Positions 1 to 64,000 of a stretch of DNA of 64,000 nucleotides are shown one piece after another. This DNA is from Blasia pusilla (lineage: Eukaryota). The notes below the pieces were generated by a model. The model saw nothing but the letters and a program-made list of their open reading frames with translations, searched no databases and was not told the DNA's origin. The translations under genes and the position numbers were made by a program. Positions within the stretch are counted from its first letter, which is position 1; every line of letters begins with the position of its first letter. The stretch is taken from contig CM114271.1 in the NCBI GenBank assembly GCA_050084515.1, positions 49,228,001 through 49,292,000 on the forward strand, written 5' to 3'.

Positions 1-3000
1 AAACCTCCAATACGCCTTTAGCTGATTTAATTACTATGGCATGTCTATGCAAAAACCTTAGTGATAAAATAACATCTTTGCTGCCCAAGCTACATACTAG
101 AGAATTTCCCTAGCGTTAAACTTGGCTTCCACTCCTAGAATCACCATCTCAATGTTCAAAACTTGGGTTGAGGTGGTTCCCAAGTATCCATCCATATTTA
201 TCACAACTTGGGGTTTCTCCATGGAGATTATTGGCGCTCCCAACCTCTCCATTGCCTTCAGATCAAGGAAGTTGCAGGTTGCCCTTGTGTGAATCAAACC
301 AACCACGGATTTTCCTGCAATCAGTATCTCAACTAGAAATTGGCACTTACTACCATCCTAATGTGACTCCTTTGAAGCTAGGCTCATCACCTCCCCTCCA
401 CTCATTCCGTGAAGGCTCTCGATCAAACACGTTAAATGTCAAGGCTAGTCTCCCTTATAAGGTCAACGTCCTCACACTTGTTGATTGCTCTCGCTCGCTA
501 CACCTACGGTCGGGCCTTTCATACATTGGCCCCTTTTTCCTTTGGGCACTCCTGCTTGAAATGACTAGGATTACAACAAACATGACACCCTCTAGCATCA
601 GGTTCACTGAACGTCGTCCCTTGCTTGGAACATGGCAAGTTTTGAGGTTTGAACATTATAGGTTCTAACTTTCCATGCGGCCTTATATTATCTCATTGGG
701 TTTCTTCTTGTTCACCTTGTCAGACAAAACCCTTGTCTTTGTAAAAGGGATCACCTTGTCTCACTTCTTACAGCTCAGATCGTCCGCCACGAGTTGAGTA
801 GCCATGTCAATGGCCACCTTTCGCTTCCCAAACTTGGTTTCCGACGTAGTAATTTTCTATCTTTGTTTTTTTTAAAACTTGGGCAGCATTGCATCCACAA
901 AGTTGAAGATTTGAATGGCGTCTGACATACCATTAATCACTTCCAACCTCACTTGGAATTGAGAAATAAAACTTGCAATTGAGCCTCCCAACTACACTTT
1001 TCGCAAGTGAATTCTAGCTTGGGTCACATGATCTTGAAGTGCTTAAAAGCTTCTCATTTTTTAGATAAGCACCCCAATCTGGCTCCATGGTGTTCCCATC
1101 CTTACAAAATTATTGGTAACATTTTAGTGGATATGTCTCTAATTTCAAAGAGGCCTCAACTCCCCACTTGGCTCTTGAGACCTAGTAAGTCCCAAAAACA
1201 TTGATATACTCTACCAATCGTGACCCATTAATTGAGGCGCTTGATATCCATATTGCTCCTATACACAAGTAACTTCTTCTTCATGTCTCCCAATTGATAC
1301 CCTAGGGAAAAGACCAAATTTGAACTACATGCCTTTATGGTCTCCCCAACCACATTGTCCATCTAGGATTGCGGTTGTTCCTTCAACGCCCTCAAAGATG
1401 GCACACTAAACCTACTTGAAACTCGCGGGCAATTGAACCATCACAACCTTCCTCTTCATCATTACTGATTCTTTTGGCTCACCCATATGGGCGTCATACC
1501 ACAGAGGTCTAGTTCCTCCAACAAGTTACCAAGAATCTTGGACAAGGAGTTTTTTCCAATCAATGTTTCATCTTCCTAACCCTCATCATCATCGAGGATT
1601 TGATATAATTAGCCCATACCCTTGAAGTCTTGTGGGAGATCAAGCCCAACAGGCTCATTCTCCAAATATCTCCGATCTTCTCCAAGTCCGGGTGGTTCGA
1701 GAGCCATGACCTTGTTCCTACCTCTACAAGACTTGTCCTTGTCTTTGGCAGTGCCCATTGCTGCCACCAAAATCACCCACTAACCTTTATCTTATACCAC
1801 ATCATAGAGTCCATCCTCTACTTCATCTAGCTTCACCCCGAGGCACTCTCAAACTTGAGCTTTACAAGTGGAAGACTTAGTTGAGTCCCAAAGACTCAAC
1901 TAGTTGCCCATTCTATAGGTAATTGAGAATCCGCCAAGCATTAATTCAGTTGAGTCTCACTTAGTGCATATCATCTCTCTAGGAAACATCCTTTCCAAGC
2001 CTTAATCAATCTCCCCAAGTCGCTTGCCTAAACTAGAGCCTGGAGGTTGATTCTTCAAAGTGCGTCCCTTAGCTCAAACCTAAAACACTATTAAACACGC
2101 ATCACGATTAGTTCCTAGTTCAAGGACTTGAGCGGGTAGAGAGGGAGGGTCTCCCCCTAGCCCTAGCCTCTCCTCATCCCCCTTATGGTATTTCTGAATT
2201 TTTCCAAGGGAACCCCACCTTCCCCATTGTCACCCTCAGACCCATGATTTTTTCCCTTAGATCTTATGTGGTTTGCCACTCTGAGGCTTGAATTTAACTA
2301 GTTCTCCATCAAGATGCCTTGATAGAATAGAGGCTTCTTGCAGCTTAGGCCAACTTTCGGCTCCCAATTGCATATTGAAGCTTGGAACCATGTTTCATAT
2401 GTCTCATGACTACCGCCCATCGTAACTCCTTGTTTGGCGTCTTATGGTTGTCTTTCCACCCTTTGTGCTCTAGTCTCATGGTGTCTCACCCATCTTGACT
2501 ACTCACGTGGCGCTTGGCTCAAGGTCTCAAACCTTGCTTGCCTTTCCTTTTTCTCTTTGAGTAGTTATGCCCCAATCTCACCTAAGGCTAGTTACTAGAC
2601 ATGTGCATGTCTTGCCTAGTGTTAGTCCACAATTGGTTCCGCCCGAATCGTGGAACTCCATGATCTCAATCACCTGCTACTCAAAAGATTATTGAGATCA
2701 AGATTTGCAAGAAGTGCTAGTTCTTGTTGTAATCTCAATGATTCCAATCACTTCCTTCCAACTATTGTTAAAGTTACAATAATTTTTTGGCTCAAAAAGT
2801 TTTTCGGGTAGTGAATATCTATAGTCCCAATCATTTTCTCTAAAAGTTTTTAGATTTTATAATGAGTAATGTTTATTTTTAATTCTAGCAAATATTGTGG
2901 ATCAAAATGATCCCAATGACTTCCTCATTCAAATTTGTACAAATATTGTTGAGATTCGATAAAGACCTAAAGCTTAAGTACTTGTTCTAGAAATTCATGA

Positions 3001-4041
3001 TCCCAATCACATACCCCGTGGAGCCCTCCCATGATTCCGAGTGATTAGGATGATTTACATTTAGCATTTTTTATTGGATGGTTGATGAGGATCATGATAT
3101 CATGTTCTTCATCTGATTTTTCCTTTATATTGGAATGGAGGGATTTGGGTTGGTGTTAGGTGATCAGGATCGTGTAGATTTCGGGCAAGTGATTGGGATC
3201 ATGAAGACTCGTTTCATGCTTGAGATACTTGAATTGAATCTAGAAGATGATAGGATCAATAAGGTTTATGAACTTGGTATTAATTCCTTGTCATTTCTTT
3301 CCTTAGCTCACTCCCAAGAAAATAAGAAGGCAATCACAAAATTGTGGGATGACCACAATTTGGTTTAAGACAATGGTCTTCTCACCCACCACTTGAGCTT
3401 GTGGGATGCTTCAAACTACAAGGAAGATATGAAATTCTCCTATATCTTCATAGAGCCAAGCTATAAGAAGAAGGTCATAGAGGAACTTGGCACCATCGTT
3501 GACTTTGGGTTGGTGGAGTACACCAGTAAGCAAGACCTCTCCATCAAGTCATTCACTCTTCTACTTGATGTATCAAGAGGATTTACAAAGCCTAATGGAT
3601 GTACGCTCATTACGCTTGGCCATTCTTGGAATCTTGGATGGACCCACATAGGCGATGATACTCTCCTCCGTGCCCTATGTGAATTTCATTGTTCTCCTTC
3701 TCGTTGCCATGTTTCTATTCACTTGAAGGATTTTTTTTCAGCTATAGATGAGTAGCATTGCACTTATTGGACTAGTTTAGAGATAGAGTTGAAAAGTTAG
3801 GAGCAGAGCAAAGAGAAAACTTAAGCCAGAGAGCCAAGAGCAAAGTTAGAGTCCAAGCTGGACGCTGAAATTATATTGCAAAGACGAGAGTGGGCTAGGA
3901 AGTGCTAGCTTAAGACCCGATAATAGATAAATTTTATTATTGAACTACTTGCAATGTGTTGCAAACAAAGCTTAGTTTTGTAAGACTATAAGTATGTAGT
4001 GACCACCACTTGGAGGACTAAAATTTTTGGCTCAGATAGCA
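1..4041 (-). mobile_element. Highly degenerate Gypsy-like LTR retrotransposon remnant (gag/protease region)
   Basis: ORF 97-306(-) reads HTRATCNFLDLKAMERLG, resembling the retropepsin DTGATHNF...LG motif. A decayed Met-tRNA PBS-like sequence (gctcagatagca, 4030-4041) is followed by TG at 4042. Boundaries approximate. Confidence 0.45.
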
Positions 4042-4527
4042 TGATAACACACCATATTAGAGCCACTATGCAAGCTCATCAATTCGCACAACATGAAAGA
4101 CTCACTGCTCAATAATGAGTAAAATGCTTGGAAAAAGTGAGATGAGAATAAATCACCTCTTTCTTTGATAACAAGTTGTACCTAATATAATGTCATACCA
4201 TTTGAAAATGAAAAATTAACAAATGCATTATTCATCATGTCCCTAGAACATCACTATCCCAAAGATGGATCTAGACATGGACTTGGATTTTGTCCGTGTG
4301 CAACCTTGTTGCTTTGGTACCATCCCCTTGAACTTCTACTTGAAGGATATATTCTAATGAAAGAATAAGATAAATTATAGCCATTGTGTATCATATAATA
4401 TAAAAACTATGAAGATTCACTAACCTATCAAATAGATTGTATCCACAAATCTAGATTTGAGAGCAAAACTTTGTTTGTTTCTTAAGTATTCAATGTAATA
4501 TCTACCAAAGTTATATCACATCGTAAT

Positions 4528-5079
4528 AAAGGTTGCATGTGGAAAAATTTCGTGTCTACGGACTTACATTAGTCTTATGGAAGGACTTTTCCATGTGGGC
4601 CCCACCTTCCCCGTCTTTCTTATTCCCCACTTGCCTACGTATTCTTTAGTTTCATGTTACTTCCTCCTTCTACTCCCACTCCCTCCCCCCTTAATGACCC
4701 ACTCAATCTTGCCCTACTTTCCATCATGAACAATAAGTATGGACCCTACCCAAGGTTGCATGTGGACAAAGTCGCTATTTGTGGGCATGTCCATGTCCGT
4801 GGACTTATGTCCGTCCTATAGAAGGACTAATCCATATGGGCCCCACCTTTTTCTTCTTTCTCATTCCCCTTACTTGCCTTCGTGTTCCATACTTCCCCAT
4901 TTCTTCCTGTCCCACCTCTTGCAACCCATGTTAGTGGACATGTCCAGACTTGTCAGTCCTAAGGAAGGACTTGTCCATTTTTTTGCAACCATGAACCTAC
5001 CTCTTATAATCCCTATCGTGCACGTGTCTAGACTTTTAATTCATCTTCGAAATGGATTTTTCCGTTATTTACAACCATG
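4528..5079. mobile_element. hAT-type MITE, older copy hosting a nested copy
   Basis: Ends aaaggttgca...acaaccatg. 8-bp flanks atcgtaat/atcttaac match 6/8. Internal sequence is similar to 57694-58028. Confidence 0.7.
4751..4993. mobile_element. hAT-type MITE nested in a same-family copy
   Basis: TIRs caaggttgca / tgcaaccatg. Flanks accctacc/aacctacc (7/8 TSD). GGACA/TGTCC subterminal repeats. Confidence 0.85.
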
Positions 5080-5874
5080 ATCTTAACAAAAAATAACTAA
5101 TATTTCAAAATAATTAGGTAATATTAGAATTTAGTTCTTTGTTTTATTATTAATGAATTACTTGGAGTAGAAATATTCTTGTAGAGAAAGAACCCTATTT
5201 GGTTAATTTTTTTACACTTGTTTTAAATTAGAGGATACATTAAATCAAAGCGTCTAAACAACAACTACTTGTGGCTATGCAAATTGAGTGACGTTGGATA
5301 ATATGTGCTCTTATGAAAGACTTCCCCTTAACCAATGTAGGATAAAAAGACAACCAAGCTTCTATTATGCTAATAGACACATCTAGATTCCATGACACTA
5401 CCTTTCATATCAAAATAGGATCTCACTTTAGCTAGCATGTGAGATTGTACACGTTCTTAAGTGCCCCACACAAGATATGGTGGCTTACATTTTATCACCT
5501 CCTACCAAAACTAGGATTTGTAGTTTACATTTTATCCCTTGAAAATGCTAAGATAAGAAAGAAAACATAAGCTATGATAGCTTGCATTTTATGACCTCCT
5601 ACCAAAACAAACTATTCAAGAACATGAATAGTTATGACTATTTGATGGACCAGATGAATATCCTTTTTTCACCCCTTTCTCTATATTAGTTAGTTGGGAT
5701 CAACTAGCCTTCTTGATTTGCAAACACCTCTCTACTTGATACGTGACAATCGAGCAACAAGAAAATGTTTCACATCCTACGGACAACAAGAAAAAAATTG
5801 GAATTTATGAACAATATCATTAATCTCTTCCTTTCACGGGCTATACACTAGCTCTTCAAACACTTTTTTATTTT

Positions 5875-5901
5875 CCGTCCATGGCACAGGCACCTTCCTA
5901 G
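5875..5901 (+). mobile_element. Possible 3' terminus of a non-autonomous Helitron
   Basis: Degenerate hairpin ccgtccatggcacagg followed by CTAG|T after an AT-rich stretch. Confidence 0.35.
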
Positions 5902-8437
5902 TATAGATTGAGCTAAGGTATTTCATGGATTACATTGTAGTTTTGATCTCCGTGTGACATATGTAAAGATATCTCTTCTTTTAGAAAATAGAGGAGGACA
6001 TGAACTAGTGGGAGAAGACTTAAGTACGGAATTGGGTTGGTGGAGGTGGACATCACTTTTTGAGGTACATGGGATAAGATTGGAATTTTGAACTTGAGGA
6101 TGTATAGGGCTCAAGGGACTCAAAATTTATTAATGTTGGAATGACAAATTTCAACTTGATCAACATGGGTTCACTCCTGGTTTTGATTTTCAACTTTCAC
6201 AACATGAGGTACATAGAGGAGTTGGCCCTCCATTTAGCTAGGATGGAGGGGCAAGAGCACACCAATTTCTAAGTAGGTCTAGAAAATCCAAGAGGAAAAC
6301 TAGAATCGTGGTATGGAAAAGTTTCCAAAGAAATGACATGGCCTTAATTTTAAGATGGAGGGATGTCTAAAACACTCCTAAGTAGGTCTAAAAAATCCTT
6401 GAGGGAAAAACCTTCAAAATAGTGGCACCCTCCGTATTCCTCTCCGTATGAGAACACCCTGTCCATCAGTGATGGCAGCGACTACTTGAAACAACACGAC
6501 CTTTTATAGTTCATTCATGATGTACTATGTATTCGATTACTAGCCTTTGTATACTACATACGCACATTACTTCCACAATTTCCTTCATCTATTTTTGCGC
6601 ATATCCTCAAACACGGCACCGAGCTGCACCATGGCGTGGACAAAGAAAGAACACGACACAAGAAGTTCGCCTGCGATGATAAACAACGCGCTTGTAGAGG
6701 CTCACATTGGAGAAGTGATGGCCATGATCGGTTCTGGCCATATTCAAATAGGTAGGAAAGTCCAATGTCTCTAGTAATCGGGGCGTCCGCTTCAAGTCCT
6801 TGTCACTGGAAGATGTCCAGGCATTACAAGCAGCATGCTGAGAAAATGGAGTTGTTATGAAACATCTACCGTAGGACTGAGCTTGGCTGGTCAAGCTTGC
6901 TTGGGAAATCGTCTCGCCCTGACACCGTCCAACTCGATGTTTGGATCGGATCTTGTTCGGAGTTTGCAAAGAAGGCCTCCTACGAGGCTGTGACCCAAAC
7001 AATCTTCCGAAGGCTCCTTCTAGGAATTTTCCCCATTGCCCATGTAGCCTTCCGAGGCTATATCAACGACGATCTAATATGTGACCAACACGTGTCAGAA
7101 CGGGACGACCGCATCTCATTGCCATAAAATGCGATTGATTCACTGGTCTATGAGAAAATCCGATTCCTGACGCTGAAGTCGGATTCAAAGTCGTTAAGGT
7201 CTGCATTCCATATAAGGTTTTTGACCCAACCTGCTCATGACATTTCGGTGGTCCGCTTCGTGAGACCAGAGTCTGGTTTCCCCAAGCGTCTCAACTTTGG
7301 CCATAAATTATGTAGGAAAGAATCAAGCATGTCTGGTCTAGGATCTGTATGCACTCAGCGTCCCAAGTCCGTGTGCGACTCGCTGTGGGTAGCTTCCAAG
7401 TCACGGACCTTTCTCAGTTAAGCACATAGAACACACCGCGTTCATTTTTTTAATAATTTAAAATAACTTAACGTTCTTTTAAATACGAAGATTAAAACTA
7501 CTCGGTTTGTGAATCACCACATTTTGTGTCCAAAATTTTCAGGACAATTTTGAATGATTTTTTTTCGAAAGACATGAAAAGCATTTCTACAGAACGCCGC
7601 AGAAACCACAAATAGCATAGAGTGATTAGAGAAGGTCTGTGTCTCCACCCTAGAAACAAAGATTGAAACTCGTCTGTAATAATGAGTGTGAAAGCATATA
7701 TGTATTCCGGAAAACTATCCAGAAGTTTCTTCCGATGGGAAACGGGGTACCTCTCCGGATTCTCAGGGTGAAATTTTATATGCCGGGGTAGAGACTGCTG
7801 AATACGAATTGTCGTTTTTTTATAAAAGTGGTATAGCCCTGTGTCGTACTTCTGGTATTGTGCCTCCTAAACCTGGCGTTTCTTGGTCGAAGGCTTTCAC
7901 CCGGGTGACACCTTTTAATATCTGTTCTAAGTGGTACTTCAAGATTTGACCCGACCTTCGGGCTTTACATAATGCATCAAAATAATTGTAATAATCGAAT
8001 CAGATAACGTCCGGTTAAAACATTTGTAAAGCGCAGATCTGAATAAGTTTAAGTGAAGAACTACCCGGCCGCATGAACTAATGTTTTGGAAGATTAATAA
8101 TATATATATAAATAGAAAATAGGATGGGAAATCCATCAGGATACAAATGAGGGGCATAGAGAGGAAAAAACACCCAAAGGGCCAAAACCAGCCCCGAGGA
8201 GAACTAATGGCTGATTCCTCAGATTACTCTAAATACTCTACTTCTCGTACAAGAGCATTTCCTCAAAATATTTCCAGGTCTTCTAAGTTCTCCCTTCGTA
8301 TACCTACCAGCAACCCGGCGGCGGCGGACTTATGTTGTCGGAGTGGAGGCTTTCAAATTTCCCTTATTTCATCCGCGCACAAAGCCATCTTCCATCATCG
8401 CATCCGCATCGACGGTGAAAGAAATCTATGAAAACAT

Positions 8438-8447
8438 GCCACGTGGC
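8438..8447. promoter_or_regulatory. Perfect palindromic G-box (GCCACGTGGC)
   Basis: Motif is directly visible; function and target gene unknown. Confidence 0.3.
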
Positions 8448-8727
8448 TGATAATAAGGGTGAGGAACTTGGATCGATCACCCGTGTCCCTACCGATCGAA
8501 GGGGCGACATTCCTTGCCCTCTTCTCCACGATGCTCTGTTACTGTTTGAATGGACGCTTTCTCCCTCCCGCCACTGCCGAGATCTCTCGTCTATAAATTG
8601 AAATCGAGGAGTACAATTTTCGACGACTGCACTTTCGTTCAAATGTCTACATGTCACGATTCGTCAAGCTGACCGTCCAACAGAAGAAATCCATCCGACG
8701 AGCATTTTCAAGCTGTATATTTGGTTT

Positions 8728-8843
8728 TTCCCGACCCGCACTCCTAGTTGGCTCTTCCAGGAAGAGCCCTCTAGTAGTGCGGGTCGGGAATTTGACACAG
8801 ATATGTGTCAATTTAACTGGCCGGTTAAATTTGACACATATCT
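8728..8843. repeat. Two adjacent long inverted repeats
   Basis: 8728-8758 pairs with 8760-8790 (31 bp, 3 mismatches). 8799-8820 pairs with 8821-8843 (1 mismatch, 1 indel). Confidence 0.9.
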
Positions 8844-9035
8844 TCGAGTAGAGAGATCCTTTCTAAAAGGATTCTAGTCCCGACGAAGTGATTGATATCC
8901 TTCCTAAATAGTAGTGGCCTAGTAATACACCAGCCTCAAAATTTGGCATATACAAAATTAATCATACCAATAAGTAAAGCATTAATGAAAATGCATATTA
9001 ATATTAAATTTCCCACATATAATGTTAGTTTAATT

Positions 9036-11136
9036 TTAATTTAGCATTTTATCATATATAACATTTTTAATGTAAATACTTATTTTATTAGGAGCATTTT
9101 TATTATCTATCATAATATGAATAGAATTTTTCAAGCCTACTCTTGATAAGGCAACATGCAATTGCGCATGAGAAAATATTGGATTTGGCAAGTAAATATC
9201 AACTCTATCTAATGTTTGATTTTGAGACTTCTTAATAGTCATTGCAAAAGCGAGACGTATAGAAAATTGAAATTGTCGCAAATTGAAAGGTAGGCCGAAT
9301 CAGACGCAATCAATGAAATACGTGGATTGAAAACTCAAACTCCAATGGTTTTTCCCGTGATAATTGTTGCATCTACAAGATGTCGACTAAAGCCAGCTAT
9401 CACCAACCGTGTCCCGTTTGCTTGTCCCTTTGCTCCATTCATATTCCATAATAGCATTATCGGAGCTCCAATCTTCAAAGTCAGACAATGAGGTGGCAAT
9501 CCATATGGTAAACATGTATTCAAAAATTGTGTCGGATAAACAAATCTCATCTCATCGTCGGAAACTGAATCATCACTCAAGAAAGTATGCTCTTGCAAAA
9601 AACAAAATAAATTACTAATAATAAGAGAGATGATAGAAAAATATAGCAATACAATAATGAAAATATAATAATGATATTCAAGAACATAAATATTACCTCC
9701 ACTGGAAATCGAGACATGATTTTTGCATTTCTAATATCCAGAGTAGTATTCTTGGTTGACAAAATGGATGTACCCATCAAGAAATCAATATCACTCCGCT
9801 TATGAACATCATGTCCATAAACAATGTCAATAAGATCATTAATCCTGGTGGTTTTAACAATTATCGCACATAGAACTTGTATAAAATCCTCTCCAAGATC
9901 CAAATGTAACGGTACACGACCCTCTCCTACCTCTAATAACCACGTTGCAAACGCTTCTTGCTCTTCTCGTGCATATCCTGCAAATAAATATAAGATGAAG
10001 GAATAAGTAAATATTCAAAATATTCAAAAAACCACATGAAATGAAAAAGGCAAAATTTTAGGTTTATTCTTTAATACCTTGTAAAGTATTAACTCTCATG
10101 TTGGTAGTGAGTTTCAATATTCTCACGTCAGACCAAATAAGTGATCTCTTAAGTGTTGCACGCACAACTGTCGCACGATCTCCACGACAAACAACAGGAA
10201 GAAGTTGTCGGAAGTCACCATCAAATAAAATGATCATCCCCCCAAAAGGCAAGTCTCGTAATTGAGGATCCATCAAACCCATGATATCTTGGAAAGTACG
10301 ATTAATGACTCAAATTCATGACGATGGGTCATAGGAGCTTCATCCCACACGATCAACTTCGCCTTTTGATAAGGCGGGCCATATGATTATTGACCGATAG
10401 GCTAGAAAATAGATAAAAAAACAATATGTGAGGAACATTTATGAAGAAAAAATATAAGAATCTAAGAATATAACAATAATATGCATGCCATAAAAGGAAA
10501 AGAAATCTTAAATCTAGACTTACTTGCAAGCAGAACTTTCATGTACTTGGATAGGAATCTTGAATCATTAATGAGCAGTACGACCTCCATCCAATAATAA
10601 AGCGGCAATCCCTAAAGATGCAACTACAAAAGCTATGTGATCCTTGCTCCGTACCATTGCAAGAAGAAGGTTGTACAAAAAGGTTTTTCCTCTTCCGCCA
10701 AGACCATCGATAAAGAAAAGTTTCGCTTGAGAAATCCATATTTTTAGTTATAGAAAAGCACTTAAAATAATAAAACTTATAGAAATTAAAAGAGTAAAAA
10801 TAAATATATACATAATATAAAAATATATAATTATATTTATACATAATATCCACTTATAGAATGCGGCGCATCCTGTAAGATCTCGCCAAAAAAATTACAA
10901 ATAACTTCCCAAATAGCTCGTTATCCATCATTTAAAGACATCTTTCTTGCTCTCACACATTCACAAAGCATATCATGATCGTAGGAGAGTTCTTCCTCTT
11001 CTAGACGCGAAATAGATAAATCACGAGCTTGGAAATCTGGTTGAGGCATGTCCGGAAAGTCCGCCATACTTTTACCATGATCTTGAAGATGGTAATGGAC
11101 CTCCAATAATGCAAGATTAATAATGTGAACATCCAA
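9036..11136 (-). pseudogene. Helitron PIF1-family (SF1) helicase domain, intron-split and disrupted
   Basis: Motifs [12 protein letters not shown] (Walker A-like), IVWDEAPM, GDFRQLLPV, LPPHCLTLKIGAPIMLLWN, AFAMTIKKSQNQTL and FSHAQLHVALSRV, separated by AT-rich introns. Confidence 0.9.
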
Positions 11137-11316
11137 TGGGAGTGTCGGAATACCAATTCTCTGTTACAAGGAACAAATATAGAAGCTAAAATATAAATAG
11201 AATACCTAAAATATTCATAAGAGAAATAAGAAAAAAATTGACTTAACAAAAGGCATGTATATTGCAACATGTCTTTGATGCATAAGATCTCCTCTCAATG
11301 GAACAACAAAATCTTC

Positions 11317-14250
11317 CTACACCATAGCCAAAAGGGAAGGTGTATTATATAGAAGACTAATGGCAAAGAGTAGACGTAATGAATAGCCAGTACGAATGAC
11401 AACAGCCTCTTCAAAGCAAGAAAAGATCTCTCTATCGTCCTCCAAAAGTCCCATCTGAATAGCGGTCTCTTTGAAGGTAGGATAGACTACACCATTGATA
11501 GTTCTCAAATCTTGATATGATTTAGCGCCTCTCACATAATGGAGAAGTAATCATAACTAGTGATGCTCCCCTTCAGCTAGGATTAGCCCAAAAAAAGTAT
11601 TAGGAAGGAAACATGAATGTGTTTATAACATTTATTCAAATTTTTCCTTAATAATTGTATCTTAATATAGAATAGAAAGTTTACTTGGGTTTGTCATATA
11701 CAGACGTCCAATAGGATGCCCACATCCTTTTTGTGCACGTTTATACGAATGCCATCGCTTTATATTCCAAGAGTAATGGGAAGGGAACTCCAAATAAAGA
11801 TATTTTCGCGCAGTCGAATCAAAAACATTTGTTGCAAACCATTGAGTGAGAGTGGTTTCCTTACTTCACTCTAGAATATTACTCAATGAATCTTGCCCAT
11901 GAAAATATACCATTGGACTGTCTAGAAGATGAACAATCAATCTCACAATATTTGGTTGCTCTGCATGTAGACTAAACTAGAAGATTCGCCAACATGCTTC
12001 TGAAGAAGAAACGTACCTTCATACCATATAATCTAAATATTGTTAGAGTCCCACATAATATCATAGAAAAAAATAGGGAGATCTTGAAAGATAGAAGGGA
12101 TCAAAATACCTTGCATCAAGATATAATGATGTCTCATCAATAGTATCCTCTCCTGATATAGTATTTGCCAAGGTATATGATATGGCATTAGGTCCTTTGT
12201 ACACATACTTATAAAAGTACTTTACTGCCAAGATGCTATTTTTTATCTCCAGATTGATATGACAATCAAATAAAGTACATAACATTGGATTGTATGGAAC
12301 CGCCCAACGATTATCGAAGTCATGATTTGACTTATTAATCAATTTGCCATTATCACGCCTGCATAAACACATATAGAAGCGTGTTAATAGTTGGGAAAAA
12401 TAGATAGCACACTAATAGAAGAGCATTAAATGAAAAAATAAACAACAAAACCAATGAATTGCCTTTTATAAATAGGATATCCATCCTCATTCTCCATTTT
12501 CATCGATGTAAAGAGCATTGGATATCCATTGGAACATTTTTTTGTCGTTTTATCCGTGCAACGTGCAGTTGGATGTGCTACTCCACACGGACCATGAATC
12601 ATACAATTTCTTACAGTAGAATGTAGCCTAGGATGAGTCATGGGATTCGGAATCTCAGCAGATATAATATCGTCAAGAGTAGAGGTTGTCCTTGGCTTCT
12701 CCTCGGAAGCAAGAATAATTAGGATATGCACATGTGGTAGCCCCGTCTCTTTTGGAACTCGACTACATGAATACATCCTACCACTCGATCCAAAATATGC
12801 TTATCCAATAAAAGTCTCAACAACTCCTTCTTCTTTTGTTGGAAAACACGTATAACTAGGTCATAACAATCAGACCTTGATTGCCCATGCAGTAGAGCAA
12901 AAGTAATCTCTGGCCATTTAGGATTGCAAGTCATAGTCAAAAAGTAGTCAGGCTTCCCAAAATGTCTGAGAATGGCCATAGCATCATGGTACAATTAATG
13001 CATGTGATGGGGTCCTCCTATGAAAGATGAAGGTAAGATAATACGTCTCCCTCTGCCTTCACCGTTCACATCATGCCAAGTCATAGCATCTCTGACACCT
13101 TGGTATGAATCAACTCTCAACTCTTTTTGATGCTATCGTATCCAAGTTGGCTGTTGCATTTCAATAGTCGCATACATATCCATCATATATTCTTGAGTAA
13201 GATAACCAAATCTCAACAACTTATTATTATCCATAGCGTTAGCTCGCCCTTGAAGTCTGATTAAAGCAAATTGTAAAGTTATAATGGTCTTTGAACTTGC
13301 CTCATGAATGGTAACCTCACCTTGAATTCCCCTTTGTATAATATCATCTCCATCCTCGTCCATCATAGCATCCCCTCTTAACAACAGATCATCTCTATGA
13401 TCATGTTGCACTTGCAAAAGTATCCCACGATGCCAACCTGCTTCACCATAAACAAAAGGAAAAATAAAGTGCAATGGGATATAGGCTTCATTCAAGTCTG
13501 ACACACGACGAATCCCTCCTCCTTGTAAGCGAACAATAATATCACGTCCTTCTACTGGCTCACTCCAATCTCTGGGCAAGATAGCTGCAATCTATGAAGC
13601 AACAATCAAGGTGTATCATTTTGTATCGAGACCTTGCTTACTACCCTTAAGAACAATATGAAAGTCAGAATGACATGGATCAATTTCCACATGTAAAAAA
13701 ATCCACATATTTATTATGGGCATGTAACATATCTTGTAATCCCCTTAAGATCTCTGGACTCAATTGATCTTGATAATCTCCACTCATAATCCTTCTTCTA
13801 TGCTCCATCTGATGCTCATCATCATGAATATAAATTTGCGCGAATTGTGGAGGAGCACCACTTTCAGCATGAAGAGGTCCAATAGAATGATAAACACCAG
13901 CTTGTGAATCCTGAAGTTTCCTGTACCACCTCGTTACCCTATCACATGTGCCCCAGTAGATGCCAATTGAAGAGCACTATTATAGGCAAGTTCATTACGC
14001 AAAAAATGAAGACTATTTGAACTCATACCAAAAAGTAATTCTGCTAGTATAAAAGATGAAGCTGTCAAATATGGTAATTGAATCTTACCATGCCCACAAC
14101 ACATACTAAAAGGCAAGCTTATAAACCTAGTATACTTCGCTCTCTCACACTTCCAATGTAGAGCATTGCAAGTCGGACAAACGACATTCGTAAGTCCAAC
14201 ACTAAAACGACCAGTCATACTATCAATACAATCTCCCGACCTAAGATTTT
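11317..14250 (-). pseudogene. Helitron Rep (HUH endonuclease) and N-terminal Zn-finger region, disrupted
   Basis: CPTCNALHW...CCGHG Zn finger. Rep motif 1 PDYFLTMTCNPKWPEI, motif 2 VVEFQKRRG/LPHVHIL (split by a frameshift), motif 3 YFYKYVYKG. Also MIHGPCG and DNRWAVPYNP. Confidence 0.9.
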
Positions 14251-14319
14251 GAATGTGCTTCCCTTCAAAGTTAGGAATACGTGCAATATTGAGCAAATTT
14301 TTCAAGTTCAAAATCCTTC

Positions 14320-14583
14320 TAGATCCCATATTTGGAATCGAGGCATGTACATTGTCTTCATTTTCTTCCATATGGCCTTCACGATTGGCCACATTGGCAT
14401 CGCTCCTTATGAACGGATCGCCAACATGTGCAATCTCATGTACTTCTTCCAAATGTGATCCCATATTTGGAATCGAGGCATGTACATTGTCTTCATTCAC
14501 TTCCATATGGCCTTCATAATTAGGTTTATTGGCATTACTCCTTATCAACCGATCGCCGACATGTGCAATCTCATGTACTTCAT
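14320..14583 (-). repeat. About 132-bp in-frame tandem duplication in the Helitron N-terminal ORF
   Basis: Peptide EVHEIAHVGD...EGHME.NEDNVHASIPNMGS occurs twice in ORF 13934-14827. Confidence 0.85.
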
Positions 14584-15971
14584 CCAAATGAGCATGTCTT
14601 CTTCTTTGGCCCTCAGCTCGAGCAACTTGAAGCATGCGAGATAATCGTAGAGGATTGGTAGGAACTGGAAGATTGCAAGCATAGGTTAAGAAATTAATAT
14701 ATATGATTATAATAAGAATAAATATACATACAAACATATCTATATTAAATTTGAGTATATAGTTTAGAAATATACATTGGAGATGGTAAGACCACAATCC
14801 TAGAGCTTGGAATAGCTTCAACTTCATGATGTACCATAATTAGCCTACAAAAAATTTTGTTATTAGAAATCATTCATAAAAATTTAAGACAAGTAGAAAG
14901 CATCAATAATAAAAGTATGTAAAGCATATCTTATATTAGCTTGAGTATGAAAGTCATTAGTAGTTATAGCCTTGATTTCCTCTCTAGGAAGAAGATTCAC
15001 AGACAATTGATAAACATTCGCTTGGGCCAAATTATTATGCCTTCTTCTCTGGACTTGTGCTCATGCAATTTGAAGCATAGCATGTAATTCCCGAGGGTTG
15101 GACGGAAGGGGAAGAATGAGAAAAAATATATTAATAAAATAAAATCATAATAATTAAATTAAAAAAATCAACTTAAAAAAAACCAATCAAAAATAAGAAA
15201 TTAATGAGTGGATGAAACATACATTGGAGACGATGTAGTGTCTATTGAAGCATGAAGATTTCCATCGGTAGGTGTTGCCACCACCCAGGACAAAGAATAA
15301 AAAAAGTTCATAATAGGGAAAAGAATTCTAACTATAACTATAATAACCGGTAGAAATGTTATACATAAATAAATACCTTCTAGTATTTGCGTTGGTGAGC
15401 CATCGATAATGGGTGGTTGTAATTCTTCCATCGGAGGAACATTCACAACAACTTCCATAGATCTCAATTAAACTAATTTAGCATGTCTTCGCTTTTGTCC
15501 TTGAGCTCTCACAATTTGATGTACATCATGTAGCCATTTCAGGTTCGATGGATTTGGAAGTCTACATCACAAGCTTGGAAGATATTAAAGTCACACAACA
15601 AATCTAGAGTGTGCACATATGGTTACGATATCATTCTATAATCATAATGCTAAGTATCTTTACATTGGAGATGACAAAGTCGTGGAATGACTTACAAATT
15701 GCATATCTTGAAGCGCCATTCTGTTTCTTTGAGAAGCAACCCTTCTAGCCTTCTTATATGCAAGATTCTCTATTTCCTCCGAAATCCTTATAGAAGATGG
15801 AGGACTACATGAAATGTGGTGATCATGTTCCACATTAGGTAAAGAGACTACATTGATGATGTCTTCGAATGGTCTTTTTTCATTTCGCCTCGATGGTTCC
15901 TCTTGAGATTCATGCATCTTGTGACAATATCAACCATCCAGCCAAAATATGTATTGTCAATATATAAAAAA

Positions 15972-16413
15972 TGTGAGAAAAGCAGAAAGTGACTAAATCA
16001 CTGAAATCTTTACAAAACTTAGAGATACAAAGTGGCCTAGTCCGTCCGTGCGCTCACAGAAGAGCTTCGATGGAACCTGAACTGGGAGATAACTCGACAT
16101 ACGAGAATGCGCTACCGCTGCGGCTCCCGACTATTTGACTACTCGGGAAAACTAGGGTTTTTACCTATTTTTCTTCGTTTCTATTAATAGAAAAAATTTG
16201 CATTAGGGTGCCCTATATTGCATCAGGGTGCCCCGCACCCTGATGCAATATAGGGTTAGATAAACCTAGTAACGCTACTCCGTAAACCACCTACGTCATA
16301 TTACTATGACTCCTTCGACGTTTAAGCCGGAACCATCGATCTAGGCTTCTCCTTATACAAGGGGGCCGATCAAATCAATTGTGCTTAGAGGAGTGGATGT
16401 TGAGAATCCAATA
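15972..16413 (-). repeat. 3' LTR of Copia A
   Basis: Starts tgtgagaaaa, ends gaatccaata, adjacent to the PPT (ccccccctcaa on +). Matches 20529-20760 and 21747-22200. Confidence 0.95.
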
Positions 16414-18303
16414 CCCCCCCTCAATATCCATTCTCATGTGGACTACTGTCTTGGACCTATGCCAAGATCCTTCAGATGTCGGTGAAGTTGATCTCCGCTC
16501 AAGGCTTTCGTGAAGATGTCTGCACGGTTATCCTCTGTTGGACAATAGACTAACTTCAAAACCGCTCTCTCGATCAATTCACGAAAAAAATGGTACTGGA
16601 TCTCTATGTGCTTCGTACGAGCATGAAACACAGGATTATGTGCTATGGCAATGCAACTCTGATTGTCACACCACGTTACAGTAGCACTTTCTGGTGCTTC
16701 TCCTATGTCCTCCAAATATCCATCTCAACCATCTTTGCTTCACAAGAAGCATAACAAGCCGCCTTGTACTCGCCTCGGTAGAAGAAAGAGCCCTTTGAGG
16801 TTGCTTCTTGCTGACCCATGACACCACACCTGATCCTACCAAGAAGCAATAACCCAAACGATCTTCTAGAATCTGAATCTCACCTTGCCTAACTCAGTCA
16901 CAAAAACTGTCATTTCCGTCCCTGCTCCATAGGTGATGCCGCACTCGATAGTGCCTTTGATGTACTTCAACACACGCATCCCTACCTTCCAATGGTTCTC
17001 ACGAGGCTTAGTTGAGAACCTACTCAATACTCCCACAGCGAAGCTAATGTCTGGTCTAATGTTACACAAAAATATCAAAGCGCCTACAAGCTTTCAGACA
17101 ACTTTTCATCTACCAATGGTGAAACATCCTCCATCGAGAGTTTCAACTCTACCTCCATTGGCGAGACCCACGCCTTACACTCGGTCATCCCGAATGCCTT
17201 CAAGATTTCTCTAGCATATACTACTTTGAGAGAGAAAAATAGAATCTGACTGTTGCCAAATTTCCAGTCCTATAAAGTAGTCTGAAGACCTAAATCGACA
17301 TTTCAAACTCAGATTCCAACACTCCCTTCATTTCCTCTATTTTCTTCATGTGGTTTCTGTGATGATCGGATCATCCACATACAAGACTATCAACATATAC
17401 ATCCCATCTTCGCAAAACACATACAAATTTGCTTCTGAAGGACTCTTCATGAGACCCTTCTCTCGAAAGAATGTATCTATTCGTTGATACCATACCCTTG
17501 GGGCTTGCTTCAACCCATACAATGCTCGATGAAGTAAACATACTTTCTCTTCTGATCCGGGTGTCTCAAAACCTGGTGGTTGAGAAACATATACCTCCTC
17601 CTTGAGACTCCCGTTCAGAAAAGCAGACTTCACATCGATTGGTATCAGGCCACGCGTCTTGTTCCTGCAACCGCTAGAACAATTCGAATGGTTTTCATCC
17701 TTGCAGTGGGAGCAAAAGTCTCATAGTAGTCAAAGCCTTCGATTTTTTAGCATCCTTGTGCGACCAACCTCGCTTTGAATTTATCCAATGTACTGTCCGA
17801 CTTGTACTTGGTCTTGTACATCCACTTGGTGCGTATTATCTTCCTGTCCTCTGGCTTTTCTACCAAAGTCCAAGTTTCATTTCTCTGAATAGCGTCCATC
17901 TCCGTCTGCATGGCCTCTCTCCATTGAGGATGAGCCAAGGCCTCATCCAAGCATGATGGCTCTTCCACCTTCAAGACCTCTGTCATCAGGGCCATGTTGA
18001 CGAGATGTGCGGAAGTTCTATTCTGCTCCTCTAGTCTCTTGGATCTCCTTGGATATGTAACAACTTCATCAGTTGCTGGTGGATCCTTACCATCCAAGAG
18101 CTGCTTTATCCACTTAGGGTATGACGACCGTAGTGGAAGAGCAGGTTGCTCTTTGTAATCATCACCAAAATCTTCTTCTTGATGATCTGGTGTAAACATC
18201 TGTGGTGTGCTCTGGTGGGTTATCTCTTCGTTTGATGATAATGTGGACGGACCACTGATATCCGCCACTTGACGAGGCTGTTCCTGGAACACCACGTCAC
18301 GAC

Positions 18304-20181
18304 TCATAAGCATCTTCTTTTCCTGAGGACACCAAAGGCGATAAGCTTTAGACTTATCATTGTATCCCATAAAGATGCACTTCCTGCTCTTGGACTCCAA
18401 CTTGGTCCTCGATGCTTCAGGAATATGTACAAAACACTCACTACCAAAGTCCTGAAATGTTGGATTGATGGTACCTTACCTGAGTATGATTGATGAGGAG
18501 TCATGCCTTGCACTGACTTGGTAGCACTTCTATTTAGAATGTATAGGGCAGTATTAATAGCTTCAGCCCAAAAGCCTTCTGTCAAACCTTTTGCTTTCAT
18601 CATACATCTTGCCATCTCCACCATTGTACGATTTCGACGCTCAACAACTCCATTTTGTTGTGGTGTATGTGCCGTGGTTAACTGTCGCTTGATTCCATGC
18701 TCTCCCAAATATTTGTTGAATTCTGTTGATAAGAATTCTCCTCCTCGATCGGTGCGAAGCTTTTGTACCTTCTTTCCTGTCTCATTCTCAACCAGCTTGT
18801 GCCATACTTTAAATTTTCCAAAAGCACTTGCCTTATCACGAAGGAAATACACCCACATCTTCCTACTATAATCGTCGACAACTAAAAAGAAGTAGGAAGA
18901 ACCACCTAATGCCACCGTTCTCATTTTACCACAGAGGTCAGCATGTCGCAACTCTAGAGGAGCCTTTGCCGTATTGCTGGACTCTTGTGGAAATGGTTGT
19001 CGGTGTTGCTTGCCCATCATACAAGCTTCACAAGTATCCGACACTCCATAAATTGTTGGTAAATCAGCAACCATGCCAGATTTCTGCATCTGACTTAGTA
19101 AGGGAAAGCTTAGGTGACCAAATCTTTCATGCCACAACTTATTGCTACTAAGATCTGTACCTACACTTGTCGTGAAAGCATACAACTCGTAGATATTTCC
19201 ACGTCGTATACCTTCACCCACTTCTTTCCCATTGGCATCCTCAATGACTGCTCCAGTTTTCTTGAAACGAACTTCTAGGTCACGATCACATAATACTGCC
19301 ACTAAAATCAAATTTCGCTTCAACTCTGGTACGTACAGTACATCAGTTAACTTCTTTTCATCTCCTTTTTGTGAGACTAAAGAAATTGTGCCTTTCCCTT
19401 CTACAGGGCACTTTGCATTATTCCCAACAGTAACAACGATGGGCTCTTGTAGAGGCTGTAAGGAGCTATACCAATCCTTATGATTGGTCATATGCCTAGA
19501 TGCTCCACTATCGAGCACCCATGCATCTTCACTCTTTGTCTTAGTGGTATGTTCTGCATGTGTGCAGAACTCTTCTATTGCTACCCAAGCATCTACTTCA
19601 TGTTCTCCCAGTTCTACAGAATTTCCACACTTCTTCTTAGGTCTTAAACAACCGTTCTTCTCATCCTGACTTCTCTTCCTACAATCTTTGGTAAGATGAC
19701 CTAGCTTACCACAATAAAAGCATTTGAAGGCTTTTCTTGGAAATTTCTTCTTGACATTTGAACTGTAATCCTGATTTCTACCTCTCTGTACGTTGGCAGT
19801 AAATGTTGCGTCACTTCCCTCTCTTGCTTTGAAGCGCATTTCCTCTTCTACCAACATTGCACTAAATTTTTCAAAAGTAAGCGGCGTGGGTCTTACTTGA
19901 GTATTCACTGCAATGACCAAACTGTCATACCTTGGAGGCAAAATCCTTATGCACCGGCGTGCCAAATCTTTGCTAGACTTTGAAATTCCCACGGACGCCA
20001 TCTGATCTTGAAGATTCTTGATCCTTGTCAAAAATTGCTCCGCGCTTTCTCCTTCTGAAAATTTCTCGGACGTAAGCTGATTCTCCAGATTTTGAATCCG
20101 AGTCTCATTCCTCGTTTCATACTGATTCTTCGAAATGTTCCACGCCTCAGCAGCAGTGGTTGTATGTTGAATGAGAGTCAT
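18304..20181 (-). CDS. Copia gag-protease-integrase polyprotein fragment (625-aa open segment)
   Basis: Zn knuckle, DSGAS protease, GAG-pre-integrase (LWHERFGH...CEAC) and rve integrase motifs. Confidence 0.9.
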   Translation of the reverse strand: MTLIQHTTTAAEAWNISKNQYETRNETRIQNLENQLTSEKFSEGESAEQFLTRIKNLQDQMASVGISKSSKDLARRCIRILPPRYDSLVIAVNTQVRPTPLTFEKFSAMLVEEEMRFKAREGSDATFTANVQRGRNQDYSSNVKKKFPRKAFKCFYCGKLGHLTKDCRKRSQDEKNGCLRPKKKCGNSVELGEHEVDAWVAIEEFCTHAEHTTKTKSEDAWVLDSGASRHMTNHKDWYSSLQPLQEPIVVTVGNNAKCPVEGKGTISLVSQKGDEKKLTDVLYVPELKRNLILVAVLCDRDLEVRFKKTGAVIEDANGKEVGEGIRRGNIYELYAFTTSVGTDLSSNKLWHERFGHLSFPLLSQMQKSGMVADLPTIYGVSDTCEACMMGKQHRQPFPQESSNTAKAPLELRHADLCGKMRTVALGGSSYFFLVVDDYSRKMWVYFLRDKASAFGKFKVWHKLVENETGKKVQKLRTDRGGEFLSTEFNKYLGEHGIKRQLTTAHTPQQNGVVERRNRTMVEMARCMMKAKGLTEGFWAEAINTALYILNRSATKSVQGMTPHQSYSGKVPSIQHFRTLVVSVLYIFLKHRGPSWSPRAGSASLWDTMISLKLIAFGVLRKRRCL

Positions 20182-20528
20182 GACAGATCGATTACATTCG
20201 TGACAATCGCATATAGAGCATCAGCGTTTGGCGTCTCCATGCCAATAATACAACAGATCGATATCCCCGGATGAAGATGAACTTGCGTAACTCAAACTAG
20301 CTTGTAGATTTGAATCGACCCCTGTGGCCGTTTCCCAGATCTCAAATGATTCGAGAACAGTTCTCATTTTGAACTTCCACAACGTATAGTTAGACCCATC
20401 TAACTTCCCTTCACCCAGCGGAGGAGGGCGAGCACGAACTGACGAAGAAGTAGCCATCTCTCAAGATTTTGTGCAAACACACTATATCGCCAGATACAAA
20501 ATCTTTGGAAAAACCTCGCTCGATACCA

Positions 20529-20760
20529 TGTGAGAAAAGCAGAAAGTGACTAAATCACTGAAATCTTTACAAAACTTAGAGATACAAAGTGGCCTAGTCC
20601 GTCCGTGCGCTCACAGAAGAGCTTTGATGGAACCTGAACTGGGAGATAACTCGACATACGAGAATGCGCTACCGCTGCGGCTCCCGACTATTTGACTACT
20701 CGGGAAAACTAGGGTTTTTACCTATTTTTCTTCGTTTCTATTAATAGAAAAAATTTGCAT
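20529..20760 (-). repeat. Truncated 5' LTR of Copia A
   Basis: 232 bp with one mismatch to 15972-16203. Similarity stops at about 20760-20762. Confidence 0.95.
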
Positions 20761-20846
20761 CAACTTCTCCCTCACCACTTTCCTAATAAAAGAACATGTT
20801 GTGGAAGCATATCTCCATTTGCTAATTAGTCATGACTAGTCAAAAA

Positions 20847-21180
20847 CAAGGTTCACGAAAATGGATGTGTTCTTTTGTACTTGGTCGCGTAGATCTGTGG
20901 GCTACGAGGGCTTTCTACTTCTCTTGTGAGTCCGCTTCGCCTGCACCGGCCCACGTACGGTTCACACTAGCTGTGAATTGGCCCATAGTAGACCCATAGA
21001 AGGCAGGCCTTAGACCGGCAAGAACAAGCATGTGGTTGGACTGCGTACGAGCTGGTCAAGCCATGAGTCGATGTTGTGGAGCTTGGTGCATGCTATGGGT
21101 GCTCGAGCCCCACATCCATATATCCATCCCTAGGACGGACATAAGTCCGTAGACACGAATTTTTTTTGTGTGCAACCTTC
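20847..21180. mobile_element. hAT-type MITE (GC-rich internal variant)
   Basis: Ends caaggttcac...gtgcaaccttc. Flanks gtcaaaaa/gtaaaaaa (7/8). Confidence 0.75.
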
Positions 21181-21746
21181 GTAAAAAAGGCGGTAATTGG
21201 ACATATTAAAATAAGTGCTTGACCTTGCATGGTAGAAAAATGAGTGCTTGACCTTGCATGGTGATGAGAGTCATGCCTCAATGTCTGCTAAAGGATACTA
21301 GCCAAGTCTCATCGAGAAATACTACTATAAGTTAAAATAGGGTCACCACTAAAAACAATTGAAACTTTTGTAAGAAAGTACTTTCCCACGCTCCACTCAC
21401 TACTCAAATCACATGCCATTAAAAAAAATATTGGCATAATTCTCCCTAATAAGAAGACCAGTTGGTTGATCACTAAAGCTTGAGAACCATGACTTTGAAT
21501 CCAACTATGAAACTTCAAATCCAACCATAAAACTCGCACGAAAATCTACAATCTCAAAGGGCTTATTTCTCTCTTGTTCAAATTTGAACAACATTCATTC
21601 TAAGAACTGATTGAGGAAATAAGATTGTATTCTCGAGTCTCCAAAATCTTCAAGATGAGAGCAATTTCTTCCTTCAAACTCCTCATTACACTTTTGAAAG
21701 AACACAAATCTTCTCAGACTTCCAATGTTTCCTTAATCTTCTAATT

Positions 21747-22200
21747 TGTGAGAAAAGCAGAAAGTGACTAAATCACTGAAATCTTTACAAAACTTAGAGA
21801 TACAAAGTGGCCTAGTCCGTCCATGCGCTCACAGAAGAGCTTCGATGGAACCTGAACTGGGAGATAACTAGACATACGAGAATGCGCTACCGCTACTATT
21901 TGACTACTCGGGAAAACTAGGGTTTTTACCTATTTTTCTTCGTTTCTATTAATAGAAAAATTTTGCCGAGGGCTGCGCCCCCGGACCCTATATTTAACCC
22001 TATATTGCATCAGGGTGCCCCGCACCCTGATGCGATATAGGGTTAGATAAACCTAGTAACACTACTCCGTAAACCACCTACGTCATATTACTATGACTCC
22101 TTCGACGTCTAAGTCGGAACCATCGATCTAGGCTTCTCCTCACACAAGGGGGCCGATCAAATCAATGGTGCTCAGAGGAGTGGATGTTGAGAATCCAATA
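21747..22200 (-). mobile_element. Solo LTR of the Copia A family
   Basis: Full-length LTR homolog flanked by a perfect 5-bp TSD TAATT (21742-21746, 22201-22205). Confidence 0.95.
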
Positions 22201-22204
22201 TAAT

Positions 22205-22697
22205 TATGGTTGCACAAATATGGACATGTATGTCCATTGGATGGACATGCCCACGAGGTCACCCGCCCGGGTTTTCTTGGTACCCTAGTGGCCCGCACAG
22301 GCTTGAGACGTGCGAACGGATGGGGGCTCACATTAAGGGAGGTGCATAGGAATTGGCCCGCGCATACCTCGCACTAGCCCACTCTAAGCCCACATTGGCC
22401 CGTGGCTGGCTCTTGTAGGGCAGGCTGCGGTCTCGAGATTGCCCTCCACGGGACTACCGTGGGCCTATCATGGGCCAATGCGGGCTTAGGGCAGGCTAGT
22501 GTGGGCTACAAAATGGGCGACTAGTTCTTAGATATGGGGCGGGCTAGCCAAGCTCGGATGTACGTTGCGGGCGGGGCAAGCTTGGGTGCGGGCCACGGGT
22601 ACCCAAACCCGCATGGACATGTTTATCTTAGGGAAGGACATAACTCTGCAAACATGGACATGATCTCAGAAAAAAACTTTGTCCATGTGCAACCTTT
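22205..22697. mobile_element. hAT-type MITE (long GC-rich variant)
   Basis: Ends tatggttgcac...gtgcaaccttt. Internal ggtaccctagtggcccg shared in inverted orientation with 23418-23820. Confidence 0.75.
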
Positions 22698-23417
22698 CTT
22701 CTTGCCCTCACAAATAGAACTCCCATAAAGCTCGGAAACGTCTTCTCTAACTTTCTACATTAGAATTCTTATACCTCCTTTCACTTCCAAGCTCCTCCCG
22801 TGCTCTACGTTTATTATTGCGCTATACAAGGTAGCGTTCAAGAAGTGTCTCCTTCTTGGCTTTCCAACATGTCTTCATCTCTCCAAATGCTTCTTAAATT
22901 CCCAACCTATCCTTCATCTCCCCAAGCGGTTCTCATTTGCGCCTCCAAATATGTTTTCCTCTCCATTTTACTAGTTTCGAATGGTAAAGACGTTTCTATT
23001 TATCTTTTTTCAATCTTAATATCGTGCCAATTTAACTCAAGCTATTACATCCTCTTTCTTTGAGAATTACTCTTACAAAATATTTATCAAGATTCTTTAG
23101 CCATTGAGAAGGTATCAACGGCATTGTTACTTTTTGGATGGTTGCTCCTTGTGGTTAAACTCCACCTTCTATCTTATTCTTTTTATTAACTTTAGAAGTC
23201 TTATTTCTACTTGACAAGAGTATAGCCTTCATACCCTTTTTTGTCTAACACTGATAATTTCCAAGATAATTTCCCCGTTTAAATTACATGAGGTGCCTGT
23301 CGAGCTTTACTACAAATTTCCTTAGAAGACTTGGAGGCTTAGATTTTTAAGCCTCCAAGTCTCAATTTAGGTGATAAGGCTTACCTATGGTTTAAATCTT
23401 CATCGCCCAGTTAAGCT

Positions 23418-23820
23418 TAAGGTTGCAAACAAACAAAGTTCATATTTGCAGACTTTTCTTCGTTCCTAAGACAGACATGTCCATGTGATCACAGGATGAA
23501 GCGGCCTCCATCCAGGTTTGCCCCGCCCGCAACGTAGACACGAGCTAAGCCAACCCACATCTAGTCCAACAACCCATTCTTGCCACAGAGTACATAGCAT
23601 GTTCCTCACTCATACAAGTTTGCACTCCGAGACCGTGCGGCCAAGTGAGGGCTCATAGCTTGCACATCCATTCAATCCCTGTCTGCTTCCCTTAATCAAA
23701 GCCCACACCCGTTTCCGCGTCTCAAGCCCACGCGGGCCACTAGGGTACCAAAAAAATCCAAGTTGGGGACCCATTGGGCACCGTGCCAGGGATGGACAAG
23801 TCCATTTTCATGCAAACATG
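23418..23820. mobile_element. hAT-type MITE (long variant, inverted relative to the 22205 copy)
   Basis: Ends taaggttgca...tgcaaacatg. Flanks gttaagct/gttaaatt (6/8). Confidence 0.75.
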
Positions 23821-23858
23821 GTTAAATTTAGAATGTACCTGCGCACTTAAAGTGGGAC

Positions 23859-23922
23859 AAAAAAAATAGTAGAAACTCTATTTGAAAAGAGGGAAAAAAA
23901 ATAGTAGAAACTCTATTTGAAA
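23859..23922. repeat. Short direct duplication (aaaaaaatagtagaaactctatttgaaa x2)
   Basis: Directly visible. Confidence 0.85.
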
Positions 23923-25449
23923 TGCATCAGGTAAATCTGCAAGAATCTGCAGAAATTGGAGTATTTCCAATGATGCAAAAATCAAATTACCCATAATTAG
24001 CTCGTAGTTAAAATTTCAAACTAACCCATCATTAATTGATACCTACTAGTCACGAGTTAAATGTGTGTGACAAAATAACCACCAAATACCAAAAAATTTC
24101 TAATTACTCTTGTGACTTAGATTCCCAAATAGTAACCCTTAAAAGTGCAAGCTAGAATGAAACTTATAAAACAATTTTGGGACCTCCAATCGTTAGAAGT
24201 GTGTTTAGTTATTATGTTATCCCGCTTGAACCGAAAATTGGCGTAGACGTGGATGTGTCACAATTTTGGTCGTAGATTTCCTTTCATATAACTAAGTGTA
24301 TTTATATACCCATGTAGACACCTACCTAAACCCTCATAAGCCCAGCTAGTGGGGACAATCGAAAATCCCTTTTTTCATGGGAAGATGGTCGCTTTTCTCC
24401 GCCCGACCCTAAAAAGCCGACTAGAAGAAGGCCACAATAGAATTCTTACATTCAGTTCGCCTTCAGCTTTTAACATCCAACAACATCTGGAGTGCACGTT
24501 AGGTACTCTTTTCCGAAAGAAGAGTCCGAGCTCCGCGTGTCAATCCTGGGGTCCGTCGGGAGGATCCCGTATTTGAATTTGTGTGGACATCTAGTCTCAA
24601 AGTCTGTGGTGGAGACATGATAGGTAGTTGCATGGGTGTCGATATTAGCTTCGCGTTGAGATCTAAACAACTCAGCAGTCGTCCTCCGGTGGTGAGATCG
24701 CTTGCGGCCCCTGAATAAACATTTCACTTTGCCACCTCAAACCACGTGTCGTGATATTTCTCCTTCTCCTACCAGGTGTCCACGCAAGTTATGTACGGAT
24801 TGGACGCAATTGGTACCGATTCTCCGATTTGGAGGTGTAAATTAGGTGTTGTTTAGGATGCGGAGAGCATGGGATGCTACTTGCAAACTGGATGCTACTG
24901 GATTTCGTGTCGATGATGGACTTTCCTTATGTACTAAAATATGCTAAAGCTATTCCTATCTACGTGCGTCTAAGACAGAGAAAGGACCAAATGTCTAACA
25001 TGACAGGAGTTGGCGTTGACCACGATGTTATGCTCTACACTTGTCCCCTGTCATGACTATTGCGGATCACGACAGGAATGTCCTCGAGTACGAAGAAAAG
25101 CGTAGTTTAGTATATTATTTTTCAAATTAAATGATCATGGTAAAAAAGAAAGGAAATTTAAGTAGTCTACCTGTTACCTCTGATTACAAGAGCAGAACTG
25201 AAAAAAAAACTCTGTTTTGGGAGATGGGTTCAAACGTAGCACGGCCTCGAGACTAGTTCTGGACCATGCGTATGTCTCGATACCTCCACTCAAGTACTAT
25301 TTAGCACTCGGGTCTACAGGAGACGAAGACATAGTTCCTTATTATCCTACTTTCTCACGAAATTCAAGGATAAATCTTCGCTAAGGCAAAGACAGGGTTG
25401 GTACTCACGTCAATCCAGCGGGTTTAGATACACATTACGTCTTGAAGAC

Positions 25450-27300
25450 CAACATGAATCCTCACAAGTTAGATTTTCTCAACCTCCTAAACTCAAGATT
25501 AGCCTTGTGTCCCCATCTCATGGCATGGACCTCCAAATTTCCCAAATGTTCCTCAAAAATTTTATCTCGTTTCTATTACTCATTGCATGTTATTAACCCT
25601 TTTCACTACCAACTAATATCCATGATTAGACATAAACTTAATGTGGTAGCCTACTTGATCATTGTGCATGTAGAAATGTAAACTAGAAATTCTTTTTTCT
25701 ATAATTTTCAATAATTCCTCTATGGTTTATGAATACATAGCCTAACACATGTTATGGATTAACAAATACAAATCCACACTCCATAGTAGTAAAATTAGGG
25801 ACCGAGCTTCTCGATCAATTTTTTTTTTTTTCTCAATAAAGGTTTTTTGGGAAACCAAGATAGTTTTTGATTTTGAAGGCCAAGAATGCATTCACTAATC
25901 TAACGTGTGGATGATAGTTTTCTCTTGTATCCTCCATCCCTTCTAGATAACTAGAGAATAGGAAAAAGTTATCCACATAAATTGAAATGGCCATAAAGGA
26001 GTATTTTCATAAGTGAAAGTAAATTCCGGAGAGAAAAGGACTCTTCATTTAATTTAACCATAAAAACTCATCAATTTTCCAGTACCATGTGCATTTTTTA
26101 ACCCATGAATTGATTTCTTGAGAAGTAGAACCTTTCCTTCCTCCCCTTTCTCAACTAAACACTTAGAATGCTCCCTTAAGATTTCCTCTAAATCGAGTGA
26201 ATCTCAAAGTCATAGACTAATCATATTGCTAAAAACTACATTGTTGGTGAAGATTGATGAGGGGAAAAAGTATACTTGAAATTAATCCCTCCATTTAGTT
26301 ATATGCCTTTGTTACAAGTCTTCCTTTGACTTTTTCTAATTAACCATTATAATACTTTTCTTGATCTAAAAAACCCATTTACAACTAATGGGCTTCCATC
26401 CTTCAAGTAAATATGGATCTCTTGTTCCTGAGAAAGGAACAAGAGATCCATGCTCAATTTTTTTTGCTTCTTCCTACTCTTTTCAGTGCTTACCTTTTGA
26501 GAATTTTTCTATACTAAAATTTTTAATTCTTTAATATTGGAAATGGAAGCACTAATAAAAGAAAAACATTTAAACCTTACTTGATTCTTCTTGAATCTCT
26601 TTTGTTTCCTTCTTCTTCCTCATGGTAAAAGAGTGCTCTTGAAGATTTTCTTGGTAGTTGTGACCATCTCTCTCCAAATGAGACACATCTTAAACATTGT
26701 GTTCTTTAGAACATATTTTTATTCATTGGTGCCTTCATATTAATTCTTGGGAAAGGCAAAGTTGGAAATATATCTCCTTGAGTTGGAGTAAAATACGGTT
26801 TCTTTTGAAGCTTTGCAAGGATTTGAAATATCATTAGATAGATTATATATCACATCTCTTTAGTTTCATGCTCTCTGGGTAATAGGATCATAACTTTGTA
26901 GGACCTTGGTCTATGATGATATCTTAAACAAGTAGTTTTACTCTTTGGTTCCTATATGGTAGAATTCTCTCGTGGCATCCAAACCTAACATTCACATCCA
27001 AAACAATGAAAATGGGCCAATAAAGGGGGCTTATGGGACTTCTATTTCTTGCCTAAATGTATATGCCTATGTGGATTTTGTGAAAACTGTACTATTGAAA
27101 AAATCTCACAAGTACATGGGATACTCTTGGTGTAATTTCTCTCTTAGTAAATATTCCATTTTTGAGATTTATTACAATTCCAAGATATTATAAAATAGGA
27201 AGTGTCGACTTCTTTCGGTGCTTTTACCCCTAAGATTATAATTAAAATCTATACAACCTCATTAGGTATAGCATTGGTTGTGGCATCATCCAAAATAGTT
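25450..27300 (-). pseudogene. Possible very degraded hAT (ZMYM1/DUF4371-type) transposase remnant
   Basis: Stop-ridden minus-strand peptides such as IIDQGPTK and NEESFSLRNLLSLMKIL resemble the GP.QP and DES...GNFLELL motifs of these transposases. Confidence 0.35.
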
Positions 27301-27426
27301 ATTCTATTGTTAGATGGAGGACAAACAACAAATTCACACTTCAATATTCAAATGAAGGTTCATGAGACTTCTATATGTGAGTAATCATTTCTCAAATATT
27401 ATATCGTTTTGTGATTTATATCTTGT

Positions 27427-28240
27427 TGTGAATACACATCGCTACACAACCCACATTGCTGGTCACATCTACACACCACACAACACCGATCTTTCCCAAC
27501 ATATGGGTAGATCTAGACATAAAAAAAATACACACGAATATACACCGAGACCCCACAACCAACATCACAAGTAGTAAAAATGGCTCACTTGGCCCAAAAC
27601 TCCACTCTACATCGGCATATCGAACCACATCCACCCTCTACTATGAGGGAATCCGGATGATAGCACCCTAACTCCTACACACCCACACATGTCTATGCAA
27701 GAGAGGCGCTCCTAAGGCTCAACCTGAGAAAGATGGGTTGAGAAAGCCATCTTTCCCACTCTTATATCTCTACGAAGAGCCAAAAAGTTCTTCCCCCAAA
27801 AATAACCCTACCAATGGTAACCTTCGTGCACACCTTATCGGGTGACTGTTGACTCGGTCAATGGCTTATTCATCGGACTAAAAAAAAAAGGAAATTGCCA
27901 TAAAAACGTTCCCGACATAACTGACCTGTCACCAACCTCATCTGACATCTTAGGACAAAGTTACACTTGAACAACCTGCTGACTCTCTATACCATCGTCA
28001 CGATAGAACTCCACCTACGTCAAAATAAGTTGTGATAGTTGTCCTGCGTATACACATCGCTACACAATCCACATCCCTAGTTACATCTACACACCACACA
28101 ACACCGATCTTCCTCCACATACGGGTAGATCCATATATAAACAAAATATACTCACACATATACACCGAGATCCCAAAACCGCCCCTAGTTGGCAGTTGGG
28201 TCCCCCTATTTCCACATAGTAAAAATCTATGTACTTGACA
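27427..28240. repeat. Two diverged direct copies of an LTR-like sequence
   Basis: atacacatcgctacacaa...ctacacaccacacaacaccgatctt...tatacaccgaga at about 27432-27560 and 28050-28180. An inverted homolog lies at about 38235-38351. Confidence 0.7.
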
Positions 28241-28598
28241 TGATCTACTATCGTATACACATCTAGCACAATCCGTGGAGTCATCCCCGCAACACTGCCA
28301 CACTGCAGCAATCCGTCGTGTTGATCCCTCCGAAGATATCTAACACTCTCGTACCCTGCTCCAAACATCGGCACGGCTCGTGCCTACCTCAGGACCTCGT
28401 CTGCACTCCACGCATCTCAACGCTCATCCCCAACAACGTTAAGGAAGCTCCGCATCATGGGAAGAGACACCCATCCTAGCATATCTCTCTATAGGACTAT
28501 CCGCTACAAAATGTCCTCTGCATGTATGCTCCTCTTCTCGAACCCTCCTGATTGGCGAACACCACCTTTGAATGTTGCCAACGTGGTCACCATATCCT

Positions 28599-31500
28599 TG
28601 TGAAAAATTGCTAAACAAGCATAACTAGTGGAAAACGGCTGACACACACACACCACCATGGAGAATAAAACTTGCAATGAGAGAATGAGTAGAGGCTGGT
28701 CCTCTTCTCAATTATATAGGGTATGTACAAGCAACCCTAACCCTATCCTTAACCATTGTCTCGAGTTAGACTAATTGGGATTAACTAACCCTAGTTAGGA
28801 TAATCCTGCTTAACTGACTAACCAAGATTAAGCTTCTCTAGTTCGTGTGAGTACCAAATATAGCAGTTCAGGTGTCTTATGAGCTTGATTGTAACTCAAT
28901 CTTAAATATTTCCCCTCAAGCTCATATCAATATCTCTAACGCCTAAATCCTTTCTAAACATCTCAAACTTATCTCTAGAAAATGCCTTTGTAAAGATGTT
29001 AGCAATTTGCTGATCTGTATCTATATACACAAAACCAATTTCTTGTGCAAGCACTTTCTCTCTGATAAAATGATAGTGCACCTCTACATGCTCTGTACGA
29101 GCATGAAACACAAGGTTATTAGCAAGCTTGATGCTACTAATATTGTCTACATCTATTACACTAGGTCCTAAGTTACTAACACCAATCTCAACAAGTAATC
29201 GATGAAGCCATACCGCCTCACATGCTACATTGGTTGCTCCTCTATACTCAGCCTCTGTTGAAGATAAAATAAATTTAGGTTGCTTCTTTGAAGTCCAACT
29301 TATAGGTGCGCTTCCCAAAGTAAATGAATAACCAGATGTGGAGTATTGATCAGACACGCTTCCTGCCCAATTTACATCTGTGAATCCCTGTAATTGAAAA
29401 CTCGGAGAAGATACAAATTGAAGCCCGAATTTAATAGAGAATTTCATATACCGCATAATCCTCCTCACAGCATCAAGGTGAGGTTTTTGAGGTGCTTGCA
29501 TAAATTGGCTCACTAGGCCAACAGTATAGCTCAAATCTGGTCTAGTTATAGTTAGATAGATCAAACTTCCAACCATGTGCCTGTACATATTAGAATTTGC
29601 AAGCAGCTCTCCTTCATCCACTCTTACCTTCACGCTCTGATCCAACCGTGTAGAGATTGGCTTACAAGCCGTCATACCATATTTTGAAAGCATATGAAGA
29701 GCATATTATCGTCGTAGTAACCACATGCTCTCTCCAACCTTGATAAACTCAATACCAAGGAAGTACTTGAGTTCTCCCAAGTCCTTCATATCAAATTCTG
29801 CTTGTAACCTAAGTTTGACTTCTTGTACCATTTCTTTAGTACTCCCAATAATCAAGAGATTGTCAACATACAACACAATGAGAACTGTATGATCTTGTCT
29901 TCACAAGACATATAAGGAGGAGTCAGAATCACATATCCTAAAACCCAACTCTTGTAGAACGTATGTAATCTTGCCATACCAAGCTCTTGGAGCTTATTTG
30001 AGTCCGTATAGAGCTTTCTTCAACCTGTATACGCGAAATGGAAACTTGGGATGCTCTCGTATCCAGGTGGTTGAGTCATATATACCTCCTCGTATAGATC
30101 TCCATTCAAGAAGGCATTCTTGACGTCTATGTGATGTAATCTCCACTTCTTACTTACTGCAACTGCAACCACTATTCTCGTAGTTGCCATCTTTGCAACA
30201 GGGCTAAATCTTTCCTCATAATAGATACCATATTGTTGTGCATAGCCCTTAGCCACCAATCTCGCTTTGTATTTGTTAATTACACCATTTTGATTGCGCT
30301 TGATTTTGTAAACCCATTTGCAACCAATAGCTTCCTTACCGGAAGGTATATCAACTAGCTCCCATGTTTGTTGATGTCTTAATGCAGCAAGCTCTGTCTC
30401 CGTAGCTTCAATCCATTCGGCTTTACTCGCAACTTCTTCAAAACAACTCGACTCCTTCTCTTGAAGGGTAGTCATCATATATGCATGACGTGTCGCAAGG
30501 AAACCTTCATTTATGAATCTATGAACTGGATGTGTAACTCTACTTGATCTACGAAGTTGTTGTTGAGAGGTAGATGCCTCTGACACCTGACTCGAACTCT
30601 AGCTAGTGTCAACAGACTGAATATATACTCTTCCCGTCCATGGACTCATAGATTTAACTGATAAATCTAGGATCTCTCCTAATCTTGCACTAGTACTTGG
30701 GGAAGTTGAAGACAATGTCTGTTGGTTTATAGTCATATTCTCCCCCTCAACAGACAAGTTTAGAGGTGGAATAGGCTCAGATGGAGCATACCATGACTTT
30801 AGCTCATCAAAGATAACATCCCGACTAATAATAAGCTGCCTAGAGGATGGAATGTAACACTTATACCCCTTAGTTCCATCAACATAGCTAATAAAGATAC
30901 ATCTTTCAGACTTGGGGTCTAATTTCTGACGTCTTTCAGAAGGAACATGAGTATAGCAGATACAGCCAAATACTTTCAAAAAGGAAAAATCAGGTTTACT
31001 TCCTGTGAAGACTTTGAATGAAGTTTTATCATGAATTCGTGATGTTGGAGTTTGGTTGATCAAGAAGACTGCACATGCTACATGCTCTTCCCAATACACC
31101 TTAGGCATATTTTTCTCATTCAAAGATAGCTCGTCCGCTTTCAAACAATATGTCGATTCTTCCTCTCAACCACTCCATTTTGTTGTGGAGTGTAACGGCA
31201 AGTCATTTGACATTGGATGCCATTATGACGTAAATAGTCATCAAACTCTGTTAAAAGATACTCTCCTCCTCCATCATAATGCAATTTCAGAATGTGTTGT
31301 CTAATCTGCTTCTCTACTAGAACTCTGAATATTTGGAATATTGAGAATACCTCTAACTTGCTTTCAAAAAGTATACCCATATATACCTAGAGAAGTCATC
31401 AATAAATGAAACAAAGTAGTGGAAACCACTAAGGTTGTCCACACACCACTGTGGATCAATTCCAATATCTTGGATGCTCTTCTACCTTGCTTTGGAAAAG

Positions 31501-33897
31501 GAAATCTAGCTTGTTTTCCAAATTGGCAAGCAGGATATACCTCTAATATAGCAGTACCCGCTAATTTAGGGAGTCTTATTACTATATTAGATGATGAAAG
31601 ACTCTGTAATCTTTGAAGATTCATATGTCCAATTCTTTTATGTGACACATTTAGATCTGTGATTTGTTGGCCGGTTTGACCATACATTGTTGTTTGAATC
31701 TCTGGCATAGAAACATCTAATTTGAATATTCTGCCATATCTAGTTCCTTAAGCTATCGTAGTTTGGTCATTCATTATTTCAATGAAATAACCATTTGCGT
31801 TTAACTTCACTTGATAATCGTGTTCTATTATCTGTCCTACAGAGATCAGATTTCTTGTAATAGTAGGAACATAGAGAACATTTTGAAGAGCACAAAGACC
31901 ATCTGATGTTATTGGAACTTTACCGGTATGCGTGATATGATATTGAGTGTCATCTCCTATGAGCACAATTACAGGATCTTTCACGGCTCCAAACTACCAA
32001 ACTATTTCACTTGTGAGGTCATGTGATTTGATGCACCGGAGTCAATGTACCAATCTACTGTCGAGTCTTTCTTGTCCATTGCTCCCATATGATGAGTCAT
32101 GACCAAGAGATGCTCCGTTTGTGAATGTTGTTGTTCTTGGTACTGCTCTTGGTATTGTTGCTCCACATAGTTTTGTTGCTGTAAGGCTCATGTTCTAAAA
32201 TCTGCTTTCTTCTTGAAGCAAAAATTTGCATAGTGACCCTTTATCCCATAGTAATTGCAAGATCCAGGGACCCTTTGTTGTTGACCTCGATCCCAACGGT
32301 TTCCACCATCACCACCTTGTGATTGTGTGTGGTACTGGTTCGTAGTTGATTGAGTGGCGTTATATTGAGTGCCTCTTCCTCCATATGCTTGATATGCATC
32401 ATGACCACGGAAGTTTTTGCCACGATCCTTGCCTCTATTTGATCCATAACCTGCAAATAGCGCACTCTCTGTAAATTAAACGAGCTAGCGCTGCCTACCA
32501 GGCGCATCTCTTCACAGATCAACAGAGGAACTAACTCTTGAAAGGTTAGATACTTCTTTCTCACAGAGATAGAGGTCTCAAAGGACTTGTAATCCCTTGA
32601 AAGACCTTGAAGAGTGAATAAAATAAGATCATCATCTTCTACTATCATTCCAATGCTATTCAACTGATCAACAATATGTCTGATATTCAAAATTTAATCA
32701 TTGATGCTCTGCGATCCTTTCCTCACTTCATTCAATTGCTGTTTCAATTGAAGCTTTCTGGCCTTTGTAGATGTTTGGAATAGCTTTTCCAATGCATCCC
32801 AGATCTCCTTCGGAATATCAACATCTTGGATGTAACCTATCATTGGCGAACTGATCATTATTGAAATGTAGTGGATTACTTGTCTTGTGCGTTTGTTCCA
32901 AGCGTGAACATTCAAGTCTCTTGAGTCACCTTCTGGCTTGGTCTCATCACCTGTGACAAGCTCCCATAGTTCTTGATCCATGAGAAATTGTTTCATGCAA
33001 AACTTCTACACATTGTAATTCTGCTTGTCTAGCTTCTCGCTTGTGATTGCTATTGAGGAATACTCCATGATAAACGATTTCACTCACAAAAAACATAATT
33101 TCAGGCTTTCTACTGCTCCAATTGAAGCATAGACCACTCCTACATAAAAATCGACCTGAAATTTGCCAAAATTTATCAACTGTATGAAAGAACTAGTCGA
33201 AATTGGCTTGTAGAGAGCAAACTGCACAACTTTTCTTCATTTATTGCACTTTCCTACATTGAAATTGATGCTACAAGAGCTCAGAGTATTAGAATCGAGC
33301 GATTTTGGGTGCGCTAGAAAGCTCTCGACGAGCTCTACCAGAAGGCTAGAACCCTCTTTCATCATCATTCTAGCCGAAGTGGACCCAAACGGCTGAATCG
33401 ACCGAGAAAGCCCTAAAAAATGCCTTTAAAGTTTTATCACCGTCAAAGTTCCACCTGAAATTTGCACCCACTAAGCTCTGAAGAAAATTTCCTTCTTCCA
33501 AATTGAAATTGTGCCTTCTCTTGCCTCTCTTCTCTCTTCAAACACAAAGAATTTTAAGTGATGTTCTCTTGCCGCCCTGATACCATGTGGAAAACTGCTA
33601 AACAAGTATAATTGATGGAAAACGACTCTCTCACACACACACCACCATGGAGAACAAAATTTTCAATGAGAGAATGAGTGGAGGCTGGTCCTCTTCTCAA
33701 TTATATAGGGTATGTACAAACAACCCTAACCCTACCCTTAATCATTGTCTCGAGTTAGACTAACTGGGATTAACTAACCATAGTTAGGATAATCGTGCTT
33801 AACTGACTCACCAAGATTAAGCTTCCCTACTTTGTGTGAGTACCAAATGTAGCAGTTCAGGTGTCTCATGAGCTTGACTGTAAGTCAATCTTCAATA
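28599..33897 (-). mobile_element. Ty1/Copia LTR retrotransposon (copy B), full length but degenerate
   Basis: LTRs 28599-28908 and 33586-33897 (roughly 90% identical by eye). TSD ATCCT on both sides. PBS tggtatcagggc (33574-33585) and PPT at 28909. gag, WYIDSGASNH protease, integrase, RT and RNaseH fragments with many stops. Confidence 0.97.
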
Positions 33898-36800
33898 ATC
33901 CTCACGTGGTCGACCACCACTACTCCCTGCAAACAACATCGGTAGATGGCTCACCTGTTCATCACATGATCGCCACCCTGGCCGATAAGAAACAGTCTCC
34001 TCCCAAAAATCCAGAATAAACCCAAGGGGATACAACACCATACTCCCTACCAACACATCATATGACTGTGCCGATGTCGTAATCGCCCAAGTGCACACCA
34101 TTGCACTATCCGACTCATGCTCTAGCTTGAGTCTAACCATCAACTCTTGTCAAGTCATGTACTACGTGGGTGATACACCCCTAATAGAGGTCTCTATCTG
34201 AAAGGGACAACGCTCGATGTTGCCTTTCCGTAATCTCAACGCCCAACATGTCGCCTTCCCTAACAAGGGTTGCGCTCTCGAATCAAGTAGGACGCGTTGT
34301 AGCTGATACACCGTACTTATGGGACTAACCAAGCAAAAAACTCTTGCTCGGTTATTCAATAATACCACATCCGGTGTGATCATGGCTCAATCTATTACCG
34401 ACCTAGATGACATATCTACCAACTTTGCCGCCGCAGCATGCCATGACTTAGTGGGAGACATCTTGAGCACCTGCTCTGAGGGCAAGTCGATTACCTCCTC
34501 AACTACCTCTAAACAAGAGGCATTCACCTCTCCACGCTCATACAACATGGCGGCCCGCTGGAACACCTCCGCTGGTCCAACTCCCAACGTCACCAACTCC
34601 ATGGCGGAAAACAATAGAGTTTGACTCATCCTAGTGCCCACCTCCAACAACATGGTCAACATTGGCTCCTCTCGAGCTGGCATAGGAATCGTCTCTCCAA
34701 CTCCTCGTAATGTCGATGCACCTGTCTCACCCGTGGGTACTACCGGTTGTGAAGGCACCATCAACGGTGTATGAAGTGCCTCCGACAATGTGAACGAGTG
34801 GAAAACCTTGGCCTTCCGCCCATCGGTCCCTTCTTGTGGGTCAATCTCAACCCCACCTCTTGATGGCTCGATTACTCTTGCAGCACCATGAGTCACCACC
34901 TCAATAACCTCAACCTGAACCACACTACACATAAATCCCATCCCCGTAGAATCCTCACCAACATCGTGGTAAGAACTAGAGGTGCCTCACTAGCTACTCT
35001 CAGCTCCAGACTTGCCTGTAGTTGCATCATCGTCATGGCATCAATCCTCTTCTCCAACTGACCGATGCGCATAAGGAGGGTTGCATCGGGTGCACGTCCT
35101 CCATCTCCTATGATTGGTCATGGCACTCTGCCACTACGATCATCCACCAACTCTCTTGCCCCAAAGTCCTCTGCCTACTTCTACACGTATCTCCCAACGA
35201 AGATCATAACACCTATCCCTAGTGTTATCATATTGATGACAATGAACACACTACAACTGTGGTGGGGCCATCCTCTGTGGCTCCTGAGCATTCGGAGGTG
35301 CCTGTGGCCCTCTCCCATACTATGGGCAATCCCTCTGCCTATATGATCCACCACACGTCCAACAAGCCAACCCTTGTCCCTATTGGGAAACATATGTCGG
35401 TACAAGCCATTGCATCATCGGCTTACAATACCCACCCTGCTCTCTAGGCCCATCGGCCCGCTCCCGTGGTACTGGTGCATGCTAGGACACATGTGGGTCT
35501 ACTCCTACTCGTCAACCCGTCGAGTCCCCCAAAAATCCTGTGGTTATATGCTCCTCACTCATGTTGAGCTCTACCCACTCACACAACTCGAAGACCACCT
35601 TCAATGTGGGCTTCTCCGTATGAAGCAACATCGTATCCCAAACTCTCATTTGCAGCTCCTCGTCCAACACCCCGTACCAATACTAACTGACTGTCTCTCA
35701 ATCACCCCATATGTCGCAACGATCAACTTTCGCTTGTGCGTGAACGCCTCCCTTAGACTCTCACCCAATCTCCGCTGAAAATCCTGTAGACTCTTCAGCT
35801 TTTCGGTCCATATGCCTTGGTAGCTCCTCCCCAACTGTCGGAAGAACTCCATTGTAGGACTCAAACTGGATGGTCCTCTACCACGAGAGGTCTCTGCCAC
35901 CTCACCACTCTCACTGCCATGCTCCCTATCTAGTCCCTGGGTTGATGGTGTAGGTCTCTCCGCTCTTACTATCCCATCATACGCCTCGCGGCCTCGCTTG
36001 CGGCTACTAGTGGACACATACCTTGGAGCCTAATACACCCTCCAAGAATTGATCTCTACAGAGTATAGAGATCAAAACTCCATGTAAATATTCATCTGCG
36101 GACCCTCCAAGTGTTGGAAAAATCCCATCCATGCCATAAAAGGGTTGAACCGTGTAGGGGTCCGTATCTCTTGGAAGTCGTATGATGTGTCAAACTCCTG
36201 GATGAAATCCTCAAGATCTATGGTGCCTACCGCACCCAAGAAATGACGCATGCCCCGGCGGCCCATGTCGTCCATCTCTCTCCACGTATCACCATCCCCG
36301 TTTGAGATCTCGTCACCAGACCCGCTGTCTAGTAATGACAATCCAACCATGCATGGGAGTCCGCATGGTTCCTCACTCAAAACCCCTCAATACCTCACAC
36401 CACTCTGTGTCACTTCACTACCACTACTCGTACTACCCCGTTCTTAAGAACCATGGAAGAACGCCGTGATGATAACCCTATCTCATCCGCTCAAGCACTC
36501 AGACTCACCAAGAGTCCTTCACACTCCTCACTAGCTAACCTATGCTAATGGTGATCCCGTGACAACACACCCAACCTCACGCAACACTCGGGCTCACCAT
36601 GAGCCTCCCAAATAACTCACCTAAGTGACAAACATACTCTCGGGTCATACACACGACCCCAACTCGGCAACTGCCGTTTATCCACCAACATGCTACACAT
36701 GAAAGGAGTCTACACTCGTCACCATTGCTACACCCATCTACCACCAGAAACTACCCGATACCTAGCACTCCCTCAATGACATGAGACAAGTGCAGGAAAA

Positions 36801-37560
36801 GGGACTTGAATAGGGAACCTGAACACGCCCTCCAACCTACAACAATGTCAACACTCACTCCTCCATCTGGTGCGGCAACCTCCGTAGCACGACACTCTCC
36901 TCAACCAACACGTCAAACCTTCTGTCAACAAATGCAGACTACCCGCCGCCATCAACACGTGCGTCCCCACCTCTAGCACTCCGTCGTGAACTCTCGGCAT
37001 AGATCACAATCTCACCATCAATCGAGGCTGAGAGCATTAAGTCTCTACATCCCGAATCGTTAAACACCTACCACTCAACTCTGAAAACTCCAACACACGC
37101 CCACTCAATCACGTAGCTATGGTACCACCTAGCTCTGGTGAACCCATCCAACCTGCTCTTTACCACGTCATCCAACCTACCACGTTAAATCTTGACCACG
37201 TAAAAATTTGACCAAGTAGCTGCTCAACCACGTCTGACCTACAACCACACCAACATGGCTACCACATCCAACACCATAGTCCAACCTACTTCATCCTACA
37301 AACTACCACGGCATCCTACTTTGCCCGTCTTTGCACGTTAGCCCCAATCTCTTATGCTCTTTCTGGCCTTCAAGTCCCGAACTCCCGCTACGCAAATTTT
37401 GGTACTCAACTTCGTCCAATGTCTAGTACTCTCCACGGGCCTCATGCCCTATGCAGCCCCGCCTGACCCCTCGGTAGCCTCTACCCGCTTGGGCACGATG
37501 CCCTATGTGGGTGGACCTCCCAAACTTGCCCTCGTCCAGCCCCATACACTCTGCACCAAG
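33898..37560 (-). mobile_element. Degenerate retroelement (Gypsy-like gag + aspartic protease) hosting Copia B; continues at about 28040-28598
   Basis: gag-like RHFLGAVGTIDLEDFIQEFD and EKLKSLQDFQRRLGESLREAF. Protease-like VLLDSRAQPLLG...SYDVLVG. Copia B TSD joins the two halves. Confidence 0.65.
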
Positions 37561-37934
37561 GTTTGAGGAGGTTTTTTTAGAAATATCGGGCCACTACTAG
37601 TGTTATTCATATTTTATCGGAAGTTAATATTTGGTGCCAGTTGTAGATGGGAGGTTTTTAACTTTCCGACTACCTTTGTGGAAATTAAATTTCTTGTCAG
37701 TAAAAATCCAAAAAAAAATTCCTCCTCTCCTTATTTCTGGGTTTTTTCTCCCCATTCTGGCCAATTTTTGGCATAACTTTGTGAAGCCAGCCAAAAACCA
37801 GCTACGCCTAATTGTCCCAACAAAAATTCCACTAACTCCTTCCATCCTCTAGACCTCTAAAATGCTAAAACCTAAAGTCTGATATCAAATTCTTCCCCTG
37901 AACTAAACTTGCAATCAAACATACAATCTTCTAA

Positions 37935-38351
37935 TGTATTAAAAAAGTCATCCTTGGCAGGAGTTGAACATGACAAAACTCCCACCAGTTGGGAGCCAAG
38001 GATTCTACCCCTCTTGAATACTTGGAGCAATGAGGCTCCAAGTATTAAGAAGGATATTTTCAATGTGAGTTTTCCATATGTGTAGGCCAAATTGGGGAAC
38101 CTTCATATGTTCAAGTCCAAAGGGAGGACTTGCAAAAGCCTTTGTCTAAAGTAGTGTGAATTTATAGATGAAATAGACAACCAAGTCATGAACTCATTTA
38201 AAAAAAGTTTATTGCCAACCATCCCAATCCCACTTGGGAGTGGTTGTGTGGTCTTGATGTATATGTGTGACTGTATTTTGATTTTGAGTGGATCGAATCG
38301 TGTGTTAGGAAGATTGGTGTTGCGTGGTGTGGATTGTATATGCACATAACA
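37935..38351 (-). repeat. Diverged LTR-like element related to the 27.4/28.05 kb repeats
   Basis: Minus strand reads tgttatgtgcatatacaatccacaccacgcaacaccaatctt... and ends in CA. No TSD found. Confidence 0.45.
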
Positions 38352-39340
38352 CTTGCCTCCAAAATAATCAAACTCAAGGGTTGGGTTCCATTTACCCATA
38401 AATTTGGCATGATTTGATTCATATTAGACACATCAAATCAAGTCCTATGTCCACTTCAAATACAATCTTTTTGTATGAGGTAAAGTTCATATACGACTAT
38501 TTTAAGAGGGGTTTCAGTTGGGTTACCAGAAATAAATTACGGTATAGTAGGTTAGATGGAAATGGAGATTATATTCAAATTTTGACAGAAAAAAATATTT
38601 CTAGTCTGTAAGAGAAATTTCATTTTCGTAGGAATCACGGCATGCTAATTAGTTATTCAAAATCCGATCAGAGAAAATCGAGCGCCGAACACATATGACC
38701 AGAACAGAAGTAATTCCAAATTGGAGTAATTGAAATCCTGGAGTTTCACCTATCCTGTCCTAATTCCTCGGGAGTAAAGGAAGCACATGTCTGTTCTTCT
38801 CCTGACTAGACATGTATCTTAAAACTTCGGAGAGTAGAAATCTAATCATTCACATCGGTCTTCAATGAGATCTACGTCCCCCATAAGGCCAAAGACGTGT
38901 TGATGTCAATTATGCACACCTCTCCATTTTCACCTCTTCACAGGAGCACGATTAAACCGAACCAGGAAGGAGAATCTGCTGGAAGCGACGAACCTACACA
39001 CAAAAACTAATCCTAAATTTGTGGAAAGAGAAGAAGAGGGCCCTGGTGGTTGATAGAAATAACAATCACATTCAAATGAGATGCAGAGAAAAGCAGAAGT
39101 CTACGAGATGTGTGCCCAAATTTCACACGCACTTTCAATTCGGAACAGCTTAAAGTGCAATTCGCAATTTATACAGGATTTGGATTACTTTCCAATCCAC
39201 ATGAGACACGCTTGCCTGAGTGCAATATTCGCTCGTCTCCATTAATCCCACACCATGGCGATCTATTTTCGAGAACGTTGAAGTTAAATACAGGTTTAAT
39301 CAATGGTTTGCAAGGATAATCGGGGGTATACTCCCCATGA

Positions 39341-40715
39341 TTACACAGGACGATTAGGAGACTTGTAATCGTAAGCTGGTGTAGGATATCGATTTGGAAC
39401 CCGAGGAGAATCGGAAACTCGAGCTGGAGGTGCAGAGTATCGATTGGGAACCCGAGGAGAATCGGAAACTTGAGCCGGAGGCTGATAGATGTCCACCGGA
39501 GGAGAATTGTAAATATAAGTAGGAGGACTAGGAGAATCGAATGCACGAGGAGGAGACTTGAATTTGAAATCCGGAGGAGGAGGAGAGGTGTAAGGCGGAG
39601 GAGGCGACTTGAATTTGAAATCCGGAGGAGGAGGAGAGGTGTAAGGCGGAGGAGGCGACTTGAATTTGAAATCTGGACGAGGAGGAGAGACGTAAGGGGG
39701 AGGAGGCGACTTGAAGATGAAACCCGGCTGAGGAGGAGAGACGTAAGGGGGAGGAGGCGACTTGAAGATGAAACCCGGCTGAGGAGGAGAGACGTAAGGG
39801 GGAGGAGGCGATTTGAAGATGAAATCCGGCTGAGGAGGAGAGACGTAAGGGGGAGGAGGCGATTTGAAGATGAAATCCGGCTGAGGAGGAAAGACGAAAG
39901 GGGGAGGAGGCGACTTGATGACATCTGCACGAGGAGGAAAGACGAAAGGGGGAGGAGGCGACTTGATGAAATCTGCATGAGGAGGAAAGACGGAAGGGGG
40001 AGGAGGCAACTTGATGAAATCTGGACGAGGAGGAAATACGAGAGGGGGAAGAGGAGGAAATACGAGAGGGGGAAGAGGAGGAAAGACGGAAAGGGGAGGA
40101 GCAGGACTAGTAGAAGCGTGGTCGTGCTGCGGTGCTGGAGCAGGAGGATTCGACAGTAGTGATGTAACTGGCTGGTGCGCTGGTGATTTAGCTCGTGGTG
40201 ATTCTGAAGGTGGAATAAGCTGGGACGCTACATCACACACCAAAAGATTATTAAAAAAACGTCTAAAAGTCAAATTGGTGAAGTTCAAAAAGATTTGTCT
40301 CACGACACCGATCAGCGAATAGGATATCACCTTTGCAAGTCGAGTTGTAGGTCTGTCCACTGGGAATCTTGCCGCATTCATCAGGGAGAGCGCAAAGCTT
40401 TTGAACATCGTACTCCGGGTTCTTCAGAGCAGCCGTATATAAACAATCATAGGAATACTCTCTTACTATGTCACAACATGGAGACCAGAAGAGAGGGCTA
40501 GTAGAAGCTTCTTTCACAATGAAACTTGCACACGCCGCAAAAACAATGATGGAAGCACATTCTTCTGACAAAGATACATGTCTAGAGTTTTGATCTTTTT
40601 CCCATGAATCGGACTCATGGTTCTCTTCCCACGGGAATTCGAAACTGGCTATCCTAATGGAGCAGACAAATAAACATACCAACACCAAGTCAACTTTCCT
40701 CCCCATTGTGCTCAT
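39341..40715 (-). CDS. Secreted chimeric protein: signal peptide + nsLTP-like 8-Cys domain + extensin-like SPPPP repeat tail (exons 40715-40331 and 40227-39341, about 423 aa)
   Basis: Hydrophobic N-terminus and Cys scaffold C-x8-C-x17-CC-x9-C... A 103-nt GT..AG intron (40330-40228) in phase 1 joins ORF 40263-40718 in frame to the Pro-rich ORF 39341-40408. Confidence 0.85.
39550..40035 (-). repeat. 48-51-nt coding tandem repeats (KSPPPP[F/Y]x[S/F]PPxPDFxF)
   Basis: About 9 units visible in both DNA and protein. Confidence 0.95.
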
Positions 40716-41885
40716 CAAGGAAACTCTCTTTGAGCGACTAGAGATGACTTGAGCGACTAGAGATGAGAAGTTTTGATTGACTAAAGAACTAATCGCAATG
40801 TATATTACTCACGCATCTTTGGGACAAAAAATGTAATCTATTTCAAAATTCTATTGTAAGTATCTGTGCTACAATAGATTTAGTAAGGTAGACTTCAAAA
40901 CGTAATGGATCTGAATTGGAGTGCATGTGAATTTGGGATACTTGAAAATGGAGTGGATCTGAATTGGAGAAGTGCCAAATAGATTCGTATATTTCAAAAC
41001 TGAGTAGATCTCCCCCGGTTTTCAAATTAAAAAGCCGTATACGAAAGTACCAAATCAATCTCGTTTATAAACCTAATTTTCGAATTTCAAACAATATTTA
41101 CAATCCAAATTAATCTTACTGGTAAGACAATTTTGTTTTGTGTTAACCTCTACGAAGATCTCCAAAAACGGTAGGCACCGAAATAGAAGATCTGGTTTCG
41201 CATCCATCGATACAACAGGACGGAGAAAAACAACCGTTTCCCTTAGCACCTCCAATAAAAGCCACAACCACGCCCTAGTTTTTTCGTTGGACGCAGCAAG
41301 GAAATCATGCGGTTAAGTGGTACGGACTAGTCCTCAAACTGGATTCTTGGACAATCAGAAATTAAAGAAAAAGAGAGTTCCACAGGATCTCCGGAAAACG
41401 CCCAAATTCGACGACTATTTAGCGGAGTACTGTCCAAAACTTAACCGATTCGAAGATTTCCTAAACCGGTGTGAAATCAACTAAACATCTTTCTCCAATC
41501 ATTATATATAGAGTGTTGAGCTAGTGAAGCACCAAAAGAATAGAGGAATCGAATAAGATTGGTTAATGTAACTGCAGAAAAGTTGTGTTCAGTTTGGGCT
41601 TATCCTAGTAGCCGTTACTTTTGAGCTCTCACGTAGAGGACGAGAAAAAGTGGTCGAGGCGACTTCGAATTGGAACCCGTTAACCATGATTCCCCATAGG
41701 GCTGCGACTATATATGGGACCCTTGTGCAACCATCAACATTCAACCATCTTCATTCCACTGTTCATTCCTCACCGTCAGAGAGAATTACTATAGCCAGCT
41801 GTTGGCAATCTCATTTCCACTAACGCTTTCTGCCCGAAGTATCCGAAGACTCACGGAGAAAATTTAGCTTTCACCGGCTGAAGGT

Positions 41886-42594
41886 ATGGATTCTAAGAGA
41901 CTGCAGTTGGTGCTGCTGCTCGCCGTATGTATGGCTATGGTAGCATTAGGCTCAGCGATCTCGGAAAACCCCGAGGGCGAAGAGGCCCATGCCCCGAATT
42001 GCACTTACGGGATGCCAGCAGGGCCCAAGGACGAATCCGAGCCTACGCCTGATAGGTGCGGCCCGCTTGGGCGTTTCCGCGCATGCGCTCCCTTTGTAGA
42101 GAAGGGCACGAAGAATGAAAGCGCAGTCCCGAGGAGGTGGTACCCGTACTTCTTCCGAATGAGGCACTCTCTCTGTTGTAGACTAGTGAGAGAGGAATCT
42201 TTTGAATGCTTGTGTGATATTGTGACGACGAAATTTTACGATTTCGAGTTGGACGTTCAGAAGGCCCTCGAATTGCCAATGAAGTGTGGCAAGAAGATCC
42301 CAAAAGGACTCATGTGCGATGGTATGTACACTTTATATCTCCGCGTCGATCACTATCCTAGTGCGTTTAGATGTGGCCCGATTCTACCCAGTAGCTATGG
42401 TCACGTTATCGCATTCTAAGTCTGACTGCTAATTTGCATATACCTCAAATGGTTTTGGACATGCTCCTAACAAGCTTAGACGTACGATCCCGAAATTTGG
42501 AATAATACTTTTGATGTGGATCCATCTCACGAAATTCGGGCGCCTGTTTCATGTGCGTGACGCAGGGAAGTTGGTGCCGAGTCCAGCCTTTTGA
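41886..42594 (+). CDS. nsLTP/protease-inhibitor/seed-storage 8-Cys secreted protein (exons 41886-42321 and 42566-42594, about 154 aa)
   Basis: Signal peptide and scaffold C...C...CC...CLC...LPMKCGKKIPKGLMC. Donor G|GTATGT at 42322; acceptor GCAG| at 42565 gives the C-terminus CDGKLVPSPAF*. Confidence 0.88.
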
Positions 42595-44699
42595 AAGAGC
42601 GGACCTCGACAACGTACGGGATCCAGAAATGTGGCGTACTACTTCGTGACAATGCGGGAGCTTAAAGCTTGCGCGGGCTTGCACGTTGTGTTGGAGGTAC
42701 TAGCTAAGTACCAGCCGGAGAGGAAGTGATCTTTTTATAGAACATCTGTTCAGTAACGTACTGAGCGTTTCCTGTATGGATAATTTCCCCAGGAAAAGCT
42801 CTCATCTGATGATATAGGTAGGTGCAGAGCACATTAAGAGTTTCTTAGTATTATCGAGTGCTCGTCCGTATACACTGTGTATCCACCCCTGATTTGCACC
42901 TCTGATTTGTCTGAATATATGCTGAGACATTTTCTTTGGAAAAGATTGTGACGATACTTCTGAGGTCCGTGAAGTCGTCGATGAATAGATAGTGCACAGA
43001 ACTTGGAATCCAGTTCCATGTTCCAATAAACGCATCACATGACATCTTCGCTTTGACTCAAGTATCAAGTGAAATATATGTCGAAAATATGCAACACCGT
43101 CTAACACCTTGGTTATCCACCTGCTAAAACCATTCTGATGGGAAAATGGAACGGTGGAAGAGATTTGTCGAATTACTCTGTTATATCATGTATCTCTAGT
43201 TAGCTAACCGTCCTCCCTGTTCCGCTTCTCTTTCTCCGATCTGCCCTCCAATACCTTGGGTTTTACTGATGCCTTAAATGTGAAGAATTAAAAAAGTCAC
43301 CTTTACCTGAAATGATTCTTACATCGAAATATTGGGAATGTTCAACTCAGCCGATGTTTAAGTTCATTCATGATGAATTAGAAAGTTCAAAGATTCAGAA
43401 TTTGTCGTTCATACTGGAGGATGACTCTTTCAGCCTCCGACCGCAGCGACAGCCAAGGAGTCGTTGATGCAAGAGGACTCCTACCTATTTCTCGCTCAAA
43501 TAATACCAGATAAGCGTCATCTTGTCTCATTGTACCAGGGTTCACAATTTCTGCTGAAACAACGTACCAAAATCATGATAAATCTAGTGACGATGAACTT
43601 GCGTTGTTACACAAGGTAAAGAGGTTCTTTCTGCGGAATTCCATTTCTGATTATGGCAGGTCATCATTGCCGAGATACCGAGGACTCTGGACTATCAGGC
43701 GTTGAGTGGATCAGATCTCACTCTATGGGATTGAATGATAAAGTCCATCTAGTGACATCTTTAGTCGACTTCCTAGAAACACACTTGACGATTTTTAAGT
43801 GTAAACGCTAGTTTATGCACCCTTGGCGAATAGAAACAACCCTACCCCTTACCTTTGCGTTATGAGGTAAGAAAATTCCAAATCCTATTGGTTTGCGGTG
43901 GAGGTTGAGGGTTTTCCACGGTCATGAAGTAAGAGACTGCTGTGAAACAAAGAATGCGTCTCTCCACTGGAGAACGCGCAGGAGAGTATATTCATATTCA
44001 ACTGATCACAGTTCAGGAAGACTCAGAATGTGGCAATCTCAGAAAATCAAAACACAGGGCTCCCAAACAACAGCAGTCAAGATTCAGAAAGAGATACCTG
44101 AGCACACCTCGTAAACTCATTACTGGTAAGTAAATTTCTTGGTCCTCGCACTCTTGAAAACACCACAATCAAGATGATGTGTCTACCTCAGTTCGATGCC
44201 AGCGCAACCTGAGGGTTGTGGCATACTGCGTAGCACAAGTTGTTCAATCTGTCTTAGGAAGCGAATCGTATAAGCCCCCAAAACGCGAAGGATGTCTTAT
44301 ACTTTGACTAAATTTTTTATAAAGGTTGCTTTGTCTCTACATGTGGTTGTCAATAGCAATTTCGGATTCGTGTCCAGGTGGATATTCGTGGTGTCCTGGT
44401 GGCGCACCTATCCAGTCTCCGTACATGACATTTGTAATATCTATTTGACCAGTCCAAATGGTTATTTTTCTTCATGGCTTAAGATGACCCTTCGGAATCA
44501 CATACAAATGAACACGTGCAGGATAAATTATGAAGGTGTTAAATTATGATATCTAAAATTTATATCACATATTCCGTCCAACCAAAGAATCTTATGTCAC
44601 TTAAAATTCAGGATTCCCCACGGTTTCATCTTGTAATCTCCCCCGTCTACGCGTCCCCGCCACCAACCTATCCTACTGCCTAAACCACTTTCATGTTTC

Positions 44700-46270
44700 C
44701 ATCGTAGGCTATGCTGATTTTGACTTGGGAGGTTTTCAAAAGGCTTTTCTTCATCTCTCTAGTTCATCCTCGGTCAAGGATGGTTTTTGAGCATCTTCTC
44801 CATTGTTTTATCTCGGCACATTCACCAAGTGGTTTTGTCTCTCCATAAAAGATGTGTGCACATATTATGGTAGATAGTCTCTCATTCTCTATCTCTAGGC
44901 TCTTATGGGTTTGTCGATTTTTGGATATGGATAAGCCTTATTCGGATCAACCCCTTGGCTATTGGAGAGGTTTTATGCCGCTTGGTTAGTAGATCCATGT
45001 GGTTGCAATTTTTTCTTCACTTTAGTGCCCACTTATTTCCTCATCAATTTGGAGTGGTGGTTGTGAGGTTGTGGTGCATGGGATTTGCTCCACTTGGGAT
45101 CCACAATTTATCTTTCCTATTTATTTTGGAGGGGTTGGGTTTTCCTCCCCAGTTGCATCTCCTCCAACAACTTTTTTGGGGAGTTGGGCATTGGTAGCAT
45201 GGATTAATTATGGCCTGAAGGTTTCTCCAAGGAGATACACCTATATATTTTGATGGATTGTGTTGTCTATGTAGAGGAGGAGGACCTGTTATTTCAACAA
45301 AAACTGCACAATCTCTTCTTTCTCTTGCTGCATAAAAAATTCTAGCCCCTTTCATTGAATTGATTACGGAAGGGCTTGATCAAATTGAAAAGCACATCTA
45401 TGAGAATTTGTACCAAATCAAAATTTCCACCATTCTCCGAGGCATCCTCTAACACTCATCGAGCTCGGTTGTGTTCATGTGCGGGTACCAGAGCGGGGGC
45501 ATAGCTTACTGAAAATCTTGATATTCTTCCATTTCGTCTGCATCGAAGTATATTCTCGGCAGCTTTACGGTTACGCCTTGGACTTCCCCATCCTTCTCTC
45601 TTAGGTATGCTGAATTGCATATGCAGGGATCCCATTCATGCAAAGAGTATCCATATTCTACCATATGCACATAGTGGAGAACAAATGGCCACACGTGATA
45701 TCATTAGAGAGGTGATAGCATCGATGGATTGTACTAGGAGGTATACTGTTGGGCAAGAGCACCTATATATCCTACCTTCAACCACACAAGCAACCTCTCG
45801 TCGGAGAGTTGATCTTGTTATGTCTTGAGATGGATTCTAGACACTAGGTGATGTGGTGGTTTCTCATCCAACACATTCTGATTTTGGTGTGTTGAGTCGC
45901 ACTTACTAAATATTCGGCGGCCAAAGCTTCAGCAGGAATCAAGGAGTTAAGTTATGTCGTGAGACAAGCGACTGATGGATTCATTCCTTTTGCAATGGAA
46001 ATATTGGGTCATTTACATATGTCTTTTGATACTTTCCTGAAAATCTTTTCTTACCATTCTCTCGATAATCATCACCTTGCCCCTTCCCGTAGTCCTTCTC
46101 TCTCCGTAGTTACTATTTACTTTTGGAAATACATCTGAGTGGCCTTACAATTTGCACAAGCCTTGGTATTGATACGTAGTGCGAAGGTGGTGGGGGATCG
46201 TTCACCTCGTTGTCCAATCAAATTTGACCAATCACTAATGTTCTTGTCAGATTTGTTATCAATTGTGTAG
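44700..46270 (+). mobile_element. Degenerate non-LTR retrotransposon, CRE/R2-like (RT fragment + restriction-like endonuclease)
   Basis: RT-like LAIGEVLCRLVS...HLFPHQFGV. RLE-like order: ATRDIIREVIA, QEHL, RRRVDLV, TLGDVVVSHP, AAKASAGIKELSY, FIPFAMEILG. Most of the RT core is missing. Confidence 0.7.
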
Positions 46271-48803
46271 CTCGTTCAGTTCGTGTTTTCGTTGGCTTGT
46301 TGCAAATTTTTTTTTGCATTCCATTGTGCATTTTTTGACTCCTCTTTTGACATGTTATTACCTTTCTTTATCCTCTTTTGAGGTTTTTTTTCATAATAAA
46401 GTGAATATTTGCTTATTTTAGTTAGGATTGTTAGTTGGTTATGGATTCTTTTCATTAAGAGTTTTGTGTTTGATGAGTTAGGAACAGTTTGATGACATGA
46501 GTTTAACAATAATGAAGAAGTCGGACCACCCTATAGAAGTCTCTCTTCCATATGATATGAGTGATCTACAGTTCTTGTCTATCAAGTTTTGGACAAATTT
46601 ATGAAATTGAAGGGAAAGCATGAGCAAATGTGTATTGAGCATTAGAATACAATAAGATTTGGAAAGGATAATAAGACATAAGAGAAACATCAATTATGGA
46701 AAACCATATGAAGCAAGGCTTATAAATTCATAGTGGTTAGAAAACATCAAGAAATGGACTAAGTTAAGAGGTTAATATGATTTTTTTTCAACCCAGAAAA
46801 ATTGAGCCCCCTTTTGGCTCTCCACTAACCGTGTTTCATAATATTGGCACAAGCATCTCGCCATCCTAGCATGCAAGTAAAGAAAATGCCCAATTAGTTG
46901 AGGGTTTTTATTATAGAAGGGAGGGATATTCACACCATACCATTAGCCAAATGCATGCTTTGCTTAAGTCAAGTTGCCTACAAAGGTTGCTTTGTAAAGC
47001 ATTTTATAGGCATATGCATTGTCTAAAAATGTTATTAATTTATATATAGTCCCAAAAGGTGACTATATAAAAAACCCTAGTCAAGAAGACTCTACTCTCG
47101 TTTTGCCATTTCAAAATTTTTTTCATAGTTTCCGAGTTGAGTTTGTACAACTCTATTATAGCTTAACACAACTTTACAAGTCAAGATTGATGCAAGTGTG
47201 GAAAACCTTGCTCGCAAATAGGATTGCAAGCAAGGTTTTGCATAAGCCAAATATTTTTCAATTTCTATCACAAGACTCCCAAATATAAAATCCCAAAATT
47301 TCATGAATTTGGATTGAATATTTCCCAAATTTTGGAAACCAAAAACTCAATTTTTATTCCATAAATTTCTCAAAAATTCCATGACAAATATTAATCCTGA
47401 ATATTTTTCTAAGACTTTCTTATGCACTAATTGACCATAAATAGTAGCTATCCAAACTGACACTTCGTGGTTATGGCATCTTGCATTTGAGTCAAAAGAG
47501 ATTTGCTATTAAATTTCTTAGAGTCATAAATAGGAAGTTATCTTCCATTCGTTAATAAAGACACTATAGGATAGGATCCTTATTTGATGCTTATAATACT
47601 GCTAGATGAAAAGCGAGATGCATGGAAGTACCTAACAGAGTCAAGATGGGGACACCATTTGTCCATTATGTTTGAGAGTCACGTGGGTGCTTGGGAGTGT
47701 AGCGAGGACAAGAGGTTATATTTTCGTTGATTCCTTTGGCACGAGGCCTAAATGACAACCATAATACGTCCCCAAAATTCAAATGGTAGCTCAAGCTATG
47801 AAAATTCTAATATGTTTGATAGTGAGCATACAATCATAATCTTTCCACGACCTACGTAGGTAATTTGTCACAAATGCAGTTCTTTTGTGGGCTTAAAGGT
47901 AGATTCATGGAGATCGTGCATGAGTGCTCCAAACCTGCGCAATTGCATGTACTTCTAGTTCACATTCGGCTCATAGGGGTCAGGCGGAAGTTACTCTTGA
48001 TAATACATTTGGCGATGACTCTTTAGATTCTTGGTACGATCCTAACGAGGATTCGACCACCTCTTATGAGGAGGAGCACTAGAGGAGAAGAAGATGGGCG
48101 GTGGTTCATAATCCATATGCTTTGTCTCCATGATATGCTCCTATCACACATGAGTTGACAAGTTGTACCCGGAAATCTAGGGATTAATTGGAGGGATGAG
48201 GTTATAGCCCTCGACTATGAGATGGTAGTAGCAAGTGACTAGAGAACCTTCTATACATTTTGACTATGAGTCATTGGTGCAGCGCATTAACAATTTTTTG
48301 AATAAAATGAAAGATCATTCCTTTCATGGCATTATTTTAGCATAATTTACCATCCTTAATTGACAATTGATAATTTATCATGGTCTCTTTAGGGGTAACT
48401 TGCCAACCTTTGCCACTACTTGTAAACTCATTCTTACCACTTGCATTCATAAACGTTACGTCGTTACCACCTTTGGAAAGTGGCTGAACATATTTCGCTT
48501 CTTACAAGATGTGTTAACTTGAGGGGGATTAGGGGAGGTTAATGAAGATCCTATTGACATGGTAAAATTGACGTCCCTAAGGCTTTGGGTGGTAAGAACA
48601 TTTCTCGTGAGCACCACAAGGGAAATGATTTACCATGCTTGGGGAGAGGTACATCTACCCTCCTTGAGAGAAGTAAGAAATCACTACCACCCTTACGGTG
48701 GTGGTAAAGTAACTTATGACTAGGAGGTAAGAAAGTTTATCCGAGAAGTGGATTTGCATCTAAATCTCCCGTGTGTGCATGATCGCGACTCTTAAGCTCG
48801 CTT

Positions 48804-51800
48804 CTAATTGGAATTCGGTCTGCTGTACCTGTACCATCTGGCAGCGAGAAGATAGAGTAAGAAGTTGACGAAGCTGACGACTGCGAGCAGCCAGTAGAAG
48901 AGGTCCAAACGACCAGCATTGAAATCCTCCGCCAGCCACCCCTGACCTCCAGTGGCTTTCGTCGTGATTCCGTCCACAGCTTCAACGAAAACGCTGCTGA
49001 AGTAGAAACCAATCGCATGGGTGCACAAGGCTATGGCAGTGCCGGTGCTTCTCATGTTCACGGGCGACTCGTTGTAGCAGAAGTCGAGTTGTCCTACATA
49101 AGAGAACACCTCCCCAGCACCCACCAGAGTGTATTGTGGAAGAAGCCAGAAGGCACTGATATGGTAGTCGTGGCCAAAACGAGCGACAGAGCGACGCCTC
49201 TTCCTCTCGACCAGGGCTGCTGCAGCCATTGCAATGACGGATATGAATTGACCTATTCCAATTCGTTGGAGTGTAGTAATGCCTTGGGATCTTCCACTGA
49301 AATGATGGGCGATCCGCACGAAAACTTGATCATACAGAACCACCACGGCCATGATACTGAGTGGGAGAAAGGTGGAGAAGGAAGCTGGAGGGATCTCAAA
49401 ACTGGAGCCCAATCTCCGATCCATCATTTGCGCTTGCAGGACGCTGAAGGTGGTCATCTGAGCGTATACAGTCCAGAACATGAATGTGGTCAACTGAATC
49501 GCGGAGACTCGAATAAGGAGTTTGACCTCTTCCACTTGGGTTACAGTTATCGGATTCTGAGGTCGTGCACCATGATCATCATCATTATTTGGCGTCTTCG
49601 AGTCGTCTGATTTCTCCGCGCAAGCGATTGGGTGTCGGACGATTGCAGCTTTACTGAGAAATCTGTACATTTGCAAGTCACATGTGGTCAACATTTGGTG
49701 ACGTTCATTAGAACTCTACCGGAAGTCTGTCAGAAGCAAGGTTGATCAATCGGGCGAGGAAAGTCATTGCTTTAAACGCATGCTCAGTCGATTAGTGTTG
49801 AGATTCGACTAGAGCAATGCAAACATATGCACTCAAGATTCAGCCCCAGTGGCTGTGCAGCTATTAAGAAGACTGTATGTCATGAGTTGAAGCAGAACCG
49901 ACCGAATTCATCACAGGTCGATTCACTTTCAATCTTCTTAGCACTTTAAAGTAAGGAAATTGTTGGATTCATTGGGCAGCTAGTTGAAGTTTACTTTACC
50001 CCACGTCAAACCAAATCAAGGAAATTAACCATGCACGATACTTCATCATATTCGAATGCGAGATGAAACTTCCTCATGCTCCTCAACTGGAATCACAAGT
50101 AGGATTTATCGCTATGCAGCTGTAAAACGCTATCAAGTCTAAGAAGTGATATGTCCGAAATCTTACCGGAACTGGTTTGTGTGTGCGATGCCCTGGCGAT
50201 CTCCTGTCGGCTGCCAGTCACAGAAGACTACATCGTAGGAGTTCGAATTCAAAGGCATTTTCAGGTTGTGATTCCGGAATGCTGCTACGAAGACACGAAC
50301 AACTTGAGACAAAGGGCTTCCTTTGGCCGTCGTACTATATCTGTATAGCTTCCTGCCGGAAAAGAAGGCGAGCACAGACACGACCATGAACGACGCAGTG
50401 ATGCCAAAACCCCAGCTCCGACCGAGTCTGTCTTGGAGATATACTAAGATCGTCGCTGCGAACAGAGATCCCAGATTGATGTGAAAGAAGAACCAGTCGA
50501 AGAAGGTATCCAATTGTTTCGTTTCCTTACTATCGTGGGGATCAAACTGATCCGCTCCGAAAGGTGAGACTCATGCTTTGATACCTCCGGCCCCGAGAGC
50601 TATCAGGTATAGTGCTGTGTACAGCAACGCAAGCTGAAAACCATGGGTTTCTTCACACGGAATTGAATCCGTCGGGCTGCATTTCGGAACTTGAAACGTA
50701 GGCAGCGATGCAGAGATGGTGATCAGAAATAGACCCTGTGATCGCAGGAATCAGTTCCAAAATTTGATATCATTTATACATCATCAGCGATCTGTCTCTC
50801 GATTCGAGCAACAGAGACAATCATTTTAACTGCTTTCAATTCCATTTGTGAGAATTCATTCAGTATAACGTGCTCTAGTCCAGCTCGTTGTTAGTGTAAA
50901 ACGCTCGAGTGAATTCATTCAAATTGAATGAGATCCTGATTGCGCTATATCTGATGTTCTCAAGACATGTGCCAGGAAGAAATTCAATTACTGACTTTGG
51001 AGGGCGATCATTGAAGTGTGCAGTGCAATACTAGCTACATACAAAAGCTTCAGATGTAAGTCGATAATAATCAGATTTTAGAGTGGATGCAATTAATTTC
51101 GAAATGGAACATGTTCAATCTTGGGTGCATGGCATGCATTTGCAAACGATCCATGAATTAAGAATATGAATGGAATGTTACGGATCTGAGGAGGTATATG
51201 TGTACAGGGTAGCGTCAGTTCCAATCAGTTGAATTCAATACAATTTAGGGGTTGGTGTGGGTCTTTCATCCGTCGATGGGACGGGCGAAAAAGACATACC
51301 AGACATTCCACGGCACTGAAGCTGGCGATCGTCCAGAAACGACCTAACCAGGTGTCAGCCACGAAACCTCCAATCAAGCATGTAATCAAGGAAGTCCCCA
51401 ACACGTTCGTGGCCATATTTGCGGAATAGTTCCTGGGAAGATGGAGATCCCCCACTAGATAGGTCACGAGGTTGTTCAGGATCCCTAGGGCCGACATTCT
51501 TTCACACACTTCTGATCCTGCATCCATAAGCAGAAGGCACATCGATCATGTCCAGAAATCTAGGTGAATAAAAGTCCAAATTCAATTGTAAAAACTATAT
51601 ATCTTGATCATGACGAGATCTAGACTCTCGTGCATATGTAGATGATCCTAGGCTGCAGATCCTGATTAATTTAGGAAATAAGTTTGAAACTTTTCTGGAT
51701 TTGATCGATACCGCTTGCATGCTAAAGTATTCCTTCGCAATTTGTAGCATGCAAGCTACTTAAGATAGCTAATTTCTGAGCTTGTAATTAAATGAGCCCC

Positions 51801-52207
51801 ACTTACCAAGGATTAGAGGCATAGTTCGGCGGCCTCCAGTTTTATTATCCACCAGCATGCCGGTGCCTCTGTCGATTGAGGGTTCGACGTCATCATTTTC
51901 CACGAACTTGGTTGCATTTTGTGAGTTCTTAATATTAAATCCTTCTTCTGTTATTGTTTCCTGCACAAAGACGCAACGGATTTCAGACAAAATAATCAGA
52001 CTATGACGCATGACACTGCGTAGAACAGCGCGCCAAAGAGCAGTACCTAAGTGAGACGCATATATACAGAAGCCTTTGATGACCAATACAAGCAGATTTG
52101 ATGCGATCTCGATCGAGCCGAATAGGTGTTTCGAGATTATCTTTCCAAACAGAACTCGATCCGAGTGCACTTCGTCACAAATCGATTCTAACTTGACGCG
52201 CGCTCAT
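48804..52207 (-). pseudogene. NPF6: NPF (NRT1/PTR) transporter, NPF6/NRT1.1-like, with one premature stop. Exons 52207-52193, 51960-51807, 51517-51300, 50735-50167, 49662-48804
   Basis: ExxER motif (EVCERM), NLVTYL, GGFVADTWLGRFWT, GGIKA*VSPFGADQFD, FFDWFF, FWTVYAQ, LQRIGIG, WLLPQY, GRLDLFYWLLA. All introns are GT-AG with consistent phases (605 codons). TGA at 50571-50573. The 15-nt first exon is less certain. Confidence 0.9.
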
Positions 52208-55200
52208 TGTCACGCTACTTCTTCCGTTAGTCCAGTTCAGAAGCGTATACGTCGACCGAGGCTTCGGCACATCTATATCAAATATATAATCCCTCGAGTT
52301 TAGACGCCGCCCCTCATTTATATTTATGTATATTCATGTATATAAGGAAGCAGGTACGGCGTCAACGCAGTAAAGCCAATTGGACAGGAAGCGGCACAAA
52401 CGTGTATCCGAGAATCATCGGATAAGCTCCAATCGTCATTAACTGTGATTGATCATGAACTTACCATTGGATTTCGACCGAAAGCTATAACTTACGCACG
52501 ATCGAGAACTCTGGATCGGTAACTAAGCATGGGTCAGGGTGTGACATCTCATGTTCACCCATCGGCCGTTCAAACGTTGCTCTGGGTTTCACCATACAAG
52601 TGTGACAGGCGATTCTTACACCCGTCCTTAATACCAAAATTTATGGTGAGGAGAAACTGAAGAAAGATCTTGACCATGGAATTCAACGGTCCACGCATAC
52701 ACTCGATGTTTGACATAATTTACTTACGTGGTAAGTACTGCGGTTGTCTGATCTTTAGTCGCGTTCACACATCCACATCATAAGACCTCAGGAGAGACGA
52801 GATCTACGCCTAGACCTTCATCGATATCTGGTCCTGCCGGATATACATAGATAGATATCTAGATACCTGTTCCCGACCACGCTTTTCCATATGATATTCG
52901 AGTCGATGATTCGACGACTGAACGCCCAGTCAATCATCCCTTCTTTCCACCACGTTTGAGTATTGTCAGGTATGTCATACCCCGAATATGCCGTTGATTC
53001 GCTGCTTGGAAAGTACATATATAAAAGCACCGGTTGGGAGATTCGTTTAGGAAAGAAGGATGGAACTTGCCCGCCCGAAAATAACGGAATTGCAGGGGGT
53101 GATCTTCCATCATGTACTCCTTCGATATTCATCCTCGCTCCGCCCTGAAGCTCGAGTCGTTTTGGGACGCCACCAGTCAAACACACTGCGGAATGAGGCG
53201 CAGACAGAATCCTGCCAAGGAAGGGGTCGCTTAAGGGACGTATACGTGGTTGTAGATGTGTTGTAGCTAGCAACTACGTTTGCCTAGCTACCCGCCCCAT
53301 GGACATAAATAGAAGAACTTTTCTTTCCGGAGGGTTGGGCGACCTAGGTGGATGGAAGCTCTAGTCCGAGAACTCAAATTCCTTAGATCATCTGTGAAGA
53401 TGTGCGAGTTTATAGTCACGAGTCGGACTTCCTCCCGGGAAATTCATATGTACGTTCTAGTTTAAATTCGTAGCGGTGCGATCACGAATCCAAACGAGAC
53501 TCCATGCATTTCCGACATGGAAAGCCGATGAACATACAAAAATCTGCATGTGAACAGGCTGAATAGAAGCCAAAACGTTGTCCATTACAAGCTGAGTATA
53601 GGCGGCAGTGTAGACCTAAACAATCCTTGCGCTACATTTTTATTTATGTGAGCAGATACTGCTCTAGTCTACCGAACCGTACTCCCAGTAAATTGAAAGC
53701 TCGGGTTCATTAGTCCAAAAATTTCGGTTAAGCTCGCGCCCGTAGGGTTCCCACGGGCATCAACCCATAAGTACGTAGTTCGACGGCTGCCATTTGTGCT
53801 TGTCCGTCACGTCATTGAGAAGAGATAAAGAATCCGTATATTTATGCCTAACAATCGATATGTGCAAGTATAGGAATCACGGAAACGTGATTCTCATTGT
53901 ACTAATCGGAATCCGCTACGCATTAGTTAACGCATGACTTTAAAAAACAGCAGTGAGACATGCATGCACAAAATAAGATATTTGCAGTAGGATAACTGGG
54001 TGACGTGATGAATGTAACCGGTCGCCTGTCGTCAACTTCATAGTCAATCATCAAATCTTCACCATCCACTCTCGAGATATTGACGAGCGTGTCCGAGAAA
54101 TTTATGCATGAGTGAGCCGAGCTGTTTAACCTCTATTTCCATGACACCGACCTCAACCATATACGTCACATTTGGTTGTTTGGAGAACACCCCGTTGGTC
54201 GGCTAGAGAGATATCGTCTTGACGTTTTGATTTCTCTCATATAACAAGCGATGTGATTTCTCTACTCCTAGCACTGAGCGGAAAGCTATAAGCGATAGGC
54301 GCTGATGGATAGCTTTGTGCCAGTGAACTTGTCTGCAGTGGAAAGCTTAAGGTGCAATGTAAAGTAGTTAATTGTAAAACTTCAAATACCGGAATCAATA
54401 ATAATTTTGACCCCTGGAAGTGGATGGTAGGCGATATCCAATCAATTTAAGGTATTGCAGCTCTGTGTGGCGAGTTAACACATCGGGAATTCGAAGAGAT
54501 GAGTGATTCAAGGGAGACTATATTCCTCTCTACCTAGCTACCTAACCTAAGTTCATGATGAGATGAGAAGAGAGATCCGAAAGAAAATGAAAAATGAGAG
54601 TAAAGTTAAGATAGTGGGATATTTTTTTATTTGACCACGGTGTATCTTTGATATTTTCCTACACCCATCCTCATTACACTTCTTTCCAAGTGCGAACATT
54701 AAGCAACATTTTTGAGTGCATTATAGATTGGCATCATGAATCATTTGACATTTGTATTGCTTTGACCAGCGGATGATAGACCTAATGCAACTTGAGCAAC
54801 CCCCACCTTGGATTGTTTTGCAAGCTCATAAATAAGATGCAAACAAAGAAAAAAATTTCATCGAGTAGAGAGTAGGAAAGGCCCATTGACAAGGATAAGT
54901 GATCTATCTCATAAACTTTGTGAGTGATGTCTACACATGGAAAAAAAATGATTTACTCACGAGTTGATAGCTCCTTCATGGGTATGGGCTCTTGTCATAA
55001 TCACCCTATTCTCACCCTTTCACTATGGCACTTGTCAAAATGTCACTCTTGAAAAAAGGAAAATTTGATTCCATCAAGTACTCGTATGTACTTCTCAAAA
55101 GTTCTACTCTATCGAAGCTATGATCTAGTTGTGAATATATATAATAAATACTAGTAGGGAAGTAGTCTACATTATTATAAATATAATTTCAAAGAAAAAA

Positions 55201-55402
55201 ATGTTCACAAATAATGTCTTTCGTAACTAATGAGATGGCCAAGAATCACAAGTAATTAATATTAAACTTTTCTCTCTTATGTACATAAAATGTTTAATTT
55301 TCATATGGGAACGGGACAAATGATAGAAACCATATAAGGGATTCTCCATAATTTTAAGAGACACATAATTTATCTAATTTTACCTCATTTTAGGTGAGTT
55401 TT

Positions 55403-56082
55403 CAAGTTTGCATGAAAACTAATGTGTTCGTCTATGGATAGACACACCCAATGAGTCCCTTGTCTAGGTTTTTCTAGTACTCAATCATCCATGTAGGCTT
55501 GGGATACAAGAACAAATGTGGGATGAAGTCTATGCATGAAGAATCATGCATAGGCTTCATGTGGGCCTCTGCAAGCAAGGCGTGGGCTAAAAAATAGCTA
55601 GCAAGAATGGATAGTGGGTCGCTAGACTAGGGTGTCGGGTGTGCAAGCCTAGATCTATGTTGCGGGCGGTATGAGGATTAAGAACCCGAGCCATTCCAGA
55701 AATGACTATTTTACGCATGATTGCACAAAAACAGAAAAAATCTATCGTAGGATGGACATGGACAGACAAATTTGGACATGTCCATAGACGTGGATTGCAA
55801 AAGATGGGGTCCATATTTATAGTTTATGGTGTAAGCCAAGGCAAAGGCACGCGAGGCAATAAGAAGGAAGGGAGTGGAGGTGGAAAGGAGGAAGAAAGTT
55901 TAACTTGAAAATGTGGTTTATATAAGGTTGGTTGGGGGATGAGAAAGAAGAGGGAGATAGGACCCACATGGAAAAGTCCTTCTATAACGCACACATGGAT
56001 ATGTCCGCGGACATAGACTTTATCCATATGCAACCTTGATCCTAGGGACAAACATATTTGACTTTGTTTGTGTGCAAAATTA
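55403..56082. mobile_element. Degenerate long-variant hAT MITE hosting a nested copy
   Basis: Ends caagtttgca...tgtgcaaaatt. Internal similarity to 22205-22697. Confidence 0.55.
55716..56038. mobile_element. hAT-type MITE nested in a same-family element
   Basis: Ends catgattgcac...atgcaaccttg. Homologous to 57694-58028. Flanks match only 5/8. Confidence 0.8.
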
Positions 56083-57572
56083 TAATATATTTTTAATGAG
56101 GGATATCTCAAATTAAAACCTCAAATTGAATCCACTAACTAAAATAACCTTTTATCCAACCAATTTCGGATATATTTACCACCAAATGGGTACATTAAAT
56201 ACCCGAATATTTCCTACCAATTAGGTTTTTTCTTAGTCTCTTCATGCTATTTGATTGTGAGAAAAAATATGAGTGGTGTGGATATTAAAATAGAAATGAA
56301 TGGTGTGGATATTAAAATAAGAGTTTGCGAGAAGTACGTCAAGAAGTGATTTAGAATCATTTTAACTTATAGGATGCTCATAATGGTGGCTCCATGTTAA
56401 ATTTTTAATCAAATGGTTGAAAACCATCGAATCATGATTTCATAACCAACCAATTTTATTTTTGGTAGTTTATGCACACTCATAAAAAAATTACCAAGAT
56501 TTCCCACAATTCCTTTAATAACATAAGCCTCTTTATATGATCCCATGAAGAGATCACTCAAATTTTATTTAAAAGATATCTCAAAATATTTACTTAATGT
56601 TAGAAATAGCTTGGTGGCTTATAGCAAGTAATGGAAAGCTTGCAAGAAAATAAGAGCCAAGAAAATCATGATGGCTCATTATTTTCTAAGTAGTTTAATT
56701 TGGAACTCGCATAAATTATGTATGTGTGTTATCTTTACCACTAGATAGACATTAAAAATACCATCAATCATAGAAATGATTTGGAATCATTTTAACCTTT
56801 GAGAATGAGACCTCCAAATTAATTTTTTTGAGAGTGACATAATTTTATTTCAGATTTCTTAACATGGAAAATTTGATATAGTTTGATTGAAAGGAAAAAA
56901 ACTACAAAATTAATTTAGTTCCATAACATGGCCCTTCAAGATTCATCATTTTTTTAAGAAAAAAACTCCACCTCCAAAAAAAAATTTATAGAAGGAATAT
57001 TATTTTAATGAAACTAGAAAATTTAGGGGTTACTTTTAAAATACTCGCAATATTTCATTTTTTTGTTTGAGGAAAATTAAGAAGACATTAAATGATTGGA
57101 AAAAATAAAGAGTTTGCCAACGCTTATGAAAAACATGTGGATCTTGCTCATTCTTGCACCAAATTGGTAACGTGAGTTTTATAGAAATAGTCTAAGACTA
57201 ATATTTTTTCTTCTAAACTTATATTTGCAATAATTAATTTTTTTAGATATGAGCCTACGTGGAGAAATAGGGATATGAAAATTGATGGGTAAATGTGAAT
57301 TGATAAAATTAGAATATGGAATCTCATATTATTAATTATTAAACTTATTCAATTTATCCCAAATTACATGCGCCTACAACAAGAGCACTAGTGATTTGGA
57401 ATACAATCTATATAATTAAAAGAGGATGGGGTTAGAGGAAGCCCTCCTTAGGTGGTAACAAATATACTTTTAGGGTCCCTCTATTGTTGACACATATCCT
57501 CTTAAGGTCCTCCTATTGTTAACCAGTATCACTTAAAGGTAATAATTCTTAAACTAAGGAAAAATACTATCA

Positions 57573-57601
57573 CTCGTGCATCGCACAAGCAACATACTAC
57601 T
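57573..57601 (+). mobile_element. Possible decayed Helitron 3' end
   Basis: ctcgtgcatcgcacaag hairpin then caacatactac|t (CTAG-like) closing an AT-rich tract. Confidence 0.3.
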
Positions 57602-57604
57602 ATT

Positions 57605-58159
57605 AGGCGGGCCCGAGCCTGCCCTGCGGACTTGGTTGTGGGCCACGCAAGAGGTGCTCTGTGTAAGTCCGTCTGCCTGGGCCGGGTCTACACCATGGTT
57701 GCACAAAAACGGACAAGTCCTTCCTTAGGACGGACATGGATTGACAAGTTTGGACATGTCCACGGACATGGGTTCCAAGAGGTGGGACCCACACTTCTAG
57801 TCCATGATGGAAGGCAAGGCAAGGCAAGGATGAGAAGAGCAACGAGGGAGGAGGGAGTGGAGGTGGAGGGAGGAAGAAATGGGGGAGTATGAAAAACGAA
57901 GGCAAGTAAGGGAAATGAGAAAGAAGGGAAAGGTGAGGCCCACACGGACAAGTCCTTCCATAGGACGGACATAAGTCCACGGACATGGAAATGTCCACGG
58001 ACACGGACTTTTTCAACATGTAACCTTGGTCTACACGGCGGGCTCACGTGCAGGCCATATGTATCTATGCCCACACCCACATGTTCGTCCGTAGGATGGA
58101 CATAAGTCCGCAGACATGGACGTGTCTGTAGACAGAGACTTTGTCCGTGTGCAACCTTG
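57605..58159. mobile_element. Long-variant hAT MITE (left end lost) hosting a nested copy
   Basis: Right TIR gtccgtgtgcaaccttg. GC-rich internal part resembles 20847-21180. Confidence 0.65.
57694..58028. mobile_element. hAT-type MITE with perfect 8-bp TSD
   Basis: Ends catggttgca...tgtaaccttg, flanked by GTCTACAC (57686-57693 and 58029-58036). Confidence 0.95.
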
Positions 58160-58830
58160 AGTATAAAGGTACTTGTTTTAATTTGTCACAAGGTCTCATT
58201 AGGGTCATTTTTTATATCACTAGAAAGAGAATGGTTTAATTTATCATAAGCCTAGTTAGGTGAATTTTCATACAGGATTGTAACAATAATAAATATCCAA
58301 GTATTAAAATTTTTTGAGTGTGGAATATTCAAAAAGATTAAAATATAGAATATTAAGTGAGAGTGGGATCGCCTTAGCTCGATGATTTTTCAACAATATT
58401 TTGGATGTTTTTGGTTGATATTTTTGGGAAAACTTCCAATGTGCCCTTGGCTTTCTTAGTTTGTATTCCACTTTTGTGACTAGCTTGTATCATAATGTAA
58501 AAATCCTCTTGAAAAGTGCATGGAATGATGTGAATTCTTGGGCTAACTACTTTTGAACTATTTGTTGTTGTCCTATGAGAAAATTTAAGTGAGCCTAAAA
58601 TGTATCCTTTACATGCTTATTTTTTTTAGTCGATCATGCTCCTAGATCCTAAGAAGCTACTTTTCCCACTTAATATTTAAAGCTATCTAAAGCTTAATTG
58701 AAAAATATGATCTATAGGATACTAACTAAAGAATCTACAAAATAAGTGTTAAAAAACTCTTGGCAAGAGAACTATATCCATGGAATTCTATTATTTTCAT
58801 TTTCTAGTCGCAGACTAACATACAATGTGA

Positions 58831-59024
58831 AAGTTTGTGTATATAGAGTCCATCCTAGGGAGAGACATGTCTGTATAAGCCTGACCGCCGGCATCATACA
58901 CCACACCGTCCCCCCCTAGCTGGAAATCGTTGCCCATCCCTAGAACAGTGCAGAACGAGTGCGGTATGGCATGTCCGGACAAGTCCATCCCATGGACGGA
59001 CAAGTCCATTTCTTTGCAACCTTG
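58831..59024. mobile_element. hAT MITE family fragment
   Basis: Right end ggacaagtccatttctttgcaaccttg; left end degenerate. Confidence 0.6.
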
Positions 59025-60427
59025 TGTGTGATTGCATGAGATAATTGTGAAACGCAAATGGGAATTCTATTGTTATTATCATTTATTAGATATAGACAAT
59101 TGATAGTATTTGGTAATCTACTACGTACATAACTTATATCCACATCTCGAATATGATCAGACACAAACTTTCTACACCCATCTTTCACAACCCTCTCAAT
59201 CCTATCTTCTATTGCACACCCCTTTATAGGGATATCATCTACAAAAGGAATGGTTTTCTCAGGAATGAACTCTCTCAAGATCTTATTCATTGCACTCTGC
59301 ATGTGAGCGACAAAATTTGTTGCTCCTTGAGGTAATGTGCACATTCTTACAAGCCCAAGTGGTGTGCGCATAGTGGTAGTATCTCTACTCTCTGTAGCTA
59401 ATTGGAATCGATCATATCCCGAGTGCAAATCTCCTATAGAATAGATAGCACGGGCTGCAAAAGCTTCTGCGACTTCATCTATTCTAGGCCCCGCTCCCAT
59501 ATTTCGAATGGTTACCTTATTTTCCGGTTGCATATCTTGAATGAACCGGAGAGCTCCTGATTTCTTCGGCACAGTGAACCATCGACTCGAGTAAGGCCCC
59601 ATAGATGGCTCTAAGATACCCATCTGCATCTTCTCCTTCAATAACTCAATCAGCTTGGGAATCATAGCTCGTGGTATTGGTATCCCAAGGCACATGTGGA
59701 ACTGTGAAAATTACCATCGGTGCCACCACACTCATTTCTACACAACCAATTTCTTGTGTAGTAAAAGAGAAAGCCTTACCATGTCTCCTTCATATCTCCC
59801 GAAAGCATTTTCTTTCAATTTCTGTGAGAAACTCACCCCCTCCGATTTGCAGACGATCTAGCGTCTCTTCTGTGAACTTGTGTCCTATCTTCTTGACATC
59901 CCGCAGACTTGGCTCCATTGATGCACATTCTACTTGTCTCCCACAACCCTCTGGTAGTTGAGTAGCCATTGGATTCACCTTAAGACCTTTGTCTTGTATT
60001 TTGTGTGCACTTGTGCCTCCATGGGATGTTTGTCAGACTCAAACCCGTGCCCATCCGCTTCCTTCTCCGTAGATTCATATTCATTTTCTCCTTCCATGAA
60101 CCTTGATATCTCTTCATGCAACTCACGCGAGTGAATTGTAATCACCCTTGTATCCAGAAAATCGGTGTTCATCTGGGTAAACACCTCTTCAAGACTATCT
60201 CCAAAACCCTCTTCTTCATACATCTCACTAATGAACTCTTCATTTAATAGAACACCCTAACATTTTAACAAACCCTCCTTTTTTTTTTCATAAAACGTCT
60301 TTTCTTTTCATTCATTTCTTTCATCATTTGGAATCTACTAGACCACGAAGAAAAACATTGAGAAAACCCACACCTAAACATATACGATTCTTCCCCCTCT
60401 ACTAGCGGAAGACTCTTTCTTTTCTCT

Positions 60428-60471
60428 GCACCCCCATATTCTCGCTCTATAGGAGTGCTAACTAAAAATCC
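60428..60471 (-). promoter_or_regulatory. -1 ribosomal frameshift signal (slippery G GAU UUU + stem-loop)
   Basis: Minus strand: GGATTTT, 6-nt spacer containing the TAG stop, then 11-bp stem gcactcctata/tatgggggtgc with a 9-nt loop. Confidence 0.75.
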
Positions 60472-62805
60472 GAAAACTCTTTCTCTACCTTCATAGGACC
60501 ATCTCTCAACTTCTCTCTATTCCTTTCATGACCTACTCGTACAGTAAGGAATTGAACTGATCTTGTTCCATCCTGACTTCTAATACGGGCATAATGAGAC
60601 CCATCATCCATGACTTTGGTCTCCATTCTAGATGCTGTGATGTAAGGTTGCCCAAGAATCACAGGATAAGCAGCTCCATTCTGAACAAAGAAATTTTGCT
60701 CAATCAACACATCTTCGATTCGAGTTTTGACGGATGGACAAGCACCATAGAGTTCACCTTTTTGGTTGTTAGCCGCTCGTAGTACCCATCCATGCCCTGT
60801 ATCAATTGGCCACATCCCTTTGTCGGACACACTTCGCGATATGATGTTGATCTCCAAACCATGATCTACGAGAGCCAGAATTGACTCTTGAAGAGAGCCA
60901 AGTCAAACTCTAGCCTCTGTCGTTGCACGCGCCTAATATGATCGAGAATAGTGTCCACCATTATGCCTTTCTTCACCTTGTTCTGTCAAGGCTTCTCCTA
61001 CTTTCGCCTCTTTTCCCCATAAGTCAAGCTTTTGTCCAAACACTTGGCAAAGCTCTTTATCTTCTTCTTCTTCTGTGATGTCAATATCCAAAGCTCTCAC
61101 CATCACCATATCTGCAGTCATCTGCCTCTTCCTTTTGATCACATCTATGATCAACTCATGAAAGTCAGGTTTGGCTATGCCCAAGACTTCCCTCAAAGAA
61201 AACTCTATTTTTGCATCCAAAATCCTCTCCTCAAGAATCTCCTTTAAATTCGTGCTTGTCTCGATATCAGACTACAGCTTGTATGTAGGAGTCTTACCCT
61301 TGGTCTTCTGAGGAGACCTCAATTCGTTCTCCTTCGTTCCTGCTTCTTTGACATGAGAATCCCTCACAGATTCATATGTGGAAGGTCCTTCTTCTCTTGA
61401 TGGCTGCTCCTCCGGTTGTCCTTTTCTTCTTAAGGTCCTTGCTCTTCTTGCGGCTTCCTCAACATCAACACCATCATCGTCGCGTCTCCTCTTCTCCTCC
61501 ACACTAGCATCTTGCCAACTCACATGTTTCTCTTGTGCTAGGTATGCTTTAACACACCCAGCTTCCACTGGATCATCCCATCCAGTCAGATGACGGATAG
61601 TCTCTGCCCCTCGTATCATAACTTCTCGAGGAAATTCTAATGATTCACTTTTAGCTACAGATACAATAGGCACTTCTATTTTCAGTGCAAAGGTATCAGA
61701 ATCTAATGTCGTAGTGATAACTCCTACTTGACTTCTCACTAAGCCTTTCATAACTCCTCTATCAAAGTTGGTATTCAACGGCATACCAGTCTACGTTGAA
61801 TGAATCTTCCCATCTTTGAAGTTTACTATTCCATTTCTAAGAGCTTCTGAAAATTCCTCACATTCTCGACGTTGATGCTCAACACTATCATATCATATAC
61901 ATCTTCTCACAAAGTTCTTACTTGTTGAAGGAGCACCAACACTAGGATTCCTATCAAGTTTAAGCTCAGCTATTTCTACTCTTAACTCTCTCAAACCTTT
62001 CACCAACTCATCAATGGTAGAATCTTCAAGCTTTGTTGGCATGGGCTTAGGCAATGGATTTGAAATTGGTACCTCCAACTTGAATACTGTGGTTCTACCT
62101 CTACTTCGACTGTGCTTTGTGAGGATAGCAACATCTTCTTCCACTTTCTTCCAATTAGTGCTGACACCTCCTTCTTCATTCTTGTATGCCAACATTATGA
62201 AAAGCTTGTCCTCCAAATTCTCATCTCCCGCCTCAAGGAATAACTCGGTTTTCCTCAAGTCTAAAGTTGCCCTTTCCGAAGGAGAAAGCTGAAAAAACCG
62301 CTTCTCAAACTCACCCAACAATTCATTTGGAGTCATTCCCTTCCTCGGATGTTGCTCTATCCATTCTAGAAAACTCCTCTTAGTCACCCAATCCACATCA
62401 TCATCGAAGAATTCTCCTTTCAGCAACTGTTCGTACTCCTCCTGTGAGGTTGGATTTTCTGCTCTCAACTTCTTTACTTGACTACGGATCTCTGGTATTA
62501 CAGCTAACTCAAAACTTGACACCATATCACCTTCGGGTACACGGTTTACCTCCGTCTCACAGACATACTCTCCAACATACTTGGTGATGTTCCTGCCATC
62601 AAATCTCCCCAACTTCTTCATAATCGCTTGGAGAGCCCTTGTTGATCTTTGCTCTCCGATGTGAACTCCTCCTTGTTGGCTAAACAATGTTGTCAAAGTT
62701 CGGAGAAGATCCTCAACTCCCTCAGTTCCCATTGATGAAGTACTCCCAAAAGTAGTCATCTTGATAAGACTCCAACTTGCAAACACAAACTACTGCCTCA
62801 AAGAG

Positions 62806-62823
62806 CTCTCAGTGGAAGCACCA
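62806..62823 (-). other. Gypsy primer-binding site (tggtgcttccactgagag), non-Met tRNA, Thr-like
   Basis: TGG-starting sequence 2 nt from the LTR CA end. Resembles the complement of plant tRNA-Thr 3' ends (recalled, not checked). Confidence 0.55.
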
Positions 62824-64000
62824 TTTGTCGTGTCGAGAGTCTTTCTTCGAGCAAGGGCGGGCCTTCTAGCTGCGGTAGATGCGGTCGATGCAAGGTGAAC
62901 TCTCTAATAAGTTCTCCTTTTTCAATACAAAATTATGATGTACACTCTCCATTCTCTCACGACAGGTATCACAAATGGAAGTGCCGAGGCGATCACTTCT
63001 TCGTAACATCGGACCCCAAAATTCCTAACTATAAAATCCCTATAAACTATTTTACGCTTGTACACGAGCAAGATAGCACAACTAGTGTTAAACCCTACTT
63101 GAGCAGGCCTATTGACATCCATGGATCGCTATATAAGGACATACAAAGTACAATCCCATGTCCTTCCATATGTGACAATAGGAAGAATCACCGGAGTTGG
63201 AGATTGCATGACCTGGTTCATGAACGCCTCCCCAAAGTGATAAACTAAATAGCGAGTGAACCAGTGCCTATCTACAAAGAGTACCTTGACATGGTAAGGA
63301 TTGAGGAAAAGAAAGTCAGGCATAGCTCGTGCTCCATCCCTATCCATCCTTGACAGACATTCTCTACTCTCCTCAAGAATGGGTTTTGGCGGAGTTATTC
63401 TCCCAAGAGGGGTAATCCACTCTCATTGGGGAAGTAACAAGCCAAAACATTCGTTATTTTAGTTTGACTAAACTCCTCTACGGTGACAAACCTCCCATCC
63501 CCACACACACACACACCACACTCTAGAAATCTCTCGAAGAATAGACCATGGTCAAGTTACTCTCTCAAGAGGGATGATCCACTCTCATTGGAAGAGCAAG
63601 CAATCCCAAAGCCATACACTCAAGAGAGACACGAGAGACTCAAGATGTGGAATAGAAGGTGATGAACCCTTGAAGGTCCCTCCTCTTTATATACTCACAA
63701 GGGATCCACAAGAGTACAAAATAGAGCTTATCTTATCTTGTGCCACATGGCTTCCTCTCAAGGCTTAGCCAATCACATTTTGGCACAAGTAGATTTCCTC
63801 GTTTCTCTTCCAAAATATCCTCTTTTACCCACATGATATTTTCCAGATTACCCCAACTAACCTAGCCACCAACCAAGACTACTTTTGCTTTTCACTAAAG
63901 CAACTACTTTACTTTTATAAAGTCATCTTTTATTTATTATCTCCTTTTTCTAAAGTTGGGCCCGCATAAAAGAGGCACCATAAAGATGTTTAAACATAAG

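What the first reader, a model, noticed from the sequence alone, without database searches (positions are those of the whole stretch)
39341..40715. Lipid-transfer-protein domain spliced to a long extensin-like rod
Seen: two ORFs in different frames are joined by a clean 103-nt phase-1 GT-AG intron (TGC AAA G|gt...ag|CG TCC CAG), giving signal peptide + 8-Cys domain + about 295 aa Pro-rich tail with SPPPP repeats and no hydrophobic GPI signal. Known: hybrid proline-rich proteins put the Pro-rich part before the 8CM domain, and LTPGs have short tails plus a GPI anchor. Inference: a chimeric extensin class that tethers a lipid-binding domain in the cell wall, for example in cuticle or spore-wall assembly.
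Basis: partly seen in the sequence, partly recalled or inferred. Interest (0 to 1): 0.75.

Follow-up and report, generated by a model that had tools for sequence, protein, structure and literature searches.

The report
Liverwort lipid-transfer–extensin fusion wall protein
A two-exon plant gene joins a small lipid-binding-type fold to a long proline-rich cell-wall rod; other liverworts have the same design, which seems not to have been named, and this copy has phenylalanine in place of most cross-linking tyrosines and a relocated cysteine.

Summary
The gene model holds at sequence level: exon 1 (signal peptide + LTP-type domain), a 103-nt phase-1 intron, and exon 2 (295-aa rod, 10 SPPPP, no GPI signal); 423 aa. 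The donor lies 4 nt after the last Cys codon, the type-D LTP position, shared by 15 of 19 other LTP loci of this genome. RNA runs gave no test. The design is not unique. The domain falls in a liverwort clade (95/92) with two more SP4-tailed paralogues here and three Marchantia gene models bearing YxY extensin tails. I found no paper naming this order of domains (9 searches, open-licence library only). Its '8 Cys' are not the canonical 8CM: C6 is Tyr and a new Cys sits six residues before C7, each in 1 of 165 domains. Its repeats read FxF-KSPPPP rather than YxY. Best reading: a secreted, wall-retained LTP–extensin chimera, built like an LRX, that holds a lipid-binding head at a wall surface as an adhesive rather than a shuttle. 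Lipid binding and a cuticle or spore role are untested. New variant of known kinds (LTPd, 'other chimeric extensin').

The parts
40331..40715 (-). Exon 1: ATG, signal peptide, short acidic spacer, LTP-type domain; ends one base into a codon (phase 1)
40644..40715 (-). Putative signal peptide (about aa 1-24; cleavage site estimated by eye)
   Evidence: hydropathy; similar starts in Marchantia/Riccia relatives
40335..40559 (-). Divergent 8CM-type domain, C53-C127 (spacing 8-17-0-9-[C-L-Y]-..-C108-5-C114-12-C127); four-helix LTP2/DIR1-like model
40437..40439 (-). Tyr93 (TAT) at the canonical C6 position
   Evidence: 1 of 165 domains
40392..40394 (-). Extra Cys108 (TGC), six residues before C7, in helix 4; Leu in 87 of 165 domains
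   Evidence: Cys in 1 of 165
40228..40330 (-). 103-nt phase-1 GT-AG intron, donor 4 nt after the last Cys codon, TGTAG acceptor, GC 0.35
39341..40227 (-). Exon 2: 295-aa Pro-rich tail and stop; GC 0.53; basic (pI 9.7); no GPI-like end
39547..40034 (-). Tandem array of 48/51-bp units (about 9.7 copies) coding 16/17-aa units with KSPPPP, a single Tyr or Phe after the Pro block, and FxF before the next unit
39344..39545 (-). C-terminal segment: one YIY, a duplicated 17-aa unit, and a YDY near the end (the only two YxY of the tail)
41886..42321 (+). Head-to-head paralogue: exon 1 of a canonical 8CM gene of the same clade, the query's nearest row (40-43% identity); donor at +4; exon 2 not resolved

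Best explanation
A spliced, secreted chimeric wall glycoprotein from a liverwort clade of type-D-like LTP genes. In this clade exon 2, behind the conserved phase-1 intron, is a variable Pro-rich module. Shown: gene anatomy, clade, paralogues and Marchantia relatives with the same order of domains, LTP2/DIR1-like model. Inferred from extensin biology: the SPPPP blocks are hydroxylated and arabinosylated into a stiff basic rod that is held in the wall mainly by charge (Lys in each unit against pectin) and by stacking of FxF patches, with little Tyr cross-linking, mostly at the far C-terminal end. Inferred: the rod presents the N-terminal LTP head at a fixed place, as the extensin tail of an LRX does for its LRR domain. 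A tethered head cannot shuttle, so it most likely binds acyl chains of a surface lipid layer and acts as an adhesive between the hydrophilic wall and a hydrophobic coat (the 'adhesion LTP' role). Inferred: Cys108 replaces the lost C6 as partner of C127. My odds: spliced as drawn about 0.9; wall-retained HRGP about 0.85; lipid-binding adhesive role about 0.55.
For: Donor GT 4 nt after the last Cys in 15 of 19 other LTP loci examined (19 of the 20 hits), the position given for type D in PMC9832785. The acceptor is TGTAG where GC rises from 0.35 to 0.55. Paralogues L019 and L025 have the same donor and an SP4 exon; L017 and L034 have phase-1 donors at +1 and other Pro-rich exons. In the profile search 3 of 147 proteins with an 8CM have 2 or more SP4 after it, all Marchantia polymorpha models (OAE28185.1, OAE30382.1, OAE25731.1). 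An unspliced gene call (P0002) and the spliced model of the same cluster (P0151) part right after the last Cys + 1 residue. The query lies in a 12-row clade (95/92) with these. Model pLDDT 83, four helices; best matches DIR1 2RKN and wheat LTP2 1TUK (Z 6.0 each; Foldseek E 0.012 for 2RKN). Extensins are basic, pectin-interacting and rod-like when glycosylated, and the LRX1 EXT domain keeps it in the wall (PMC8012813). Adhesion-LTP idea: PMC5874595.
Against: No RNA support; the lay was no test. An earlier AG gives a 68-nt intron and an 11-aa tail. The domain scores under the LTP_2 cut-off, lacks C6, is acidic and has a long branch, so it may not bind lipid. Fold scores are middling (Z under 8, no Foldseek match at E <= 0.001) and the model was built on an LTP alignment. 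Changes between repeat units are not enriched at silent sites (3 silent: 7 replacement in the Pro frame, against 1:10 and 4:8 in the other frames). The Marchantia entries are gene models, not shown transcripts. In the smaller tree the 12-row clade was not recovered as a starred set.
Confidence: 0.5

Rival explanations
1. Structural extensin with a non-lipid cap: the gene is spliced and wall-bound as above, but the head has lost lipid binding and serves as a folded, disulfide-held assembly or protein/polysaccharide-binding cap, as proposed for HyPRP and PAC domains.
For: C6 lost and Cys108 gained; long branch, acidic surface; sub-cut-off LTP_2 score. PAC domains are likewise fused to extensin and Pro-rich tails (PMC7177597). 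A Marchantia model (P0164) keeps the signal peptide and extensin tail with only a stump of the domain.
Against: The four-helix LTP2-like fold is still predicted with high confidence, 7 of 8 canonical Cys are kept, and the X of C5-X is Leu as in type-2 pairing; the 10 best Atlas hits that carry a family are all of the LTP clan.
Confidence: 0.25
2. Wall-anchored signalling or defence protein: the DIR1-like head captures a lipid signal or binds microbial membranes, in the manner of DIR1/AZI1, and the rod fixes it in the wall.
For: Best fold match is DIR1. AZI1, an 8CM + Pro-rich hybrid, acts in systemic resistance (PMC5052319). Fast divergence and local duplication: three clade genes within 80 kb.
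Against: DIR1 and LTP2 are simply the nearest solved folds and tie at Z 6.0; a shared fold shows no function. DIR1 is a mobile protein. No expression data.
Confidence: 0.12
3. The long form is minor or not made: the gene yields a short LTP (read-through, or the 68-nt intron with an 11-aa hydrophobic end) or is decaying, and the extensin frame is a relic.
For: An alternative AG at 40263 exists; no reads; C6 loss is a single-base TGT/TAT difference; paralogue L037 has three frame breaks in its SP4 exon.
Against: Both exons are intact and in register over 423 codons; the 35 nt between the two AGs are AT-rich like an intron; the Cys count stays even; relatives in Marchantia keep the design.
Confidence: 0.1

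Closest known systems
Type D nsLTP (LTPd; Edstam classification, as cited in PMC9832785, PMC5052319)
   Same: Signal peptide; one intron 4 nt after the C8 codon; no GPI; C4-C5 spacing 9; LTP2/DIR1-like fold; occurs in liverworts.
   Different: C6 replaced by Tyr, extra Cys108; 295-aa extensin exon instead of a few residues; 423 aa.
'Other chimeric EXTs' and LRX (PMC4769139, PMC8012813)
   Same: Signal peptide + folded N-terminal domain + C-terminal SP4 domain; meets the working definition (2 or more SPPP, localised, non-HRGP domain).
   Different: The head is an LTP-type domain, not an LRR; no LTP-EXT subclass is named in the passages read; FxF in place of most YxY.
Marchantia polymorpha LTP + extensin gene models (OAE30382.1, OAE25731.1, OAE28185.1) and MpLTP-like73 (BBN15972.1)
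   Same: Same clade of domain, same order of domains in the first three, same junction position.
   Different: Their tails carry 6-10 YxY and no FxF; their domains are canonical 8CM and basic; MpLTP-like73 has a short tail and an N-terminal repeat.
Hybrid proline-rich proteins (HyPRP/AZI1; HLTA-F of PMC3149072)
   Same: Secreted 8CM domain joined to a Pro-rich repeat region.
   Different: There the Pro-rich part lies between signal peptide and 8CM (PMC5052319 for AZI1), and HLTA repeats are PPVTLPPVVK-like; here the order is reversed and the repeats are SP4. The order in HLTB-F could not be read.
LTPg / xylogen-like chimeric AGPs (PMC12209756)
   Same: 8CM first, Pro-containing region second; present in bryophytes.
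   Different: Those have AG glycomotifs, mostly a GPI signal and C4-C5 spacing 12; here contiguous-Pro extensin motifs, no hydrophobic end, spacing 9.

Membership tests
Type D nsLTP | Single intron 4 nt downstream of the C8 codon | tested here: met
   definition in PMC9832785; genomic evidence only
Type D nsLTP | Canonical 8CM with CXC | tested here: not met
   C91-L-Y93; 1 of 165 domains lacks C6 (the pattern admitted only C or Y there)
Type D nsLTP | N-terminal signal peptide | tested here: met
   hydropathy +2.78 after a basic N-region; no SignalP run
Type D nsLTP | No GPI anchor | tested here: met
   last 25 aa at -1.23; 54 of 147 hits have a hydrophobic end of 1.8 or more
Type D nsLTP | Small mature protein, little sequence outside the 8CM | tested here: not met
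   295-aa tail
nsLTP (any type) | Four-helix LTP fold | tested here: met
   model pLDDT 83, helices 6-16, 29-36, 39-48, 54-63; top matches DIR1 and LTP2, Z 6.0, modest
nsLTP (any type) | Hydrophobic cavity that binds lipid | not testable with these tools
   no coordinates returned, no assay
Chimeric extensin ('other chimeric EXT') | Two or more SPPP, localised, plus a non-HRGP domain and signal peptide | tested here: met
   10 SPPPP, Extensin_2 E 6.9e-9; definition
Chimeric extensin ('other chimeric EXT') | Hyp-arabinosylation and retention in the wall | not testable with these tools
   needs biochemistry
Classical cross-linking extensin | SP3-5 throughout the protein with repeated YxY | tested here: not met
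   N-terminal folded domain; 2 YxY against 9 FxF in the tail
HyPRP | Pro-rich region before a C-terminal 8CM | tested here: not met
   order reversed; no Hydrophob_seed hit for exon 1
LTPg / xylogen-like AGP | C-terminal GPI signal | tested here: not met
Spliced gene as modelled | Transcript across 40331/40227 | tested here: inconclusive
   no records on the gene in 4 of 4 runs; runs too shallow or not shown to hold the organism

The most novel reading that the evidence does not exclude
Liverworts have an unnamed family of LTP-headed wall rods in which the conserved LTPd intron acts as a socket for exchangeable HRGP exons (YxY extensin, FxF extensin, Tyr-free SP4 of about 5 kb, PPPHMNQY, short AGP-like). 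In this lineage Tyr cross-linking extensins are lost genome-wide, and this protein anchors by Phe stacking instead, with a rewired C108-C127 disulfide in its head. It would be a single-chain adhesive between wall and cuticle and a direct test of the adhesion-LTP idea in Marchantia.
Probability: 0.25. Interest if true: 0.7.

Novelty: new variant of a known kind. Interest (0 to 1): 0.45.

Why it matters
How a hydrophobic cuticle is fixed to a hydrophilic wall, and whether LTPs are shuttles or adhesives, is open (PMC5874595). An LTP covalently joined to an extensin rod can hardly be a free shuttle, and Marchantia, which is easy to edit, has at least three such gene models, so the question becomes testable. 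The family also shows one intron coupling a conserved domain to quite different wall modules. The FxF rod is a natural version of the Tyr-to-Phe experiment on extensin anchoring. Without expression or phenotype it remains an architecture finding.

Tried and rejected
RNA: no RNA holder listed. Laying X3, X4, X5, X1 on 40110-51600 gave no record on either LTP gene; X1 covers only pieces of the NPF gene and a repeat, X3 and X5 laid nothing, so this is no test. Word-indexed homologue searches for longer proteins found nothing (weak evidence) and a third only Marchantia near-copies. Own-genome search with Extensin_2 rang nowhere, not even at this gene, so it is uninformative. Silent/replacement test among repeat units: inconclusive. 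Single or several origins of the SP4 tails: 4 changes on the tree, but one clade is not rejected (p-AU 0.324), so unresolved. Atlas: LTP clusters at 0.83-0.87 for exon 1 (lead only); no usable hit for P0007. Earlier scan findings: none. Supplements of PMC4769139 hold no Pfam or domain labels at all (3 files unreadable), so their silence on LTP-EXT means nothing. Exon 2 of the neighbour gene: no convincing candidate among five TGYAG sites within 4 kb. Rejected: HyPRP (order), LTPg (no GPI), and the Leu/Ser-rich or Arg-rich alternative frames of the repeat (by-products of the array; no matching relatives seen). The C108-C127 distance could not be measured, because the model's coordinates are not returned.

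Full report
OBSERVATION. On the minus strand an ATG at 40715 opens a 385-nt exon ending TGC AAA G, followed by a 103-nt GT-AG intron (40330-40228) and an 887-nt exon ending at the stop at 39341. Joined in a script this gives 423 aa: a hydrophobic N-terminus, a Cys-rich domain and a 295-aa tail with 105 Pro and 10 SPPPP. The tail matches Pfam Extensin_2 (E 6.9e-9); exon 1 matches LTP_2 only below cut-off (E 0.032). The last 25 residues are hydrophilic (best 13-residue window -1.23), whereas 54 of 147 related proteins end in a hydrophobic stretch.

IS THE SPLICE REAL? RNA gave no test. No RNA holder was listed, and no record of 4 runs lay on the gene; X1 shows only shallow contigs on the neighbouring NPF gene, and X3 and X5 laid nothing. 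Comparative evidence is good. The donor is 4 nt after the last Cys codon, the intron position given for type D LTPs (PMC9832785, passages). Of the 20 LTP_2 hits in this genome I examined 19, and 15 have GT at that place. Within 139 nt of the donor there are six AGs. The one at 103 nt reads TGTAG, sits where GC rises from 0.35 to 0.55, and opens the Pro frame; those at 32, 68 and 111 nt give tails of 4, 11 and 10 aa, and those at 127 and 139 nt enter the same Pro frame slightly later. The 68-nt acceptor remains a possible minor form. An open frame alone proves little here, because the repeat leaves other frames open too, and silent against replacement changes among units did not single out a frame (3:7, against 1:10 and 4:8).

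A FAMILY IN THIS GENOME. The genome has 390 Mb in 26 contigs with LTP hits on C1-C9 and C13. With the relatives below I infer a liverwort. Exon 1 finds six paralogues, and a paralogue query two more. L019 has the +4 donor and a 126-aa SP4 exon. L025/L037 has the +4 donor and an SP4 region of about 5 kb, 102 SP4 in all, broken into four frames. L017 has a +1 donor and PPPHMNQY repeats; L034/L035 have a +1 donor and a short Pro/Ala tail. I chose these acceptors because they lead into the Pro-rich frame; 4 of 4 read TGYAG. For L018, L021 and the head-to-head neighbour at 41886-42321 no exon 2 was resolved.

RELATIVES ELSEWHERE. A profile of seven own domains found 185 proteins at E <= 0.001; the best 150 were listed. 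Among 147 proteins with an 8CM (these hits plus P0151), 3 have two or more SP4 after it: P0006, P0007 and P0151, Marchantia polymorpha models OAE28185.1, OAE30382.1 and OAE25731.1. P0007 carries precomputed Pfam LTP_2 and Extensin_2. P0002, an unspliced gene call in the cluster of P0151, parts from it one residue after the last Cys, as the same phase-1 intron would give. These are gene models, not transcripts I saw. Other near hits are Riccia fluitans, M. paleacea, Sphagnum and 'MpLTP-like71/73'. In a 79-row tree (20 own domains, 59 of the 145 matched library domains, 83 columns) the query lies in a 12-row clade (95/92) of own, Marchantia and Riccia rows, on a long branch, nearest its neighbour gene (40%). 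A 22-row tree left this clade open; the SP4-tailed rows need 4 changes, but one origin is not rejected (p-AU 0.324). One angiosperm-type multi-domain LTPg (P0010) has SP3/SP4 linkers between its domains, so SP4 beside an 8CM is not wholly confined to this clade.

WHAT IS PECULIAR TO THIS COPY. (1) The Cys pattern. CxC reads C91-L-Y93, and a Cys stands at 108, six residues before C7. Each state occurs in 1 of 165 domains, both in this protein; position C7-6 is Leu in 87 (the pattern admitted only C or Y at C6, and 4 of 149 library proteins did not match it). Bryophyte LTPd/g are modelled with C6-C8 pairing (PMC5874595), so I infer C108 takes over C127. This is not measured, and a base error at one codon is not excluded. 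The model is confident (pLDDT 83, four helices), and its best matches are DIR1 and wheat LTP2 (Z 6.0, rmsd 3.0 and 2.5; Foldseek E 0.012), middling scores. The domain is acidic (pI 4.5) where the Marchantia ones are basic. (2) The rod. Units of 16-17 aa read K-S-P4-(F/Y)-(V/T)-(F/S)-PP-x-P-(D/G)-F-(I/K)-F. The tail has 9 FxF and 2 YxY, the latter near the C-terminus; the Marchantia tails have 6, 10 and 8 YxY and no FxF. The F(I/K)FKSPPPP pattern has 6 matches in the genome, all in this gene. Tyr versions are at control level: YYYKSPPPP 0; YxYxSPPPP 2 against 3; YKSPPP 12 scattered singles against 7. The assembly thus shows no tandem Tyr extensin by these three patterns; other spellings and assembly gaps were not excluded.

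HOW IT MOST LIKELY WORKS. Extensins are basic, interact with pectin, need arabinosylation to form rods, and are cross-linked through paired Tyr; the EXT domain of LRX1 keeps that protein in the wall (PMC8012813, passages; its reference list has a title stating that Tyr is needed for function but not for insolubilisation, paper not read). I therefore infer a secreted rod held mostly by charge and Phe stacking, lightly cross-linked at its far end, carrying an LTP head that cannot diffuse. LTPs have been proposed to act as transporters or as adhesives between cuticle and wall (PMC5874595, parts 1-3 of 5); a tethered head fits the second (0.5). Rivals: a non-lipid cap on a structural rod (0.25), a fixed DIR1/AZI1-like signalling or defence role (0.12), and a short or decaying gene (0.1).

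COMPARISON AND NOVELTY. It works like an LRX-type chimera with an LTPd-derived head. It is not a member of canonical LTPd (C6, size), LTPg/xylogen (no GPI), HyPRP (order) or classical extensin. It meets the working definition of 'other chimeric EXT' (PMC4769139, PMC5073881, passages). Nine searches found no paper naming LTP followed by extensin, nor the source of the 'MpLTP-like' names. I read passages of PMC12209756, PMC9832785, PMC4769139, PMC3149072, PMC8792609, PMC5073881, PMC9029284, PMC5052319, PMC7177597, PMC8012813 and PMC12480973; none describes it. Limits: the library lacks subscription papers. Edstam 2011, the Marchantia genome paper and the 1KP HRGP survey (recalled, not read) may list such proteins. 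Two Marchantia LTPs were left unclassified in the published tally. The supplements of PMC4769139 carry no domain labels, and the HLT alignments of PMC3149072 are pictures.

VERDICT. A real and probably spliced gene; a conserved liverwort design already present, unnamed, in public Marchantia annotation; this copy is a distinct variant (FxF rod, shifted Cys). New variant of a known kind, interest 0.45.

Noticed in passing
L037:1968-7607 (G000:C1 about 33.255-33.261 Mb): Paralogue with an 8CM exon followed by about 5 kb of SP4 repeats (102 SP4, no YxY, Ile/Leu/Ser spacers) broken into four frames; pseudogene or assembly errors. If whole it would be about 1,800 aa.
   Followed up: partly
G000, whole genome: No tandem Tyr-type extensin motif found by three patterns (all at control level), while Marchantia members of the same clade are rich in YxY. 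Possible lineage-wide loss of cross-linking extensins.
   Followed up: partly
window 41886-42321 (+): Head-to-head 8CM paralogue 1.17 kb from the query's ATG, with a long aromatic/basic loop between C2 and C3 (spacing 29) as in MpLTP-like73; exon 2 not found.
   Followed up: partly
L017/L041 (G000:C1 49.347 Mb, 77 kb from the window gene): Clade member with a +1 donor, a 486-nt intron and a tail of PPPHMNQY repeats; L034/L035 (two near-identical copies 15 kb apart on C13) and probably L050 also use the +1 donor.
   Followed up: partly
P0164 (Marchantia AXG93_3612s1040, neighbour of P0007): Gene model with signal peptide, a stump of the 8CM domain and a YVY extensin tail; a route from the chimera to a classical-looking extensin, or a faulty model.
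   Followed up: no
window 48807-50570 (-): NPF/POT (PTR2) transporter exons (E 1e-49, 1e-29), with shallow contig cover in run X1.
   Followed up: no
window 9338-14839, 17349-20220, 28905-32693, 58943-62789 (-): Broken mobile-element frames judged by eye from translations: Helitron-like helicase pieces, two copia-like and one gypsy-like retroelement; not checked against a library.
   Followed up: no
window 14322-14590: Two 135-bp tandem copies (88%) inside the Helitron-like frame.
   Followed up: no
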